Shown here: positions 1-64,000 of the stretch, in pieces | Layout of the letters: each line of letters starts with the position of its first letter | Position numbering within the stretch: the first letter of the stretch is position 1 | Virus record (IMG/VR): IMGVR_UViG_3300035698_026482 | Span: 64,001 to 128,000 of that record | Length of the DNA stretch: 64,000 nucleotides | Strand: one strand, 5' to 3' | Source of the DNA: a virus | Translations under genes and position numbers: made by a program | The notes under the pieces: model-generated | Databases searched by the model: none | Told to the model about the DNA's origin: nothing | The model's input: only the letters and a program-made list of their open reading frames with translations

Positions 1-1364
1 ACCTCAACACGAATTAGGTTCGAGCGATTCTCAAAGTTACCGTCGACTCTAATCTTTTGACTAGCGACATTTTTGTCAAAGTCAAAGTAGATATTCATGT
101 CACCAATTGCACGAGCAATATAACGAGCATCACCAGGATCAAGACTAAGTCCTGCAAATCGTTCTAGGACGATTTTGTCTTCGTCGGTATCATTCCAATC
201 ACGAACAAGAAGGTCAAAGCGCCCATAGCGATTTGTACTAATATTGGATTTTGCAATTGACTCGATAGAAATCTTCAATCGCCTATTCGAAAACGCGCCG
301 TCAGACAACGCATGAATCTTGAATAGATTCTTGTGACTGCCACCAAACTTTTGCGAAATAACATATGTTGAAGAAGGTGTTCGGAACCTATCTTCGAAGT
401 TCTCGAAGCTAGGCGCAGTCGCTGATCCTACGTTGCGATCAAGCGCACCAGTTGTTAAGAATGCGACGGGTTGTGAATCACCAGCAACTGCATCTGTAAT
501 AACGTTAGTGCCCGTAACAACTGCCCATTGTGAATGAATATCGTAGCGAGCGTATAGAAAGTGACCAGCTTCCTGTATCTTCGTTGGATCACGATTAAGA
601 ACATTTGCAAAATAATTTGCTGCGGTCGGATCAAATGATGCTGTAATTGCGCGAGGATAGCTGGCATCAGTTCCCTTATGCCCGTTTAGCAACATAACGA
701 ATTCTTCTTTAGCAACGCTATTATTAAGAAGAGTAACTGATCCTGTGATACCTCCGGCGAGACCTGCATTCGCAACAAGGCCAGTCGCAGGTGTCGCTTC
801 ATTTGCTGCTGCAAGCATTGGCACAACCCCTGAAGCGGCCATGATGACACCCCTTAGTGTAGGTGTAGCAGTAGAAACTGCTTGACGCCCTGCTTCGCTA
901 AAGATTGTCGAGCCAGCAGACTCTGACATGTAAGCGCCTAAAAAGTGCACACGTCCTAGTGGACCACCTGCATTTGCGTACGGATTACCACCAGGCGAGC
1001 CATCTGCATCTGGCAATTCAGCACCGACAACGTATCCCGCAGATGCTACGCGTCCTGCGTTGTCACCTGACGTCTCGCGTTTAAGACCCGTGCCGACGCC
1101 TAGAACACGCAGGAACGTAGCAGCCTGTGCATTTCTTAGCCATTCGGCAACCGCAATCGGTCCAAATAGACCGGCATTTCCTACGTCACCGTACTGAACC
1201 TTGAAATCATCAAGTGATGCAAATGTTAGCGGAACGAATGCTTTACCCTGTTGGGCTGTACCTACCACTCCGGCGGGTACGCCAACGGGTACTACATTTC
1301 CTGGTCCTGTAAGGTCTGACTCGGTTAGACCGACTCCTGCGCTTTTGAAGGTTAGTTGAACCAT
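1..1364 (-). CDS. Tail sheath protein, second paralogue (3' end runs off the window edge)
   Basis: Not in the ORF track. Manual translation from ATG at 1364 gives MVQLTFKSAGVGLTESDLTG...VPAGVVGTAQQGKAFVP...FLRVLG...LSDGAFSNRRLKISI...RSNLIRVEV, open to base 1. It is colinear with the 1012-aa sheath (GIIGTAQKGPAFVP, YMRVLG, LDDGAYANNKFKVSI). SD-like GAGAGG lies upstream. Confidence 0.9.
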   Translation of the reverse strand, partial: MVQLTFKSAGVGLTESDLTGPGNVVPVGVPAGVVGTAQQGKAFVPLTFASLDDFKVQYGDVGNAGLFGPIAVAEWLRNAQAATFLRVLGVGTGLKRETSGDNAGRVASAGYVVGAELPDADGSPGGNPYANAGGPLGRVHFLGAYMSESAGSTIFSEAGRQAVSTATPTLRGVIMAASGVVPMLAAANEATPATGLVANAGLAGGITGSVTLLNNSVAKEEFVMLLNGHKGTDASYPRAITASFDPTAANYFANVLNRDPTKIQEAGHFLYARYDIHSQWAVVTGTNVITDAVAGDSQPVAFLTTGALDRNVGSATAPSFENFEDRFRTPSSTYVISQKFGGSHKNLFKIHALSDGAFSNRRLKISIESIAKSNISTNRYGRFDLLVRDWNDTDEDKIVLERFAGLSLDPGDARYIARAIGDMNIYFDFDKNVASQKIRVDGNFENRSNLIRVE

Positions 1365-1412
1365 CTTTTAATATCCTCTCTGTAGTCGCCTATAAACTGT
1401 CTGTACATATGC

Positions 1413-4400
1413 TTATTGTACAAACTGAACTCCTGATGGCGTTACGATGAAATCGATTGCGATAAATTCAACAGCTCTTGTTGGAATCACTATGATTTTA
1501 CCGTTCATCTTATTGGCGTCGATATCCGCCTGAGTGTTGTTGGATTCATCCATGACGACCTTGAATCCCTCAATACCTTGTTGTGCCTGTACCAATCCGA
1601 GCAAGGGTGTGACTTGCGTGACAAATTTTGCACGAGTCTCCACATTATTTTGTTCGAATACGATTCGTCGAGCAATATCCAAAATCAAACGCTTAAGTTC
1701 AAGCATTAGACGACGAACGTTAACACGATCACGAGCCGATTTTGCAAACTGCAGAGTTTTCTGGCCGAAGATTGCAATACCCTCACGTGGGAAGCGCGCA
1801 ACTGGGTTGATGCGTGCCTCATAAAGAATGTCTCTGTCGCCACTATCTAGACGAACATCCAGACCCTTGACAAATTCAAGTGCGCCTCTGTTAAATCCAG
1901 CTGGTGCAAACCATGGATATGCAACGTTGTCATTAAATGATAGTGCTGCAAGGGCCGCAACCGATGACGGAACCTTAACGCGGCGATTATTCGTCACATC
2001 ATCAATCTTCACATCTGGGAAGTATGTTGCAACGTAATTGTTATCAATTGCACGTGACGCAAAATTGTCTGTGGTCTTACGAACATCTGGTTTCGCGGCG
2101 CTGTCTTCGAACAGGCGATTTCCGCTGTCATCGTATTGAACCATATCCATCACGTACATTGCAAGGCCGTAGTCACGCGTGCGTTGTGATGCGAAGTCGG
2201 TGATGAACGAGTCTCTAATACCTGGGATTGCAAGGATATTCGTATTGACTGTCAACTCATCAGTCATGATGCGCGTTGCCGTGCGATAACTGAAGATTGC
2301 GTTATTTGTTCTTCCCGTACCTGCTGGATTAACAGCTAATGACGTTGGGATGAATCCCGTGGCCGCACCGCCGTCTGTATCGGTGGATGCTGCCTTATCA
2401 TTTAGACGATTTGCATCGCTGTCCAAGATGTTAACGCCATCGAATCCGCCTGCCATTGGTGCAGTGAACTTCGTGAAATCAACGAACCTGTTGAATTCAA
2501 CCGAGCTTGTTAGCGATACAAGCGACGCGAACGTTAATCGATTTGTAATTGTCCCATCGGTTACAGTATATGAGGTGCCGTCTGGATTACCGTTTCTGAT
2601 ATATGCCGTTTCAAGCATGTGGGCAGACGGTGAACCAGTTAGGTGACTTATCGAAGTATTTGATAGCGCCACGCGTGCTAGCGTGAACTTGTTATCGTTT
2701 TGATCATCAGCCTGTGATCCCGTAACAGTAACATCAAGTTTTTCAAGACCTTGTAACTTACTGTATGCAATTGCAAGAGCATTTTTCTCTTGTACGCTAT
2801 TCGGATTAAGCGCATTATTATTACGCTCAAGCTTGGCGCCCCAGTAAAGGCGACCATCAACCAACTCCGTTACGCCAGGTGAACCTGCGAACACAGAAGA
2901 ATCAGCTGTACCCTTAGTGACCTTGAATCTGTATGGGAGAGGAGGAACAATTGCGCCAGACAGTGCCGCAGCTGCGCCTAATCCACCACCATTAAATGCA
3001 AGGCGCTCTGTACCGCCGACCTCATCTAATCCTGTGTCATTGGTTTTCAATGCAGCAGGACCGCGGAAGCCGAACGGAAGAATTGATTCAGGAAGCAAGA
3101 GCTTGTCAATACTCGAATTGAGCACGACGCGAACAATGTTTGATTTGTTGGCGAATTTACCATCAATCAAGAGGCGTCGCTCTTGATCATCATCTGCATC
3201 GAAATCATAGCGAACCCTCTTATCACCAATCATTTTGGCAATAAAGTTGTCAGCCTTTGGATTGAGCGTTACCTCTGGGAATTGCTCAAGGATTTCTGGA
3301 TTTTGATCCGTATCACCCCAAGCACGAATTTGAACAGAGAATGTTCCCCAGCTAGACTTAGGATCATCTGATTTACGAACTTGCGCTATCGAAACCTTAA
3401 ACTTGTTATTAGCGTAAGCGCCATCGTCAAGTGACTCGAAGTAAAACAGGTTATGTTCGGTTGTGCCATATGGCTGCGAGATGAACCATGGTGTACGAGG
3501 TGTGGTGTATCTCGTATCAAAATGACCGAATGCGTCTCGGAATGACATCGCTGTGTCACCAGACGTTTGTGATGTTGCCGCCGAACCAGACGCAATTGCA
3601 ATCGCTGCAGGACCAGCAACGACAGATGCAAGTTCATCATCAACGGCAAAATCAAGATAAAGCAAATGCTTTTCTGCGCCAAATCGCTCAGGATCTGTAT
3701 TAAGGATCTTTGAGATATAGTTCGGATTATCTGGATTAAGAGATGCAGACAAGGCGCGAAGACCGCCAAAGCCGTCAGACGTATCATACGTTGCATCGGA
3801 TGATGAAATGATTAGCTTGAATGTGCCAGCTGCATCACTTGTACCCAGTGCTGCAACGTCGTCCTCAGTTTCAAGTGCTGCCACAACGGCGCTGTCACCA
3901 TCAATAATATAAATTCGAGTGTCGTCGGCTGTAAAAATAGCAGCGCGAACAAGCTTGATATCCGAACCTGATCCTAGAGACGTCCCGTAACTGTCATTGT
4001 CGGAAAACATTGGCATTCCGAGCAACTCGTTTGAGCGCAAATCATGTGTTGCCAATAGAAATTGAACGGAGCCAAGATGACCGGCGCCCAGCGTTGCAAC
4101 AGTACCTGTAACAACAAAACCAGCATTGTTGACTTGACCCGTGAGTCGCGTCTTTTCAATGTGATCAAGTGTATCATTAGCGCCTGCGCCCAATACACGC
4201 ATGTAAGTTACGGCGTTCCTATTTTTAAGGAACTCACTTACTGCATATGGGCCGGCCTTATTAGGATCTAGGTCTCCAAACTTTGTACGAAAGTCTGGAA
4301 ATGAGCCAACTGTTACTGGCACGAACGCAGGGCCCTTTTGGGCTGTACCAATAATGCCGGCAGGCGTCCCAATCGGGGCCTGTACTCTTGCGGTCAGGTC

Positions 4401-4451
4401 GATTTCGCGCTCGAAAAATCCTGGTGATCTGAAAGTAAACTCTCTTGCCAT
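1413..4451 (-). CDS. Contractile tail sheath protein (T4 gp18-like), 1012 aa
   Basis: N-terminal SPGFFEREIDLT; C-terminal sheath motifs PWFAPAGFNRG, LYEARINPV, GQKTLQ, DRVNVRRL, PTRAVEFIAIDF. AAGGAG SD at 4461-4466. Confidence 0.93.
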   Translation of the reverse strand: MAREFTFRSPGFFEREIDLTARVQAPIGTPAGIIGTAQKGPAFVPVTVGSFPDFRTKFGDLDPNKAGPYAVSEFLKNRNAVTYMRVLGAGANDTLDHIEKTRLTGQVNNAGFVVTGTVATLGAGHLGSVQFLLATHDLRSNELLGMPMFSDNDSYGTSLGSGSDIKLVRAAIFTADDTRIYIIDGDSAVVAALETEDDVAALGTSDAAGTFKLIISSSDATYDTSDGFGGLRALSASLNPDNPNYISKILNTDPERFGAEKHLLYLDFAVDDELASVVAGPAAIAIASGSAATSQTSGDTAMSFRDAFGHFDTRYTTPRTPWFISQPYGTTEHNLFYFESLDDGAYANNKFKVSIAQVRKSDDPKSSWGTFSVQIRAWGDTDQNPEILEQFPEVTLNPKADNFIAKMIGDKRVRYDFDADDDQERRLLIDGKFANKSNIVRVVLNSSIDKLLLPESILPFGFRGPAALKTNDTGLDEVGGTERLAFNGGGLGAAAALSGAIVPPLPYRFKVTKGTADSSVFAGSPGVTELVDGRLYWGAKLERNNNALNPNSVQEKNALAIAYSKLQGLEKLDVTVTGSQADDQNDNKFTLARVALSNTSISHLTGSPSAHMLETAYIRNGNPDGTSYTVTDGTITNRLTFASLVSLTSSVEFNRFVDFTKFTAPMAGGFDGVNILDSDANRLNDKAASTDTDGGAATGFIPTSLAVNPAGTGRTNNAIFSYRTATRIMTDELTVNTNILAIPGIRDSFITDFASQRTRDYGLAMYVMDMVQYDDSGNRLFEDSAAKPDVRKTTDNFASRAIDNNYVATYFPDVKIDDVTNNRRVKVPSSVAALAALSFNDNVAYPWFAPAGFNRGALEFVKGLDVRLDSGDRDILYEARINPVARFPREGIAIFGQKTLQFAKSARDRVNVRRLMLELKRLILDIARRIVFEQNNVETRAKFVTQVTPLLGLVQAQQGIEGFKVVMDESNNTQADIDANKMNGKIIVIPTRAVEFIAIDFIVTPSGVQFVQ

Positions 4452-4533
4452 CTGGCGATACTCCTTTAGCTTCTCAAGGGAACTACGACATTAAATATGA
4501 GTCCTGTAACCCAAAAGCTACGATCTTGATCTT

Positions 4534-5784
4534 TCAAGGTTTCGTAATTCTCCCCAGGGTTAGTGCCTCAGTCGTTTTGCCAACCCTTTCACCCTTTTTA
4601 GAAACGCAAACAATTCGCGAAAACCTAGGGTCCCCTTCTTTGTGGGAGGCAAATGGATTAAATACGTATTGTTTTGTAACTAGGCCGTCGCCAACGCGAC
4701 CAGACTCAATTCTTCCATCAATACCAACATTTTCAACGTCACTTAATATCAAAGTCGGATCATCAGATCCGATAAGCGGCATTCGTCTTATAAATGATTC
4801 TACTAACGCGTCTGTTTCACAAACCTCAAAATCGATCTTTGGCGCTGACACGTAACTTCTTATTGAGCTTGCTTCGCCAGCGCCCATCGATGCGAGCGTC
4901 CATGCAGGAACCTTTACGGTTATTGTCGACTTGATCAATCGTTGCTGGTTAGTATAATCTTCAAAATTATCACCCGTATTCCAGGTGTCATCAAAATATG
5001 CAACGTACCAGTAGCCCTTGGTCGTTTCAATACGTGCTGACGGTATCTGACCAATTTCATACGCACTTAAAACGCGCTCGATAATTTGGTTCATTTCTTG
5101 AACATAATTTGTCCAGACAGTAATTTGGTAATTTATTGTGAAAAAATCAGGCGCTGGAATAACAATCGTCTCAACGATGTTATCGCCAATTGGGTTATCA
5201 AGCGCAGTTTGTAGTGGTTGTCCGCCCTTATCCCTACGCGATGCGACCTTGCCCTCTTTCGCCAAAGAGCCCGGCGTAGTTAAATCTTGAAGATTTTCTG
5301 ACGACGCTACATTATCTTGATTCTTTAAATTGAATCTGTTTCGTAACTGCTGATAACGGCGATCGCCCTTATGCAAGCGACGCCTAATAATAATTTCACC
5401 AGGATCAACGCCAAAAGCCAAATTAGGCTCAGAGTTTGACGTGATTTGCATTCGCTTAATTGCAATTACAGGTACAATTATAGCCCCGCGCCTATCACGA
5501 ATGGGACGACCAGATTTGGATAATGCAAACCTTTCACCACCAGCAAAAATTGTCGGTACTAACTTAATGTTATTTTGCATTTGAACCTGTAGGTTCAATG
5601 ACTTATCGAAAAAGTTAAATAACGCTTTATCAACGTCCTCAATCGTCGCCGGTGGAATATTGAAGTCATCAGGTATATTATTACCGCTATGTCCCTGCGA
5701 CACGAATGGAACACCCGTCTGTTGTTCAACAAGCGACTCACGCCTATTTGACGTGCCAATCGGTAATTTGCCATCAGTACTCAT
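4534..5784 (-). CDS. Tail completion/terminator protein (T4 gp15-like), probable
   Basis: TIEDVDKAL, PTIFAGGERF, PVIAIKR and INYQITVWTNYVQEMNQIIE segments; position between neck genes and sheath. Confidence 0.6.
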   Translation of the reverse strand: MSTDGKLPIGTSNRRESLVEQQTGVPFVSQGHSGNNIPDDFNIPPATIEDVDKALFNFFDKSLNLQVQMQNNIKLVPTIFAGGERFALSKSGRPIRDRRGAIIVPVIAIKRMQITSNSEPNLAFGVDPGEIIIRRRLHKGDRRYQQLRNRFNLKNQDNVASSENLQDLTTPGSLAKEGKVASRRDKGGQPLQTALDNPIGDNIVETIVIPAPDFFTINYQITVWTNYVQEMNQIIERVLSAYEIGQIPSARIETTKGYWYVAYFDDTWNTGDNFEDYTNQQRLIKSTITVKVPAWTLASMGAGEASSIRSYVSAPKIDFEVCETDALVESFIRRMPLIGSDDPTLILSDVENVGIDGRIESGRVGDGLVTKQYVFNPFASHKEGDPRFSRIVCVSKKGERVGKTTEALTLGRITKP

Positions 5785-5789
5785 TATTA

Positions 5790-6452
5790 TTACTCATCGT
5801 AAAAAGAGCTATCATCATCACGTGAACCAGCCCTTTTAGAAACTTCACGTGTGCCTTCGAGGGGTTCTTCTAAAACGCCCTTGCGAATCAAGTCACGAGT
5901 ATCGCCTGTTTCGCCTTCTTCATTTACAGCGAATCCACGCTGCTGATGAAATGTTTTTTGTGTGGCGTCTTCGTCTGAGAAGCCTTCCCATGTTGGTCCC
6001 AGAATTCTCGCTAGAAATTGATCTTGACGTGCTTGAACACAAGAAAGCTTCACACCCATCTCATATTCAATTTGCCCAAAAACTGTATCGGCGCCGACAA
6101 TGCCTGTAACTTCATAAAAGCTGTCGCCGTAACTAATAAAATCGCCCATTGCGACATTGATTTTCCTGTGAATCAAGTCTCGCGTGTGCAAATAAACTTC
6201 TAACTGTCGAATTGCGTCGTGACCGTGCACACCGGTCTGTAACTCTGATTGGTTCCATTTAACCAATGCTGCAACCTCGATTGGATGATCGAACATCTTC
6301 TGTGGTGCCTCTTGATATAAATCATGAACAAGTGTGCGTGCATAATCAATAGGATAGTAATAGACCTTTTGGCCGATTACATCTTTCATGATTTCGCGGG
6401 CTACGTCATTGAAAAAATCGAGCTCTCTCGACCCAACGAATAATCTAGGCAT
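5790..6452 (-). CDS. Head-tail connector/head closure protein (gp14-like), probable; start revised to MPRLFVG
   Basis: MPRLFVGSRELDFFND...IGQKVYYYPID...GDFISYGDSFYEV. The ATG at 6452 overlaps the upstream TAG by 8 nt, whereas the track start at 6542 overlaps by 98 nt. Identity inferred from synteny. Confidence 0.55.
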   Translation of the reverse strand: MPRLFVGSRELDFFNDVAREIMKDVIGQKVYYYPIDYARTLVHDLYQEAPQKMFDHPIEVAALVKWNQSELQTGVHGHDAIRQLEVYLHTRDLIHRKINVAMGDFISYGDSFYEVTGIVGADTVFGQIEYEMGVKLSCVQARQDQFLARILGPTWEGFSDEDATQKTFHQQRGFAVNEEGETGDTRDLIRKGVLEEPLEGTREVSKRAGSRDDDSSFYDE

Positions 6453-7011
6453 CGTCTGACCAGCTCCAAGTATGTCCGTATGCCGTCTTAGCATTACCCA
6501 TGGCAACGTTGCTAATTTTGCTACCTTGGCCGTCGACGGCATTCGCAGCGTCAGTCAAGGACATATAGGTCGATAATTCGCCTGTTTTAATATTTTTGCC
6601 AACGACGGCCTTACGACCGCGCGTAATTCCATGCATGATGGGCGCGTCGGATTTTTTTGTTTCGTCTCTTTTTCGACCCGTTCCGCCAACGTCGCCGTTG
6701 TATCCTTTTTCATGCGCATTGAATGCGTGAATATGCTTGACCTCTAAAAGGTCAAGCTCTTCATTCGTGCCTAAATGCTGTTCGACAACTTTAAAATCAA
6801 AGTTGCTAAATCCATGTTCACGCATCGCTTCATAAAGCTTAGACTTTTTGCCAGTAACAGCAGCCTTGATGTGTTCACGCCAGCGCGATCCCACAGGACG
6901 TGATGATTTACCAACATAACATTTGCCATCTAATTGGTTTTCAATGCAGTAAATGTAACCATACTGCTGCTCGATAGCAGAACTTGACACACCATTAAGT
7001 ATTGTGGCCAA
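6445..7011 (-). CDS. Free-standing GIY-YIG homing endonuclease with NUMOD1-like C-terminus
   Basis: GYIYCIENQLDGKCYVGKS...RWREH...ELDLLEVKHI...GYN; C-terminal SLTDAANAV...ISNVAMGNAKTAYGHTWSW. Confidence 0.85.
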   Translation of the reverse strand: MATILNGVSSSAIEQQYGYIYCIENQLDGKCYVGKSSRPVGSRWREHIKAAVTGKKSKLYEAMREHGFSNFDFKVVEQHLGTNEELDLLEVKHIHAFNAHEKGYNGDVGGTGRKRDETKKSDAPIMHGITRGRKAVVGKNIKTGELSTYMSLTDAANAVDGQGSKISNVAMGNAKTAYGHTWSWSDDA

Positions 7012-7038
7012 TACAAGATAGTGGATTAAGAACCAACG

Positions 7039-8235
7039 TTATCCTGTAAAGATGGATCCACCAGGCATAGGAATCATGCGTAACATTTTTAGCATGTTTT
7101 CAGCCTTTGCGGCATCTTTCTCTAGCAGCTTATCGTAAGTCGTCTCTTCGAGCAATGATGTTAGACGCTCTTTGATGCGCTCTTGATCGTCGCGCGCCTC
7201 TGTTTTTAGTGCCTCACCGTTAAGCGTAACTTCAGCGCCTGGAATCGGAATTCGATCGGTCTTTGTTCTGATAATTCCTAACAGCTCTTTTGAATATGCC
7301 AACGACATCTCTCGAATGAACTGTTTTCCAATTTCGTTTATTGAAGTATATGGAATAATTCCATACGGGACATTAGAAATACTGCTTACAGCTTGGACCG
7401 ACGCATCAATATCACCACCGGCGCCCGAGCCAGTGCCGGCACCGCCGTCAGCCGTTGGACTTTGGGCAAATGCTACGCGAACGAATAAATTACCGGGTGG
7501 CGACTTAGTAGGCAACGGCATAACACGTATATGTCCGTTACCAAAGATTTGATAGCTGTAATGTGAACGACGTACCTTGAACGATGTCGCCATCTGCTGA
7601 GCGCGTAAAATATCTTCAAATACTGGTAGTACGTAAAAGATAGTCTCGGGTGTGAAGCTTTCGAAAGAAAACTCGTTGTTCAAATAGTTGACTGCCGATG
7701 TGGAATCGAAAAAACGATATGCTGTCGTGGGTGAAAAATGAAACACTTCCATCACACGAAGCCTTTGTTTCGTAGAGTCAGGCTGTGTATCATACACGAC
7801 GCTACCAGATGAATCCAGAAGGTCCGTATGCAGATTGTAATCCTGTACCCCTACAGTCAATGGAAGCTTCCCCAGAACCTGCGTATATGTTCCTCCGAGG
7901 TTCGCATGAACAGCATACGGTGCGGCCTGTCTAAGAACAAATTCAAGCGTATTACGCGGATACAGATTTGATACGTCGATGCTACCCGTTGCTGATCCCA
8001 AATAATTTGTGAGATGTGACTTTGCCTGATATTGGTTAATGATGCTACCCCATTCTGAGGTTGCACGCTCCATACACGTCCAAATTTCTTTTTTGGTTAG
8101 CTCAACCTGCAATACATCGTCGCCAAGCATTCGCTTAACAAAAACGACCATGCCATCCGCATCATTTATGAAACTTGTGTCGGAGTCGTATAAACCAAAC
8201 GCCGTCGGCTGAACCGTATTTGCGAAAGAAACCAT
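7039..8235 (-). CDS. Neck protein (T4 gp13-like), probable
   Basis: VKRMLGDDVLQVELTKKEI N-terminus; KELLGIIRTK...IPIPGAEVTLNGEALKTEA C-terminus; located between capsid and tail-completion genes. Confidence 0.65.
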   Translation of the reverse strand: MVSFANTVQPTAFGLYDSDTSFINDADGMVVFVKRMLGDDVLQVELTKKEIWTCMERATSEWGSIINQYQAKSHLTNYLGSATGSIDVSNLYPRNTLEFVLRQAAPYAVHANLGGTYTQVLGKLPLTVGVQDYNLHTDLLDSSGSVVYDTQPDSTKQRLRVMEVFHFSPTTAYRFFDSTSAVNYLNNEFSFESFTPETIFYVLPVFEDILRAQQMATSFKVRRSHYSYQIFGNGHIRVMPLPTKSPPGNLFVRVAFAQSPTADGGAGTGSGAGGDIDASVQAVSSISNVPYGIIPYTSINEIGKQFIREMSLAYSKELLGIIRTKTDRIPIPGAEVTLNGEALKTEARDDQERIKERLTSLLEETTYDKLLEKDAAKAENMLKMLRMIPMPGGSIFTG

Positions 8236-8240
8236 TTGAT

Positions 8241-8248
8241 ATAACTAT
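8241..8248 (-). promoter_or_regulatory. Candidate late-promoter motif ATAGTTAT
   Basis: 5 nt upstream of the neck gene ATG; the identical octamer occurs at 15487-15494 and 36722-36729. Confidence 0.45.
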
Positions 8249-8259
8249 CCCCGAAGTTA

Positions 8260-8328
8260 TTACAGTTCGTTGATTAGCTTATCAAGCTCGTCGAGGGCAA
8301 TAGCGCTTGGCTTCTTAACGCTTTTCAT
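8260..8328 (-). CDS. Possible 22-aa small protein MKSVKKPSAIALDELDKLINEL
   Basis: ATG begins 2 nt after the stop of 8330..8887 and the ORF fills the intergenic gap; amphipathic helix pattern. Below the track length cutoff. Confidence 0.3.
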   Translation of the reverse strand: MKSVKKPSAIALDELDKLINEL

Positions 8329-8329
8329 T

Positions 8330-8887
8330 TTAATCACGCGTTGCCTGATAATTTACGCCTCGAGGCACCTTCCGGGCGATGTCATCAATTGCTGTTCCTG
8401 GCTCAAAGATTTGTGGCGCGTAGGTTAGCGTTGTTTCAGGCGCCATGGGTGGCTCGGGCTTTATCGGCTTAAACTCGAGTATTCGCGGTTCAACGTTCAT
8501 CCTACTTGAGAAATTCGCGAATCTCCAAAATGGACTCATTGCGACGCCGCCGCCTTCCATCGATTCAAATGGAAACTCGTGCTGCATTAATTCTGCATGT
8601 ATCCACACTCGCTTACAGTGTGCATGAAGATCCTGTGCGGGTAATTGGGCATCAATATTGACTATTTTTTCAATTAAATCAATTTCGATAGTTGCGTCAC
8701 CTACGAATAAAGTGAAGCCTAGCCCATCATTGAGCTTGTAATTTACTTCATGAATATCTGGTGCGGTCGACATGAGTTCTTTTTCTTGTTCATACATATC
8801 CAGCCACAATACTTTAGTGTCTCTCACGACGTCACGTATGTCTTCTAGTGAAGGGAAGTATGTACGTAATAATATACAATAAATCAA
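8330..8887 (-). CDS. Hypothetical protein (start uncertain)
   Basis: 185-aa ORF filling the gap on the coding strand; the annotated start abuts the terminator U-tract, so the true start may be downstream. Confidence 0.55.
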   Translation of the reverse strand: MIYCILLRTYFPSLEDIRDVVRDTKVLWLDMYEQEKELMSTAPDIHEVNYKLNDGLGFTLFVGDATIEIDLIEKIVNIDAQLPAQDLHAHCKRVWIHAELMQHEFPFESMEGGGVAMSPFWRFANFSSRMNVEPRILEFKPIKPEPPMAPETTLTYAPQIFEPGTAIDDIARKVPRGVNYQATRD

Positions 8888-8890
8888 CAG

Positions 8891-8920
8891 AAATAAAAAA
8901 GGGACCCCGAAGGGTCCCTA
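8891..8920 (-). terminator. Rho-independent terminator, copy B
   Basis: Sense AGGGACCC-TTCG-GGGTCCCT followed by TTTTTATTT; 8-bp stem with a C(UUCG)G loop. Confidence 0.9.
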
Positions 8921-8939
8921 ACGCTGTTGGGCTTGCGTC

Positions 8940-9308
8940 TTAAACTTTGATTACTTTGTTGATGATGCTTCTTACAGCTTCACGAATTACAGCTTCATCC
9001 ATGCTGGCGAGTCCTTCTTTATCCAAAAGCTCTTGAAACTTGATTAATCGTGTATTGCTGATCGTGGCTCGCCCAGTACCTGTTTTCTCCCAAAAAACAA
9101 ACTTTGAATTTGTCTGTGCAGGATCAACATCAAAAAAACGCTGCGATTTATGCCCGCTACGATTAAATTGAACTTCGACGGCCCAAGAACCCGGAAATAC
9201 ATCTGAGGGTTTCACAGCTCGTACGCGCATTATGCGATAGCCTGCGTGTTGGCCTGTTAACGCCTGCTCGCCCTTCCGCTTGGTTAGATAGTGGCCCTTG
9301 AGCTTCAT
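8940..9308 (-). CDS. Hypothetical 122-aa protein (start revised to MKLKGHY)
   Basis: ATG at 9308 avoids overlap with 9322..11109; C-terminal MDEAVIREAVRSIINKVI helix. Confidence 0.6.
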   Translation of the reverse strand: MKLKGHYLTKRKGEQALTGQHAGYRIMRVRAVKPSDVFPGSWAVEVQFNRSGHKSQRFFDVDPAQTNSKFVFWEKTGTGRATISNTRLIKFQELLDKEGLASMDEAVIREAVRSIINKVIKV

Positions 9309-9321
9309 ACGCTTAATTACG

Positions 9322-11109
9322 TTATGCCAATTCAAACTTGGCGACGCCGCAATCATAAATGCGAAAAAGCCCACGTGATAACGCAACGTCACGTTCTGTT
9401 AGTCCGTTCTTTTTGTCTGCTACACATCTTGATCGATGAAGTCGTTGACCACCGCCGTGTGTCCAAAAGAAACCGTATTTTGTCTCATCAAGCTTCTTGA
9501 ACCCAACGTTAACATATCCTGCACCTTCGCCATGTCTGAGATGCACATACGTCATCAATTTTGGCTTACTGGTGTATATGGCTTCGATCTTGGCACGTTT
9601 TATTAACTTGCCTAGCCCTCCTCGTACAGAGACATTTAATAGCGATGCAAATCGTTTAACTTCAAGATGATCTGGAAAGCGTTGGCCCTGTCTTGGCTTG
9701 CCTAGCGTCATAACCGATACTAGACAATGTTCCTCTGAAGTGAATAGACCAAAGCGCAGTGAACATGGCGTCGATCCGTCAAGATGATTGGTGTTTAAAA
9801 ATTCTTTAGCGATTTCTGTTGATATTGGCGCCACATAACATTTGCGCGCGTTTGCTTTTGCTAGTGGTTTGCCTAGTCGTCCTCTTATCATTGATTCAAC
9901 GATGTCACGCTTTTGTAACCACTCGTCTTCAAACACGTGAAATACGTTGATACCCGCATTTCTGCATTCGTCTAGTTTTGTTCGCATATAATCCTGGCCA
10001 CAACCGTTAGCTTCACAATGCCACCATAGTCCATTATATTCGACGCCAAAATTCATTGACGGTACCCATATATCAATTTCCTTACCACCTAGCACGGATC
10101 GATTATTGCGCTCAACATCAAATCCAAGCGATTCAATAAATGCGGCAACTTCTTCTTCACCAATTGATCTGCCCGTAGGATAACATTTTTGACATCGACC
10201 GATATCACGATCTAGATTCTCAAGCGTCACATCAAATTCAATTTGACATTGTTGACATCTTGTTTTTAGAGGCGTCTTGCGTGTTTCATATTCTTCGTAC
10301 GACGATAATACAACGTATTCTTGAGGTTTTCGCGTTGTTCTAATCGTGAATTCTTCTAGCGACAGGCGCTTGTAGTCAGCCATCTTCTTTTTGCTTTCGT
10401 CTGTATGACTCTTTCCGAAAAAGGGATTGCCAGTGTCGGCATATCGTTTTGATTGTTCGACAAGGTATTCGATACCGTCGCTTTTTGTCTTTCCGTTATA
10501 TGGATTTGCAATGGCGCCGCCTTTTTTGCCACCTTCGCTTTCGGCAACATGTGCGTGGTTCTTACAGTATTTCTTGAATTTGGTTACATCAAGCCGTGTA
10601 AACTCATTACATCCATCAAAATGACATACGGGCCTAACACCTCTATAATGATGCTTCGTGATATACCCGTCGAATTTCATGCCGTGTGTGTTACCTAGAT
10701 GTACAGATAGAGGATGGTGTCCCACAAATCCATCACACCCGCATTCTTTACATGTTATATTTTCAATTGCCAAAGTCTGCTGACGGCGCCTGTGCTGGGT
10801 GGCCGACTTTTTTGTTCTACGATTATGTCCAGCAGCAAATGCTGCGTAATGTCCACCTGGATTCCATCTGGTAAACGCTGCATTATTCACATCCATAATG
10901 CACTTGGGACATGCGCAGCCAGGTATCTTACCACCAAAAATGATATTGCGATGATATTGCTCCCGCTTTATTCCGTCATGAAGTGAGCGCAAATGATCTG
11001 CTAGTGTCTTGCCGTATTTTCCATTTTTTGCAGGTGGAATGCTTTCACTGCACAAATGACATCTTGATTCGAATTCATCGCCAAAGTTATCATATGCAGG
11101 ATGTTTCAT
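9322..11109 (-). CDS. Zn-finger + Vsr-like PD-(D/E)XK endonuclease + Mom-like GNAT fusion, copy 1 (Hef-like homing endonuclease type)
   Basis: C2H2 fingers (CHLC...HLRSLH; CKEC...HLGNTH), NUMOD3-like HTDESKKKM, nuclease EIDIWVPSMNFGVEYNGLWWH...FEDEW, then AKEFLNTNHLDG..FGLF..LVSVMTLG..LEVKRFAS..TYVHLRHGEGAGYVNVGF. Confidence 0.8.
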   Translation of the reverse strand: MKHPAYDNFGDEFESRCHLCSESIPPAKNGKYGKTLADHLRSLHDGIKREQYHRNIIFGGKIPGCACPKCIMDVNNAAFTRWNPGGHYAAFAAGHNRRTKKSATQHRRRQQTLAIENITCKECGCDGFVGHHPLSVHLGNTHGMKFDGYITKHHYRGVRPVCHFDGCNEFTRLDVTKFKKYCKNHAHVAESEGGKKGGAIANPYNGKTKSDGIEYLVEQSKRYADTGNPFFGKSHTDESKKKMADYKRLSLEEFTIRTTRKPQEYVVLSSYEEYETRKTPLKTRCQQCQIEFDVTLENLDRDIGRCQKCYPTGRSIGEEEVAAFIESLGFDVERNNRSVLGGKEIDIWVPSMNFGVEYNGLWWHCEANGCGQDYMRTKLDECRNAGINVFHVFEDEWLQKRDIVESMIRGRLGKPLAKANARKCYVAPISTEIAKEFLNTNHLDGSTPCSLRFGLFTSEEHCLVSVMTLGKPRQGQRFPDHLEVKRFASLLNVSVRGGLGKLIKRAKIEAIYTSKPKLMTYVHLRHGEGAGYVNVGFKKLDETKYGFFWTHGGGQRLHRSRCVADKKNGLTERDVALSRGLFRIYDCGVAKFELA

Positions 11110-11254
11110 GATTATATTATATTGTTAATTAACATGGATGTATCAATAACGACGAAAATAATATGGTTACATATAGAAGACAAATGACTCTTTGCGGAAG
11201 GCAAATGAGACCAAAATGCTATGAATTGTCAACTATCGATGTCTAAATTTAGGC

Positions 11255-11283
11255 AAATAAAAAGGGACCCCGAAGGGTCCCTA
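11255..11283 (-). terminator. Rho-independent terminator after the major capsid gene, copy A
   Basis: Same hairpin and U-tract as 8891-8920, differing by one A in the A-run. Confidence 0.92.
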
Positions 11284-11311
11284 GTTAATCTAAGTTGTTG
11301 TAATCGTTAAC

Positions 11312-13210
11312 TTAGATGACGTTGAGGTCCATGACGTTAACAACGCCGTAGAAGTCAGAACGTACCATTTGCTTGCCGTAGCGAGTCATAACACCTTTGC
11401 GCGGTGTGAAATCGTCCGGGCCGTAAATGGTTGGCGTGACGATAAGTGGCACGTACGGAGCGTACACGTAGCCTGTCTCAAGGTAGCTGCCACCCTTGTA
11501 ACCGATAAGAATACGGTTGCGCGGGAAGAAGGGATCCTTGTACACAGTGAAACGGTTGGAAACCGTGCCAATTGCCTCTGCGCCAATCACGAAAGGAGCA
11601 GCTGCTTGACCCGAGCCATCAAACTTAATGGATGGCTTGTACATCACCGAGCTCTCCAGAATCGTGCAAACGTCCGGTGAGGTGACAAGGAAGTTCGCAG
11701 AACCTCTCAATGTCTTACGATGAATCTCATTGGCTGCATCGATGATGGTCTCAATCAAGACACCATACCACTCTGCCACGTTGCCCGTGAAGCTTGGTCC
11801 TGTCGAAAGGGTGTTTGCGAGATTCTGAACGTTACCGTTCGTCTTATCAACAAATACGCCTGGCTTACGTGACCAGTAACGGATTGCTCCATTAGCTTGT
11901 CGGACAAGATCACCAAGAACTTCGCGGTCGATCTCAAGAGCGATCTGTTGCGAGAGGATCTGGGTAAGCTCAACCTCTGCGTCCAGCGAGTGGTACGCGT
12001 TGAGGTCCTGAGCAAGCTCAGGGGTCCAACGGGCACGTAGCTTACGGGAATCAGCTGTTACAGGAATAGCTTCAATCTTGATATCGATCTCTGGGATAAC
12101 AGCCGAAGGCGGGTTACCGAAATCAGACTCGAATGATGGGATGGTCAAAGACGTTCCATCATTGGAGTTAACATCAAACGAATCGCGAAGCATGGTGCTT
12201 AACTTGGAGGTACCTTCAGCTGGGACAGGTAGCGCACCACCATTTGCCAGACGAAGAACAAGTTGAACGTGCGTGCCGTTCTCTGCATTCTCAGTGAAGT
12301 TGACACCGTCGAAATCACCGCGCTTGTTAAGGCGACGGAGGTTTAGGACGCCACGACCATCTTGATAGCTTGAACCCCAAGCCAATGCAGACCCATTGGA
12401 TCCAAGATCGGTCAATGTTACTTGGCTGATTGCTGATCCACGAAGGTCAGCGCTTGGGATTGCTGCTGTCAACGCCGATGCTGACACATGCACGAATGCA
12501 ACGTCAAAGGTACCAACCTCAAGTGCTGTCACAAGATCAGCATCGAAGTACAAGTGGCGACCATTGGAGCCCGTTGCTCCGACTGCATCCGTAAGTGCTG
12601 AGCCCGAAAGCCAAGCGCCATTAGTTCCACCGAAGTGACCGACATCGTTGTTCAACGTAAACGCCGAACCAGAGTGGACCTTGGTGTAACCAATACCTGC
12701 ATGATCATACATGCCGCCGGCTGCAAGGGAGCCAGATTGAACTCCCTTACCTGTTGGTTGACCATAAATGGATGAACCAGCAGCGTACGTTGCGTCTGTT
12801 CCTGCAGTTGCAGTTGCATCAGGACCATAATCACCACCGACATTACTGCCGTAAGTGTAATCCAGATAGAAAAGCAAGCCAGAGGGAAGACTCATTGGTT
12901 GAATCGAAACCAGTTCATTGGCGACGAGGCCACCGAAAACCTTACGGACAATCGGGAAAGCGATATTAGAGAAACCGCGAATCTGACCACTCGATGTGAG
13001 TGCACCACCGCCTGTCGAAAGAGCATTGCTCTCTCTAAGGACTTGCGCCATCTGGTTTTCCAGAAGGCGAGCCATGGTTGATCGCTTACGCGATGAAAGG
13101 TTCTTAAGGAGGCCTGTGCGACCCCATTTCTCGACGAGACGTGAATCTTCGTCGGCGACGTTACGCTCGCGAATACCTTCGGCGAGCTGTGATAGTGAAA
13201 ACTTACGCAT
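11312..13210 (-). CDS. Major capsid protein (T4 gp23-like, HK97 fold), 632 aa
   Basis: LVEKWGRTGLL, VSIQPMSLPSGLLFYLDY, RKLRARWTPELAQDLNAYH, YVYAPYVPL, FTPRKGVMTRYG; followed by a strong terminator. Confidence 0.96.
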   Translation of the reverse strand: MRKFSLSQLAEGIRERNVADEDSRLVEKWGRTGLLKNLSSRKRSTMARLLENQMAQVLRESNALSTGGGALTSSGQIRGFSNIAFPIVRKVFGGLVANELVSIQPMSLPSGLLFYLDYTYGSNVGGDYGPDATATAGTDATYAAGSSIYGQPTGKGVQSGSLAAGGMYDHAGIGYTKVHSGSAFTLNNDVGHFGGTNGAWLSGSALTDAVGATGSNGRHLYFDADLVTALEVGTFDVAFVHVSASALTAAIPSADLRGSAISQVTLTDLGSNGSALAWGSSYQDGRGVLNLRRLNKRGDFDGVNFTENAENGTHVQLVLRLANGGALPVPAEGTSKLSTMLRDSFDVNSNDGTSLTIPSFESDFGNPPSAVIPEIDIKIEAIPVTADSRKLRARWTPELAQDLNAYHSLDAEVELTQILSQQIALEIDREVLGDLVRQANGAIRYWSRKPGVFVDKTNGNVQNLANTLSTGPSFTGNVAEWYGVLIETIIDAANEIHRKTLRGSANFLVTSPDVCTILESSVMYKPSIKFDGSGQAAAPFVIGAEAIGTVSNRFTVYKDPFFPRNRILIGYKGGSYLETGYVYAPYVPLIVTPTIYGPDDFTPRKGVMTRYGKQMVRSDFYGVVNVMDLNVI

Positions 13211-13229
13211 GTTCGTTTTTTCCTTGCAA

Positions 13230-13237
13230 ATAAATAG
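13230..13237 (-). promoter_or_regulatory. Candidate late-promoter motif variant CTATTTAT
   Basis: About 20 nt upstream of the capsid gene ATG, ahead of an AAGGA SD. Confidence 0.4.
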
Positions 13238-13264
13238 TGTGTTAGTAGTGCAAAATGCTCAAAA

Positions 13265-15454
13265 TTAATCAGCTAAGCCGGCATGCCTCTTCCAGAGGTC
13301 CAGATCAATTGATTCGCTTAGTAACGGAGAACTTCCGTCACTGGACTGTACTGTGCCAGCTTTATCAAGGCGTCCTCTAGAGGCGCCACCAGATGTGCTG
13401 ACCTGAGATGCTGAACCGATTGGGCGATGACGTCCTTCGGATAGCCTACGTGACTTACGTTTAAGCGAACGTGTCAGGTTACGGTACAGGAGCTGTGCTT
13501 CTCTAAGATTTCTCGCTTCGTCGATGGCGTCAGTGATTCGCTCTTTTTGTGAACGAGACAATTCTTCCATCGTGAGAATCCTATTAGTATAAAGAAGCTT
13601 GGCTGCAAGAAGACTTGATTCTGCTTGCTTTTGCTTACTTTCGACCAAACTACGTCGAAGTGTTGCCACCTCGCGTGCAGTTGGGCCAGCTGTTGGGCGT
13701 GTACAACGACCTTCAGCGACTCTGTTTTGTGTTCTACGTGATCGAGCTCTTGCTCGCATCCGTGCACGCGCTTCATCGATTACGTCTGTGTCAGATGAGT
13801 CAGTAAATGCCTCACCCTCCTCGTCTGCATCGCCAAAGTCTTTTACGCCCTTGCCTGGGCCAGGTGTTGGTGTCTTATGATATCCGGTATCCATTTCGCG
13901 AAGCTTAGAGCTTCGACCGCCACGAACTGCGTTACGAACTGCTTCGGCAACGTCTTCCATGTCGATATCGACGACGTCATCATCATCTTCGCCAAATTCG
14001 CCACCCATGTCAAATTCTTCGTCATCAACGATTTCAATTGAAACAGAGCCAGCCTCTAGCGCGCTAACAACCTTATCTAATGCTGATGCAGCCTCTGATT
14101 CGGATTCTTCTGCAACATCGAAATCAAGTTCATCGCCACCATCTTCGCCACCGTCATCATCACCATCATCGAGATCACCGAGGTCTACATCTGATTCGCC
14201 CTCGTCTTCATCATCATCTTCGAATAGGCGACTTAGTTGACGGGCGATCGTAGTCTCTTCGACCATTTCATCATCCATGTCATCGCCCATACCACCTGCA
14301 TCGTCAGCATCATAGTCGAATTCGTTACCTTCATCCTCATCGTCAAGAAGAGAATCAAGGTCATCATCGCCGCCTAGGTCATCATCACCTAATGCAGATT
14401 TAAGATCCTGTGCATCCTCATCTTCGTCAAAAGAAAGTCTAAGAAGTACGTCTTCCGTCTCCTGTAGTTTGCCACGGCGCTTAGTAGTCATATTATTGAT
14501 CTCCTTCATCAGAGTCGACATCCTGGTTTTAAGTTTCCTGGCATCGCCAGGATTTGTACGATCGACAACGGCTTCCAGGACGCGACCCAAGCCTTCGATC
14601 TTAGTTGAAAGAACTTTACCTCTTTTGATTCGTGAGGACTCACTAAGTCTTTTAAGAGATTTTGCATTGCGTTCGTAAGCTGAAACTTGGCGGGCGATTC
14701 TGTTACAAACAGCGACGCCTAGTGCTTCATTAACTGTACCGTAAGTACACTCGAGCTTTGAACAAAGCCCTTCACGAATAGATTTTTCAATTTTCGCGTT
14801 GCCCTTAAGCATCATGTAAGACTCATTAATGAAACTTGCAAGGATTGTTAATCCAGCAACATTTGATCGACTAATGTTCTTTTTATTCGATGTTAGGGTT
14901 TCCGATAATTTTTTAAAGGCGCCTGTAAGCTTACTATAAGCGGCTGCCTTATCTTCAATGGCTTCGGCGATTTTCATCACATTACGAAGCTTATCAAGCG
15001 ATTCTTTAACGTCGGCGTCGGTTAAATCGTCGATAACGCCGTCGGGCGATGGAACCTGTACGTCTGCAGATTCAGGATCGATTTCTTCGACATCATCCTC
15101 TTCGGGAACGACAACATCGTCTAGATCCAGCGTCCAGGTGCCATCAGTATTCATGCTGATACCGCCAGCATCACCTACATCATTACCTGCAGCTTCATCT
15201 TCTATACCTGCCGCTACATCAGCAGCGACGTCGTCTTGACCATCAAGTGCCTGGGCGGCGTCATCGGATGCCATTTCAATATCCGTAAGAATATTTTCAT
15301 CGTCATCGCCGTCGTCATCTTCGAGCAAGGCTTGCTCGATATAACGCTCAACTTTAGGGGCAAACTGCTCCATAATTTGGCGATGTGCATCTTCACGCGC
15401 CTTTTGTCGAAGTCGCTTAGCATCGGCGACGGCCTCTTCATAAATGTTTGACAT
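13265..15454 (-). CDS. Prohead core/scaffolding protein, highly acidic, 729 aa
   Basis: MSNIYEEAVADAKRLRQKA N-terminus; D/E-rich low-complexity tracts; C-terminal LLAAKLLYTNRIL...RITDAIDEARNLREAQLLY...WKRHAGL; directly upstream of the capsid gene; AGGGAG SD. Confidence 0.75.
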   Translation of the reverse strand: MSNIYEEAVADAKRLRQKAREDAHRQIMEQFAPKVERYIEQALLEDDDGDDDENILTDIEMASDDAAQALDGQDDVAADVAAGIEDEAAGNDVGDAGGISMNTDGTWTLDLDDVVVPEEDDVEEIDPESADVQVPSPDGVIDDLTDADVKESLDKLRNVMKIAEAIEDKAAAYSKLTGAFKKLSETLTSNKKNISRSNVAGLTILASFINESYMMLKGNAKIEKSIREGLCSKLECTYGTVNEALGVAVCNRIARQVSAYERNAKSLKRLSESSRIKRGKVLSTKIEGLGRVLEAVVDRTNPGDARKLKTRMSTLMKEINNMTTKRRGKLQETEDVLLRLSFDEDEDAQDLKSALGDDDLGGDDDLDSLLDDEDEGNEFDYDADDAGGMGDDMDDEMVEETTIARQLSRLFEDDDEDEGESDVDLGDLDDGDDDGGEDGGDELDFDVAEESESEAASALDKVVSALEAGSVSIEIVDDEEFDMGGEFGEDDDDVVDIDMEDVAEAVRNAVRGGRSSKLREMDTGYHKTPTPGPGKGVKDFGDADEEGEAFTDSSDTDVIDEARARMRARARSRRTQNRVAEGRCTRPTAGPTAREVATLRRSLVESKQKQAESSLLAAKLLYTNRILTMEELSRSQKERITDAIDEARNLREAQLLYRNLTRSLKRKSRRLSEGRHRPIGSASQVSTSGGASRGRLDKAGTVQSSDGSSPLLSESIDLDLWKRHAGLAD

Positions 15455-15486
15455 ATGTGTGAGTCTCCCTATTTTGGGTGCCGACG

Positions 15487-15494
15487 ATAACTAT
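15487..15494 (-). promoter_or_regulatory. Candidate late-promoter motif ATAGTTAT
   Basis: Upstream of the scaffold gene SD. Confidence 0.45.
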
Positions 15495-15514
15495 TGTTAG
15501 CATTGTGAAACTTT

Positions 15515-15739
15515 TCAGTCATCGCGGCGCTTATGTTTTGTCATAGTGTACTTTCGATGCATTTGAACAAGCTTATGTTTATATGCATATGTGATAATTT
15601 TCTTTGCACGCACCAATTTTAAGGTGCAATTATTGGCGATACGATCGGTGCAATTATGCAGCCTAATACATCGTGTGGCTAACTGAGGTACATATCGGGA
15701 TGAGCGCAATGACAGCTGTCTGTTTGCTATCATTTCCAT
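15515..15739 (-). CDS. Possible small basic protein (74 aa, MEMIANR...)
   Basis: 3' half of track ORF 15515..15940; ATG begins just after the TAG of 15741..16349. Confidence 0.3.
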   Translation of the reverse strand: MEMIANRQLSLRSSRYVPQLATRCIRLHNCTDRIANNCTLKLVRAKKIITYAYKHKLVQMHRKYTMTKHKRRDD

Positions 15740-15740
15740 G

Positions 15741-16349
15741 CTATCCCTCCAAGACCTGTCTAATGAATTGTCTAAGAACAGCTTCTTCAATGCCATAATG
15801 GCGAGCAGACAATTGGTCAAATTCTTTTTCTTCGTCGTCATCAATAATATCAAGATATCGATAATTGTCAGAATTTGCTTTTTTCGGCGGCTTATTCCAC
15901 TGCGGCGCACGCGACCAGCCGTACATTGTACCAGACCCAAATTCAGATGATTTAGGTCTCATTCTAATTTCAGATTCAGCGAATACAGGCACGCTTGGAA
16001 ATCCATTGGAGCTTGTATATGTCCGTAGATCTTTAACGCCTTTCGTATTAGAATTTTTTGAAAGTCTAGACTTCGAAATTCTCATTGACATATCGACGTC
16101 ATCGGGATCACCAGCCTCATCCTCTTCGTCATCCTCATACCCAGTTGATGCTAAATCATCCATATACGGAAACCCCTCAGGATATCCGCGCATTTGATTT
16201 AGCGAACTGTTTCCAGTTGAAGACGCATATCCATGCCCCTGTCTTCCATCAGCTCTTCCTGCACCAGCGGCGCCTGCCCCTTGAGCAAGGCCAGCAAATT
16301 CAGTAAGTTTTTTACGTCTCATGCGTTGTGTACTAATAAGGGGATGCAT
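15741..16349 (-). CDS. Hypothetical head-cluster protein
   Basis: 202-aa ORF in the head operon; C-terminal EEAVLRQFIRQVLE helix. Confidence 0.65.
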   Translation of the reverse strand: MHPLISTQRMRRKKLTEFAGLAQGAGAAGAGRADGRQGHGYASSTGNSSLNQMRGYPEGFPYMDDLASTGYEDDEEDEAGDPDDVDMSMRISKSRLSKNSNTKGVKDLRTYTSSNGFPSVPVFAESEIRMRPKSSEFGSGTMYGWSRAPQWNKPPKKANSDNYRYLDIIDDDEEKEFDQLSARHYGIEEAVLRQFIRQVLEG

Positions 16350-16385
16350 TTACACGCATCCCCTCGTTAGAGTGAAATTAAATCA

Positions 16386-16778
16386 TCAAGTTGACGATTT
16401 GCCGAAAATGTAGTCACCAATTTTGTGTTTTGAAATTACCGTTGTAGATTCAGCTGGCGACGTAGTGGAGCCTGCACCAGACGATTTAGCCGCAGGGCCT
16501 TCAGTGATATCTTGCGGATTAGTAGTTCCGCCTGCGGGCCACCCACGATCTGGAACAAACTTTTCAATCTCTGGGGCATCCGAGAAATCCATTGAAATTG
16601 CCCCTAGGTCTGGATTGCCAGATTGAACACCGTCGATAACGGATTGCTGTAATGCTAAAGCAGTCGCAGGATCATACCCAACAAGCGTGGTTGCAAATTG
16701 TAGTTGCAAATTACCATGGCCTGCTGTGCCTAATCCGTACTGTGTCTTTTTTTCAACTTCTGTAGTTGCCATTATCAA
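16386..16778 (-). CDS. Hypothetical head-cluster protein (possible decoration/cement)
   Basis: 130-aa ORF with GAGG SD and upstream ATATTTAC motif. Confidence 0.65.
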   Translation of the reverse strand: MIMATTEVEKKTQYGLGTAGHGNLQLQFATTLVGYDPATALALQQSVIDGVQSGNPDLGAISMDFSDAPEIEKFVPDRGWPAGGTTNPQDITEGPAAKSSGAGSTTSPAESTTVISKHKIGDYIFGKSST

Positions 16779-16808
16779 TCCTCACTAGGTAAATATGCTA
16801 AACTTATT

Positions 16809-17135
16809 TTAGCGACGGCGACGACGAGTTGCTGGACGCCTGCGTGCTGCTTCGTCTAGGCGGATTTCTTCGGAACGAATAGCGCGACGGCATTCGCGAA
16901 GGCGACGGGAAAGTCGAGCTGCTTCGACGCGTAGGCGACGAATTCGTGCTTCTTTTTTCACGCCCTGAGCGGCAAGTTGATCAACATCTTTAACGCCTGT
17001 TTCCTCTTCCCAAGGCTCTTCCTTGGCGTTGACGTCTTCAGCCTGACCGGTCGCAAGGCCTTCGGCCTCCTCCTTGATCATCCTACGAAGTTGTTGCATA
17101 GAAAGGGTGCGAACTGTTTGTCCGGATTTTTTCAT
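16809..17135 (-). CDS. Small protein with acidic middle and arginine-rich C-terminus (possible internal DNA-binding protein)
   Basis: LRRMIKEE helix; ends ARRRPATRRRRR. Confidence 0.65.
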   Translation of the reverse strand: MKKSGQTVRTLSMQQLRRMIKEEAEGLATGQAEDVNAKEEPWEEETGVKDVDQLAAQGVKKEARIRRLRVEAARLSRRLRECRRAIRSEEIRLDEAARRRPATRRRRR

Positions 17136-17230
17136 TGTAATTCCTCTAAAAGGGCACGTTGTTGCCGCGCCTACAGATGCTACTTATCACGCTCAAATGC
17201 GTTCTGTCGCTTTGATAATAATTTTCTATC

Positions 17231-18052
17231 TTATAGACCATTATTCATTTCTGCAGCAAGGGCAGCAAGCGTAGGATCTATATTGGTCGATGTAACCTGC
17301 GTGGGCATATCCAGATGGCCACTCATATCACCAATACCGAGCATTGCTAAATCATCTGGCACTGCAGGTAATGATTGTTCGCGTGATCTGGTTGGTGGTC
17401 CACCCGCGTTCATATGTTGAAATTGTTTTGCCAGTTGGCTCGGACTTGGTGCTGCCCCATCGCTAAAAACAGCTTGTGCCGGCGGGGCCAGTTGTGACTG
17501 TCTATGCGTGGTAGGCTGTGGAGGCGCAGCTTGACCATTCATGGCTGCAGCCTCAAGTTGCCGAATATAAGCTTGTTGTTGCGCATGAATCGCACCTGGG
17601 CTTTGGGTAGGTGCAGCGTGTTGTGCCTGCTGCATTTGGGCCAGACGCGTCAGCGGACCCTCTTCGGTAGACATGCTATTAATTGTTGCCCAGCTCGTTA
17701 AGCCCTTTTCGGGCATATTACTGGTATTACCTGCCGGTTGGGATTGAAGAGTCGTATTCAGTGTGTCAGTAGCGAGCGATTCCCATAAATCACCTGGTCC
17801 TGCAAGATCATGTCCACTTGATTGCTGGTGATCGGCGCGCTGCAATGCTGGAACATTTGTTCCGCGAGGGCGTCTCGTCTGTCTGGTCGGCGTAGACGCC
17901 GTAGCACGCTTAGTTGACTTGTTTTTTGATCGCATGGTCAACTCGACCAAGCTTTCCCTTACGAGTGCCTTCATAAGACGCGGATCATCATCATATAGTT
18001 CAATAATGCACTCTTTGATGAGTGACTTGAGCATAGATTTATTAAGCTTCAT
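17231..18052 (-). CDS. Hypothetical protein, largely Q/P/A-rich and predicted disordered
   Basis: MKLNKSMLKSLIKECIIE N-terminus, then low complexity; GAGG SD. Confidence 0.7.
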   Translation of the reverse strand: MKLNKSMLKSLIKECIIELYDDDPRLMKALVRESLVELTMRSKNKSTKRATASTPTRQTRRPRGTNVPALQRADHQQSSGHDLAGPGDLWESLATDTLNTTLQSQPAGNTSNMPEKGLTSWATINSMSTEEGPLTRLAQMQQAQHAAPTQSPGAIHAQQQAYIRQLEAAAMNGQAAPPQPTTHRQSQLAPPAQAVFSDGAAPSPSQLAKQFQHMNAGGPPTRSREQSLPAVPDDLAMLGIGDMSGHLDMPTQVTSTNIDPTLAALAAEMNNGL

Positions 18053-18092
18053 TTATAGTTCCTCGTGACGATATAATGCCTAATCAGCCCAA

Positions 18093-18500
18093 TCATCCAA
18101 CGCCTTGCCATTCGCCGCCGGGTGCGTTAGTAAATGCAGCAGATCCTGTAAGGAATGGAACACCATCACGCTTATCGATCAATGTAAGCCCAGCAAACAT
18201 ATCCATAGTAGCCACGCCACCGACGCCCTGAACATATACTTCTAATACACGTACGTCAAACGTCTCAACTGTTCCTGCTGGTACGTCAAAGTAATTAGAC
18301 CCAGTTATGCCGTTTTCAGTAAAGCCTACACGAAGAGGCGAGCCGACGGCACTAATTTTCAGATATTTCGTCACCTTCGGAAAGGTGAATCGTTGTGTAA
18401 CGCTGTCGGCTACAGCCACTGATCCTGTTACCCACGGAAGAGCAGCAGTTTGATATGCAGCAACAAATTGAAAACCATTGCCTGTATTTCCTAGACTCAT
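18093..18500 (-). CDS. Hypothetical beta-rich virion protein
   Basis: 135 aa, beta-strand pattern, three TGS motifs, adjacent to the protease gene. Confidence 0.65.
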   Translation of the reverse strand: MSLGNTGNGFQFVAAYQTAALPWVTGSVAVADSVTQRFTFPKVTKYLKISAVGSPLRVGFTENGITGSNYFDVPAGTVETFDVRVLEVYVQGVGGVATMDMFAGLTLIDKRDGVPFLTGSAAFTNAPGGEWQGVG

Positions 18501-18503
18501 GAC

Positions 18504-19136
18504 TTATTTTCCCCACCTAAGCACTTCATTCAGGATCCTATCAACGCGAACGTCCTTCGTAAAGCGTTCTTTCTTAAGTTGCTGAATTTCTGCAGATGTA
18601 ACCTCGCGACCCTCTTTCATGATGAAAGCATTTGGTGTACTGGGCTCTGACACTACATCCCAACAAATTAGTTGAAAATCATCCTGTACGATTGTCCTGC
18701 CGCCCTCATCTTTTGTTGAACCTACACCTCTGCTAGAAATACCAATCGTTACACCTGCTTCGACAAGTCCCTTCAGGATGTTTCCAGCGGGAGTAGGTAA
18801 TACCTCAACGGCGCCCCAAACAACACCCTCAGAGTCAATCGTCGCTTCACGTATGATGTGTGAAGCGTTCTTTAGCTCGACAACGCTAGAATCTGGATGA
18901 TCTAATTCGCCCAGGGCTCTATTTTCAACAATGAACTTTTGATAGTTGGCAATTTCTGCCTCCAAAACAGCACGTGGATAAATTCGACCGTTTTGATTTA
19001 GGACATCAGCTTTTTGCAAAATGCCCCGCATAATGAAAGGACCCCCTTTCTTTTTTTGCTCATCGATACGCTCGTATTTGAATGGTGACCATTCCCTAAG
19101 AATGCGCATTACATTTGGTTTATCTGTGTCACTCAT
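18504..19136 (-). CDS. Prohead protease (T4 gp21-like)
   Basis: ADVLNQNGRIYP, ALGELDHP, ASHII, GISSRGVGS, WDVVSEPSTPNA. Confidence 0.93.
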   Translation of the reverse strand: MSDTDKPNVMRILREWSPFKYERIDEQKKKGGPFIMRGILQKADVLNQNGRIYPRAVLEAEIANYQKFIVENRALGELDHPDSSVVELKNASHIIREATIDSEGVVWGAVEVLPTPAGNILKGLVEAGVTIGISSRGVGSTKDEGGRTIVQDDFQLICWDVVSEPSTPNAFIMKEGREVTSAEIQQLKKERFTKDVRVDRILNEVLRWGK

Positions 19137-19990
19137 TTCTGTAACTCGTCCTTTAGTTCACAAAGCTTAAGAAATCGCGCAATTGAACCATCATCCAACT
19201 TGTTGATATCGAGAGCTGTAATATTGTCACATGCTTCGTTGATCTTCTTTAACGAAAATTTATCGCTAGTGGGAAGCGTGCCAGCATAATGACTAAGCGC
19301 CTTAAGCGCCAGTTCTCTCATCTCCTTAAGATCTGACTTAAGCTTGTCTGTGACACCTTCAAATGTGTAACGGCCTAAAATTGAACGTTGTTCAGCATTT
19401 AACTTATTTGCATAATGCTCATTCAATTTTTGAATCATAAGCTTAATAACAAGCGCATCGGCCTCCGGGTCAGGCTTATGATCTAGTACAACGGCCTGTT
19501 CAACCAACAGCCGTTCATGTAACTTTTTCTCATAGTCGGCAATTCTACCGATATTCGGGACACCGGTAGTACGCCAATCCTCAAATAGCGTTTGAATTGT
19601 AGCATAGGTTTTGTATTCAGGTACACCTATGCTATAAAAATCCATTCCAAACGTATGATTTAGTTCACGAATCAAAAGCGATTTTTCTCGATCAAGTTTA
19701 ACTCGATCATAGCGCCGAACGGCATCCCTTGTTTCGCGAATAATCGCATTTGCAACAGTTTCATCAACGCCAGAGGTTTTCACAAGCGCATTCATAAGGC
19801 GCCACTCACGATAAAGCTCTGTGCCAGGCTTAAACCGTCGTCTAATGATTGACAACGCACGATCAGATGTAGGTTTATGCTCCTTAAGCACACCATCAAT
19901 CATATGTCGAATGAGAAATTCATAGAGAAGCCCACTGTTTCTCTTTTTCTGGTGTTTTCGGCCCTTATAATGCAGTTTATTCTTTGACAT
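19133..19990 (-). CDS. Hypothetical helical protein between portal and protease (start revised to ATG 19990)
   Basis: KHQKKRNSGLLYEFLIR...LDREKSLLIRELNHTF...YKTYATIQTLF; 4-nt overlap with the protease start. Confidence 0.75.
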   Translation of the reverse strand: MSKNKLHYKGRKHQKKRNSGLLYEFLIRHMIDGVLKEHKPTSDRALSIIRRRFKPGTELYREWRLMNALVKTSGVDETVANAIIRETRDAVRRYDRVKLDREKSLLIRELNHTFGMDFYSIGVPEYKTYATIQTLFEDWRTTGVPNIGRIADYEKKLHERLLVEQAVVLDHKPDPEADALVIKLMIQKLNEHYANKLNAEQRSILGRYTFEGVTDKLKSDLKEMRELALKALSHYAGTLPTSDKFSLKKINEACDNITALDINKLDDGSIARFLKLCELKDELQK

Positions 19991-20092
19991 AATCGTATTA
20001 TTTCCCGGCTCCTGCGGCAAACGATTTTTTATTAGAAATCATTGTTATATATGACTCGATATGGCAAATCGTGTTCGTTGTATACTGCATCG

Positions 20093-23000
20093 TTAATCAT
20101 CCGATAGATCTAAATCAAAATCGATGGTAAAATCAGACCCATCGTTCGTATCATTTTCATCGTGCTTGCCAAGCTTTGACTCATCAGAACCTTCAATTAG
20201 TTGATTAACTAGATCAGTGGTTGAATCTGATCCCTCAGTGAGAAGTCCCTCTTCCTCATCACCTTCACGCATTCTGGCTAATTCCGGCGCGAACTCTTCT
20301 TCTAATTGATTAAGCACTGACTGTAGCGCCCCTGTAATACGAGGGGCAGCTGGGGCCCTATCATCCTCGGCACCAATAAGGTAACCATCAAGCTCTGCAA
20401 GGGCAGATAATTGTTGCTCTAATAGACGTCGAGCCGGATCATTGGGATGCATTTGCTCAAGCTTTATGCTGAGGGCGTTCTTGAACGGGCTTTCAAGTGG
20501 ATTACCAAATGGATCTTGTTGCGGATCGTCAATTATATTAACCATCTTTCCAAAATCGGGCGTAACCATTGCCTCAGCGCCATGCCGGCGATGACGTGAA
20601 CGATTATATTGCTTCTTCTTCATTTCTGGACTTACGTTAATAGGCCTGTCGTCATCGCTATCCGTCAATGAAGGTTTTTTCTTTTTATCTGTTTTTAGCG
20701 GATCCTGTTCGCCTAGAATCGATCCTGCCTTAACTTGACCAGCAAAAAGATCTTCTTCATCATCGCCACCAGCATCATCAACGGCTTCATCATCGCCACC
20801 GAGATCATCGCCGCCAAAATCGTCACCGCCGAGATCATCACCGCCTTCGACGTCATCTAAACCATCTTCTGGCATATCGAAATTGCCGCCGTCAAAGCCT
20901 CCACTCCCGGCGCCACCGAAGCCAACGCTTTCCGGAACTGCGCCTTCGCTGATCTTTGTAAGGGCCGCTCGACGCTGAATATCATCAACGACTTCTTCTG
21001 CAAGCTCCTTCTGTTGCTGTTCAGACATATCCATAAGCGTTCTCAACAGGTATTGCTGTGAGAATACTTGGCCGTCGGCGATGCCCAATGCGTTGCCAAT
21101 CACTTCAAATTTGCGATTGTATAGCTCTAGTTTCTGTTGCTGCGCAATTGTAGATGGGTTATTGAGGCGCAGCTCGAAATCAAACATATCGTCGCCCTCA
21201 TATCCGTTAAGGAAGAGGTGCACGTATGCAAGCATTTGTAGTTCTGCGGTAATAACCTTTTGAATCGCCTGTACGGTTCTGGAAAAACGAATGTCTTCGG
21301 CCGCAAGCGTGGCTTTCGATGATAGCATCTCGTCGTATCCCAAGTATGCTCTAGGGATCTTTAATGCGGCGAAAAGCTTCTTTTGAATATACTCAACGTC
21401 CTCGGTGGCCGAGACATGTTGACCGCCTGCGAGGGTCGTGATCTCTGTACCGCTTTCTGTGCCACGCCGAGGTACAAAATAATCTTCGTCAACAGAGTTG
21501 TGTAAGTATATGAAATCATTACATTTTTCAATATCATCCACACACTCGCTAGAGGGCCCTGCAGCAAAATTATGCCACTTTGTAATTGTGACGCAGCCGG
21601 TGTCTTCACGATGTTCGAGCCTTTCAACTCTTACGACCCTATGATTCTTATATCCTTCTGACGCTGTGTATCTAGCATTTCCAGGCATATATGTCTGTCT
21701 AAATTCATCAATATCGCAATCTGACTCACGAATTAATGTTTCAAGCATATGTCGAGACATATCGAATTGTCGTAAAACATCTGCACGGCGACAATTTTCT
21801 GTTGCTTCACAAAATTTTGTAATCTCCTTAATTTCAAATCGATTGCTTAACCAAGATTTTTTAAGATCAGATAGTGCTCGAGGAAAACCGGCTGATTTTA
21901 GTCTTGCCTGTAATGACGATCGTGTAAATCCTACTTTTCCATTTTTGAATATTGGATTTGTATTGTGCAGATGTTTCCCAAACTTTTTATGCGCATTGAG
22001 CAACGCAAGTAGTGTCTTTTCTTTCACAGAATATCCTGTTTTGTCGAGAATCTCAAAATAAGCAGAAATAAAACGATTGTTGTCAAATTGCAGTGTTAAT
22101 TTGTCGATTCGTTTTTTTCGAATATCAACATCTTTCCACAGATTAACAAACGTTTTAGGTGTAATAGACCCCTCTTCCCATGTTTTTTTCATCCTGCGGG
22201 CTGATGCTTTGCGACCCGCGGGGGATCTGTTGCGTTCTGCGGCAAGCTCACCATGCAAGCGCATATGGTCACGCCATGTCATAGTCTGCAAATTTTGAGG
22301 ATTATTGTTCATCTTATCAAAATCTATATGATGAACGATCTTGCCTTTTATCGTTTCAAATCCTTCTGTTTCAATAACATTATTGCGGTGTGTCGACACA
22401 TATTTTTTTGCAAAGGGATCATAGAATTTTTCATATCCCGTGATTTTATGACCATCCTCTTTTGATGTACGCGCAAGATATAGTGGCATTAACGGATCTC
22501 CTGCAACTAAATCCTCTGCCTTTCGATATGATCCATCACGAAGCATGAATCGATGATCAGGTGTGCAATCATACCATGTGCCGGTGTCAATATGAACACG
22601 AACAAGTTCTGCATTTTTACGCGTAATACCCGCCCATTCAATTTTGCCCGGGACAATCTTTTTATTCTCAATGTCAACAGAATAAACCCATTGATCCTTT
22701 TTTCCATCATTCCATTCATCAATCAATGTGCCAAGGGTTATTACCCTGCCATCCATCAATTTTATTAATGATTTCAAGCTGTTACAAAGCGGATTGTAGC
22801 GAAGATCAACGCGGCCTGTCGAACGATCAATGATTGTGTTAGAGCGCAGCTTAGCCTCCTGCTGCTTCATGTAGTTTTCGACTTCTTCTGGTGGCACACC
22901 ACCGACGTCAACATAAAAAATGCGACGTTCAGGTGAGCGTACAACGCGATAAACCATCATGGCATCCTCAATGAGGATTAGCTGCCGCCAAATTCTGCGA

Positions 23001-25150
23001 GCAGGCTCAATAACTGATGAACCATATGGTAGAAATGCATCGTTACCAAGCATCCTGAAGTGTGTCATTTGCCAGTTTTCTAAGGCGACATTACCCTGCG
23101 TGACCCAACGGAATCTAATGGCTTGAGGATCTTCTGGATCAAAGCCTTCCTCTCGTTCGATTTCATTTACAGGTACTGGAAAAGCTTGCAATACGCCGAA
23201 ACCTGGCGCAACATCATTGAACAGAAAGAAGTCACCATACTTGACAAGATTGCGGACCCACATGCGCAGGTTGAAATCAACGTTTAGCGTGTCGAAGAAT
23301 AGTTCTTCTAGTAATGATCGGATCTTACGATTGTCACTAAAGATGTGAAGGACGTTTCCCTTTTCATCTTGGCTAACTGATTCGTCTGCATAAATGTCAA
23401 GCGCGGCGCTGATCTCCGGTGTATATTCCATTTCGGAATTGTGTACAATAACGCCACTATTATCTTTTAGGATAATGGAGAAGTTATGATGTACTGGTAC
23501 TTCTATATCATAAACTGGTACAATATCGCCTGTTAGGCGTACCGCAACAATTTTGTGATTTTGATAACGTTCTGAAAAATCACCAAAATGCTTGTACCCT
23601 TCCCATTGAAGGCGCTTCCTAACTTTCCACGTGCTAGCATCAAGCTCTGAAGCTAGTTCGGCAAGCGTCATACCTTTTGTATAGTGATTAGCAATGCGCT
23701 GAAACGTTAATGTTTTATCGGCGTTGCCATTTTGAAGCTGAACCTGATCAGTTCTTCCCTTATTAAATCGACCGGGTTTAAATGTTTTATTGTATTCAAT
23801 AACACCATCGAGGTCCCTTCCAAAAAGATGGTTACCGTGTTGTGCACGCTTTTTCTGATTTAAATCATTATTTTCTCGAAGGTCTCCACCCGGAAGCCAG
23901 CGACTAGACATTATTTTTGATTGTTTCGCACGCTCAGCAGGATCTTCAAATCGTTTATTATTGATTTTAGCATGTAACGAAAGATGATCATGCGCAGTCA
24001 TAACACGCAAATTTTTATGAGTATTGTTATGAGGGTTAAAATCAACATGATGTACATGCATGTCACTTGGTTTTCCAAGCTGTTGACCAGACATCGACTC
24101 GGCAACAAGAACGTGTTCAGGCCTAAATTTACCAGTCCGTGGCGATCTTAACCAACGATATGTGCGATCACTTTTACCTTTTGATCCAAATTCCTTACGG
24201 GTAAATGGCATAATGGCCATATCTGGCTTAAGCTCGTCTACTCGTCTATATTCACCGCCACGAAGAAGGAACGGATGATTGCCAGTCGCACGAATAATCG
24301 ATCCGTCATCAAATTCAACTTCATAAACCCGGCGTTCGCCAGTCTTCCACGCTTTGGTAGGCGTGGAACTTACCAAATCGCCTGTTGCGTGATTATATGA
24401 AAAAACATCAATCTCTTCGCCATCGTTGAATCGCCTTACAAATTCATCAATACGAATTGAACCTTCTTCAGTATTTGTTGCAATTAATGTTTCGCTTGCG
24501 AGGCAAAAGTCGGCATAACGTGAGTTATGCACGATTATCGAATCAGTTGCAAAATTTTCATGGCCATCGACGGTTAGATCACCACAAACTTGCGTCGTGC
24601 AAGGTTCAACTGAAATAATCGTGTGATTTTGATACTCCGTCTTGAACTGTTTTCGATAAAACGGCATCATCGATTCACCAGGTCTTAAATCTTGTGCTTC
24701 TCGATAAGTTCCGTCACGAAGCATACATTCATGATCAGGCGTGCAAATTAACGTGTTACCGTCGTCGAACGTAACCTTTACGGTTTCTTTAATGCCGGAA
24801 CTGCGCGGGTGATGGGCCCATGCGGGAACAATTTGTTTTTTCTTATGATCATATGCATAAACAAGAAACTTTTCGCCCGAGTCGCCGAACTCAGCGATCA
24901 GTTGTTCAAGCGTTTTAAACTTCTCGGGGCCAGGAATAGCGATTTGTGTACTCAATGATACGCACAAACGATCGTATTGACCATATGCATTGATTGCGTT
25001 GCTATAGATAAAACTTTGTGTCTTACTAAAAAGCTCTAACGCTGTTGAAGTTGGAGGTTGTCTATAGTCTCGTACACGCCTCTTTACCGAAGTGGGAGAC
25101 TTGAAGATTCTACTGACCCGTGCGTACCAATTATTTTTAGCTTTGCTCAT
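20093..25150 (-). CDS. Portal protein (T4 gp20-like) precursor with three inteins; about 752 aa after splicing
   Basis: Exteins join to RLSRYADFSEMEYTPEISAALDIYADE...IEDAMMVYRVVRSPERRIFYVDVG...YNPLSVDEDYFVPRR...LFAALKIPRAYL...EDIRFSRTV. Confidence 0.93.
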   Translation of the reverse strand: MSKAKNNWYARVSRIFKSPTSVKRRVRDYRQPPTSTALELFSKTQSFIYSNAINAYGQYDRLCVSLSTQIAIPGPEKFKTLEQLIAEFGDSGEKFLVYAYDHKKKQIVPAWAHHPRSSGIKETVKVTFDDGNTLICTPDHECMLRDGTYREAQDLRPGESMMPFYRKQFKTEYQNHTIISVEPCTTQVCGDLTVDGHENFATDSIIVHNSRYADFCLASETLIATNTEEGSIRIDEFVRRFNDGEEIDVFSYNHATGDLVSSTPTKAWKTGERRVYEVEFDDGSIIRATGNHPFLLRGGEYRRVDELKPDMAIMPFTRKEFGSKGKSDRTYRWLRSPRTGKFRPEHVLVAESMSGQQLGKPSDMHVHHVDFNPHNNTHKNLRVMTAHDHLSLHAKINNKRFEDPAERAKQSKIMSSRWLPGGDLRENNDLNQKKRAQHGNHLFGRDLDGVIEYNKTFKPGRFNKGRTDQVQLQNGNADKTLTFQRIANHYTKGMTLAELASELDASTWKVRKRLQWEGYKHFGDFSERYQNHKIVAVRLTGDIVPVYDIEVPVHHNFSIILKDNSGVIVHNSEMEYTPEISAALDIYADESVSQDEKGNVLHIFSDNRKIRSLLEELFFDTLNVDFNLRMWVRNLVKYGDFFLFNDVAPGFGVLQAFPVPVNEIEREEGFDPEDPQAIRFRWVTQGNVALENWQMTHFRMLGNDAFLPYGSSVIEPARRIWRQLILIEDAMMVYRVVRSPERRIFYVDVGGVPPEEVENYMKQQEAKLRSNTIIDRSTGRVDLRYNPLCNSLKSLIKLMDGRVITLGTLIDEWNDGKKDQWVYSVDIENKKIVPGKIEWAGITRKNAELVRVHIDTGTWYDCTPDHRFMLRDGSYRKAEDLVAGDPLMPLYLARTSKEDGHKITGYEKFYDPFAKKYVSTHRNNVIETEGFETIKGKIVHHIDFDKMNNNPQNLQTMTWRDHMRLHGELAAERNRSPAGRKASARRMKKTWEEGSITPKTFVNLWKDVDIRKKRIDKLTLQFDNNRFISAYFEILDKTGYSVKEKTLLALLNAHKKFGKHLHNTNPIFKNGKVGFTRSSLQARLKSAGFPRALSDLKKSWLSNRFEIKEITKFCEATENCRRADVLRQFDMSRHMLETLIRESDCDIDEFRQTYMPGNARYTASEGYKNHRVVRVERLEHREDTGCVTITKWHNFAAGPSSECVDDIEKCNDFIYLHNSVDEDYFVPRRGTESGTEITTLAGGQHVSATEDVEYIQKKLFAALKIPRAYLGYDEMLSSKATLAAEDIRFSRTVQAIQKVITAELQMLAYVHLFLNGYEGDDMFDFELRLNNPSTIAQQQKLELYNRKFEVIGNALGIADGQVFSQQYLLRTLMDMSEQQQKELAEEVVDDIQRRAALTKISEGAVPESVGFGGAGSGGFDGGNFDMPEDGLDDVEGGDDLGGDDFGGDDLGGDDEAVDDAGGDDEEDLFAGQVKAGSILGEQDPLKTDKKKKPSLTDSDDDRPINVSPEMKKKQYNRSRHRRHGAEAMVTPDFGKMVNIIDDPQQDPFGNPLESPFKNALSIKLEQMHPNDPARRLLEQQLSALAELDGYLIGAEDDRAPAAPRITGALQSVLNQLEEEFAPELARMREGDEEEGLLTEGSDSTTDLVNQLIEGSDESKLGKHDENDTNDGSDFTIDFDLDLSDD
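20758..20850 (-). repeat. Degenerate 15-nt tandem repeat encoding GGDD(L/F/E) in the portal C-terminal tail
   Basis: Protein EGGDDLGGDDFGGDDLGGDDEAVDDAGGDDEE. Confidence 0.7.
21497..22786 (-). mobile_element. Portal intein 3 with HNH endonuclease (430 aa)
   Basis: Begins CNSLKSLI, CTPDHRF, THR..IVHHIDFDKMNNNPQNL, ends IYLHN followed by Ser. Confidence 0.9.
23438..24505 (-). mobile_element. Portal intein 2 with HNH endonuclease (356 aa)
   Basis: Begins CLASETLI, ATGNHPF, EHVLVAE..HVHHVDFNPHNNTHKNL, VYDIEV, ends VIVHN followed by Ser. Confidence 0.92.
24524..24964 (-). mobile_element. Portal intein 1, mini-intein without endonuclease (147 aa)
   Basis: Begins CVSLSTQI, block B CTPDH, ends IIVHN followed by Ser. 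Confidence 0.9.
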
Positions 25151-25192
25151 GACGGACTTTTAATTATACCACGTCTGGATATGTTGGGTATA

Positions 25193-28087
25193 TCAGTTGA
25201 GCCAGTTTAAGCCGCCTAATCGCCGACGAATATGTTCTGGTAATCTTGCACCGTAATCTTTTTCAGCTTCGGGGTTTGTTGATTGGCGCTCTATTAACTC
25301 TTTTTCAGTCTTTGGTAGGTTGATTTTATCGAGCTCGGAAAACGCGCTCAAATATTGTGAAGATACAATCCCGCTATTTTTGCCTGGTGACTCATAAATT
25401 CCAGATGATTTATTTGTGCCATTCAGCATTGCATATGCCATTGCACGTGCAGATTCGTCAATATTTCCTAGCTTAAGAATTCTGACGCCGATTGCATAGC
25501 TCATTATGAGGTCATCGTGTTCGCCTCTAGAAGCTGCAGCCCTACCTTCCGCCTCAACGTTTTTACCTGGTTGCCAGACAAAGCTTTGCAGCTGATGAAT
25601 GAATCTTGCAGAATAGCTGCGAATCTGGCGATTACGAATAATGCCCTCCATATTCGATAGAAGTTCATTTCTTTTTTTCTTGCCCTGGTTGTTATATCCA
25701 GGAATATCATCAGGACCAGGATAAAAATTGGGGTTTCGTTCTTGTTGCTCGTAATACATCGACGGATAATCACGATGTTGTAGGACCGTGATCGTGTGAT
25801 GCCCGTATGTATTTTGCTCAGGTGCCATTAGGGCGTTGTTAAAGTGCCGTCCCCAATGATCCAGCAACTTACCAAAGCCATCTGGACGAATATGCCCCAT
25901 AAATTCTGCGACGACTTCGCCCTCATTGCTGTCAAACACATGAAATGTTGAATAATCACCGCCGCCATCGCCCCTTGCAACGTCTGCCGATATGATGTAA
26001 TGATGTCCCTGGACAGGTTCTTTCCAAATCCACACTTGACCCGCTGGTCCATCACGCCTAATTGGTGGTATAGCCATCGATTTCAGCCAAGCAATATCAT
26101 CACCTGACACGTATGTATCGCCAGAGCCTAGGAAGTCACAGTTGTGAACAATTAAAGATTCAACGATATATGTGTGATCGTCTTTTACTTCAAAGTTGTA
26201 AACGAAGCCATTATATTCTGACGGTGTTATTTGCACACGTCCTGCAAACATTTCATTAGATGTTGTCTTAACCAGCTTCGTTCTGCTACCCGCTTTTGTT
26301 TGATGCTTCTTTTGTGCAAGTATTTCGTGCATTTTCATGCCATCAACATTATTCAATTCTAGACACCATGGTTGATTTTTTACATGATGAATGCGCGGAT
26401 AACATCTAAACATTGACATCAATGTTCGCATTTGATATAGCAGCTTGCTCGAAGCAGAAGCTATTACAATTTTGTTTTCTGGAAAATGCGTCCCATCACC
26501 GTCTGCCCAACCTGCGATTAGTCCTCTTACAAACTCAACGTTTGTCTTGAGTAACAACTGCATATCGATTGATTTCTCAGTAGCATATGATCCCTTAATG
26601 AAGTATCTACATAATGCAGCAATGTAGTAATTGTGTGTTTGCAGATTAAAACTATTTGATTCGTTTGGTCGAAAATATTCTCTTACTCGGGTACCCAACG
26701 ATTTCATAAAGTTGCTCGCCCAGCCACCGTGTGTTGTCTGTTCATCTGCGTGAAATGCAAACTGTGTACACCACCCCGTCTTGTTTGCGCGTGTTATAGA
26801 CCCTTCTGCAAGGTACAATCCTATAAAGCGACCTAAGTCATAATCAATACCAATAAAACGTTGTGTGTGACCACGCTGATTTTCATAATGCGTTTTGTCT
26901 TTTGTTACAGCAGATGAAGGGTATAATTTAGATAGATCGATTTCGTGTAGTTCATTACTGAACTGAGTCTCTTTAAGTACAGGCATTAGCGCACATGCAA
27001 ATCTCGCACCGCGTGATGATTTTTTGTACTTCTCTAGTTTCGTATTTAGCGAATCAATTGATTCAAATTTCCAATCTAAATCTCCGCTTAAATCTGCCGT
27101 TCTAACGATACCGGCGCCTGAAGACATTAATATTGGGTGATTTCCTGTAACCGTAATATTAGCTTTACGGTTGCCAGGTACTGACACATCCCATACTGTT
27201 TCGCAAGGTTTTATCCTTCGCTTGTTTACCTTAACAACAGGGCGATAGTGTCCAGTATGTGTCAAGACGTTGTCGCCAACAGCAATATCCTCAACAAACC
27301 TATATCCTGTATCGGTGACAATCCTGGCGCCCTCGCCGACGCAGTCATACTCTTGTGCATAGTATCTTTTACTATACATCTTGCGCGTTTCTTCTTCCCA
27401 CTTTTCATCGCGCTCAGGATGGACATCCCATTTCAATTCAAACGGAACAAAATCATTCTTTTTTGAAACTGCGTCAACGTATGTTTTGTAAAAAAGGCCC
27501 GCAGCACCATTTGGTGATGAAAGCATGACTGCCGATCCACCTGCAGAAATGGATGGAAGAAGGGCAGCCCAGATTTTTTCAAATCCTTCAATGTGCGCAG
27601 CCTCATCAATGATGATAAATGAAGCCGCAATACCACGTCCCGCAGACTCAGAGCGCGGAATCGCGCGAATCTGTGAACCATTGGCAAACTTTATATGCTG
27701 TCGTGAATCGCCAGTCTTGGGTTTTAGAATAAGCCACTTTGGAAGTGATGCAAATGCAACCTTCACCTTATCCATAAACTCAACAGCTGTCGCTAGTTTT
27801 GTAGCGATACAGATGATGTTTTTATCTCGATAAAATATTGCAAGCCATAACGCGTATGCGGCAGTGGTTGTTGAAATACCCAGCTGACGTGACTTAAGAA
27901 TAATATTGAAACGTTTTTTTACTAACGAATCAATTACATCATCCTGAAAATCAAACGTGTTAAACGCAATTGTGCCACGCTGCGGATGCTGAATTTTTAC
28001 GTATCGATTGATAAAATACTTGGGATCTTTACCACACTTCAGAATCTCTTTTACTTGGTGATCCTTACTAAGGATTGGTGAAGCCAC
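25193..28087 (-). CDS. Terminase large subunit (T4 gp17-like) with one intein; about 563 aa after splicing
   Basis: LKSRQLGIST Walker A, FIIIDEAAHI Walker B, SSPNG, nuclease ADVARG..DYS, HDDLIM. Confidence 0.95.
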   Translation of the reverse strand: MASPILSKDHQVKEILKCGKDPKYFINRYVKIQHPQRGTIAFNTFDFQDDVIDSLVKKRFNIILKSRQLGISTTTAAYALWLAIFYRDKNIICIATKLATAVEFMDKVKVAFASLPKWLILKPKTGDSRQHIKFANGSQIRAIPRSESAGRGIAASFIIIDEAAHIEGFEKIWAALLPSISAGGSAVMLSSPNGAAGLFYKTYVDAVSKKNDFVPFELKWDVHPERDEKWEEETRKMYSKRYYAQEYDCVGEGARIVTDTGYRFVEDIAVGDNVLTHTGHYRPVVKVNKRRIKPCETVWDVSVPGNRKANITVTGNHPILMSSGAGIVRTADLSGDLDWKFESIDSLNTKLEKYKKSSRGARFACALMPVLKETQFSNELHEIDLSKLYPSSAVTKDKTHYENQRGHTQRFIGIDYDLGRFIGLYLAEGSITRANKTGWCTQFAFHADEQTTHGGWASNFMKSLGTRVREYFRPNESNSFNLQTHNYYIAALCRYFIKGSYATEKSIDMQLLLKTNVEFVRGLIAGWADGDGTHFPENKIVIASASSKLLYQMRTLMSMFRCYPRIHHVKNQPWCLELNNVDGMKMHEILAQKKHQTKAGSRTKLVKTTSNEMFAGRVQITPSEYNGFVYNFEVKDDHTYIVESLIVHNCDFLGSGDTYVSGDDIAWLKSMAIPPIRRDGPAGQVWIWKEPVQGHHYIISADVARGDGGGDYSTFHVFDSNEGEVVAEFMGHIRPDGFGKLLDHWGRHFNNALMAPEQNTYGHHTITVLQHRDYPSMYYEQQERNPNFYPGPDDIPGYNNQGKKKRNELLSNMEGIIRNRQIRSYSARFIHQLQSFVWQPGKNVEAEGRAAASRGEHDDLIMSYAIGVRILKLGNIDESARAMAYAMLNGTNKSSGIYESPGKNSGIVSSQYLSAFSELDKINLPKTEKELIERQSTNPEAEKDYGARLPEHIRRRLGGLNWLN
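26141..27343 (-). mobile_element. Terminase intein with LAGLIDADG endonuclease (401 aa)
   Basis: Begins CVGEGARI, VTGNHPI, FIGLYLAEGS and LIAGWADGDG, VYNFEV, ends LIVHN followed by Cys. Exteins join as AQEYDCDFLGSG. Confidence 0.92.
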
Positions 28088-28476
28088 TAGCCTACCTCAA
28101 CAATACCGTGGCACTTATAATACGCTGTTCTTACGGCCCGCAAAGGCGAAAACGTATTAATATCGATTTGTTCAACAACGGCCTCTAGATTTACAAGCTT
28201 AAGCTTGAGCGTTTTGCCGGTCGCTTCTTTAAATTGCTTTTTGACCTCCTTGAGATAGGCGTCAATCGCTTGTTCGCCGACGGCGCGCTGTTGTTGTAAA
28301 TGAGTTTGATGTAGATTGCCTTGATACGTGACAACTGTCGTGTACGTAATAAGAGCTGCTTCATCATCAGCCAACCTCATTTTGACGGACATTGTAGGCG
28401 TAGGGTTCGTCGAGCTGCGCCCCCAAGTCGTATCAAGGATTTGTCCTAATGCGTTTGTTTCTTCGAATGACAACAT
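28087..28476 (-). CDS. Hypothetical protein, translationally coupled to terminase
   Basis: 129 aa; TAG overlaps the terminase GTG by 1 nt; upstream ATACTTAT motif. Confidence 0.7.
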   Translation of the reverse strand: MLSFEETNALGQILDTTWGRSSTNPTPTMSVKMRLADDEAALITYTTVVTYQGNLHQTHLQQQRAVGEQAIDAYLKEVKKQFKEATGKTLKLKLVNLEAVVEQIDINTFSPLRAVRTAYYKCHGIVEVG

Positions 28477-28527
28477 CTGGTGTAACCTTCGTTGTCAATA
28501 AGTATCAAGTTTTTAGCAGTACGTACA

Positions 28528-28794
28528 TTATATCATTCCTAGCGCTTGAAGAACTGTCAGCACGTGTTCGTCTGTAGGCCTTTTGCCTTCATGCCATCTT
28601 GCTTCGGCAATCGCACCTCTAACAAACATATCTTTGCACCATGTGCAACAAGACCACGAATTAAAGGTCGCAAGATCTTCACGTGTTCCCATAACAAATT
28701 TGCACACAGGACAAGCTATCGGAATGCATTCACCGACATTCGCTGGTGTAACAACGATATATCCGTCGCATTTTTCAATTTTACGGTCTGTCAT
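28528..28794 (-). CDS. Small Cys-rich (zinc-ribbon) protein
   Basis: CPVC...CCTWC in 88 aa. Confidence 0.6.
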   Translation of the reverse strand: MTDRKIEKCDGYIVVTPANVGECIPIACPVCKFVMGTREDLATFNSWSCCTWCKDMFVRGAIAEARWHEGKRPTDEHVLTVLQALGMI

Positions 28795-29071
28795 GTGTCA
28801 AACTTCTACTGCTAAATGCGCAAGCATAAAAAATATTGGTGTCGTAGTTTCGTCTAAATGAATGGCGCCCCATTTTATCAGGATTATGATATCGAAAGCA
28901 CCATCTAAGTGAGTCAACATTACGCGAAGTAAGTGCCTTAATTTTCTTCATGTGTCCGAAAAATCCAAGCGTATTCTGCGAAGATTCAACGTATGCATAA
29001 TCTTTTTCCCGCACCCACATAAGTGGCCATGGACGTGCGCTCGGGTGAGGCGCATTTCTTGCTTCAAACAT
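28781..29071 (-). CDS. Hypothetical protein
   Basis: 96 aa; fills the gap with short overlaps at both ends; no recognisable motif. Confidence 0.4.
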   Translation of the reverse strand: MFEARNAPHPSARPWPLMWVREKDYAYVESSQNTLGFFGHMKKIKALTSRNVDSLRWCFRYHNPDKMGRHSFRRNYDTNIFYACAFSSRSLTHDRP

Positions 29072-32000
29072 GCGAAACCTTAGCGTCCTTGCCTATGCGA
29101 GCTATATCGATTACGTTGTCAACGACGTCCTTAAGCGTATCGATATGCGTGATGATAATAATATTCTTAAACCATTGTGTAAGTGATCTTAACAATTGAC
29201 CACACGCCTCGATATTATTATCATCAAGCTCGCTAAATCCCTCATCAATCATCAACATGTCTGTCTTCGGAAGGCTTGATACGTTGATTAGTGCAACGCG
29301 AATAGCGATTGATGCAACCATCTTCTCCATACCGCTACCTAGTTCGATAATACGACGACTATCGCCGTAATTGATGTAAACATCCATCGATGTAGAATCT
29401 TCAGGTAATTCAAGCTCGATTGTGAACTTTACAATGCCATTCAAAATCGAAGCAATTTCGTTATTGATAACAGGTACCATATGACGTAACAATTGAGACG
29501 GGATTCCCTTTTTCGAAGTAGCCTTAATTAATAATTCGTATGCTCGCCAAGATTTAGCAAGTTCAAGATATTCGATGTGCTCACGTTTCAATGTTGCGGT
29601 GAGCTCTTGTAGCTGTCCCAGTTTTTGAAGCTTTAATGAGCGTTCGCCGTCAAGATCATTAATAACAGATTCAATATCGTCAATATCGTCCTTCAATATT
29701 CTCTGATCATGCGAATATGTTGCACGTTCAGCCTTCTTGAATTTTTGTTCTATATCGGCCAAGGTGCCGCGTTCACGATCTAATGAAACTGAGATGTCGT
29801 TGTTATCACGTTCAATACTGTCTTGTTGATGTTGTAGACGAGCGAGCGATAGGTTATATTGATCCTCTTTTGCAATAATACGTCGATATCGCTTAAGCCG
29901 TAAAGCAGATCCGTCCTGCATTAGCGAATCAAATACGGTCTTCTTACCGCTGAGATCATTTAGTAGTTCATCAACGAGTTGTTGTAGATCAGGCAGGTCT
30001 AGTTTATCCTGATGTGAATCCTTAATGAATTTGCAGCTAGGAAAGCTATCACCACAAGGAACCTCAGCAAGTTTAAGTGTTGATTTGCGCTTACGATCCA
30101 GTCGCTGTTTTTGTTCGGTCAGACGTTGTTCAAGTGCGAAGATCCATTCAGACAGATCCTTGCGTTTTTCTTCACGCTCAAGATGCGATTTAAGTGAAAA
30201 ATTTTGCTTAACACGCGAAACAATTTCGATTCTGTGCTCGGCTGCTTCCACACGTTTTTCCAATGCGTCTAGCTGAATTACGCTTTGCTTCATTTTGCTT
30301 TCAAGTTCTGCAATGCGCAGCTTTTGTTTGCTAATATCAGCTTCCGTTACAAGCTCACCATCCCCAAATCCAGCAAGCTTTGTGCGCTTATCTTGTAACG
30401 TATTGCGAGATGTATTAAGCTCTGCTTCAAGTTCATGTATACGCGCTGCTGTATTTTGGGTTTCGTCGATAAGGCGGGTCTTCATGCCTTCCCAGTCACG
30501 CTCGGGCATGTCTTTGATTTTCCCCTTAAGCTCAAGCGAATCAGCTTTTACTTTTTCATGCATCCAATCAAAGATATACATGTCAAGAAAACGTGACAAA
30601 ATTGCCTTACGTTGCGAGGCGCCCTCTGAAATGAATGACTTGAGACCCCCTTGAACAGCGAGTGATGTCAACATGAAATCTTCTGGTGATCCAATCGACC
30701 GACGAATTCTCTTTTCTGTTTCGCGTCTTTGTGTACCATTAAGATTCACGTTGGCGTCTGGCTGATAAAAGTCTAATGACGTCGTCGAAGTAATCTGTCC
30801 CTTGCTTGTTGTTTGTTTGTTGGAGCTTCGCTTGATCTCATGTCGACGACCGTTGACAGTAAGCAATGCCGTCGCTTCACATGAATTCTTACGAATATTG
30901 ATAACGTGCTGGTTTTTCATTGGACCGCGATCGGTCGAGTTGAAAAGCGCATACATCATTGTTCCAATAATCGATGACTTGCCCATTGCGTTGGCAGCGA
31001 AAATGCCGGTGATACCAGATAACGACGCAAAATCGATTTCGTTGTCTTCGCCGTAAGCAAACGTATTGCTAAAATTTAATTTCTCTAGCGTCCATTTCGT
31101 ATGACGTGCTACATCATCGCTTGCGGCGCACTGCGTGATATATGAAGAGACAAATCGTTCTAAATCTTTCCACGTATCATCTGATATTTCGACATCATAA
31201 AAATCCCTAAGCAACTTCATATGTGTCTTGGGATCACGAAGATCATGAGACATCTCCATAACGATATTAGAGCGAGTTGATGTATAATCATCAATCACTT
31301 CAACCTTTGGAACAACTTCCTTGGCATTTTTATTATCACGAAGCTTCTGGCTTAGCGAGCGCCAGTCTGCTTGTGCAATTGTTCCATGCGATCGCACGCG
31401 AAATCGAACGCCATCAGGATATTGCTTTGCATCATCAATAAGTGCATCTACGTCGCCAGTCCAGTCAAGCGTTACAAATCTACTCGGGTTCGGAAGCGTG
31501 ATAAAATCAACAGTAAAATCATCTTTTGACTTGATTTGCCAGAATAAAAACCCGTGGTCTGGATCTTCTGCATAGTTTTGTTGAATAGTTGATCCGCAGT
31601 ACGCCAACCAAGGACGACGTTCACCGTCAATACAATCACGATATGCAAGAAATTGCATTTTATGAATGTCGCCAAGAAGGCCAAAGTCATAGTCTTCAAA
31701 AAAGTCGACGCCTACCTCACCCTTCAGTTCAAAATCAGCTTCAGTTTTAGATCCCCAAACACCGCCATGAAAGACAGCTAGATTAATTTCGCCAGGAACA
31801 GGCTTAACATCTGCCCAACCTTCTTCATCAAAACACGAAAAGACGCACCAGTTAAAGCCTGGTACTGTCGCAGGATATGTGCCAGAGTCCTTAAACAGTG
31901 TGATATTAGGATTGTTGATTAGCTTTAGAATTGGTGAAATAGCATCCTGACGTCCCTTATTCATAAGGTTACCGTCATGATTGCCTAATGTAACAACCAC

Positions 32001-32228
32001 ATGCGCAATGTCCGCCAAGCTGTTAAACCACCATCCCAGAAGATCAACAATCTCCGGACTAATGTTTTGTGTTTTCGTATGAAAAATGTCCCCTCCGATA
32101 TAGATGACATCCGGTTGTAATTCTGTTGCCTTCTTGAAGAAGGCTTCAAAAACGCTTTTAAACTCCCCGTGTCGTGTCAATCCACGAAAGTGAACATCTG
32201 CGATATGTGCAATTTTAAATGCGGACAC
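29064..32228 (-). CDS. Fused Mre11/SbcD nuclease + Rad50/SbcC ATPase (gp47-gp46-like), 1054 aa
   Basis: Phosphoesterase HIADVH, GGDIFH, GNHD, GDIHK; Walker A ANAMGKSS; coiled coil with CGDSFPSC at the apex; signature GSGMEK; Walker B/D-loop IDEGFSELD; H-loop IITHI. Confidence 0.92.
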   Translation of the reverse strand: MSAFKIAHIADVHFRGLTRHGEFKSVFEAFFKKATELQPDVIYIGGDIFHTKTQNISPEIVDLLGWWFNSLADIAHVVVTLGNHDGNLMNKGRQDAISPILKLINNPNITLFKDSGTYPATVPGFNWCVFSCFDEEGWADVKPVPGEINLAVFHGGVWGSKTEADFELKGEVGVDFFEDYDFGLLGDIHKMQFLAYRDCIDGERRPWLAYCGSTIQQNYAEDPDHGFLFWQIKSKDDFTVDFITLPNPSRFVTLDWTGDVDALIDDAKQYPDGVRFRVRSHGTIAQADWRSLSQKLRDNKNAKEVVPKVEVIDDYTSTRSNIVMEMSHDLRDPKTHMKLLRDFYDVEISDDTWKDLERFVSSYITQCAASDDVARHTKWTLEKLNFSNTFAYGEDNEIDFASLSGITGIFAANAMGKSSIIGTMMYALFNSTDRGPMKNQHVINIRKNSCEATALLTVNGRRHEIKRSSNKQTTSKGQITSTTSLDFYQPDANVNLNGTQRRETEKRIRRSIGSPEDFMLTSLAVQGGLKSFISEGASQRKAILSRFLDMYIFDWMHEKVKADSLELKGKIKDMPERDWEGMKTRLIDETQNTAARIHELEAELNTSRNTLQDKRTKLAGFGDGELVTEADISKQKLRIAELESKMKQSVIQLDALEKRVEAAEHRIEIVSRVKQNFSLKSHLEREEKRKDLSEWIFALEQRLTEQKQRLDRKRKSTLKLAEVPCGDSFPSCKFIKDSHQDKLDLPDLQQLVDELLNDLSGKKTVFDSLMQDGSALRLKRYRRIIAKEDQYNLSLARLQHQQDSIERDNNDISVSLDRERGTLADIEQKFKKAERATYSHDQRILKDDIDDIESVINDLDGERSLKLQKLGQLQELTATLKREHIEYLELAKSWRAYELLIKATSKKGIPSQLLRHMVPVINNEIASILNGIVKFTIELELPEDSTSMDVYINYGDSRRIIELGSGMEKMVASIAIRVALINVSSLPKTDMLMIDEGFSELDDNNIEACGQLLRSLTQWFKNIIIITHIDTLKDVVDNVIDIARIGKDAKVSHV

Positions 32229-32260
32229 TAAATAATTGTATAACTGTTACGTAAGTTTGT

Positions 32261-33271
32261 TCAAATTGTGATTGCAAATGAGCCGCTATTTGCTGACACG
32301 TTTAAGTCAGCTATACGATCCATTAATGCCGATGCGGGTGTCCATCTTTTTGCCGCAGCGATGCATTGCATAATTTCTTCACGTGGCATTTCGCCCAAGT
32401 CCTTATGCTCACCTAGATCCATTACTTTAACACTAATATCGTAGCTATACAAAAGTTTGGCTATCTTCTTTGTCTTCTGTTTTTCCTCGGCATCTAATGC
32501 TAAAATAACAGGTGTGCCATTTTCAACAATGCGTCGAAATACGAGAAATCCAGAATCCATTGAGTTGCCCAACAGACATGCTGCGTTAGTCGGACAGTTC
32601 AATGCATCAAATGCGCCTTCTGTCAAAACAAGTTCTTTGTTCCAGTCGATATCGAGCTCGTTAAAAACAACTGCATGTTTCTTCGTCGGCGCATTTCTGT
32701 ATCTAGGAAATGTCCATTTTGAAATAGCGCGTGACATGAAAAAATTCAGTTGTCCTGCAGCGTCAAATGATGGAATTATTACTCTGTTGACATACAATTC
32801 ATCATTCGAAAATCCAAGCTTGAACCGCCAAATATCATCATCAGTAAAACCTCTTTCTCTAACGTATCTAATAATTGCGCGATATTCAGGTATCATCGTG
32901 TCTAAATTTTGCGCCATTAATCGAAATCCGGGTGGCAACGTGACAACCTCCGACTCTATCTGCTCCTCTTCGGATAATCTTGGGCGCTTTGATGGGAACG
33001 CCTTGGCGACTTCATCAAAGTAATTTCCTCTAAATCGCTTAATCAACCATGAAACATTGCCGCCCTTAGTACCACATACCCAACAATGATAGCGACCATC
33101 AGTTAGATGCACAGCAAGCTTAAGTTTATTTGATTGTTGTGCCGTCGAGCATTTCGGATCAGGACAATGACATGCTACATTAACACGATCTGCAGATTGA
33201 TGCAACTTTCCAAGTGCACGGCGAAGTGAATCAACCTTTGCTTGTCTACCATGCATCACATATAATGTCAC
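32261..33271 (-). CDS. DnaG-like DNA primase (Zn finger + TOPRIM)
   Basis: CHCPDPKC...HCWVCG; YVRERG..FKLGF; RVIIP; LVLTEGAFDA; LALDAE; KDLGEM. Confidence 0.85.
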   Translation of the reverse strand: MTLYVMHGRQAKVDSLRRALGKLHQSADRVNVACHCPDPKCSTAQQSNKLKLAVHLTDGRYHCWVCGTKGGNVSWLIKRFRGNYFDEVAKAFPSKRPRLSEEEQIESEVVTLPPGFRLMAQNLDTMIPEYRAIIRYVRERGFTDDDIWRFKLGFSNDELYVNRVIIPSFDAAGQLNFFMSRAISKWTFPRYRNAPTKKHAVVFNELDIDWNKELVLTEGAFDALNCPTNAACLLGNSMDSGFLVFRRIVENGTPVILALDAEEKQKTKKIAKLLYSYDISVKVMDLGEHKDLGEMPREEIMQCIAAAKRWTPASALMDRIADLNVSANSGSFAITI

Positions 33272-33301
33272 ACAGGGATCATCAAATGTATTTTAGTGCA
33301 G

Positions 33302-33892
33302 CTAGATCGTGTAATTCTTACAGTCCTTGAATCCAGCAATTGCAATAACGTAGGCATCCATCATATCAAAGCAGCAATCCTGCATGCGCCCGAACGGGTT
33401 CGCCTTCGATGGTCTTGTTATTGGCCACACGAGTGGGTGTAAATCAGGATGCTTTAGCATCATTTGATCGTATACCTGTTGTTTTACGAAACGTGTATCC
33501 TTTTTTTCTTTTTTATCTACAGCTTTACGAATCTTAATTCCACATACGCCACGCGCACCGGACGAGCTGATATAAAGTGGGTCGATTCCAAATGCATCAC
33601 GGGCCGTATATGAAGCAATCCCGTTAACCTTTGCTAACAAAGATAATGTGTGTGCAGATGAAAATCCTTTTCTAAAGCGCTGCAACGACTCTTCAACGTA
33701 AAGACCTGTGAAGTTACCGGTCGTTGCAAGCCTCTTCAATTCATTTCTGATTGCGTCAGTCGTTTCCCAAAGTGATTTTTTCTTACGCGTATCGATGTAT
33801 CCAAGGTTGACCAACGTGCCTGTATCTGCATTCAAAATGGCGAACCCAGTGATAGCAGTTGAAACGTCAAGACCTATAATCAGGTCAGTCAT
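33302..33892 (-). CDS. RuvC-like Holliday junction resolvase
   Basis: IIGLDVSTAITGFAIL, LYVEES, DMMDAYVIA. Confidence 0.8.
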   Translation of the reverse strand: MTDLIIGLDVSTAITGFAILNADTGTLVNLGYIDTRKKKSLWETTDAIRNELKRLATTGNFTGLYVEESLQRFRKGFSSAHTLSLLAKVNGIASYTARDAFGIDPLYISSSGARGVCGIKIRKAVDKKEKKDTRFVKQQVYDQMMLKHPDLHPLVWPITRPSKANPFGRMQDCCFDMMDAYVIAIAGFKDCKNYTI

Positions 33893-34112
33893 CGAAATTG
33901 TGCTCTAATATTATCTTAGGCCACTCGTCAGCTGTGTCTTGTAGAACAATACGTATATGTTCACTTGCATTGCATTGCTTCATCGCCATTTTGAAATAAC
34001 GGCGGGCTTCTGTTAACTTGTCTGTTGATTTGCCTACAGTCGTAATCGAAATGGTCTCGCCAGACTTTGTACGATCTTGATAGTAAACAATGTATTTGTG
34101 TTTCATACGCAC
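33885..34112 (-). CDS. Hypothetical protein
   Basis: 75 aa; 8-nt overlap with the RuvC start. Confidence 0.55.
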   Translation of the reverse strand: MRMKHKYIVYYQDRTKSGETISITTVGKSTDKLTEARRYFKMAMKQCNASEHIRIVLQDTADEWPKIILEHNFDD

Positions 34113-34142
34113 ACATTACATAAAATGATGCATCGCATAAAA

Positions 34143-36560
34143 TCAAAAATCGATGCCCGGGCGAAAGCTAATCTTATCACCACTTCTTTTCATAACCGGC
34201 TGCGCTAGTGTGCATTTTGCAACAACATTTAAATTCTCGTCATGGAGATTAATACCTGTAATGTATACAAAGTCTCTATCAAATTCATTTGCATCTAGGC
34301 TTGCGGAAGCTGGCACAAATGCAGGGTTTGACGATGAATTTATCATGCCAGCTGGCGCCTGGACACGTACCTTAAATGTATGAATATTGCGGACACCTTC
34401 AAATTCTAGTTCATGGGCCTCTTTGCCGAAGAATGGCAAGTTCGGACTCTTGACAACTACAAGCCCTTCATCGTATAAGATGTTACCAACAGATGTCCAC
34501 TCTGGATGTGCTGTTAACGCATCTGCGCGGTAAAGCGATCCGAATCCGTTATCCTTAAGCTTAATAGATACTCTTCCGCCCGATCCTGTAACTGCTGGGT
34601 CAGTAATTTCGAACGTGCCAGGATTAAATCTATTACCGTAAAAAATATTGCTAGCGTCAAAGATCGCAATCTCGTTAGATGAATTGTCACGTGTACGTTG
34701 GTAAACCGCTAAAACTTCGCCTGGGTCAACGCCAAGATTATCGGGCGTGGCGCCAACAACATCACCGAATAATGTCCCAGATTCGTTTGTAATCGTTGAA
34801 TACCAAGAGTTGTCTGGGATCAGTTCTGTTAAGCTAATTAGCGTTGGATCATATATTCCCAGGTCATTCGTGTACTTGTAATTCAAGCTTGAGGATGCTG
34901 GAACAAAATCAATTGTGCCTGTTGCAATCAAGCGATAATCAGGTATGAATTGTCCGTCATCACATGGGAGAATTGTCAAATTTCGCTTTCGAACAGATGC
35001 AGTCGAATACAGAAAATCATTCATTGCTTTCGTATCCGAATTCTCCGTTATTTGTGATGCTGTCAATGCCCACGCCCGAGGATAATTCGCATTTGCGAAA
35101 TCTCTTGTAAAATTTTCAAGATTCAAATAATGACCACCGACGCCAAATGATAGCGCAACATTAAATGGATCGTCTGTACGTCCATTAATTGCGAAGAATG
35201 GTGTTTGTAGAATACCACCGATGCTGTCAACTTCGGTTCGAAACGGTGACTCAGGTGTAAAGAATGGGGGCAGGTAAAAGGCTAAATCATCGAGGTCATC
35301 GACGACAGAGGTAAGTGACGCAGAATATATTTCGTGAGTTGAAAGACTTTTTTTCCAGATTTTCAACTCATGAACTTCCGCGTTTAACGGGTGCGAAAAT
35401 TCGAATTGATCTGTTTGCGGTGCATCACCTGCAATTGTTGTCAACTCGGGCAGACCTTCTCTCAATGATGGGTCTGATGTGAAGAATATGCTTGAGCTAA
35501 GCGTGTTTCCTGTGTAGTAATTTCCGACGAATAACACGTCTGGACTATTTGTCAATCCTGTAAGTAGGGATGCCGAGGGAATAACAAAATTGCCCACGTT
35601 TTCGCCGTCAACAATAAATGAGCCTGATCCGTCATTAACGGCATTTGTACCCCATTTAACTGATACATGATGCCAATGGTTTTTTGATAGCACGTTATCA
35701 TCAGACAAAAAGATGCCGCTTGCGCTATCAACAATTTGCGAAGGTTCAGTCGCTGTGCCTTCTAAAACCTGCAAGGCCAATCTAAATTGATCAACGAATC
35801 CATTTTTATCTTTGTGCGTGCCTGATAGGATTGACACTGCATACACATCAGGCAGATGAAAAAGCGTGCCTGGTCGCCATGGATCGCCTGCATTCGGTGT
35901 TGTATATCGTGGGTTTATGCGAAAGTCGAACGTGAATGGTCCCGGTGGCAAATATACATTACCAGATACACTGCCAGAGGCTGCGAGACCTGCCCCGGCG
36001 TTCTGATTCGCATACATTAATACTGTATCGGTAGGCACAGGTTCAGTACCGTCTTCATTCGATCCAGTAAAGAAATTTATCGTGTGATAATTGCTATATG
36101 CCCATTGCATTGACGGGTAAACATCGCGATAGTATGGATACAGTATTTCGCGAATTATTCGCTTTCGACCAAAATCTTTATTAAAGAAAAATGGGGTTTC
36201 GAAACGGACGATCTCAAGCGTTTGTTGTTTTCGGGCAGATCGATCTAACGAGTTTGCCCTTGTTAACAAATTTTGTAATGCGCCAAAATTGTTACCTGCA
36301 GTTACAGCGATTCTTTTCGCATCTGCATATAATCCGTCGATGTCACGACCACCTTCATTTGTGGCAGTATCAAGAAACGGTGATAGCGGGCGCGGATCTT
36401 TTTCTATAGTTGATGCCCTTGCGAATAGGGCAACATTGCCGGTAACAGCGCTATAGGTTCCAGAAACAGCATCATACCCATTCGCGGTATATTCGCGGCT
36501 AGGATTCGTTTGAACTGTAAAATGTTCAAAATGTTCCGGAAGTATTCTAATGATGGTCAT
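34143..36560 (-). CDS. Virion tail/baseplate protein with LamG-like domain and C-terminal tail-collar-like motif
   Basis: WHHVSVKW..FIVDG..LFVGN..VHELKIWKK (LamG); C-terminal ITGINLHDENLNVVAKCTLAQPVMK. Confidence 0.7.
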   Translation of the reverse strand: MTIIRILPEHFEHFTVQTNPSREYTANGYDAVSGTYSAVTGNVALFARASTIEKDPRPLSPFLDTATNEGGRDIDGLYADAKRIAVTAGNNFGALQNLLTRANSLDRSARKQQTLEIVRFETPFFFNKDFGRKRIIREILYPYYRDVYPSMQWAYSNYHTINFFTGSNEDGTEPVPTDTVLMYANQNAGAGLAASGSVSGNVYLPPGPFTFDFRINPRYTTPNAGDPWRPGTLFHLPDVYAVSILSGTHKDKNGFVDQFRLALQVLEGTATEPSQIVDSASGIFLSDDNVLSKNHWHHVSVKWGTNAVNDGSGSFIVDGENVGNFVIPSASLLTGLTNSPDVLFVGNYYTGNTLSSSIFFTSDPSLREGLPELTTIAGDAPQTDQFEFSHPLNAEVHELKIWKKSLSTHEIYSASLTSVVDDLDDLAFYLPPFFTPESPFRTEVDSIGGILQTPFFAINGRTDDPFNVALSFGVGGHYLNLENFTRDFANANYPRAWALTASQITENSDTKAMNDFLYSTASVRKRNLTILPCDDGQFIPDYRLIATGTIDFVPASSSLNYKYTNDLGIYDPTLISLTELIPDNSWYSTITNESGTLFGDVVGATPDNLGVDPGEVLAVYQRTRDNSSNEIAIFDASNIFYGNRFNPGTFEITDPAVTGSGGRVSIKLKDNGFGSLYRADALTAHPEWTSVGNILYDEGLVVVKSPNLPFFGKEAHELEFEGVRNIHTFKVRVQAPAGMINSSSNPAFVPASASLDANEFDRDFVYITGINLHDENLNVVAKCTLAQPVMKRSGDKISFRPGIDF

Positions 36561-36720
36561 GTTTCACTGTCGCGATCACATTTCACACGAGCCCTCGTGA
36601 GGGTCTCTAATTTTTGCCATTGGAATATCCATCCTCTAGGTTAGAGACCCCCATGATTGCCCCTATGAAATGTGAGACTAGGGTGTGGGGCTTCATAGGA
36701 TATGTGGCTCGTTAGACGTG
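36561..36720 (-). ncRNA. Candidate structured RNA or long 5' leader with alternative pairings
   Basis: Inverted repeats: 36601-36610/36641-36650 (10 bp), 36662-36669/36692-36699 (8 bp), 36576-36585/36666-36675 (10 bp), 36587-36593/36706-36712 (7 bp). It is the largest ORF-free gap in the tail block. Confidence 0.5.
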
Positions 36721-36721
36721 T

Positions 36722-36729
36722 ATAACTAT
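36722..36729 (-). promoter_or_regulatory. Candidate late-promoter motif ATAGTTAT
   Basis: Immediately 5' of the structured region that precedes 34143..36560. Confidence 0.45.
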
Positions 36730-36748
36730 TCCCGCGATTGAATTGCGA

Positions 36749-38449
36749 TCATACATCAATCGTATACACCGTGTTAGTATCGCCCCAAACTCGGCAAACA
36801 CGTGCCTGTTGGGCAACGGTTGCTTGTGACATATCTTTTTTTGCCTTGATATGAAAACGATCAAGCCTTGTAACAAAGTCTGTCCACCAGAATCGAGGCT
36901 GCGTTTCATGTATTAGCTTATATCCTGAAGACGGATACCCGTCACCTGAGGAGATCCTCATATCGGCATATGTGATTAATCCTATTCTTTCATTTTCGCG
37001 AGCTATTTTTAGTGCATGCTTCGTTAGCTTAGACAGGCCACCAATAACTGCACAATCACGCTTAATCGCAAACCTAGCAACTTCGTAACGTTTTTCATAT
37101 ATCTTTTTTTGTGGGGAACGTAGCGATATCGCACAAACAAGTTCATCATCATATACTAGTCCATACGCAGATTTAGCACGAATGTCTCCTGCAATATGAT
37201 TCTCGTCGAAGAAAGAGCGACGCTGTTCTCTTGTTAGTTTCACCAATTCACACTTTCTAGCAAAGATTTTTCTATCAGCATCGCCAAGTCGATATCTTAT
37301 CATCGAGGTAATAAGATCTTTTTTGTCGCGCCACTCGTCTTCAAAAATTGTAATGACACGATATCCAAGCTTTTCAGCTAGCTTACGTTTTAGCTGTGTT
37401 CGCCTACTGTCTGCTTCAACAGCTTCACTATGCCAGTATAATCCATGATATTCGATTGCTAATTTGTTATTGGGAAATACAATGTCAAGTTCATATGGGC
37501 GAATTAGCTGCCAATTAGATACTTCAGGTTTATATCCAAGTGCTAAGAACGTATTGGCGATATCTTGTTGTCCAATAGAAACAGACTGCTGTCTATCACA
37601 TAACATGCATCGCGGCGCTAATAACACGCTGCTAAGAACCCTTGCATCACTCTTACCACATTGTGCGCAGGCTACGTTAACAGGCATCATTATTCCTGTA
37701 TATGTCTCAAGCGTAACTGTCGGGGTTATGGCAATTGTTTCGTTCTCGGCAACGATTGCTAATCTTTTTGATAGCTCTTCATATGAAAGTCGATTACTGT
37801 CGCTTATTTTTTTCGCAGTAAGTCTAAGTTGAGCTTGACCTTCTTTCGTTTTATAGAACTTTGATTGCTCTTGTCCACGAGTCTTATGAAAATCTATACC
37901 GTCAGGGGAAGAAGCCCATTTTGCAACGCTAATAGCAACCTGCTGCTTTTTTAATTTGCCAACATCCGAGTCCCAAAATTGCTTAAGAGTAAGACTTCGA
38001 CGCTTATTAATTGCGCGGCCGTATTCAGTTTTGTATAGCTCCTTACACGCCTTTGAACGCTTTGCTATTAGCGTTTGACCTTCAGCTGTCTTATAAAATT
38101 GACGCATAGCGAAAGAGCGCTTTTTGGCGGCCAGCTTTACAGCGTTAGAGCCACTCAGCGCGCTTGATAGATTAAGACGATGATTAGCAGTTAAAGGCTT
38201 CCCTTTACGTCGTTTCGAAATACTTTCCCGCATGTCAGTAGTGTAATGGCCACTGACCAATGACATGAATTTGATGCCATTATGAAATCTTGTATACTGT
38301 CCACATCCACACAAGCACATTGGGCGTATGCCGCTGTGCACATGCTTAACAACATAATCTTCATAGGAAATGTCTAGGTGACATTTACGTAGATGATGCT
38401 TAAGGGCACAACGTGATTTCGTTAATAACCCGCATTCCAAACATTTCAT
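36749..38449 (-). CDS. Zn-finger + Vsr-like PD-(D/E)XK endonuclease + Mom-like GNAT fusion, copy 2
   Basis: CLEC...HLRKCH, CLCGCG, CAQC..CMLC; ELDIVFPNNKLAIEYHGLYWH...FEDEW; RRSFFDENHIAG..YGLVYDDELVCAISL..YEVARFAI..ITYADMRISSGDGYPSSGY. Confidence 0.8.
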   Translation of the reverse strand: MKCLECGLLTKSRCALKHHLRKCHLDISYEDYVVKHVHSGIRPMCLCGCGQYTRFHNGIKFMSLVSGHYTTDMRESISKRRKGKPLTANHRLNLSSALSGSNAVKLAAKKRSFAMRQFYKTAEGQTLIAKRSKACKELYKTEYGRAINKRRSLTLKQFWDSDVGKLKKQQVAISVAKWASSPDGIDFHKTRGQEQSKFYKTKEGQAQLRLTAKKISDSNRLSYEELSKRLAIVAENETIAITPTVTLETYTGIMMPVNVACAQCGKSDARVLSSVLLAPRCMLCDRQQSVSIGQQDIANTFLALGYKPEVSNWQLIRPYELDIVFPNNKLAIEYHGLYWHSEAVEADSRRTQLKRKLAEKLGYRVITIFEDEWRDKKDLITSMIRYRLGDADRKIFARKCELVKLTREQRRSFFDENHIAGDIRAKSAYGLVYDDELVCAISLRSPQKKIYEKRYEVARFAIKRDCAVIGGLSKLTKHALKIARENERIGLITYADMRISSGDGYPSSGYKLIHETQPRFWWTDFVTRLDRFHIKAKKDMSQATVAQQARVCRVWGDTNTVYTIDV

Positions 38450-38485
38450 ATAAAGAAAATAGACTTAACACACGTATGTGTTTAA

Positions 38486-38515
38486 CACCACTTACACATT
38501 AATGTGTAAGTGGTG
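38486..38515. repeat. Perfect 30-bp palindrome CACCACTTACACATT|AATGTGTAAGTGGTG
   Basis: Read directly: the two 15-nt arms are exact reverse complements with no spacer. Confidence 0.95.
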
Positions 38516-38531
38516 GATATCATTAACAAAA

Positions 38532-39752
38532 TTAGTAGTCCATTCGCACGGTATATGTCACGTCGCGTTCGTCATTTTTTTCAATTGGGCGCGAAAACTT
38601 GGCCACTGCCAACAGGTTGTCATTCCCATCATAGAAGCCGAGAGTTGTAATCATAGTAAACGACTTTTGGGTCTCTTCTTGACCCTCGTCAATTACAACA
38701 ATACGATCGTCAGCATCAACATACGTCGGATTCGATGAATAATTGAATTCATCAGCGCCTAGTCGTGCAAAAATCAGTGTTGAATTGATATTCGTGATGT
38801 TTTCATAGACGACTGCCGATAATGTGCCTGATCCGAATCGCGTCGAGGCCACATGATCAATAATATCATCAATTGACGCTGACACAACAAAATCCGGAAT
38901 GAATGAAGCCGAAACAATCATTTCACCTGGACCAGCATCAGTATTTGTTGATGTGGTGCCTGCCTTCATGGCGTCGATTACGCCTGTCATTACTTGATCT
39001 GCCTTTGTGACCTTCGCCATATCAAGCACAACAATACCTGCATCGTTAAACAAAAGACCAACTGTACGTGTGGTGTCAGATGCATCTACAATGTCTGATA
39101 CCTGTCCACCAAATGTAACTTCCTTGTTGGTTGATGCGCCAATATCGGTGTAGATTGAAAATCCAGAGGGATCCGAATCAACTATTTGTAGGTTGGAACC
39201 TGTAGTGTTTACAGTATCCTTATGTGAAAGTGATCCTGTTTGATAGAATCCCAGCACGAATGTCTCGCGCTTCATTTGATCGCGATGAAACAAGCGCTTG
39301 AAGTCTAGAAATAGTGCTGCATCAATAGTATCACTGGCGGTGCTTGACCCAAATGGAGCAACAAATGCGGAGTCGGCGCTGCCTAGCAATTTCTGTGCAT
39401 GCTGCTGATACATGAAGATCTTTTCACGCATCATCATTGTACTGGATGGAAAAAGAAATTTCCCGTTTGCATCTTCTCCAGATTTAAAGCCCTCAACGAT
39501 AGATGATGTATGATACAGGCCCATCGTTATATCAAGCACTGGATTGGCCGTTTGGGCCGTAAACGCTTGATCATGAACGGTGTGAAACAATGAGCTTGTT
39601 ACGCCGGGTCCTATACCTCCCGTGACCCACACTTGATATTGCTCGCGGGTTGCGGATCCAGAAATATCTTCTTGAATCACGTCAACGATCTGGTCTAAAA
39701 ATGACCGTCGTGTTTTAAAATCGTTCGACGAGAGCTCTTTCCAGGTTGACAC
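38532..39752 (-). CDS. Virion tail/baseplate protein, sharing its C-terminal domain with 34143..36560
   Basis: ARLGADEFNYSSNPTY...ITTLGFYDGNDNLLAVAKFSRPIEK..VRMDY. Confidence 0.7.
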   Translation of the reverse strand: MSTWKELSSNDFKTRRSFLDQIVDVIQEDISGSATREQYQVWVTGGIGPGVTSSLFHTVHDQAFTAQTANPVLDITMGLYHTSSIVEGFKSGEDANGKFLFPSSTMMMREKIFMYQQHAQKLLGSADSAFVAPFGSSTASDTIDAALFLDFKRLFHRDQMKRETFVLGFYQTGSLSHKDTVNTTGSNLQIVDSDPSGFSIYTDIGASTNKEVTFGGQVSDIVDASDTTRTVGLLFNDAGIVVLDMAKVTKADQVMTGVIDAMKAGTTSTNTDAGPGEMIVSASFIPDFVVSASIDDIIDHVASTRFGSGTLSAVVYENITNINSTLIFARLGADEFNYSSNPTYVDADDRIVVIDEGQEETQKSFTMITTLGFYDGNDNLLAVAKFSRPIEKNDERDVTYTVRMDY

Positions 39753-40676
39753 TTATGCTATCCCCTCTACAACATCAACAATTTGTTGATCAGTCATTGA
39801 ATTAAGTTTTTTATCAGTTAAACGTAACATTTTTTTTCCGTTATGAGCGCACCATTCAATTTGTTGAGCGTCAAGTAATTGTTTGGCGTTTATCGCATAT
39901 GCCTGTGTGCCGGGCTTTGCATTGACTGAGCCGCCTTCGCCGTGCCAATATACACCATCGACCTGAATGTATAACTCGTGATGCTTTATATACATGTCAA
40001 TATCCCATCCGTTCAAGCGTACATGAGTTTCTACATAGCTATCGCCGTACGCCGACCTAAGCACCTGTACAACACGGCGCTCTACCCATGATTCATTAAA
40101 TGTACCATTTTTGCGTTTTGTAGCATGAGACTTTTTTCTAATCGTAGTGCTCTGCATTGGACTATAGACACCATGGCGATGTTGCATAGTCCGATGATAC
40201 TTCTCAGAAACAACAGGATTATCATGAATCGGCGCTGGTGATCCATATTTCTCGATGCGAGTCTCAATCATCTTATCTTTTGTTGCCTTAAGCTTGGTCG
40301 GATGACATCCGTACTTATTATCAAATACCTTCTTAATCTTCTTTTGAACAGTAGTTGATGCAATTGCATGTTCGTGACCATAGCGTTCAAGGTTTGTGGC
40401 TTTCGTTTTTGTGCGAACAGCTGCATTTTGATGCGGATAATCAACGCCATAACGCTCACGACAAGTTATAACGCATTTGACGTGTTTTGCGGCGCCCGTT
40501 TTTTGGGCAACATTTGAACATTTCCGCGAACAAAAATGCAAGTCTTGTGACACAAAATGCACAGAATACTTCTTCATAAACGATTCGCTGCATGAATCGC
40601 ATGTCATTACCGACGTTTTTTTCGGTCTGGACATTCCCCAGCGCTCGCTGGGGCTTATTAGAGTTTTAGTGTACAT
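39753..40676 (-). CDS. Free-standing Vsr-like PD-(D/E)XK homing endonuclease (no Mom-like domain)
   Basis: CDSC..FCSRKC zinc finger; repeated E(R/K)YG helices; SWVERRV...DIDMYI...IQVDGVYWHG. Confidence 0.75.
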   Translation of the reverse strand: MYTKTLISPSERWGMSRPKKTSVMTCDSCSESFMKKYSVHFVSQDLHFCSRKCSNVAQKTGAAKHVKCVITCRERYGVDYPHQNAAVRTKTKATNLERYGHEHAIASTTVQKKIKKVFDNKYGCHPTKLKATKDKMIETRIEKYGSPAPIHDNPVVSEKYHRTMQHRHGVYSPMQSTTIRKKSHATKRKNGTFNESWVERRVVQVLRSAYGDSYVETHVRLNGWDIDMYIKHHELYIQVDGVYWHGEGGSVNAKPGTQAYAINAKQLLDAQQIEWCAHNGKKMLRLTDKKLNSMTDQQIVDVVEGIA

Positions 40677-40689
40677 ATCAATTTATCTT

Positions 40690-41403
40690 TTAGCCCGTCT
40701 TCGAAATCTGAACTTCAAATTCTTTTACAGCGCCCGATTGCGCACCGGAAACCTTGACAAACGTCTTTATAAGGTTCTTGTTTGCTTTTTGGCCAAAAAT
40801 TGTAAATTGAGCATCTGTAATCGCCCTGACCTGTAGCGTGAATGTTAACTGTGATCCACCGAGTGTTGTTTCACCTGCGTCACGACTAAGAAGGAACGTT
40901 GCCCTACGCTGGAAATCAATGTCGTCGGCGACTTGGCCTGCAACTTCAAGAAACTGACTATCAAGAGTAATGATAAAGATCTGATCACGTAACTCAGGAT
41001 CAATTTCATCTTCGTCTTGAATTGTCTGTGCAAGTTGTAGACGACGTGCCGTATTGGTCACACGACTCATGGAGACAACAGCGGCAGTTGAATCTAGACC
41101 TTCACCTGTTAGTTGTACACGAGGCAGGCGTATTAGGTTTGGATTTGAAACACTAATAGCACGATACTTGAGCGCAAGGTTGCCATTCGTTTGGGCCTCG
41201 AAGATAGGCGTATTCTTCTCAATCTTCTCCTTGCCAAGCGTCCGCCCGAATTGTCTAATGATGTTATAATTGACCTCATCGTCAGCGGCTGCAAATTTGA
41301 CAATGTCAAAGCTGCCATCGTTACGGGCAAGGAATTGTCTGCCCGTGTCCGTCAGGACGCAGTCGAGGATGATATTATTGGTGGAATGCTGTAGAAAACC
41401 CAT
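40690..41403 (-). CDS. Baseplate/tail-associated structural protein
   Basis: MGFLQH..ILDCVLTDTGRQFLAR..IVKFAAADDEVNY; N-terminal paralogue of 50473..51396. Confidence 0.65.
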   Translation of the reverse strand: MGFLQHSTNNIILDCVLTDTGRQFLARNDGSFDIVKFAAADDEVNYNIIRQFGRTLGKEKIEKNTPIFEAQTNGNLALKYRAISVSNPNLIRLPRVQLTGEGLDSTAAVVSMSRVTNTARRLQLAQTIQDEDEIDPELRDQIFIITLDSQFLEVAGQVADDIDFQRRATFLLSRDAGETTLGGSQLTFTLQVRAITDAQFTIFGQKANKNLIKTFVKVSGAQSGAVKEFEVQISKTG

Positions 41404-41496
41404 GATGTGATATCTTTATATCTTGGTAGCTTGCTTGTTGATCGTCAACGACGTGTGGTATGTGGTTCATGATTGGGTAGATTGACTATGATTGAA

Positions 41497-41742
41497 CTAG
41501 TCGCCGACGTTAGAAGGACCTATCCATTCAATCCATTCCCAGGCCTTGAGTTTAACTTCTTCATCCGTTGTATCCCAATCCGTTCCTATATGTGCTACGC
41601 TACCGTCGGTGTATAAAAGACCAATTTCAGGCTGTTCGCTTGGGCGATAACGAATCCACCAATAGCCAGATTTCCTTGATTCGCTTCGATTCTCGAGCTC
41701 CTCGCGAATAATCTTGCGTAGTTTTTTTATTACGGATGACAT
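41497..41742 (-). CDS. Small Trp-rich hypothetical protein
   Basis: 81 aa; VIKKLRKIIREELE then SGYWWIRY...WEWIEWIGP. Confidence 0.65.
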   Translation of the reverse strand: MSSVIKKLRKIIREELENRSESRKSGYWWIRYRPSEQPEIGLLYTDGSVAHIGTDWDTTDEEVKLKAWEWIEWIGPSNVGD

Positions 41743-41757
41743 CTTGTTCGATAAATA

Positions 41758-43668
41758 TCAACCCCCACCGGAACCCTTCTTTTTAGTCTTCGTTGTGGGA
41801 ACTGACTTTCCTTCTGCAGGCGGCGCCTTTCGTCTGTCCTTCAGGACTATATCAAGGACGGCAGGTTGCTGTAAATCGGTATTCATGAGTTGTAGACGAT
41901 ATGATCCGCCAGTCTTATCTGTTGACAATAGATTAAGCTTACGTTGTCGACGATCGAATATTTCCAGAAATTCTGGGTCAAAATATACTGCCATTTGCGA
42001 GTGACGTGAATCTTTTATCACATCGACGATTACGTCGTCTTGTGTAACAAACATATTTGGGTATGGTTTTGGTGCGCCTGCTGACGAAACAATCCGACGA
42101 ATGATACTGTTTTTAGCAGAGTCAAATGATGCCTCAATTTGCGTTGAATAATTTGAAACAAGTCCATGTGCATCAACACAACTAACAGCGTAGATAAATT
42201 TCGATGTCCGATTAAAATCTAAGTCAATATACATCGTTTTTGCAGATTTATGCGTTTCAATCAGTGATGGTGCTGGTGTTTCACCTGATTCAATACGCAC
42301 TAAGCTATTATTGAAATCATATTCACGTAGCAATTGAAACGGCTCGTATATTGAGCTTCTTCGGAATACTTGGAACTTCTTAATATCACGTTGTCTATTG
42401 ACTGGGAATGCCCATGTAATACGGGCTGCTTTTGCCTTACGATCCCAGCCAACCTGGAAGTCAGCTGGTGGTGGTGGGGGTACGTTTTCCACACAATCGA
42501 TAACGATTCGCTGACCAGGCTTTGACGAAATAAGCATTGTTGCAGCAACTAATTCATCTTGTCCTTCGACTGTCGCAACAAATTCAACTTCGGCGACGGC
42601 ACGAATTGTATACGAATATCTTTTTCCATAAGCGATATCAGTATCAAACGCACGACTTGTAAGTGGATTTTCAATAATAATCGGATCACGTGTGATCATA
42701 CGACCATCCTCTATAATCTCAGATTTATCAATGATATATCCTGCAATTTTTTTACGAGTATTGAATGACGATACGTTAACACTTCGTGTTTTTACTGGAT
42801 CACCGAATGTTTCATATTCCGCAGTATCGATTGACCCTGCATCAAATTCAGAAACAGCGGATGCTTGTTGAGCTTCCGCGTCTGAAAGTATTGGAGCAAC
42901 TTCATCTATAAAAAGACTGAAGGGGTCTGCACCAATTGATTTAAGAGTTGTACCGATAAATTTGGAGTTGATTTGTACATCCAATCCGACGTCCTTTACT
43001 CGTTCAAATCGCCGTTCAATTTTTTCAGCTTGCATTCCTTCATCAATAAATCTAGCATTTAACTGCTTTAGATTATTCAATGATTCAATAACAAATTTGG
43101 CATCATCTTCACCTTGCCCCACTGATAACAATTTTGCGGCGTCGAATAAGCTAATATTGGGCTTCCCTAATACTCGATTGATCTTTCGTTCGGTCGCTCG
43201 AAACGCATGTTTTAGCTGACGATTATGATTGCTAACCTGGCGAGCCATTGCACCCGATGCGATTAAGAACAGTTTTTCATCAAGCCCATCGTCTTGAAAT
43301 CTTACGCCCGTAAACGAAGTGTTCGTAAGCTCATTTTCGATTTTAATTTTATCAAAGTTTTGCTCAATCGAAGTATCAATCTGGTCGGCAGGGTCGAACT
43401 CGGGCGCCCTGAACATGTTATTATGAAAACCTCCCGCGTTGAGTTTCACAGTAACATAATCAAACTGAATAAACCGAGGGGCTGCTCGTTCAAGTTTTCT
43501 AACAATATCCGTATCTGTCTGATCGAGTTCTTCGCCTACGTCATTGACGCTTTCATCTGGCGAAAAAAAGTTGTAAACAAATTTGCCGCGAAATCCGGGA
43601 ACTTCTGGTACATCTGCAAATGTAACCGGTGACGACGGAAATGATTTATCTAATGAAGCGCGGCCCAT
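41758..43668 (-). CDS. Hypothetical structural protein with Fn3/Ig-like domains
   Basis: PPPPADFQVGW..ARITW..KKFQVFRR..YAVSCVDAHG resembles an Fn3 pattern. Confidence 0.65.
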   Translation of the reverse strand: MGRASLDKSFPSSPVTFADVPEVPGFRGKFVYNFFSPDESVNDVGEELDQTDTDIVRKLERAAPRFIQFDYVTVKLNAGGFHNNMFRAPEFDPADQIDTSIEQNFDKIKIENELTNTSFTGVRFQDDGLDEKLFLIASGAMARQVSNHNRQLKHAFRATERKINRVLGKPNISLFDAAKLLSVGQGEDDAKFVIESLNNLKQLNARFIDEGMQAEKIERRFERVKDVGLDVQINSKFIGTTLKSIGADPFSLFIDEVAPILSDAEAQQASAVSEFDAGSIDTAEYETFGDPVKTRSVNVSSFNTRKKIAGYIIDKSEIIEDGRMITRDPIIIENPLTSRAFDTDIAYGKRYSYTIRAVAEVEFVATVEGQDELVAATMLISSKPGQRIVIDCVENVPPPPPADFQVGWDRKAKAARITWAFPVNRQRDIKKFQVFRRSSIYEPFQLLREYDFNNSLVRIESGETPAPSLIETHKSAKTMYIDLDFNRTSKFIYAVSCVDAHGLVSNYSTQIEASFDSAKNSIIRRIVSSAGAPKPYPNMFVTQDDVIVDVIKDSRHSQMAVYFDPEFLEIFDRRQRKLNLLSTDKTGGSYRLQLMNTDLQQPAVLDIVLKDRRKAPPAEGKSVPTTKTKKKGSGGG

Positions 43669-46600
43669 TATTTGTTACCTAGCTGAGTAATTTTTGGTGC
43701 AAATTTTAAGCGTGGTCGAACAGATGATTGTCCCGGTCGAGCGGATCTTTGATTCGTAACTGCACGAGGATTTGCACGACGAGCCCGAGACAATTTAATT
43801 GCGCGATCACGGGATGACGCGGGCGGTTCGTATCTTGATATGACGGTAAAATATTGTTCAATTGTTACATCACGCTCGACAGGAGGGCGTCTGACCAGTG
43901 TCTTAGTTTCGCCCGTTGTGGCGTTTCTGGTTTCAATAATACGGTCTTCAGCCCGGAGACGTCTTAGCGCATATCGACCCGATGCAGTTTCATTTGTTTT
44001 CTCGACGTCGATTTCGAATGAAAACGGGTCGACGACAACATTAAAAATTCGTTCAAAAAGCTTTGGTGACGTAATTGCGCGACGCTGGCGCTCGCCACCC
44101 GTCATAATGCTTCTCGAGCTTGCTAGCTTCGCTAAGTCAGTAAGATCATTTGTGACCAACACATTGCCACCGTCAATGTCTGATTTATCAATAATGAGCT
44201 GTTGCTCAAGAATTCCGGGCGTAAATTCACCGTCTTCGATGTTTTGTAATAGCTCATCAAATTCTAAAAAGCGCTCCCGCAGATCGGCAAGCGTAAGATC
44301 ATGAGAGCCTTTTTCTACAAGACGCTCGGCAATGCGCGAAAAAATTGCGCCTGAGTTTGGGTCATCTTGCGACGATATTGCATCAGGCTCGAGCAGGAAT
44401 GAACTTTCTCTAACATCCATGCCTGTGAGCATCCTCAAATATACACCCAACAAATAACTTGAAGTATGATTCTCCGTCATGCTTTCACGATCAGTTTTTG
44501 ACATAAAAGAATAACGGTCGTCTTTTAGTACATCAGCCCCTAATTGACCCCGAATATCACGCAAACTAAATGACGAAAGATCAATAAACTTTGTTAGCTT
44601 AGATATTGTCGATTGATAATTTAGCGGACGCGTTGCCCCTCTGCGCTTTGTATCACGAAACGAGAATGACGATACAAAACGTGACATTTCAAAAACGAAT
44701 TTCTGGGGCTTGAATGTGATATCTTCCTCAATCACGTCCTTTTTATATACGTCAATGGATATCATATCAAGCTCACGATCATTAAGACTGTCCTGGAAGT
44801 CAAGTTCATCAAAGCGATCAGAATCCTCCAACCTGTCTGTAAAACCAGACGGCACACCAATTGTTAGAATTTTTGAAACCTTACCATCAGATCCTCTAAA
44901 GCGAGGGTCGCTGAGCATGCTCCACAACGCATTTTGAACTGGGCGGGAAACATGTGAATCGTCGGCGAACGGTGAACTTACTGTTTTGTCGCCACTTTCC
45001 TTATCCAGCTGCGGATCGAATACAACTTTATCGTTCTTAAAGCGGGCTGGCGAAAATTTTGCGTTGGCGGCAGTAATATCATATAATTGTATCAATGACA
45101 ATGCAGCCTGTTGTTTTGATAGTAACAGACGACGTGCTTCTTTTTCTCGCTTGTCCGATAAAATTCGCAATGCCTCAGGCAACAATTTTGCTTTCTTAAT
45201 GCCGGTATTTTTTTTAACCCTCTTTGACGGCAAGCGCTTACGCGTACGTGCCTGTCCACGGCTGCGCGTTGATTTTTCTGGTCTTACTTTAAACGCGTTA
45301 AATATTGATTTAGGCTGTTTATCTTCAACGCCTAACGTTTGTGCTGCGCTATCAACTGCTTCGTCCAAATCAACAACAAGCGCTCTTAACGTAGCTGTCA
45401 TCGATTCAATAACGTGTCGATCTTCTTGCAAGCTTTTTTTGATGCCGCCGATCTCTGTTTTCAGTTCCTCCAAAATACCGTCGTTAGCGCTATTTCCTGA
45501 TGAGAGTGCGCCTAGTGAACTCCCTATTTGTTTATTTGCATTTTGTGGCTTCAAAAACTTTATTGCCTTAAATGACTTAAACTTTGTGCCTAGAAGGGGA
45601 TTTTTTGTATTAACGGCCTCTATGAATGTTTTCGCCAATGAACGATCAAGCTGAATTTTAACTTGATTGTTGGACGATAGGCTACCAAATGACGAGAAGC
45701 CGTACGATCCAAGCGTAGACGCGAACAACTCAAATCCCATGAGTAATCTTGTGCTTGAACTAATCGAAAGATATCGTGATCTACCTGTTCTATCAGGTCG
45801 AAGATGGCCTTGCGTTTTATTACCTGCAAGGTCCTCTGTTTCATCTATGAACCTGGCTATAATAAGCATGATATCTCGAAAATCTTCGCTAAAATCTTCG
45901 CTTGTAGTGGGTCTATTAAAGTTTATAGAAGTTTTTCTTGCTGCAATCGACGGGCGGCCGAGCGGAGATTTTGCTTGTTTGGCGCTATTCGACGCCATTA
46001 TTGATAAAGAAGATACACGCGTTTGTCCTGCAAGGACAATATTGCCAATCTTTCCTCTACGTGATAATAGCTCAAACGTCCTATCAACGATCAAGCGTTG
46101 TACATGTTTGTAAGCTGCACCAAGTACACGCGTTGTGCGTATCGGTAGTGGTCCAATATTTTCTGCTTCTGTAAAATTAAATTCGTTTGCCTGCGGAGAT
46201 GTTTCTAGAAATACATCCAGTGTTGCGTTATTTAACGCAGGTAAATCGTTATAGATCGCAACTTCATTATTGATTATCTCATCAACAATTTCAATGGTCT
46301 CAGCGTCTTCTGATCCTAGTTTGTCATTCCAAACTACAGACATGAACATCAATTGGAACAATAAGCGTCTCAATCTGCGATCTGTTTGTGCAAGCTCAAA
46401 CACGCCGATTATAAATGCGTAATTACGCATTTTGCCGTCTGTCTTATCAAGACGTTCCAAAATCAAGTTCGTTGATTTTAGCATTCGATTAAAAACAACA
46501 TCGGCACGAACCGCTGCAACTTGCGACCCCCACGCCTTTTTAGATGCGGGTGAAGAGGTTCTTGCCGCTATATCAAGTATGTCAAGCGCAGGCAATAACT

Positions 46601-47903
46601 TTGCCTTAAAATTACGATTGTAATCAATAAGCTTAGAAATATCGAATGAATCTTCACGGCCTACTAGGCCATCGAAAAAATAATCGCTTCCTGGCGCAAA
46701 CCTTCGACCACGCGAATCAATGATATAACGCTTTTCGAAGGGTAGTATTATATCAGTGCCTGTTGACGTTGAATCTTCGATTCTAAAGACGTTCAGAATA
46801 CTATTATCTTGATCAGGCTCATCCAAAATTGATTCGCCGGGTGTGCCAACAAGCTCTGCGATCGGATCGCCTGCATCTACATCAATATTCAATCGACGCA
46901 GTTTGCCCTGTACATCTCGTTTCGATAGCGCGCCAGAAATGCTTAAAAGACGAGCAGTTGTAACTGACAAGAGCTTTACTCGATCTTCACGATTTGACGG
47001 CAATGCACGCATGAATCTAGAAAACGTCTTACGATCGAAAGCATTAAGCGTTTTATTTTCACGAGAGAAATCTGCGATATCAAAAGTAAATTTGCCGTCA
47101 GTTAGTGTTGGTGTTCTATCGTATTTAAGCGAATCTAAATCATCAACCCTGTCGGCATCGACTAATCCAAAAAGACCCGGCGTGTAGCGACGTGTGGCAT
47201 TCGTTAGATCGAACACCATTTGGCCTAAAATTTTCGTATTTGAAAAATGCTTATAACCATCAGATGAAAAACCTAGATGTTCAACGAACAGTTCTTGTAT
47301 ATCAAGGACATGAGAAGTTCGGAACCCGAGTAGCCTGTCAGCTTTCATTCGTAATTGTTTACGATTACCGTAAACGTTAAATTGACGAAGAACCTTATCT
47401 AGGGCACGGTATGTATCAACCATGAATTGAGTATCAACGTTTGCCTGTTCGAGATGATCAAGATATTCGCGTTCTAACGTTCCCAATAATCCAGCAAGCT
47501 CTTCGTCGGCGTGTAGCTGCTTAATAAACGCGTTGATATTGTTTAAACGCAAATTGCGTGTGCACATCTGTAAGTCAAGCATTTCGCCGGAAGGGGCCAA
47601 TATCCCACCGCGCTCGCCGCTATACGCGGGTGAAAAACGTGTAGCTGCAATTATTTCGGGCCTAAAAACGCTAATGCCTTTTTCTGCAAGAATTTTCGCC
47701 CTGCGCATACGAAGTGCTGATAGCTTTAGTTTGTCACCGAAGCGAATTAGTTTACTTGCATTAAAACGCGGCTTTGAAAGACTTAACGGCTTGGCCTTTA
47801 AAATCAACGGGTCAGCCGCTTGGCTAGTAGAAGGCTTCTTTGGTTGAACCGTTAAGCCACCAACGTTTATTGTGCCCTGTTTAAGTTTTAATCCTGTAGG
47901 CAT
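43668..47903 (-). CDS. Very large hypothetical protein (about 1411 aa; start revised to the TAATG overlap at 47903)
   Basis: Long open frame, mostly helical, with basic termini; TAATG coupling at both ends. Confidence 0.8.
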   Translation of the reverse strand: MPTGLKLKQGTINVGGLTVQPKKPSTSQAADPLILKAKPLSLSKPRFNASKLIRFGDKLKLSALRMRRAKILAEKGISVFRPEIIAATRFSPAYSGERGGILAPSGEMLDLQMCTRNLRLNNINAFIKQLHADEELAGLLGTLEREYLDHLEQANVDTQFMVDTYRALDKVLRQFNVYGNRKQLRMKADRLLGFRTSHVLDIQELFVEHLGFSSDGYKHFSNTKILGQMVFDLTNATRRYTPGLFGLVDADRVDDLDSLKYDRTPTLTDGKFTFDIADFSRENKTLNAFDRKTFSRFMRALPSNREDRVKLLSVTTARLLSISGALSKRDVQGKLRRLNIDVDAGDPIAELVGTPGESILDEPDQDNSILNVFRIEDSTSTGTDIILPFEKRYIIDSRGRRFAPGSDYFFDGLVGREDSFDISKLIDYNRNFKAKLLPALDILDIAARTSSPASKKAWGSQVAAVRADVVFNRMLKSTNLILERLDKTDGKMRNYAFIIGVFELAQTDRRLRRLLFQLMFMSVVWNDKLGSEDAETIEIVDEIINNEVAIYNDLPALNNATLDVFLETSPQANEFNFTEAENIGPLPIRTTRVLGAAYKHVQRLIVDRTFELLSRRGKIGNIVLAGQTRVSSLSIMASNSAKQAKSPLGRPSIAARKTSINFNRPTTSEDFSEDFRDIMLIIARFIDETEDLAGNKTQGHLRPDRTGRSRYLSISSSTRLLMGFELFASTLGSYGFSSFGSLSSNNQVKIQLDRSLAKTFIEAVNTKNPLLGTKFKSFKAIKFLKPQNANKQIGSSLGALSSGNSANDGILEELKTEIGGIKKSLQEDRHVIESMTATLRALVVDLDEAVDSAAQTLGVEDKQPKSIFNAFKVRPEKSTRSRGQARTRKRLPSKRVKKNTGIKKAKLLPEALRILSDKREKEARRLLLSKQQAALSLIQLYDITAANAKFSPARFKNDKVVFDPQLDKESGDKTVSSPFADDSHVSRPVQNALWSMLSDPRFRGSDGKVSKILTIGVPSGFTDRLEDSDRFDELDFQDSLNDRELDMISIDVYKKDVIEEDITFKPQKFVFEMSRFVSSFSFRDTKRRGATRPLNYQSTISKLTKFIDLSSFSLRDIRGQLGADVLKDDRYSFMSKTDRESMTENHTSSYLLGVYLRMLTGMDVRESSFLLEPDAISSQDDPNSGAIFSRIAERLVEKGSHDLTLADLRERFLEFDELLQNIEDGEFTPGILEQQLIIDKSDIDGGNVLVTNDLTDLAKLASSRSIMTGGERQRRAITSPKLFERIFNVVVDPFSFEIDVEKTNETASGRYALRRLRAEDRIIETRNATTGETKTLVRRPPVERDVTIEQYFTVISRYEPPASSRDRAIKLSRARRANPRAVTNQRSARPGQSSVRPRLKFAPKITQLGNK

Positions 47904-50470
47904 TAGATGCAAAACCGATCAGTGTCAGCCGAAGGACCTTTTTCAAAGGTCGTTAGCATAGCTGTAATTGTATATTGTGCTGTACCTACATCAATATCTT
48001 CAAGTTCATGAATAAATTCGAATGTTGACGTATCAGACAACGCATGTACTTGACCAATAATTTGTTCTGTTCCTAAATGGTCGAGCGTAATCATGAAATA
48101 ATCAATCCTAGATGTATCACCGATTATATCCCATGTAACGATATTTGTGAATTTATCGGCGCGTTGAACACGTGTTCTAACGATATCTGTATCCTCCGAG
48201 GGAATTGTTATTTCGATGGTCTTGGTATTTCCGATAGCGCCATACATAAATTCTTGGCGGCCATGGTTGCTTTTTCGCGATGAAGTTGTTGTCAATGTGC
48301 CCGTCCTAAGTGTAAGCGGGTGCAAAAATTTTGCGGGCTTAAATGAATACTGTTGCGTCGTTAAATTTGATGGATGGGCACTTGTGCCAGTTAGGCGCGA
48401 CGGCGATTTTGCAACCTTCAGATTACTTTTGAACATTGTCTCAGCTGATCTTAATAACGTAGAAATCATATACCGATATGTTACGCCAGGTTGCAGCGGT
48501 TTAACGGCGTGGGTTTTGCCGACATCTATATCTGAGAATACGCGATTCGACACTACGCCGAAATTCTCTAACTCGCCTGTAGCTGTATTGAACCTCATTA
48601 CGCTGTGAGCAACAAGCTTTGATAGTTGTTCACGATCTTCAAATAATTCCTGCGCAAATAGGCCTGCGATACCTTGGCGGGTGAGTGTTTTCTTTACTTG
48701 ATCTAAATTTGTTTCATCTAGTTCTGATTTAATTGAAAACTTCACATTGAACCCCGCTTGCACCGCCCTGTTACCAATCTTGGTTGATTTACCGGAGTTT
48801 GCGATTTTTTGTATGACAGGATCAGTTGTTGATATATCTACACCGTCTTGATCAACATTCGGGTGTTCATAAAGAAAGTATGCAGATGAAAGCTCCTCTG
48901 ATCCGCATTCGAAATAAAGCAAACAACGATATTCATAGATGTTGTTTGGTTTTACACCGTTGTCCAAAAACTCGATATCGTCATCACTATTCAAAAGAAT
49001 AACGGGCCTTGGTTGACCCACGAATGAAAAACTAGATTCATGTGTTGTTCGATTACGTCTTTGAAGCGCTAACGATACAGGGCCTCTGGCGATGTTTGTG
49101 AGACGTATTCTAGATGAGTCACCCTCAGTGATAACATCGATTGCTGCATGCACGATGCTTTTTCTTCGCCTATTGATTCCAAGGCCCGTGCCGGGTACGA
49201 TGATATTAGTGAATTCAGCACCAACTTCAGCGTTTGGGCCGACGGCAATAAATCTGTAAATTATCGTGCTACTATTGTTGACCCTATCAACAATCTTTAT
49301 TGACCCGTCCGATTTAGATATGCTAAATTCGCCGCTAAATGCATATGCCATAGACAATGCATCGTTTACATTTGTTACGCGTGTGATTGTCTTTCGATAC
49401 ATCTTAATTGATGACGCGTTTGCATCGAGTTGCGTTAGCTCAATTACGTTCCTACCTGGTAATTGCACAGGCGCAATTTGAACAAGTGGGGCCTCACGAG
49501 GCGTATTGAAAATAGTTAACAGGTTTCTATGCGGTACTGTCTTTGTGATAGTTGCAATTACGCTATTGTTTTCGCCAATTAGTTTCATTTCAACGACAAA
49601 CTTATCGACGTCTTTTAATTCGTCTTGATTAATAAGCATCTGTTGTGTAACCTCAACGAAGCGTTGCGTCGTCTCTTCGATAACAGGTATTTCAACGTCA
49701 GCTAAAACATTGGCATCAGATTCCGGATTCGTAGGTTTTCCAGTCAATGAAGCCATTGATGAAAGAAGCTTTGCACCTAGCGCAACGGATCTAGGCGTCG
49801 ACGTCGTTATTTTTGCTTTAGGTGAAGTTCCTGCAAAAGCATGCTGTGTTGAAACAATATGCGTGTTAATTCCAAGAGTCGCAGACGGATCTATTTTTTT
49901 ATTTAGGATTAGTGTTAATGCAGCTGCCTGAATATTACCTACACTTTGATCTACTGGCTGTACGCTAGAAGCAATCTTCATTATTGGCGCTGATCTATTT
50001 TGCGAATTCAGCGTCGAAACAAGTCGTGAAACAATCGATTTTTGACGAGGTAGCAATAGTTCTGCCGCCGCCTCAGATTCACTACTCTTTACTAGACGGG
50101 CAAGCGATGTTGCAATTTTTGATTTGACGCCCGTTGAACTCATCTGGAATGCAGATTGCAGATTCGATAATTTTGAATCCTTCTTTATCGCTGCACCCGA
50201 AAGTAATCCTGCAATTGCGTACGCAGGTTTCACAGCCTGCTCATTTTCGTTGGTCGTAAAAATACTTGTTGGTTTTGATTTTGGAATTCTGCGAATCAAA
50301 ACTTGAACTGTTGATAAATCGTGTTTAATAGCCTTAAGTTGGTCAACCGTAAACGAAAATTCATATGAAAATGTGCCTCGTTCACGCGATACTCGGGAGA
50401 TTCTTGCAAAGTCAGAATTGACGATAACAATGTCATCATCCTTCTTCTTAGTTGGTGCTGTAATACGCAT
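47903..50470 (-). CDS. Large hypothetical protein with probable Ig/Fn3-like repeats
   Basis: 855 aa; repeated strand patterns (IKMYRK..IYRFIAV; LALQRRN..YEYRCL). Confidence 0.75.
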   Translation of the reverse strand: MRITAPTKKKDDDIVIVNSDFARISRVSRERGTFSYEFSFTVDQLKAIKHDLSTVQVLIRRIPKSKPTSIFTTNENEQAVKPAYAIAGLLSGAAIKKDSKLSNLQSAFQMSSTGVKSKIATSLARLVKSSESEAAAELLLPRQKSIVSRLVSTLNSQNRSAPIMKIASSVQPVDQSVGNIQAAALTLILNKKIDPSATLGINTHIVSTQHAFAGTSPKAKITTSTPRSVALGAKLLSSMASLTGKPTNPESDANVLADVEIPVIEETTQRFVEVTQQMLINQDELKDVDKFVVEMKLIGENNSVIATITKTVPHRNLLTIFNTPREAPLVQIAPVQLPGRNVIELTQLDANASSIKMYRKTITRVTNVNDALSMAYAFSGEFSISKSDGSIKIVDRVNNSSTIIYRFIAVGPNAEVGAEFTNIIVPGTGLGINRRRKSIVHAAIDVITEGDSSRIRLTNIARGPVSLALQRRNRTTHESSFSFVGQPRPVILLNSDDDIEFLDNGVKPNNIYEYRCLLYFECGSEELSSAYFLYEHPNVDQDGVDISTTDPVIQKIANSGKSTKIGNRAVQAGFNVKFSIKSELDETNLDQVKKTLTRQGIAGLFAQELFEDREQLSKLVAHSVMRFNTATGELENFGVVSNRVFSDIDVGKTHAVKPLQPGVTYRYMISTLLRSAETMFKSNLKVAKSPSRLTGTSAHPSNLTTQQYSFKPAKFLHPLTLRTGTLTTTSSRKSNHGRQEFMYGAIGNTKTIEITIPSEDTDIVRTRVQRADKFTNIVTWDIIGDTSRIDYFMITLDHLGTEQIIGQVHALSDTSTFEFIHELEDIDVGTAQYTITAMLTTFEKGPSADTDRFCI

Positions 50471-50472
50471 GA

Positions 50473-51396
50473 TTATGAGAAAATAATTGTAAAAATGTTA
50501 ACAAACGTATCTGATCCGCGAGAATCTTGAAAAATTCTGCCAACGAAAAATACGTGTTGATTGTCACCATCATCACCGACAAAATCGCCAAAATCAATCA
50601 CGTCAAGCTTAATGACACGATGAACTCGAACATCAAAAATTTGACCGAATATATTGCTATCTGTCGATGTTTCGCTAAAATTGACGACAGTTTTTTGTGT
50701 ATCCTCCAAGTCACCCATAAGCTCTTTAAGCGAGAACGTGTCGCCTTGATCAAGCCTCGGATAATCTGCTAGAGGTGTGCCTATTGGATTTTCTAACGTG
50801 GGTGAATTTATCGGAGGCAAGTATTTAAAGTTGGGCGAATGCGAAAGTCTTTTATCTTGAAACAAGCTTTCGATGGCCTCTAACGATGCATTATCTGTGC
50901 CTTGTTGATCTACTAGCAGCGCGTTAGTGATATCAAAATTAATGCTCTGGCGACTGAGATTAAATTCATTTGAATCGAGTAATGGTTCTGTCGTTGATAT
51001 TGCGTATAGTTGCTTGAATGCGTCAAATGATGAGCTTAAAGCACCTTGGGCAAGTATTTTTCGTTCATCTACAGGCGGAAAATTAAGGTAATTACTACCA
51101 GATGGCACAAGAATATGACCAGATTTCATAGAGAAATTGCCACCCGGTGATTGAACCAAGTTGCCTACATTATCGGCTTCAAAAGTAATCTGATCCTGCG
51201 GTCTACTAAATGCCTCTATGTGTGGACGCTCGGATGCATCTGTTGATCCACTTACTGGATCATATTCATAAAATGCATCCTGGTCTGTAAATGTAGCAAA
51301 TTTAATACGCATTTTGCCACGCGCCATTTGACGACGACCCTCGTTTGTAACGATCGTGTCAAAAATACGCTTTTTGCTATCTAGTAATCCGGCCAT
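50473..51396 (-). CDS. Baseplate/tail-associated structural protein
   Basis: MAGLLDSKKRIFDTIVTNEGRRQMARG..IKFATFTDQDAFY. Confidence 0.65.
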   Translation of the reverse strand: MAGLLDSKKRIFDTIVTNEGRRQMARGKMRIKFATFTDQDAFYEYDPVSGSTDASERPHIEAFSRPQDQITFEADNVGNLVQSPGGNFSMKSGHILVPSGSNYLNFPPVDERKILAQGALSSSFDAFKQLYAISTTEPLLDSNEFNLSRQSINFDITNALLVDQQGTDNASLEAIESLFQDKRLSHSPNFKYLPPINSPTLENPIGTPLADYPRLDQGDTFSLKELMGDLEDTQKTVVNFSETSTDSNIFGQIFDVRVHRVIKLDVIDFGDFVGDDGDNQHVFFVGRIFQDSRGSDTFVNIFTIIFS

Positions 51397-51446
51397 ATGC
51401 TATTAGAAATTATGGTGCTGCTATTAATGAAGGTGGTAAAGGTCTA

Positions 51447-52652
51447 TTATGTGAACTTAATAGAATTGATGCTAATGTTAACTGAATGCATATTTTCGCC
51501 GTCAAGCGGATCAAGAGGTAGCCAGGTTGATACAGAGCCGCTTGCCTGGGCATATTCAAGTGCCATCCAATCGCCTACACCTGTTACTTCAAAGATGCCG
51601 CTGAGATTGGCGCGATGTTGGCCGATCATATTAATGTAATCTGATTGCTGGAGTATTGTTGTGCCAAGTGATGATGTTAACCTAAAGCCTAGATAGTTGT
51701 CGATGCCAAGCGCATTGAACAATGCATCGATCTTATAGTATCCAGAGCTAACAAACGTGAATTGATTATTGACACGAGTGATGCCATCAACTATCACATC
51801 CTCAATGTTCGCCACGTTTGTTACATCATGCCATGTTGTTGATGACCATTGTAATGATCCAGAAGCAAATCCGTGATATACAGCTGCGTCAAATACTGAT
51901 ATGGACGAGCCGGTGACGGCGTGAATGGTGACAGCTCCATTACTTGCACTAGTAATGCGTACATTATCACCCGGCAACCATGCAGGTGAACCGTCAATGA
52001 GACGATGAAGAGATCCGGAAAAGCCCAATGACGCACTAACAAATCCACCAAATCCTGCGCTACCACCGACCGTAATAGAGCCTGTCTGGCTAACGCCTCC
52101 AACGCCTTCATCAACCCAGAGACCGGCCCCACCGCCGGTGCCTGATCCTGTTATCGCGTGAAATGTTACAGCACCGTTGCTTGCGCTTGTAATACGAATA
52201 TTGTCACCGGCAACAAAGGCAGACGAACCGTCGATTAACGTAGTATGTGATCCGGAAAACCCGAATTCAGCGATAAATGAGCCTGATGATAACGTGTCGC
52301 CACCAAATGCGGCGATACCAGAAATGCCTCTACCGCCAATCGATCCTGATACGTAAAAAGACGCATCGGGTAAGACGTCTTCGATTTTATTTGCTTGTCC
52401 TATAACGAGTGAACTCGTCGTGTATAGTGAGCTGCCAGATACGACCCAATCGGAATCAGCAACCGCTTCAATTGTCGCCGCCCATGTCGAACCGGCCGGG
52501 GTCGACGTCAAACAAACGTAAAGCCCGCCACCAGATAAAAGACAATGCTCGCCTACTTCAAGTTTATCGTCAAACGTAATAGCATCACGTTGCGCAGCGT
52601 TAGCTGCGCGCCATAGGCCCATGCCCTTAAATACGCCTTCTGGATATGCCAT
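51447..52652 (-). CDS. Tail fibre-like protein with an internal 40-aa duplication and C1q/TNF-like C-terminus
   Basis: Two GFSGS....IDGS.A...GDN.RITSASNGAVT.HA.TGS repeats (about 52144-52263 and 51907-52026); C-terminal NQFTFVSSGYYKIDA. Confidence 0.6.
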   Translation of the reverse strand: MAYPEGVFKGMGLWRAANAAQRDAITFDDKLEVGEHCLLSGGGLYVCLTSTPAGSTWAATIEAVADSDWVVSGSSLYTTSSLVIGQANKIEDVLPDASFYVSGSIGGRGISGIAAFGGDTLSSGSFIAEFGFSGSHTTLIDGSSAFVAGDNIRITSASNGAVTFHAITGSGTGGGAGLWVDEGVGGVSQTGSITVGGSAGFGGFVSASLGFSGSLHRLIDGSPAWLPGDNVRITSASNGAVTIHAVTGSSISVFDAAVYHGFASGSLQWSSTTWHDVTNVANIEDVIVDGITRVNNQFTFVSSGYYKIDALFNALGIDNYLGFRLTSSLGTTILQQSDYINMIGQHRANLSGIFEVTGVGDWMALEYAQASGSVSTWLPLDPLDGENMHSVNISINSIKFT

Positions 52653-52655
52653 GGG

Positions 52656-54302
52656 TTAAGTGTTCCCCGCAGAGCTAGCAATTGCATCGCTGCATGCAGA
52701 CCATGACGCGACCCAAAGCATATTATGGTTTGCGCTACCTGTGCAGTCAAGTGCAATTTCAGATCCAGTAATTACAAGATTCGTGCTCCAAGAGGTCGCC
52801 GTCGGTAGAGGTATTTCGGCTGTATATGATGATGAAATAATTGGTTTACTTAGATAATCGTATGTATAATCCGCATTCGCATCATCGGCATGCAAAAACA
52901 TCGCAAAATCTCTATTCCATCCACTTAGGCGCATCCTACGCGTATAAATAGCTTCAACCTGTCTTTGCTTAAGTGATCCTGTACTTCGCGCGAATGCAAC
53001 ACCCTGGATTTTAATATCGATCCATGCAAGCGCCCCATGATTCGGAAATACAGATCTTAATGTCGCCAGCCGCGTACCAGCTGCAATAAAGCTGCCCGTA
53101 CCGGTTGTTTCTTGAAAGATCGCTTCTGTAAATGATCCCGTTACTCTACATTGAGGAAATTCCCACCACTCTTGCGTGTTGCTAGCATTACCTCCATCGC
53201 TGGCAAGAACGCCAAATCCATTTGACGTTGTACCACCGGCGGCGACAAAATTTGTACGCTTAATATGAAAGCTTGGATAAGCCAAAAATGCGTATGTGTT
53301 AGCGGCGTTTGTTACTCCGCCTTCAATGCTTGCAATATTGCTTCCTGCCACACCGGGATTTAACCACAAATGACCTACATTTCCCGTATGAGCTTGTGTT
53401 TCTAGACCAGGCTGGACAGACGTGTCACCCCAGGGACCATGAATGCTATCGCCCAGTTCGGGCGGAGTATTGCGAACATGCAATGACGATGATGCTGTCC
53501 ACGCTGGCGCGCCACTTGAATATTCAACGTCGAATAACGTTACAACAGGTGTATCAATCGTTGCGGGTGCGGTCGAGCCATCGCCCGCAAACGGCGTTTC
53601 AATCTTTAGATTTGAAACATATGTTCGTGCCATACCAAAGTCGCCTTGAAACGTAGTCCCGACAAGATTTGTTGGCATGCCGGTCGACGACCGTCCCGAT
53701 AAACCAGCTTGAATAAATACGTTTCCACCGTACCCATCTGGTGTAGACGCTGAGGTGTGTATTCTACCACCCGTAATCAATGCGTTGCCTGCTGTTGAGC
53801 CCCCCTCGGTTGAACCGCCGCCTAGCCGTGCATCACCGCCGTCACCAGTTAGTGTACCAGACCCGCCTAAAAATGATGCAGCAGCTGCGTTTGCCGAAGT
53901 TGCAGTTGATCCGCCTATTATTGTTACAGGATGCGCAGCGTTAAGATCACCTGTTTCAACGCCAAGACCTCTAATAATACTACCGCCATTAAGTGTAGGA
54001 TGGTAGCCCTCTGAGTGTTCATCTGCCGCCAACACTGCTGCCCAATCCTGTGTGGTGGCGCCAATAATCGAACCACAAACGATAAGATTACCTGAAATAA
54101 CAGATGTCGAGTCACCACATAGTGAAAACAGTGGACCTGTCACCGTTAATACTGCGTCACATGGACTAATACCTACACGAAAGTGAGTAGGCGTTATAAC
54201 TTGCCTAATCTTGCCCGTATTTTTATCAGTTTGAACCAGAAATTTCTGGCCCAAAACGTCCTTCATTCGGGTTACTGATCTTGTTGCATTAGCTAATGGC
54301 AT
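52656..54302 (-). CDS. Tail fibre/spike-like Gly-rich protein
   Basis: GG-x4-GG-type repeats (GGSTAT..GGSGTLTGDGGDARLGGG..GNALITGG..GGNVFIQAG). Confidence 0.6.
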   Translation of the reverse strand: MPLANATRSVTRMKDVLGQKFLVQTDKNTGKIRQVITPTHFRVGISPCDAVLTVTGPLFSLCGDSTSVISGNLIVCGSIIGATTQDWAAVLAADEHSEGYHPTLNGGSIIRGLGVETGDLNAAHPVTIIGGSTATSANAAAASFLGGSGTLTGDGGDARLGGGSTEGGSTAGNALITGGRIHTSASTPDGYGGNVFIQAGLSGRSSTGMPTNLVGTTFQGDFGMARTYVSNLKIETPFAGDGSTAPATIDTPVVTLFDVEYSSGAPAWTASSSLHVRNTPPELGDSIHGPWGDTSVQPGLETQAHTGNVGHLWLNPGVAGSNIASIEGGVTNAANTYAFLAYPSFHIKRTNFVAAGGTTSNGFGVLASDGGNASNTQEWWEFPQCRVTGSFTEAIFQETTGTGSFIAAGTRLATLRSVFPNHGALAWIDIKIQGVAFARSTGSLKQRQVEAIYTRRMRLSGWNRDFAMFLHADDANADYTYDYLSKPIISSSYTAEIPLPTATSWSTNLVITGSEIALDCTGSANHNMLWVASWSACSDAIASSAGNT

Positions 54303-54314
54303 ATAGTTTCACCA

Positions 54315-57236
54315 TTATGGACTGGCTAATGGAAGATTAAAATTACCAGGTGAAATTACATCAGGTATATCGACCTGAACTAGATCAACGCTTGGCTCTA
54401 TACCTCTGTTACGAGCATGACCATCAAAATACGGTAATGATGAAGTAGCAAATGCGCTTAAATTTGAACTATCTGTGTCTGCAGCATCTGGTAACGTAAA
54501 TCGTACTCTTACGGCTCCCTGACCTATGCCATTTCCTGCATAGCGAGTAAACTGTCTTTGTTCGAGCATGTCGCGAAATTGTCCAAAGTGATCACGACGA
54601 AATACCATCGACGAGTTTTGTGGCAATCCATTTTTTATTCCGTATTTCCATCCTTGGATTTCTACGTTCGGAGCCTTAATATAGCTATTCGTGCCGTCTG
54701 ATCCGGGAATTCCACCAAGCAATCTCATTTGCGGCGAGCCGTCAGCAATACCGGAATTAACAAGATTGTAATTCCTTCCCTTACCGAATCCATAAAATGC
54801 CTTAATGGCTATTTCTTGGCCGATGTAATTACCAGCGCTATTATTAAATAGCACAAATCCCGGACCAGGTGTATCTGTGAAATGCTTTGAAACAGTAAAT
54901 TTCTGACTAATAATGCTCACGTCAGTTGTTACGCCGGGGGCAAATGTTGTATTAACATACACAGTAGCGCTGGTATCAGACCCTGGATTACGTTGTCGAA
55001 TGATATCTGCATATTTTGATTCAAACGGAAATGATCTGTACCATTTTGTATTTGTTTCAATATCGCCCGGACCATTAGCTGGGCCAAGATGAATATAATT
55101 CCAGTCGTTATTATTCTGATTCCAAACTTCACCGCCATCGATGACAGTGATTTTTCCTGCCGGCGGTAATAGCGTATCGTAATATCTTTCGTTTGACGTT
55201 ATAAGGCGAACATTTCTAGAAAGTGAGCCTGTTGACGCTACGCCTATGGGCCGTGTTGTAACTGTGCTGGCGGCGACGCCTCGTGTATTAACAATCGTGC
55301 CATTTACAACGCCGAGTGTTCCCGTGATGATGTCATCAACATAGCTTCCCGAAAATACAACTGGAGCTTCAACGTCAAACTGGTCAAGCCCAATGCTATC
55401 GAAACTCAGCGTCTCATGGACACTCAGTGACGTAAGGGGCTGATTACCGCCATAATGAAATTCCTTTCGCGCCTTGATAAGCGATCCATACATCGTTAAT
55501 TCAATGTTACCAGCGCCGATTGCAAAATCATGCGACCCAGACAATTGTCCTAGAATTAGGTCTGATGCGCTGTGTAATAATTGTACGCTGCCTGTTGCAT
55601 GTTGATCGCGTACAGGCCTATACTTGCTCACGCTAAGTATAATTTTGTCGCCGGGCAAAAGCAAATAAGGTGATGCGCTGCTTTTTTCTATTGCAAAAAT
55701 ATCAAGCGATGGATCCGATGTACCTTCATATAGCGGATCAGGCGATGAAGCATAAGAAGGCGCAACATATTCCTTTCCCATGTAACTTCGACCCGAAGGT
55801 CGAAGATCCATCGCTCTACCAAATGGATTGATACCATAAACTAACGATGTATTAAATGTTGCCTGTTCATATGCGTTTGTCGGAACCTCTGTGTCGCCAG
55901 CAATTCCAGTATAACGATGTGATGAAATAACGCCGTTTGAGACAGCGGCATGAGCATGAAATTCTACTGTACCTGTGAATTGAGAATTTTCATCAGGCGT
56001 TATGACGACAGACGGAGTTCCAAATGACAGAAATCCTGCAGGTGTTGTATGGGCAGCGCCCGGGTCAGGTGCGTCTGTAGTTTGTACAATACCGACGTCC
56101 TCAAGATGTGTCATTGTATTCAGTGTAATAATATTATCGCCGCTTGGAATGATTACACCACTCAGAATTAGTTCCCGACGGTTATTCGCGTCTTGTCGTT
56201 GTAATGCAAAAGTAACAGCAGGGCCGCCTACATCTGCTATTGCGCCCGTGATGTCTGTTGAGACACCAACTGATTCACCGTATGTATAAGCTAAAAATTG
56301 CGTTTGTGTGTAATCCTGAAACCATGTCGGGCCAGCCTGGATCGGTAATTTAACATGCACCTTTTCCAACAAAAATGGATGCTGTATTTGGTTTAGCGTG
56401 ACTTGTTGATTATTCGTCGCCGCTAGCCTTTCGTTCAACAGGGCCGAGTCAGGACCTATAGTTGAAAGCAACGTATTCATAACACCATTTTCAACATCAA
56501 TAGCCGAAGTGTCGCCGAAATTTGTTCCCCCCAATTTATTGGTACCTGAAATAATGTTATTTCCGAACGGTCCAAATAAACGTGCATCAGTGCCGCCAAA
56601 GTTCACAATCGAGACATCACTATGCCACGATCCAAGGGCGCCAACATTAAGTGGTTTTCCAAGATCGCCAGGGTTAGTAACAGCATCACTATTACCAGCT
56701 CCCGCTAATTCAAATGTAGCATCAACTTCATTATAATATATCATTGATGCTGTCGTTGACAACATCGTATACGCAGACGCAACTGGTAGTGTTAACCTTA
56801 ACGTTGTTTTGGATGCCAGTCGGGATTCAAACCCGGGACCAACCAATAGAGGATCAGTTCCCGTTAAATAAAAATCAGTAAAACGACCCTGTTCAGGTAA
56901 TTGTGACTCAACAAATGCGCCTAATGCTTGGACGACTGTTGATTGTGTAATTAGCGAATCACTAACGCCTGCAGTTACACTGCCTGATACGTTTATAAAC
57001 TTCCCAGTTGGGTTCAGTGCTGAGTCATAATGTACCGAATCGCTTGACAAACGCTGTGGAAATGCTACGTTGCTCGCGGTCGTATAGACAATTGTTCGTC
57101 TATCATCGAATGGATCATTTTGCACTCCATTACGCGTTCTATCTCCCGTTCTTTTAATTGTGGGAAATGTGCCTGCCTTATTATCACGCATGCGCTGTAA
57201 CAAACGTGGCGGAACGCCTCTAAATGGTGTGCTCAT
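54315..57236 (-). CDS. Large hypothetical virion protein
   Basis: 973 aa, S/T/G-rich and beta-rich, within the tail block. Confidence 0.75.
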   Translation of the reverse strand: MSTPFRGVPPRLLQRMRDNKAGTFPTIKRTGDRTRNGVQNDPFDDRRTIVYTTASNVAFPQRLSSDSVHYDSALNPTGKFINVSGSVTAGVSDSLITQSTVVQALGAFVESQLPEQGRFTDFYLTGTDPLLVGPGFESRLASKTTLRLTLPVASAYTMLSTTASMIYYNEVDATFELAGAGNSDAVTNPGDLGKPLNVGALGSWHSDVSIVNFGGTDARLFGPFGNNIISGTNKLGGTNFGDTSAIDVENGVMNTLLSTIGPDSALLNERLAATNNQQVTLNQIQHPFLLEKVHVKLPIQAGPTWFQDYTQTQFLAYTYGESVGVSTDITGAIADVGGPAVTFALQRQDANNRRELILSGVIIPSGDNIITLNTMTHLEDVGIVQTTDAPDPGAAHTTPAGFLSFGTPSVVITPDENSQFTGTVEFHAHAAVSNGVISSHRYTGIAGDTEVPTNAYEQATFNTSLVYGINPFGRAMDLRPSGRSYMGKEYVAPSYASSPDPLYEGTSDPSLDIFAIEKSSASPYLLLPGDKIILSVSKYRPVRDQHATGSVQLLHSASDLILGQLSGSHDFAIGAGNIELTMYGSLIKARKEFHYGGNQPLTSLSVHETLSFDSIGLDQFDVEAPVVFSGSYVDDIITGTLGVVNGTIVNTRGVAASTVTTRPIGVASTGSLSRNVRLITSNERYYDTLLPPAGKITVIDGGEVWNQNNNDWNYIHLGPANGPGDIETNTKWYRSFPFESKYADIIRQRNPGSDTSATVYVNTTFAPGVTTDVSIISQKFTVSKHFTDTPGPGFVLFNNSAGNYIGQEIAIKAFYGFGKGRNYNLVNSGIADGSPQMRLLGGIPGSDGTNSYIKAPNVEIQGWKYGIKNGLPQNSSMVFRRDHFGQFRDMLEQRQFTRYAGNGIGQGAVRVRFTLPDAADTDSSNLSAFATSSLPYFDGHARNRGIEPSVDLVQVDIPDVISPGNFNLPLASP

Positions 57237-57239
57237 AAA

Positions 57240-58115
57240 TTAGTCCCCGATAGCCTTATAGCGCGTCAGACCACCAAATGCAATTGAATTGGTGCCACAT
57301 GGCGAATCATGATAAACGCTACCGGCGGTTGTTGATGTATTTCTAGATAATGCTTCAGAGACGGTTGATCCCGACAACTGCATTAACGCTGTCATAAAAT
57401 GTTCGCGCCCAGAACCTGACATAATTGTGCTCTTCGCAAGTGATGGTGTAACACCCCTAGTTTCGTCAAATGGTACTATCAACGTTTTTATTTCAGGACG
57501 TGGCACTGTTGCTTCAGGAAGATCTGATCCCGTTGTATTAATAATAATCCTAGGAAACGATGCTGCCAAGGTACCCACGTCGATAAACGGGCTCAATACA
57601 GATGGAGCATCGAAAGTTTTTTCCTGCAATACATTGTCACCCGCACGGTGACGATTGATATTACCTCCAGTAAATTGGCCACGAAATTGCTTTGTTACGA
57701 TATCCCGACCTGGATATAACACATTATTTCTAATTTCAAATGTTTCAATTGCTCCGTCAAACGACTCAATTAATCCATCATCGTCGCCAGCGCCTACGAA
57801 TGCATCTGTAACAGAAATACCACCACTCGCGAAGTGATCAATTACAGCTTCAATGTTAAATTGACTCTTATTATCAGCAAACGGATCACCATCGGAATAC
57901 ATTCCTGGCACACCAAATACTTGTCTTATAAGATGATGATTAAGGTTGCCTGCCCAAATCTTGGGTTGTGTACCACAATAACGGTGCTTGTTGGACCTCA
58001 GGGAAACACCCTGACGTACACAATCAATCAGCGAAGTATCAATACCACCAGACGCGGGTACATCGTCGGTTCTATTATTCGATTTTTCAACGTATGGTGG
58101 ATGTACGGCAGCCAT
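57240..58115 (-). CDS. Hypothetical virion protein
   Basis: 291 aa; TAATG coupling to the upstream gene. Confidence 0.7.
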   Translation of the reverse strand: MAAVHPPYVEKSNNRTDDVPASGGIDTSLIDCVRQGVSLRSNKHRYCGTQPKIWAGNLNHHLIRQVFGVPGMYSDGDPFADNKSQFNIEAVIDHFASGGISVTDAFVGAGDDDGLIESFDGAIETFEIRNNVLYPGRDIVTKQFRGQFTGGNINRHRAGDNVLQEKTFDAPSVLSPFIDVGTLAASFPRIIINTTGSDLPEATVPRPEIKTLIVPFDETRGVTPSLAKSTIMSGSGREHFMTALMQLSGSTVSEALSRNTSTTAGSVYHDSPCGTNSIAFGGLTRYKAIGD

Positions 58116-61100
58116 TAATACCTTTTTATCTGTCCTGTGATTAATCGAAGAAGTAAGGTGCCCTTGAGACCATGTCGATTGTTAATTCCAATATACACGT
58201 CTTCGTACTGATATTGGAATTTGGGGCGCTCAAGCATATGTGATTCTACCACGAAACTCGTTCCAAGGAAACGTGTTTTCCTTGGAATTAACTGCTCAAT
58301 AAACATTCCAACAGATGCATCAAACCACTTAAAGAACTCAAAGAACGCCTTAAGATTAACTTTATCAGTTAGGCGATTGAAATAGATATCACGTAGCTCT
58401 TGCAGACTTGGATAATCTTCTGCAAAAATCAGTTCAGGATCACCAATTGCATTATCTAGAGAATCAAGTGTTGCAAAAATATTGATCATATCCTCATTTA
58501 ACGAATCAACAATCGAAATATCAATCGCAAATCGTGGATCATCTTCAGGAATTTCGCTAGGAGGTGATTCAAAAATGGGCGAAACCTGACCTCCATAACG
58601 TTGAACATTTTCAAAACTTTGAAAGCTCCTAATTCTTACTTTATTATTTGTAACAGCTTCGTCAAACTTTGGTGAAATAATGCTGTAGCGAAACGTTTCA
58701 GGTAGAATGATGGCTGTTGATGCTTGAAAGCCGGAACCTGTCAGATGCAACCCATTTTGCGAGAAATCAAAAATCGAAAGCTCGCCGGCGCCGTTAGATT
58801 GCGTAACTATTTGATCAGTTGATGCATCAATTCGTATGCGTTCAAATGATCCAGATTCAGTTGTTATGAAATTGAAGTTTTTTAGTGGATTCTCGACGCC
58901 AAGCGAACGATAATTCTGTGCATGTTCTCTAGTTTCATTAAGTGTTAAGCCCTTCGACCAAAAACGTAAATGCCCTAAACGACCGTTAAACGCAACAACT
59001 GTTTCATCTGTTCCAGTAAGAAATTCAGAAGAAGTATCAAAAGTTTGCAATCCGTATCCAAGCGTGGGACCTTGTGCATTATACGTTGCTGTTATATGTT
59101 GCAGCGTATTCATATCTTGGTTACTTGACGCATTCTCAAGAAACAATGATGATGTCACATGTTCTTCGTAGATTGTACCATTTGATTGACGAATTGCCCT
59201 AATAAAATACGATGATGAAAAATTCGATTCAAGTTCTGCAGCTGGTTCATCGTTTCTATTTCTGCCAAAAGATACATGCCATTGTTCGCCATCGTATACG
59301 TTGACGCCAGTTAATTGTAATTGTAGCTTGTTTGCATCATTACCGAAACCCGGCTTACCGTATAGCGTTAACGACGCAGAATTAGGCATCGATGATGAAA
59401 GGGCAAGAAGGTTGAACGTCAGTCCATATGCCGTCAATGCCGATCCAGTGACGGTCATGCGCGCTAGGCTTTGTGTCGTTGCATTAGCGCTAGTAATGGG
59501 AAATCTATAAATCCCCTCAACAGTCCAGGAACCTGATGTGAAGCAACCATCATCAGGTGATGATGAAACGAGCGGCCAGCCTGGCTCGACTCTTGTACCT
59601 GATAACGGTGGAGAAACTAGCGAGAAGGTATCTTCTGATCCCGAAGTTTCTAATAACGTTGATACGTTTGTTTTATTTTCACGAGAGGCTCCTAACTTAC
59701 CTACCTTTGGGCCCCCGAATTCTCTAATTCTAAAATTCTGATCAGGCTCAATGCCAAGCGTTCTAATAAACGACTTAACGCTATGAATTGTACCTTTCGA
59801 CCGAACAATTTCAGTTAAATTCGCCAAAATTCGACGCCAAATTTCGTTTTGTACTTGCTGTAAAGAAAGTTCGCCGACACTGGCGGTGCGATCTAGATTA
59901 TCTGCATTGATAAATTGTTCAAATGTAGCATTTGAAAACATACCTGGAAGCTCAAATCCATAGTATGACGCAACAAACGGTAGCAATTGATCTGGCGCAA
60001 CGTCGAAGTCTTCGTAATCGACAAAGATTGATTTACCGAAGGCGTCAAGAAATAATTTGACCTCATCGAAGTGTTTTGCAATTGTGTACAAGAACGCAGA
60101 TAGTAGTTGTGCAGTACCGAGCTCACCCTCGCCAGGGATACCATCACCGCCGTATTCATCGCCGATGTTCCCGTCTTCGGTTTCTAGTGCCTCATATGCC
60201 TGGCCTTCCAGGAAGTAATGTTTTGGAACTAGCTTCGTGATTAAATTTGGATTTTCATCATCGTATGTGCTAGCAGTTAAAAGCAGTGATGAGTTTAGAT
60301 CGGCGACAGCACCATATGACGGGAAAAGAACCGGGCTATTTGACAGCCTCTCATGAGTCATAGGATTGACCAGGGAGCCTGTCTCGCGTAGGGCTATGGA
60401 ATATCCACCCTCATTAATATAAGAGTGGAGGGACTGTCCTGAGCTGTCTAGGACGATCCTATTGGTGCTATCACCTGACGTCGAAGCGAGGGACCCAGAA
60501 GGTTCGTTGAATTTGTAATATAGGCGTAAATTGTCTTGCGCGAAAATCGATTTTTTAGCATACGCAACCTGATCAGTCAATGTTCTAATATCATGGAAAA
60601 TTCTTAGTTCATCTAACGATCCAGACAATGTCGCGGCAGGTACAAAGCTTCCCGTTGTTGTATCGGTGATTGAACCAGAGCCAATATACATCGATGATAG
60701 GGTGAAATCTATGGTCCCCATGTTTATGCTAGTCGAGCTTGTTGCGATCAATTGCTCATTGGCATAAAGATATAACTTGTTTTCTCCGGGTTCGCGATCA
60801 TATGCAGCGACGAGGTGTGTGAACGCGCCCTTATCAATAGCACCTGTTACTGATATTAGCGCTGACGCGCTAGCAAATGCTAGCATTACATTCGCCTTAT
60901 TCGTTGATCCAGTCGCAACCAGTCCTAGTGTGAACCCGTTGTTCGAACCTGACAACTTTTGTAAGATGACTTGGTTGTCATTTATCCCTGTTGGCACATG
61001 CAATTGCATTTCAAATGCCATCGAACCAAGCCCTGGATCTAATGCAGAACGTCCCGTCTGCGTTTTAGATAATGCTGGAAATGTAACGCCTGCGTGATCT

Positions 61101-61543
61101 ATTACTTCAATATATGATCCGCACGACGCTCCCGTCGAACCGGAAAAATTTAGATAACCAATATTCTTTGGGAACTCATCATAAACCCATTTTTCAAATC
61201 CTGTCAGTCCATCGAAAAAAGCTTCCAGTTCTTTTCTTGATCCGTCAAATGGAAATTTGTTGATAATAGCCTCAAACGCCACATTGACAGCAACTTCAGC
61301 GGAGTTAAAGAAAACATGATTTTGAAACTGTGACCAATCAACGCGTAATTGCTGTGTTGATTTCATACCCGTGCCGGGTGGGTCATATCTAAACGACGTA
61401 GAGCTAAGCAGATTGGTGTCTTCAAAATCACTTAAACTATACTTTTGTATTGAGGCACCCTTTTCTAATGCCGCCCTAGTAAAGGCAGGTACAAAAACAC
61501 CTGGTCTATCAAACTTAAGTACGTTGTCGCTATTGTCGCCCAT
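58115..61543 (-). CDS. Baseplate wedge-like protein: two LamG domains around a P2 gpI-like segment
   Basis: LamG motifs (FTHLVAAY..LDELRIF; WHVSF..LGHLRFW); APDQLLPFVASYYGFEL..IWRRILANL..SKGTIHSVKSFIRTLG. Confidence 0.7.
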   Translation of the reverse strand: MGDNSDNVLKFDRPGVFVPAFTRAALEKGASIQKYSLSDFEDTNLLSSTSFRYDPPGTGMKSTQQLRVDWSQFQNHVFFNSAEVAVNVAFEAIINKFPFDGSRKELEAFFDGLTGFEKWVYDEFPKNIGYLNFSGSTGASCGSYIEVIDHAGVTFPALSKTQTGRSALDPGLGSMAFEMQLHVPTGINDNQVILQKLSGSNNGFTLGLVATGSTNKANVMLAFASASALISVTGAIDKGAFTHLVAAYDREPGENKLYLYANEQLIATSSTSINMGTIDFTLSSMYIGSGSITDTTTGSFVPAATLSGSLDELRIFHDIRTLTDQVAYAKKSIFAQDNLRLYYKFNEPSGSLASTSGDSTNRIVLDSSGQSLHSYINEGGYSIALRETGSLVNPMTHERLSNSPVLFPSYGAVADLNSSLLLTASTYDDENPNLITKLVPKHYFLEGQAYEALETEDGNIGDEYGGDGIPGEGELGTAQLLSAFLYTIAKHFDEVKLFLDAFGKSIFVDYEDFDVAPDQLLPFVASYYGFELPGMFSNATFEQFINADNLDRTASVGELSLQQVQNEIWRRILANLTEIVRSKGTIHSVKSFIRTLGIEPDQNFRIREFGGPKVGKLGASRENKTNVSTLLETSGSEDTFSLVSPPLSGTRVEPGWPLVSSSPDDGCFTSGSWTVEGIYRFPITSANATTQSLARMTVTGSALTAYGLTFNLLALSSSMPNSASLTLYGKPGFGNDANKLQLQLTGVNVYDGEQWHVSFGRNRNDEPAAELESNFSSSYFIRAIRQSNGTIYEEHVTSSLFLENASSNQDMNTLQHITATYNAQGPTLGYGLQTFDTSSEFLTGTDETVVAFNGRLGHLRFWSKGLTLNETREHAQNYRSLGVENPLKNFNFITTESGSFERIRIDASTDQIVTQSNGAGELSIFDFSQNGLHLTGSGFQASTAIILPETFRYSIISPKFDEAVTNNKVRIRSFQSFENVQRYGGQVSPIFESPPSEIPEDDPRFAIDISIVDSLNEDMINIFATLDSLDNAIGDPELIFAEDYPSLQELRDIYFNRLTDKVNLKAFFEFFKWFDASVGMFIEQLIPRKTRFLGTSFVVESHMLERPKFQYQYEDVYIGINNRHGLKGTLLLRLITGQIKRY

Positions 61544-61552
61544 TAAATTCCG

Positions 61553-63097
61553 TTATGGCATCACTCTAAATGATGGAAGGTTTTGATCAATCACAATATC
61601 TTCACCGTGTTCGCGGATTAAAAATTCAAAGCCGTACACTCGGCCGATCGATAGATCACTTGGGAAGAAATCAAAGAACATACCTCTTGAATCAGTTGAA
61701 AGGCGTGTCGAATTTGTTGTTGTGTCCCAAGGGATAACTACCTCGCCAGAATAAACATCAATAACGCGCCAATACATTTGCTCGACCATTGTACCCGTCC
61801 GTCTAACTGGCAGCTTGGAGAAAAATAGTCCATCCTCAATGCTAGAATCAAAAACTGTTACTCTGATGCGTGGCTGCTCTGCGGAAGTATATGAAACCTG
61901 CATGTTACCTACGCCTACTGAATAGCTTCGTGCCCCCGCAATGTATGAATTGGCGTTCGACGTTAGTACACTTAAGCTTCCTGTTTTAAACGCGATGGTG
62001 CCGTCATTTGACCCCCAGACAGTTGTAAATGATGCGGATTGCGCTGCTTGAACCTCACGAATTAATGCTGAATCATATGATGATAGCGCAAAATTGGCAA
62101 CGTAGACTCCTGTTACAAAATTCCCGCCGTAGCTAAACTGATCAACACTGTATGATGAAGTAAAGGATGAGGAAGCAGGCGGGGCTATTGCGCCACTTAT
62201 AAGCTTTAGCGTCATTGCCGATGTACCAATAAGGGGTGATGCGGCGGCGCCTGATACAAAATTCGCAGGTTGCCCACGAACTGAATTGAAGATGAACAGC
62301 GATCCTGATGTATCAAACACGAAATTCGAATGATTGTCGTGGTATGACTCGTCGTAACGTACGATCAATTTTGGCGCAAGGCGAGGATTCGACACGTGTC
62401 GAGAGGCAAACCTCTTGACAAAAAGCGAACTAGATGTGTTTTCAACAGTATTTGTGAAAGAAATGCGATACCCCTCATCAGGAATAATTCCTGCAAGTGT
62501 CGCAGATACAATGTTGGTTACGTCAACTTCTAGATCCTCTTCGCCTGTCGCAAAATTCTGCGTCTTAAGCAAACTAACGACGCCTCCGCCATCAAGAAGA
62601 TTGCCTGTATCGATAATATCAATATTGCTGGCGCCTAAAGTGCCAGATGCATTGGCGCCAGGCAGATTCCAGACAATTTGTCCATTAGAGACTGAAGAGG
62701 TTATCCAGTTACATGCATCTAGATCGGAATATATTCCCACATCACGACCTACGCCTTCGTCAAAGCTCATCGACAGTGGGTATATCGCTGTCGTAAAATT
62801 CGATGGAACAGGTTGACCGCCGACTAAATCACGAAGGCGAATATGTGCCGTGAATGATGGATCGCTTATATCAAGAATTGAGCCTGTTAATGCCCTAAGC
62901 TGATTTAAATCAAAGTGAACTAAAATTCTTGAGTATTCAAATGGTTGGGTTTCACTAGAAATTTTGCTTTCATCCCACAGTTTAAATAAGTCAAGCGTAG
63001 CAGCATAACCTGTATTCGCATCTGTCGCACGATAGGAATTGTTGATAATCCTATTTGTCACATATGCATCTTTTGTGCATTTTAATAAACGATACAT
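61553..63097 (-). CDS. Virion structural protein (DNRLRE-like beta-sandwich N-terminus)
   Basis: KDAYV..ANTG..TLDL..SRILVHFDL..FASR...PKLIVRY. Confidence 0.6.
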   Translation of the reverse strand: MYRLLKCTKDAYVTNRIINNSYRATDANTGYAATLDLFKLWDESKISSETQPFEYSRILVHFDLNQLRALTGSILDISDPSFTAHIRLRDLVGGQPVPSNFTTAIYPLSMSFDEGVGRDVGIYSDLDACNWITSSVSNGQIVWNLPGANASGTLGASNIDIIDTGNLLDGGGVVSLLKTQNFATGEEDLEVDVTNIVSATLAGIIPDEGYRISFTNTVENTSSSLFVKRFASRHVSNPRLAPKLIVRYDESYHDNHSNFVFDTSGSLFIFNSVRGQPANFVSGAAASPLIGTSAMTLKLISGAIAPPASSSFTSSYSVDQFSYGGNFVTGVYVANFALSSYDSALIREVQAAQSASFTTVWGSNDGTIAFKTGSLSVLTSNANSYIAGARSYSVGVGNMQVSYTSAEQPRIRVTVFDSSIEDGLFFSKLPVRRTGTMVEQMYWRVIDVYSGEVVIPWDTTTNSTRLSTDSRGMFFDFFPSDLSIGRVYGFEFLIREHGEDIVIDQNLPSFRVMP

Positions 63098-64000
63098 TAG
63101 ACTGCACTTCCGATTATGTCGATGTTTGGAAAGCGTACTTCAAAAATTCCGCCAGGGGCAGGAAAAATATGGTCTTTCAGTGTATTACTTTGGACGTCAT
63201 ACTGAACACCGCTATAAACATTTCCGTTTACTGTACCGGTTAGATTTCTAATCTTTAGTCCAGTTACAGAAATTACACCCGCATTATTGTAAACAAGGTT
63301 GCGAACGTCTGATAGCGAAATTGGCTGATCAATTTGTCTTTCACGAATATCCAAAAATTTTCTTATGCGTTGATTTATCGTTTGAATGACAAGCGGCCTA
63401 TTTGCCGTCGGTGAAACGGCGACTTGATATTCTACACGAATATTGATAACAGGTGAATCAAGCACATCGACAGCATCAGAGATCATACGAAATGGATTTA
63501 AGTACTGTCGTAGATTTAACTTGAGACTGTCTGGTGCATGCGTCAAGCGACCCTGCGCATCCCGGCTAATAACATGTAGCTGTGTTGCAAGTGGGTTGTT
63601 TGGGTTTGATCTTACGCCGGCTCTAAATACACGACCGAAACTAGATGGCAGGGTGTATACACGTGCTAATAAGTCAGGTGCTGTAACGATTCTTGATTGT
63701 GCGTTTCTAAACGCGGGTATTCTTGACCGAAGCTCATTGATGGTTGGGGCAGAGTCACCACCAAGTGCGCCCTTGTTGTTAGTAGTACCGATTGATGATC
63801 TTACACGGGCTGCCTCCGCGGCAGTTGGTCCACTTGGGAACCGCATCCTGAGATCTGTGGGGGTTCTTAACGTGCCGGCAGGTGCATTATGTGAAAGTCC
63901 GCCACCGTATCTATAATATATTGATAATGTCGTGTTGACAGGCGCCACACCTAGCGTTTGCGTTCGTAGTAGGCTTGATGGATCAAGCGAAAACCTAGGA
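63097..64000 (-). CDS. Baseplate wedge protein (T4 gp6/P2 gpJ-like), C-terminal part; 5' end outside the window
   Basis: The frame stays open from 63948 to the window edge; ELRSRIPAFRNAQSRIVTAPDL, INIRVEYQV, IFEVRFPNIDIIG. Confidence 0.8.
   Translation of the reverse strand, partial: PRFSLDPSSLLRTQTLGVAPVNTTLSIYYRYGGGLSHNAPAGTLRTPTDLRMRFPSGPTAAEAARVRSSIGTTNNKGALGGDSAPTINELRSRIPAFRNAQSRIVTAPDLLARVYTLPSSFGRVFRAGVRSNPNNPLATQLHVISRDAQGRLTHAPDSLKLNLRQYLNPFRMISDAVDVLDSPVINIRVEYQVAVSPTANRPLVIQTINQRIRKFLDIRERQIDQPISLSDVRNLVYNNAGVISVTGLKIRNLTGTVNGNVYSGVQYDVQSNTLKDHIFPAPGGIFEVRFPNIDIIGSAV

Follow-up and report, generated by a model that had tools for sequence, protein, structure and literature searches.

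A Hef-type homing endonuclease gene with a Mom-like C-terminal domain downstream of the capsid gene of an uncultured T4-like phage

Can a single phage protein both cut foreign DNA and mark the genome that carries its gene? This question is raised by an open reading frame on the minus strand of the IMG/VR virus record IMGVR_UViG_3300035698_026482, located at 9322..11109 of the window analysed here (a stretch of 64,000 nucleotides, positions 64,001 to 128,000 of the record, to which all coordinates refer). The source record has a length of 182.8 kb, is estimated to be 53% complete and belongs to an uncultured, distant T4-like large phage with a Gp23-type capsid. An earlier note, made from the sequence without database searches, had described the gene product as a chain of zinc fingers, a Vsr-like nuclease and a GNAT domain related to Mom, the DNA modification enzyme of phage Mu. 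The reading frame was given exactly (595 aa plus stop codon, according to the ORF list, the translation and PHROG profiles), and the order of domains was borne out by Pfam, by the nuclease structure 3R3P, by hhalign and by Foldseek. In a profile scan, the whole protein matches phrog_3339 ('homing endonuclease', E 3.4e-72) and phrog_559 (E 9.3e-67). We refer to this complete Hef-type homing endonuclease gene as copy 1.

In the full-length AlphaFold model of copy 1, the first zinc-finger unit and residues 250-595 are predicted with confidence (pLDDT mostly 90-98), and the linkers are disordered. Zinc-finger unit 1 (residues 15-97; 10819..11067, minus strand) consists of a CxxC...HxxxxH finger followed by a CxCxxC...GH element, with CxxC at residues 17 and 67, a family consensus of CxxC..H....H...C.C.C...GH and pLDDT values of 84-95 across residues 11-90. 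Unit 2 (residues 118-186; 10552..10758, minus strand; CxxC at residue 120) is an internal repeat of unit 1, and its residues 118-173 gave a separate second tblastn match to the N-terminus of a diverged paralogue, copy 2 (see below). A weak match to the ROS/MucR zinc finger, under the Pfam cut-off, covers residues 98-160. The fingers are followed by a NUMOD3 DNA-binding motif (Pfam PF07460; residues 220-244; 10378..10452, minus strand), which scored 27.3 bits against a cut-off of 20.4 (E 3.5e-6), and by a four-Cys zinc ribbon, CQQC...CQKC, just N-terminal to the nuclease (residues 284-311; 10177..10260, minus strand). The two CxxC elements of the ribbon (at residues 285 and 306) are kept in the family consensus, and the model places strands at residues 280-295. 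Together with NUMOD3, the variable N-terminal zinc fingers should be the part of copy 1 that chooses the DNA target.

Residues 316-405 (9895..10164, minus strand) form the Vsr-like (EDxHD-type) nuclease domain, which was assigned by a profile match and by direct alignment to I-Bth0305I (PDB 3R3P), the prototype of the EDxHD or Vsr-like homing endonucleases (Taylor et al. 2011). A profile built from 106 family members matches I-Bth0305I with E 1e-6, and the motifs EIDIW, EYNG.WWH and FEDEW, which had been read from the sequence by eye, are present and align to this structure. In the direct alignment, D346, N359 and H364 of copy 1 correspond to D196, N208 and H213 of I-Bth0305I, and an upstream Glu is present as well. 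All of the family-conserved nuclease residues (E344, D346, E357, H364, K378, D395, E396 and W397) are found in copy 1. The position equivalent to D222 of I-Bth0305I is a His in 88/99 Hef-type relatives, a Met in copy 1 and its clade (with an Asp two residues upstream) and a Thr in copy 2. The domain further shows a weak match to Pfam MTES_1575, and the model reaches pLDDT values of 94-98 for the blocks within 321-400 and 86 for residues 311-320. A Vsr-type nuclease is strongly supported for copy 1, with a site that appears essentially intact apart from the D222 position.

The major capsid gene is immediately followed by copy 1, and the occupancy of this downstream site varies among related phages. 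Two closer relatives (capsid 84-87% identical) have an orthologue at the same site that is only about 50% identical. Sequence of 2.5 kb or more beyond the capsid gene was available for 55 of 80 relatives that are more distant (capsid 60-65% identical); a Hef-type gene with a Mom-like domain, on the same strand and within 4 kb downstream of the capsid gene, was present in 13/55 and lacking in 42/55. A terminator scan detected an intrinsic-terminator hairpin just 3' of the capsid gene (11263..11282, minus strand), which is the upstream copy of a direct repeat; an identical second hairpin is located at 8900..8919 on the same strand (terminator scan and repeat search). Neither the window nor the rest of the record contains further copies, and the two bracket a 2,363-bp unit that contains copy 1 and an ORF at 8940-9392. 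This ORF was considered as a conserved partner of copy 1 and dismissed, as no homologue was found in the orthologous loci of the two closer relatives (L002 and L003) or in the 80 capsid loci. A GIY-YIG homing endonuclease gene follows 2.3 kb beyond. The polymorphism of the capsid site, the orthologues, the hairpin repeat and the GIY-YIG neighbour together form the pattern usually seen with free-standing homing endonuclease genes, and we have hardly any doubt that copy 1 is such a gene, belonging to the Hef-like branch of the Vsr-like (EDxHD) family. The idea of a selfish element, put forward in the earlier note, therefore holds in spirit, given the presence/absence polymorphism downstream of the capsid gene and the multiplicity of such genes in the record.

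Six intact Hef-Mom copies were counted in this record, with pairwise identities of only 27-36%. The second copy that had been mentioned previously does exist: copy 2 is located at 36749..38449 on the minus strand, encodes 566 aa in the same architecture and is a diverged paralogue, about 27% identical to copy 1 (tblastn E 8.7e-44). It matches phrog_3339 with E 3.9e-64, and shows weak matches to Vsr, DUF559 and MTES_1575 as well as to the GNAT family Acetyltransf_1 (E 0.016).

The C-terminal 190 residues of copy 1 (406-595; 9325..9894, minus strand) constitute the Mom-like GNAT domain. When a multiple alignment of 182 Hef C-domains was compared with one of 111 Mom-family proteins, hhalign returned a probability of 96.1% and E 2.9e-9 over 145 columns, whereas the control with the reversed Mom alignment gave E 0.35. 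A narrow Mom HMM picked up individual Hef C-domains with E-values down to 7e-9. The AlphaFold model of the domain (pLDDT 95.7) has a GNAT fold, its top PDB match in Foldseek is the Mom crystal structure 8BV8, and the domain is closer to Mom than to other GNATs; structural matches in BFVD span the range from Hef-likes to standalone viral Mom. The Mu Mom strings that the earlier note had given match the real protein from NC_000929, and all of its pairings made by eye (NTNHL/QTKHY, FGLF..LVSVMTLG/LGVF..LVGVLQWG, LEVKRF/MELNRM and TYVHLRHG/SFADERCG) were reproduced by hhalign.

Direct scans against Pfam Mom stayed below threshold. Pfam Mom (PF25680; cut-off 27.1 bits) scored 12.3 bits with the whole copy 1 protein and 14.5 bits with the domain alone, a match that spans the first 58 profile positions only (E 0.03-0.14). 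Copy 2 had no match to Pfam Mom in a single-sequence scan, and a weak single-sequence match was obtained to PHROG 1384 ('Mom-like', E 1.5e-4). A family-profile hmmsearch of the PDB sequences listed GCN5 and other GNATs, with 8BV8 absent. The homology to Mom therefore needed profile-profile and structure comparison to be recognised. At an identity of 16-17% between the copy 1 domain and Mu Mom, we regard a common origin of the two as close to certain. Besides the fold, the two share an insertion between beta6 and beta7, which in Mom is a 35-aa HTH-like element, whereas in the model of the copy 1 domain about 31 residues separate strands 140-145 and 177-182 and include a single helix (167-173) as well as conserved arginines; in this region the hhalign alignment extends only as far as Mom residue 193. 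Two tryptophans of Mom, W48 (dimerisation) and W181, are not conserved in Hef C-domains. A further difference is that Mom is a standalone protein, whereas the Hef C-domain is fused to a nuclease.

Does the Mom-like domain preserve an active site? The account of Mom that the earlier note called established has to be brought up to date. According to Silva et al. 2026, Mom takes glycine from Gly-tRNA(Gly) and attaches it to N6 of adenine in dsDNA, yielding N6-carbamoylmethyl-adenine in a Gly-tRNA(Gly)-dependent manner; R111, S124 and R151 are essential, D149, H58, Y59 and Y159 are important, and the HTH-like insertion (175-209) is required for activity. We counted residue conservation at six of these positions over the 182 Hef C-domains. 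The equivalents of H58 and R111 are invariant (each 182/182; H442 and R486 in copy 1, His and Arg in copy 2). Arg at the R151 position is found in 162 and Tyr at the Y159 position in 173 of the 182 domains, including copy 1 (R525 and Y532) and copy 2. The D149 position is Asp in 167 members and His in 8, the S124 position Ser in 90 and Gly in 63; here copy 2 has Asp and Ser, whereas copy 1 has H523 and G500. Copy 2 retains 6/6 of the tested Mom residues and copy 1 4/6.

The His in place of Asp had already been spotted when the sequence was first read, and copy 1 had been called possibly altered or inactive on this account; the Gly is an additional deviation. However, the five proteins nearest to copy 1 (C-domain identity 48-58%) all share the motif YVHLRHG together with the Gly. 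Conservation of His and Gly throughout this clade points to a selected variant and not to decay, so that, judged from sequence, the copy 1 site is more likely altered, and the inactive half of the earlier alternative has become less likely. The variant site of this clade may change the chemistry or the donor. Among full-length relatives, the Mom-like domain has a mean pairwise identity of 39.5%, compared with 36.9% in the nuclease and 26.4% in the N-terminal region, which makes the Mom-like domain the most conserved part of the protein. Sorting 87 members by the integrity of the nuclease site and of the Mom site gave groups of 60, 17, 6 and 4, the group of 17 (~20%) comprising relatives with an intact nuclease and one deviating Mom-site position. 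A coupling between the integrity of the two sites was dropped, as no clear association was seen among these 87 members.

The fusion is widespread. A search with the C-domain retrieved 327 records from cultured phages (of Vibrio, Campylobacter, Acinetobacter, Klebsiella, Escherichia and others), annotated as 'Hef' or 'Hef-like homing endonuclease' and in several Acinetobacter phages as 'putative nuclease/acetyltransferase protein'. In a library of 1.8 billion proteins clustered at 50% identity, 10,990 clusters contain the domain, which in almost all of them forms the C-terminal end of a protein of 450-650 aa. No separate two-gene version was found in the Hef-Mom subfamily, and both short forms examined were artefacts: P0120 is cut off where its contig ends, and P0183 stems from a complete Hef gene that is split by a single in-frame stop. 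More distant standalone viral GNAT/Mom proteins are contained in BFVD.

According to our proposal, the Vsr-like domain of such a protein would cut its target in related phage genomes that are without the gene, and recombinational repair of the cut would then copy the Hef gene in. The C-terminal Mom-family GNAT, most likely an active transferase, would be tethered to DNA by the same protein and would add an acyl or aminoacyl group to N6 of adenine within or close to the recognition site, by which the modified site of the carrier genome would be spared from its own nuclease. The same functional prediction has been made by Iyer et al. 2021. Taken as a whole, we give this account of homing combined with cutting and protection slightly less than an even chance, and its parts differ in strength. 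Catalytic activity of the C-domain on nucleic acid is favoured and appears probable, because the H58 and R111 equivalents are invariant, the domain is highly conserved and the substitutions of copy 1 are conserved in its clade. That the domain serves immunity to its own nuclease is conceivable, and we lean towards doubt. Against an obligatory protective role count the facts that I-Bth0305I works without a GNAT domain, that copy 1 is devoid of two residues which Mu Mom needs, and that the 17 relatives mentioned above combine an intact nuclease with a deviating Mom site, with no clear coupling between the two.

One may ask whether the domain has to be an enzyme at all. It could be a non-catalytic module for DNA binding, base flipping or oligomerisation that aids target recognition or clamping, as would fit the lack of the S124 and D149 residues in copy 1, the deviation at one Mom-site position in about 20% of the intact-nuclease relatives and the conserved basic stretch R556/R559 in the beta6-beta7 insertion, the element that has been proposed to bind DNA in Mom. 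However, two residues kept without exception and retention of the D149, R151 and Y159 equivalents at 89-95% are typical of an active site and not of a mere binding surface. The clade-wide conservation of the copy 1 substitutions and the rank of the Mom-like domain as the most conserved part of the protein likewise argue against a purely structural role, which we consider unlikely. Still less probable is a GNAT domain that acts on a substrate other than DNA, be it aminoacyl-tRNA as in TacT-type toxins, a protein or a small molecule, and serves host takeover instead of homing: both the profile comparison and Foldseek single out Mom, an enzyme that modifies DNA, as the nearest relative, and the domain is covalently joined to a DNA-binding nuclease.

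The domain could also be active on DNA and yet benefit the phage in another way, namely as a general anti-restriction device, in which copies with different heads would momylate the phage genome at many places, thereby blunting host restriction. This would pay for the maintenance of selfish genes. Iyer et al. 2021 offer it as their alternative interpretation and relate multiplicity to several host systems; Mu Mom guards against many restriction enzymes, and six copies with highly divergent N-termini reside in the present record. On the other hand, a pure anti-restriction enzyme requires no nuclease, as Mu Mom illustrates, whereas the Hef-Mom domain was seen only in fusion with one, the checked 'standalone' forms of the subfamily being artefacts. 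Tethering to a sequence-specific head moreover predicts few modified sites. We thus rate general anti-restriction, too, as an improbable explanation. Returning to cutting and protection, a more far-reaching version would view the Hef-types at large as single-chain cut-and-protect elements, with site-specific adenine hypermodification from an aminoacyl-tRNA or acyl-CoA donor and a different adduct or donor in the copy 1 clade; we offer it tentatively and deem it rather unlikely in this full form. If true, large phages would contain a widespread class of sparse adenine modifications in their DNA that has so far escaped measurement. Should the domain modify DNA, many large phages would carry sparse, site-specific adenine adducts that are missed by bulk nucleoside analysis, and immunity to a homing endonuclease would be conferred by modification and not by sequence. 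In our literature search, no experimental study of what the Mom-like domain does came up, and a search on Mom, homing endonucleases and GNAT together returned nothing relevant. Since the 2026 Mom mechanism (Gly-tRNA(Gly)) and the crystal structure supply an assay and mutants, testing is now straightforward.

How does copy 1 compare with known systems? Its closest counterparts are Hef of phage U5 and the Hef-likes (PHROG 3339 and 559), which on the basis of profiles consist of a DNA-binding head, a Vsr-like nuclease and a C-terminal GNAT domain. Hef-like homing endonucleases are known from T4-related, Campylobacter (CP220 group), Acinetobacter, Vibrio, Klebsiella and jumbo phages, and like the genes described here they occur in several copies, in intergenic positions and adjoining conserved genes. 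The Hef of U5 was reported to cleave nrdB. It reportedly also cuts the DNA of its own phage in vitro; if this is correct, immunity would not stem from the target sequence. Copy 1 differs from the Hef-likes by its duplicated zinc-finger unit, by His and Gly at the D149 and S124 positions of Mom and by Met where 88/99 have His in the nuclease, and its C-domain is only about 35% identical to any homologue from cultured phages. With I-Bth0305I it has in common a NUMOD-type DNA-binding region followed by a Vsr-like nuclease, whereas I-Bth0305I is intron-encoded, has a length of 266 aa and is without a GNAT domain. The 'bacteriophage Hef type homing endonucleases' had been assigned to the EDxHD family already by Taylor et al. 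2011.

Both the fusion and the logic of cutting and protecting are already published for jumbo phages. Similar fusions, which the earlier note had thought might already appear in comparative surveys, were described together with the same idea by Iyer et al. 2021 (Iyer, Anantharaman, Krishnan, Burroughs, Aravind): fusions of Mom with an REase-fold domain occur in group 2 jumbo phages, momylation would shield the DNA of the phage, with other DNA being attacked by the nuclease, and the multiplicity of the fusions, with five such genes in PA5oct, may help to overcome several host systems. A 'putative homing endonuclease' of PA5oct is a close structural match to copy 1 (TM 0.84). These authors framed the fusion as a conflict system resembling restriction-modification, whereas the site polymorphism, NUMOD3 and the membership in the Hef family characterise it as a homing endonuclease here; the two views are compatible. 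Distinctive in the present case is that a single genome combines a canonical copy 2 with a His/Gly variant that is conserved in its clade and in which a nuclease position is altered as well. Copy 1 thereby provides a natural His/Gly variant that can be compared with the canonical copy 2 of the same genome, and is otherwise nothing new in kind among the Hef-type proteins.

The gene for copy 1, a Hef-type homing endonuclease with a Mom-like domain (Hef-Mom), lies directly downstream of the major capsid gene and is bracketed by two identical copies of a 20-nt GC-rich hairpin with a T-run (AGGGACCCTTCGGGGTCCCT; window 11263-11282 and 8900-8919, both on the minus strand). Across the whole 182.8-kb record this hairpin occurs only at these two places, and the 2,363-bp unit flanked by them comprises Hef copy 1 and an ORF at 8940-9392. 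The paired hairpins may be the trace of a cassette insertion at the capsid terminator. The same locus was compared in two closer relatives (L002 3874-7677 and L003 1-2553 versus window 9322-13210): here the Hef orthologues are about 50% identical, whereas the neighbouring capsid genes reach 84-87%. Either the Hef gene at the capsid locus evolves far more quickly than its neighbour, or it has been replaced by homing. The same virion-gene cluster also contains a free-standing GIY-YIG (SegE-like) homing endonuclease gene (6445-7011, minus strand), 2.3 kb downstream of copy 1.

Outside the window, the viral record (G000:C1) encodes four more intact Hef-Mom paralogues (5638-7247, 7957-9576, 53089-54869 and 55664-57442), which share 28-36% identity with the two window copies. 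All four have Asp at the position of Mom D149, and one has Ala at that of S124. An ORF of 307 aa (window 39753-40676, minus strand; DUF7487 match, E 4e-19), located 1.3 kb upstream of copy 2, matches PHROG 3339 over that family's N-terminal DNA-binding part only; the nuclease and Mom-like parts are both absent from the ORF, which may be a truncated, or a different, endonuclease-related gene. In the metagenomic locus L085, the Mom-like domain was called as a separate 184-aa protein because a single in-frame stop interrupts the Hef-type gene (2344-3555). Short database proteins that look like "standalone" forms of this domain call for caution.

In copy 1's clade, an altered Mom-like site co-occurs with an altered nuclease site. 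The position equivalent to D222 of I-Bth0305I is Met in copy 1 (residue 375, window 9985-9987) and its clade, within the motif D-R-M-R-x-K; copy 2 has Thr there, and 88 of 99 Hef-type relatives have His.

What the first reader, a model, noticed from the sequence alone, without database searches (positions are those of the whole stretch)
36749..38449. Second, diverged nuclease + Mom-like fusion with the full His/Asp/Tyr set
Seen: the same architecture as 9322..11109 with a different Zn-finger N-terminus. It shares ARKC, NH[LI].G, E[VI].RF, GGL.KL, TY.D.R..SG.GY...G[YF], and a terminal R[IV][YW][DG].G/T. It keeps H (ENHI), D (YADMR) and Y (GDGY), matching the metal-binding residues I recall for Mom. 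Two diverged copies at unrelated loci (after the capsid gene; within the tail block) indicate independent mobility. The related nuclease at 39753..40676 lacks this domain and is a natural control. Inference: a family of mobile modify-and-cut genes, possibly with different specificities.
Basis: partly seen in the sequence, partly recalled or inferred. Interest (0 to 1): 0.8.

Follow-up and report, generated by a model that had tools for sequence, protein, structure and literature searches.

The report
Hef-type homing endonuclease with Mom-like domain
This gene is one of six copies, in an uncultured jumbo phage, of a known selfish "homing" nuclease gene whose tail end is a well-preserved relative of phage Mu's DNA-modifying enzyme Mom. 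The design is already published and very common, but what the Mom-like half does has never been tested.

Summary
The ORF at 36749..38449 (-) is real and encodes 566 aa. Its parts, in order, are a C2H2 zinc finger, a zinc knuckle, six short helices, a Cys4 ribbon, a Vsr-like (EDxHD) nuclease and a C-terminal GNAT domain.

It matches the phage "Hef-like homing endonuclease" families over its full length (PHROG 3339, E 3.9e-64). The GNAT domain is closest to Mu Mom. A profile-profile comparison gives E 7e-6, and six of Mom's seven key residues are in place: H418, R459, S473, D496, R498 and Y505.

The gene is mobile. In 20 related phage contigs the flanking genes abut directly in 14. Three carry a Hef-type gene of a different lineage at the same junction. 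The record holds six paralogues. The nuclease and GNAT domains are largely inherited together.

- Copy 1 (9322..11109) has His, not Asp, at the DxR position.
- The iron-binding triad proposed for Mom was Tyr/Asp/Tyr, not His/Asp/Tyr.

"Mobile" is supported; "modify-and-cut" remains inference.

The REase-Mom fusion in jumbo phages is already published (Iyer 2021). The GNAT domain alone has about 12,000 cluster representatives. This scan has already reported the same architecture on other DNA, in at least 63 genomes.

Verdict: a new member of a known kind, of modest interest.

The parts
36749..38449 (-). Complete Hef-type homing endonuclease gene, 566 aa (copy 2 of the finding)
   Evidence: ORF list. 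PHROG 3339 'homing endonuclease' E 3.9e-64 over residues 35-562, and PHROG 559 E 9.7e-59. tblastn hits in 423 phage records, many annotated Hef-like homing endonuclease.
38342..38449 (-). N-terminal C2H2-type zinc finger (residues 1-36; C3, C6, H19, H24)
   Evidence: C3, C6, H19 and H24 are conserved in at least 90% of the family. The model shows a beta-beta-alpha unit with pLDDT above 90. The family profile gives weak matches to C2H2 fingers, E 0.03-0.1. The module is homologous to residues 118-173 of copy 1.
38246..38323 (-). Cys-rich knuckle P-x-C-x-C-x-C ... G-H (residues 43-68), probably a second zinc site
   Evidence: C45, C47, C49, G58, G67 and H68 are conserved in at least 90% of the family. 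Zinc binding is inferred.
37742..38146 (-). Array of six helices of about 18 residues plus one more (residues 102-236), the presumed DNA-tracking region
   Evidence: Full-length AlphaFold2 model: helices 102-119, 122-140, 142-160, 162-179, 182-199, 202-218 and 223-236, pLDDT about 86-92. The same region in relatives carries NUMOD3 motifs (13 of 71 members; copy 1 at E 3.5e-6). DNA binding is inferred.
37595..37735 (-). Cys4 zinc ribbon (C261, C264, C281, C284) just before the nuclease domain
   Evidence: C261, C281 and C284 are invariant and C264 is at least 90% conserved. The model shows beta strands at 239-271.
37289..37576 (-). Vsr-like / EDxHD PD-(D/E)XK nuclease domain (residues 292-387)
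   Evidence: PDB 3r3p (I-Bth0305I catalytic domain) at E 6.8e-4 alone and 7.1e-6 with the family profile. Pfam MTES_1575 at E 1.1e-4, below its cut-off. E320, D322, H340, K354, D371 and W373 are invariant in 71 of 71 members. D322 and H340 correspond to I-Bth0305I D196 and H213, which are Vsr D51 and H69.
36752..37273 (-). Mom-like GNAT domain (residues 393-566)
38486..38515 (.). Perfect 30-bp palindrome (15+15, no spacer) between the stop of the upstream 406-aa gene and the endonuclease start codon
   Evidence: the repeat finder pair I2, 100% complementary. It is unique in the window, with 0 matches expected by chance. Its function is unknown. It could be an RNA hairpin that insulates expression or a protein-binding site; both are inference.
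36576..36675 (.). Long imperfect inverted repeat (35-nt arms) in the 188-nt spacer between the endonuclease stop and the start of the downstream 805-aa gene
   Evidence: the repeat finder pair I1, 80% complementary. The RNA fold of 36561..36748 (-) gives -63 kcal/mol, z -4.5, with 0 of 200 shuffles as stable. There is no Rfam match. The spacer is absent from relatives with the empty junction, whose gaps are 10-132 nt.
9322..11109 (-). Paralogue (copy 1), 595 aa, directly downstream of the major capsid gene
   Evidence: 27% identity, E 4e-47. PHROG 3339 at E 3.4e-72, NUMOD3 at E 3.5e-6, and weak Mom hits (Pfam E 0.14, PHROG 1384 E 0.0014). Its GNAT domain has D-to-H at the Mom D149 position and S-to-G at the S124 position.
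39753..40676 (-). GNAT-less relative: DUF7487 repeats plus a Vsr-like nuclease, 307 aa, in the next intergenic slot
   Evidence: Pfam DUF7487 at E 4.4e-19. PHROG 3339 at E 3.5e-18 covers only profile positions 89-308 of 536. The nuclease motif aligns at E 5e-4. This slot is empty in 17 of 20 relatives.

Best explanation
This is a free-standing homing endonuclease gene of the Hef type, which belongs to the EDxHD (Vsr-like) family. It has inserted itself between two conserved, co-oriented phage genes.

Proposed mechanism:
- The N-terminal half (zinc finger, zinc knuckle, helical array, Cys4 ribbon) reads a long DNA site.
- The Vsr-like domain cuts that site in phage genomes that lack the gene.
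- Recombinational repair from the gene-carrying genome then copies the gene in.
- The C-terminal Mom-type GNAT domain is most likely still an enzyme. My best guess is that it puts an (amino)acyl group on a base, probably an adenine, at or near the recognition site in the carrier genome, so the carrier is spared from its own nuclease.

What is shown:
- The gene and its domain architecture.
- Homology of both C-terminal domains to their families.
- Conservation of the catalytic residues.
- Sporadic presence of the gene at this junction among relatives.
- Multiple paralogues in the record.
- Joint inheritance of the nuclease and GNAT domains.

What is inferred:
- DNA binding by the N-terminal half.
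- Cleavage and homing.
- Everything about what the GNAT domain does.
For: **Family membership**
- Full-length matches to PHROG 3339 and 559.
- Relatives annotated Hef-like homing endonuclease in T4-like, PA5oct, Campylobacter, Jersey and PBS1 phages.
- BFVD structure hits at E 1e-23 to 1e-32 to the same proteins.

**Nuclease domain**
- PDB 3r3p at E 7.1e-6.
- E320, D322, H340, K354, D371 and W373 are invariant in 71 of 71 members.
- Taylor 2011 places Hef-type enzymes in the EDxHD family (PMC3239194).

**Mobility**
- The order g636-g237-g406-g805 is kept in 20 relatives.
- The junction is empty in 14, holds a small non-Hef insert in 3, and holds a DUF7487-type Hef gene in 3.
- There are six paralogues in 183 kb at 27-34% identity.

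**GNAT domain**
- hhalign to the Mom family at E 7.3e-6.
- Conservation of the residues aligned with Mom's key residues: H418 and R459 71/71, D496 70/71, R498 69/71, Y505 as Y or W 71/71.
- These are the residues whose mutation cripples Mom (PMC13219725; PMC7261163).

**Domains evolve as a unit**
- 20 of 72 tree splits are shared, against 0.2 expected by chance.
- 17 of 25 supported GNAT splits recur in the nuclease tree.
Against: - No cleavage, homing or modification was or could be measured here.
- The protein itself does not reach Pfam Mom (no hit at E <= 1).
- The Mom S124 position, where S124A is a dead enzyme, is Ser in only 45 of 71 members (Gly 21, Ala 3).
- Mom Y59 is always I/L/V in this family, and the Mom dimer residue W48 aligns with Glu.
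- Copy 1 has lost the Asp, so the activity is dispensable for at least one persisting copy.
- GNAT-less relatives exist, namely the 307-aa gene here and I-Bth0305I itself, so the nuclease does not need the domain.
- From my recollection of the abstract of Sandegren 2005 (paper not held), Hef cut DNA of its own phage as well in vitro. That does not fit simple sequence-based immunity, and it was not tested with modified DNA.
Confidence: 0.55

Rival explanations
1. Single-chain restriction-modification weapon rather than a homing element. The Mom-like domain would modify adenines across the phage genome. The nuclease domain would degrade unmodified host or competitor DNA. Several paralogues would give several specificities. 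This is the published reading for jumbo-phage Mom-REase fusions.
For: - Iyer et al. 2021 state this model for jumbo phages (PMC7824862).
- Both domains keep their catalytic residues.
- There are six paralogues with varied N-terminal DNA-binding parts.
- The two domains are inherited together.
Against: - The gene is absent from this junction in 17 of 20 related phages. Where the junction holds a Hef-type gene (3 loci), it is of a different lineage.
- It sits in intergenic slots next to conserved genes, like the seg and mob genes of T4.
- Family members are annotated and, for Hef of U5, reported as homing endonucleases.
- A defence function that pays for itself would be expected to be kept more regularly.
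Confidence: 0.2
2. The GNAT domain is no longer an enzyme. It would serve as a structural module for DNA gripping or base flipping, or for pairing two nuclease domains so that both strands are cut.
For: - Mom is a tight dimer, and I-Bth0305I needs dimerisation for cleavage.
- The Mom S124 position is variable (45 Ser, 21 Gly, 3 Ala).
- The Mom Y59 position is never Tyr.
- Copy 1 has lost the Asp.
- R111 of Mom was proposed to contact the DNA base rather than the cofactor.
Against: - Five positions that line Mom's active site are invariant or nearly so across 71 sequences that share only about 42% identity in this domain. That is more than a scaffold usually needs.
- The Mom dimer residue W48 is not kept.
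Confidence: 0.2
3. The GNAT domain acts on a non-DNA substrate, for example an aminoacyl-tRNA or a host protein, and so helps the phage or the element in a way unrelated to the cut site.
For: - GNAT enzymes with tRNA substrates exist (TacT, FemX), and Mom itself binds Gly-tRNA.
- Generic acetyltransferases score as well as Mom by Z.
- 8 of 71 members hit Pfam Acetyltransf_1.
Against: - The closest family by profile comparison, and the closest named stand-alone viral structure, is Mom, a DNA modifier.
- The domain is permanently fused to a DNA-binding nuclease.
- The two short 'stand-alone' hits examined were a contig-end fragment and a broken copy.
Confidence: 0.05

Closest known systems
Hef (phage U5) and the 'Hef-like' free-standing homing endonucleases of T4-related, PA5oct-like, Campylobacter (CP81, NCTC12673 Hef168), Jersey and LIMEstone phages; PHROG 3339 and 559
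   Same: - Full-length profile match covering the N-terminal DNA-binding region, the Vsr-like nuclease and the C-terminal domain.
- tblastn hits in these phages run through residues 148-563, so they include the GNAT part.
- Several copies per genome (5 in PA5oct, 9-11 in Campylobacter phages, 6 here).
- Placement beside conserved structural or replication genes.
   Different: - Only 26-33% identical to any isolate phage protein.
- This copy has its own N-terminal make-up: one C2H2 finger plus six helices in place of clear NUMOD3 motifs.
- No activity data exist for this protein.
I-Bth0305I, prototype of the EDxHD homing endonuclease family (PDB 3r3p; Taylor et al. 2011, PMC3239194)
   Same: - Vsr-like catalytic core with the Asp and His pair (D322 and H340 here; D196 and H213 there).
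- An N-terminal DNA-binding region.
- The authors themselves count Hef-type enzymes in the family.
   Different: - I-Bth0305I is intron-encoded.
- It is 266 residues long and ends with the nuclease domain.
- It has no GNAT domain, zinc finger or Cys4 ribbon.
Mom of phage Mu (Pfam PF25680; PDB 8bv8), the Gly-tRNA-dependent adenine N6 modifier
   Same: - GNAT fold with extra structure between the last two strands.
- hhalign E 7.3e-6.
- Equivalents of H58, R111, S124, D149, R151 and Y159 are present in this copy.
   Different: - Fused to a nuclease instead of a stand-alone dimer of about 230 aa.
- Below the Pfam threshold.
- Y59 and W48 are not kept, and the S124 position varies in the family.
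- A Gly-rich V-x-G-G-L-S/G-K stretch stands where Mom has P-R-N-S-E-S-R.
- The donor (tRNA or CoA) and the product are unknown.
Jumbo-phage Mom-REase fusions described by Iyer, Anantharaman, Krishnan, Burroughs and Aravind 2021 (PMC7824862)
   Same: - The same architecture, a REase-fold nuclease fused to a Mom-family GNAT, in jumbo phages.
- The same 'modify self, cut others' idea.
- The record here is a 183-kb piece, estimated 53% complete, of such a phage.
   Different: - That paper treats them as restriction-modification-like conflict systems.
- In the passage read, it does not link them to Hef homing endonucleases or to gene mobility.
- Here the sporadic distribution is documented for this locus.

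Membership tests
Hef-type / EDxHD (Vsr-like) homing endonucleases | Vsr-like PD-(D/E)XK catalytic domain with the conserved acidic and His residues of the EDxHD motif | tested here: met
   PDB 3r3p at E 6.8e-4 (single sequence) and 7.1e-6 (profile). D322 and H340 align with I-Bth0305I D196 and H213. E320, D322, H340, K354 and D371 are invariant in 71 of 71 members. The fold of this domain alone was not searched, because GNAT matches filled the hit lists.
Hef-type / EDxHD (Vsr-like) homing endonucleases | Full-length likeness to proteins named or shown to be Hef homing endonucleases | tested here: met
   PHROG 3339 at E 3.9e-64 (profile positions 65-531 of 536) and PHROG 559 at E 9.7e-59. Hits annotated Hef-like in PA5oct, Jersey and NCTC12673.
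Hef-type / EDxHD (Vsr-like) homing endonucleases | Free-standing gene with sporadic presence among related genomes (empty alleles) | tested here: met
   20 related contigs were compared. The g406|g805 junction is empty (10-132 nt) in 14, holds a small non-Hef insert in 3, and holds a Hef-type gene of a different lineage in 3.
Hef-type / EDxHD (Vsr-like) homing endonucleases | Site-specific double-strand cleavage near its own locus, and homing in mixed infection | not testable with these tools
   This needs purified protein and phage crosses.
Mom family (Pfam PF25680) | GNAT fold | tested here: met
Mom family (Pfam PF25680) | Score above Pfam's gathering threshold for PF25680 | tested here: not met
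   This protein has no PF25680 hit at E <= 1. Copy 1 scores 12.3 bits against a cut-off of 27.1. Only 3 of 71 relatives match, best E 3.2e-10.
Mom family (Pfam PF25680) | Profile-level homology to Mom proteins in preference to other GNAT families | tested here: inconclusive
Mom family (Pfam PF25680) | Residues needed for Mom activity: H58, Y59, R111, S124, D149, R151, Y159 | tested here: inconclusive
   Six of seven are present in this copy (H418, R459, S473, D496, R498, Y505), and Y59 is replaced by I419. Across 71 relatives: H and R (R111 position) 71/71, D 70, R (R151 position) 69, Y/W 71, S only 45, Y59 position never Tyr.
Mom family (Pfam PF25680) | HTH-like insertion between the last two strands, essential in Mom | tested here: inconclusive
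   The model has about 35 extra residues with one helix between strands 520-523 and 559-565. The alignment to 8bv8 spans Mom residues 36-221. hhalign covers only the first part of the insertion.
Mom family (Pfam PF25680) | Transfer of glycine from Gly-tRNA to N6 of adenine in double-stranded DNA | not testable with these tools
   This is a biochemical property, established for Mu Mom in PMC13219725.

The most novel reading that the evidence does not exclude
Hef-type homing endonucleases could be single-chain 'cut-and-protect' selfish genes. In this reading the Mom-type domain uses an aminoacyl-tRNA (as Mu Mom does) or an acyl-CoA to place a bulky adduct on one adenine inside the enzyme's own long recognition site. 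This would be site-specific DNA hypermodification serving the immunity of a mobile element rather than anti-restriction. Each of the six paralogues would then write and read its own site.
Probability: 0.25. Interest if true: 0.7.

Novelty: new member of a known kind. Interest (0 to 1): 0.3.

Why it matters
As an annotation it is routine. It is one more copy of a very large phage gene family: about 12,000 cluster representatives for the GNAT domain alone, and 423 isolate-phage records with a match.

The open point is functional. Thousands of homing endonucleases carry a well-preserved relative of the only known enzyme that aminoacylates DNA, and nobody has tested why. Mom is now known to use Gly-tRNA, and assays exist (nucleoside LC-MS, in vitro reconstitution). 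The question of whether these selfish genes mark their own target sites is therefore directly testable.

This window offers a convenient set for such a test:
- a copy with the full residue set (36749..38449);
- a natural Asp-to-His variant (9322..11109);
- a GNAT-less relative (39753..40676).

Tried and rejected
- **megablast.** A search of 15 kb around the gene against isolate phages found nothing. No close cultured relative exists, so DNA-level comparison of filled and empty sites was not possible.
- **Complex prediction.** There is no result either way.
- **Rfam.** No match on 33000..42000 or on the related locus L009.
- **Apparent breaks in the 805-aa gene.** In L009 and L016 these looked like introns. 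They are in-frame extra segments of a single 1093-aa ORF, so I dropped the idea.
- **Names for the flanking genes.** PHROG and Pfam searches gave nothing useful.
- **Short stand-alone GNAT hits.** These came from the representative search. P0261 lies 74 nt from a contig end. P0288 is the tail of a Hef gene broken by a stop. Neither is evidence for a free-living form.
- **The 30-bp palindrome upstream of the gene.** It is not repeated elsewhere in the window or beside the other copies examined, so it is not a family-wide signal.
- **GC content.** The gene has GC 0.414, against 0.431-0.443 for its neighbours and 0.438 for the window. The difference is too small to argue for foreign origin.
- **Papers not held.** Sandegren 2005 and Iyer 2009 were unavailable. 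What I say about them rests on citations in other papers and on my own recollection.
Full report
**What is there**

The ORF at 36749..38449 on the minus strand is intact and encodes 566 residues. A full-length AlphaFold2 model built on 43 relatives has mean pLDDT 88.7 and shows these parts:

| Residues | Part |
|---|---|
| 1-36 | C2H2-type zinc finger |
| 43-68 | Cys-rich knuckle |
| 79-100 | Disordered linker |
| 102-218 | Six consecutive helices of about 18 residues |
| 239-285 | Beta-rich Cys4 ribbon |
| 292-387 | Mixed alpha/beta nuclease domain |
| 393-566 | C-terminal alpha/beta (GNAT) domain |

The zinc ligands C3, C6, H19, H24, C45, C47, C49, C261, C264, C281 and C284 are invariant or at least 90% conserved in the family.

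**Check of the observation**

- The gene aligns with the 595-aa ORF at 9322..11109 over 536 residues (27% identity, E 4e-47).
- The 307-aa ORF at 39753..40676 shares only the nuclease core (E 5e-4). It is a DUF7487 plus Vsr-like protein that stops where the GNAT domain would begin.
There are four corrections:
  1. The N-terminal finger is not of a different kind. Residues 1-55 align with residues 118-173 of copy 1, which simply has two such modules.
  2. Copy 1 reads TYVHLR where this gene reads TYADMR, so the Asp is not shared. Copy 1 is the only one of 71 family members with His there.
  3. The iron triad proposed for Mom in 2020 was Tyr/Asp/Tyr, with the His assigned to cofactor binding (PMC7261163). 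The first Tyr is I, L or V throughout this family.
  4. The flanking genes match no PHROG or Pfam family, so 'tail block' could not be verified.

**The nuclease half**

- Alone, the protein matches the catalytic domain of I-Bth0305I (PDB 3r3p) at E 6.8e-4. A 71-sequence family profile matches it at 7.1e-6.
- Pfam gives sub-threshold hits to MTES_1575, DUF559 and Vsr.
- Taylor et al. 2011 define the EDxHD homing endonuclease family from this enzyme and explicitly include 'bacteriophage Hef type homing endonucleases' (PMC3239194).
- D322 and H340 here align with D196 and H213 there, which are Vsr D51 and H69. The Ala at the His position in the 3r3p sequence is the crystallised H213A mutation.
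- E320, D322, H340, K354, D371 and W373 are invariant in 71 of 71 relatives.
- The whole protein matches PHROG 3339 ('homing endonuclease', E 3.9e-64, nearly full profile) and PHROG 559 (E 9.7e-59).
- tblastn finds relatives in 423 isolate-phage records. Many are annotated Hef-like homing endonuclease, with 5 places in PA5oct-like phages and 9-11 in Campylobacter phages.

**The GNAT half**

- A model of residues 285-566 has pLDDT 96.4.
- All listed PDB matches are GNAT acyltransferases.
- At sequence level, the family profile hits Gcn5 at E 1.2e-4.
- Three of 71 relatives reach Pfam Mom (best E 3.2e-10), and eight reach Acetyltransf_1.
- hhalign against an alignment of 37 Mom proteins gives 84% probability and E 7.3e-6 over 142 columns.
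- Among stand-alone viral models the best named match is Mom of Salmonella phage FSL SP-031, E 3.7e-9.

The hhalign alignment pairs Mom's key residues as follows. These are the residues whose mutation abolishes or cripples momylation (PMC13219725). Counts are across 71 relatives.

| Mom residue | This protein | Across 71 relatives |
|---|---|---|
| H58 | H418 | 71 His |
| Y59 | I419 | I, L or V in 69; never Tyr |
| R111 | R459 | 71 Arg |
| S124 | S473 | 45 Ser, 21 Gly, 3 Ala |
| D149 | D496 | 70 Asp |
| R151 | R498 | 69 Arg |
| Y159 | Y505 | 59 Tyr, 12 Trp |

- The Mom dimer residue W48 aligns with a Glu.
- The protein itself does not reach Pfam Mom.
- I therefore call the domain a Mom-like GNAT, the nearest family being Mom, and not a member of PF25680 as Pfam draws it.

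**Is it mobile?**

I fetched 20 contigs of related phages through the upstream 406-aa gene. Flanking proteins are 49-66% identical.

- All 20 keep the order g636, g237, g406, g805.
- The g406|g805 junction, which holds this gene plus 82-nt and 188-nt spacers here, varies:
  - 10-132 nt long in 14 contigs, i.e. empty;
  - 254-654 nt without a Hef relative in three;
  - occupied by a Hef-type gene in three (L014, L017, L026).
- The Hef-type genes in those three are only 30-34% identical over the conserved core. Their N-terminal parts consist of DUF7487 repeats, so they are a different lineage.
- The next junction, g237|g406, holds the 307-aa nuclease here. It is empty in 17 contigs and carries a NUMOD3 gene in one.
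- I also checked 80 loci downstream of the major capsid gene, where copy 1 sits. About a dozen have a full Hef gene, about two dozen have a gene sharing only the zinc-finger module, and the rest have neither.
- The virus record is 182,840 bases and estimated 53% complete. It holds six full-length paralogues at 27-34% identity to this one. All keep the nuclease residues. All but copy 1 keep the DxR pair.

**Are the two domains inherited together?**

- I built separate trees of the nuclease and GNAT columns for 75 sequences.
- They share 20 of 72 splits, against 0.2 with shuffled labels.
- 17 of 25 well-supported GNAT splits recur in the nuclease tree.
- No pair differs by more than about 0.2 in identity between the two domains.
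- The GNAT domain alone finds 12,260 cluster representatives at E <= 0.001 and 4,229 at E <= 1e-10. Nearly all of the best 150 are proteins of 430-740 aa with the domain at the C-terminus.
- The two short hits I examined were a contig-end fragment and a copy broken by a stop.
- The fusion is thus old, stable and very widespread.

**How it most likely works**

- *Shown:* the architecture, the homologies, residue conservation, sporadic occupancy of the junction, the paralogy, and joint inheritance of the domains.
- *Inferred from the families:* the N-terminal half binds a long DNA site, the Vsr-like domain cuts gene-less genomes, and repair copies the gene in.
- *For the GNAT domain I commit to catalysis.* Five active-site positions are essentially invariant at about 42% domain identity. 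The most likely use is a protective base modification at or near the carrier's own site.
- *This last step is weak.* The S124 position varies. Copy 1 has lost the Asp. GNAT-less relatives function, I-Bth0305I being the example. The donor could be a tRNA, as in Mom, or a CoA thioester, which the Gly-rich V-x-G-G-L-S/G-K stretch would suit.
- *Rivals:* a genome-wide restriction-modification role (the published reading), a purely structural role, and a non-DNA substrate.

**Comparison with what is known, and novelty**

- The family is Hef / Hef-like (Sandegren 2005, cited; the paper itself is not held).
- Its nuclease belongs to the EDxHD family.
- The fusion of Mom-family GNAT domains to REase-fold nucleases in jumbo phages, and the modify-self, cut-others idea, are in Iyer et al. 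2021 (PMC7824862).
- I found no paper that tests the GNAT domain of a Hef-type enzyme, and none that holds 'Hef-like' together with 'acetyltransferase'.
- Earlier reports of this scan describe the same architecture on other DNA in at least 63 genomes and reach the same verdict. I did not lean on them, but my results agree.
- This gene is therefore a new member of a known kind.

**Local details**

- A perfect 30-bp palindrome lies 37 nt upstream of the start codon (38486..38515). It is unique in the window.
- The 188-nt downstream spacer folds into a long hairpin: -63 kcal/mol, z -4.5.
- Both lie within the inserted segment, and neither has an Rfam match.
- They may insulate expression of the selfish gene from its neighbours. 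That is a guess.

Noticed in passing
window 38486..38515: A perfect 30-bp palindrome (15+15, no loop) lies between the stop of the 406-aa gene and the start of the endonuclease gene. It is unique in the window and is not found beside the other Hef copies examined.
   Followed up: partly
window 36561..36748: The 188-nt spacer after the endonuclease gene folds into a long hairpin (35-nt arms, -63 kcal/mol, z -4.5) that ends just before the start codon of the 805-aa gene. It has no Rfam match. The spacer is absent from relatives with the empty junction.
   Followed up: partly
window 9322..11109: Copy 1 is the only one of 71 family members with His in place of the Asp that aligns with Mom D149. 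It also has Gly at the Mom S124 position. It is a natural candidate for a GNAT-inactive Hef enzyme.
   Followed up: partly
L029-L108, just downstream of the major capsid gene (for example L029:7995-8255): About two dozen related phages carry, right after the capsid gene, a gene that shares only the N-terminal zinc-finger module (residues 3-89 of this protein) and no Hef nuclease or GNAT domain. The DNA-binding module seems to be shuffled between different genes at this hotspot.
   Followed up: no
L014:4414-6153 (-), L014:9160-11019 (+), L017:8234-10087 (+): These are Hef-type genes whose N-terminal half is made of DUF7487 repeats, the same repeats as in the GNAT-less 307-aa gene of the window. 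The 307-aa gene may therefore be a shortened relative of this second Hef lineage.
   Followed up: partly
L009:8239-11520 and L016, same position: The homologue of the 805-aa gene is 1093 aa long, with two extra in-frame segments of about 150 residues each. At first sight they looked like introns, but the frame is continuous and there is no Rfam match.
   Followed up: yes
L110:545-2191: A Hef-type gene in a metagenome contig is broken by a stop just before the nuclease motif. Gene callers therefore report a 291-aa N-terminal piece and a 187-aa 'stand-alone' GNAT protein.
   Followed up: yes
P0086 (730 aa): This relative combines GIY-YIG and I-HmuI-like NUMOD domains with the Vsr-like nuclease and a GNAT domain that reaches Pfam Mom. 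It is either a double-nuclease homing enzyme or two fused neighbouring genes.
   Followed up: no
window 29064..32228: A 1054-aa protein carries a calcineurin-like phosphoesterase domain followed by SbcC/Rad50-like ATPase motifs. This looks like an Mre11-Rad50 style fusion in one chain, sitting in the block of conserved genes.
   Followed up: no
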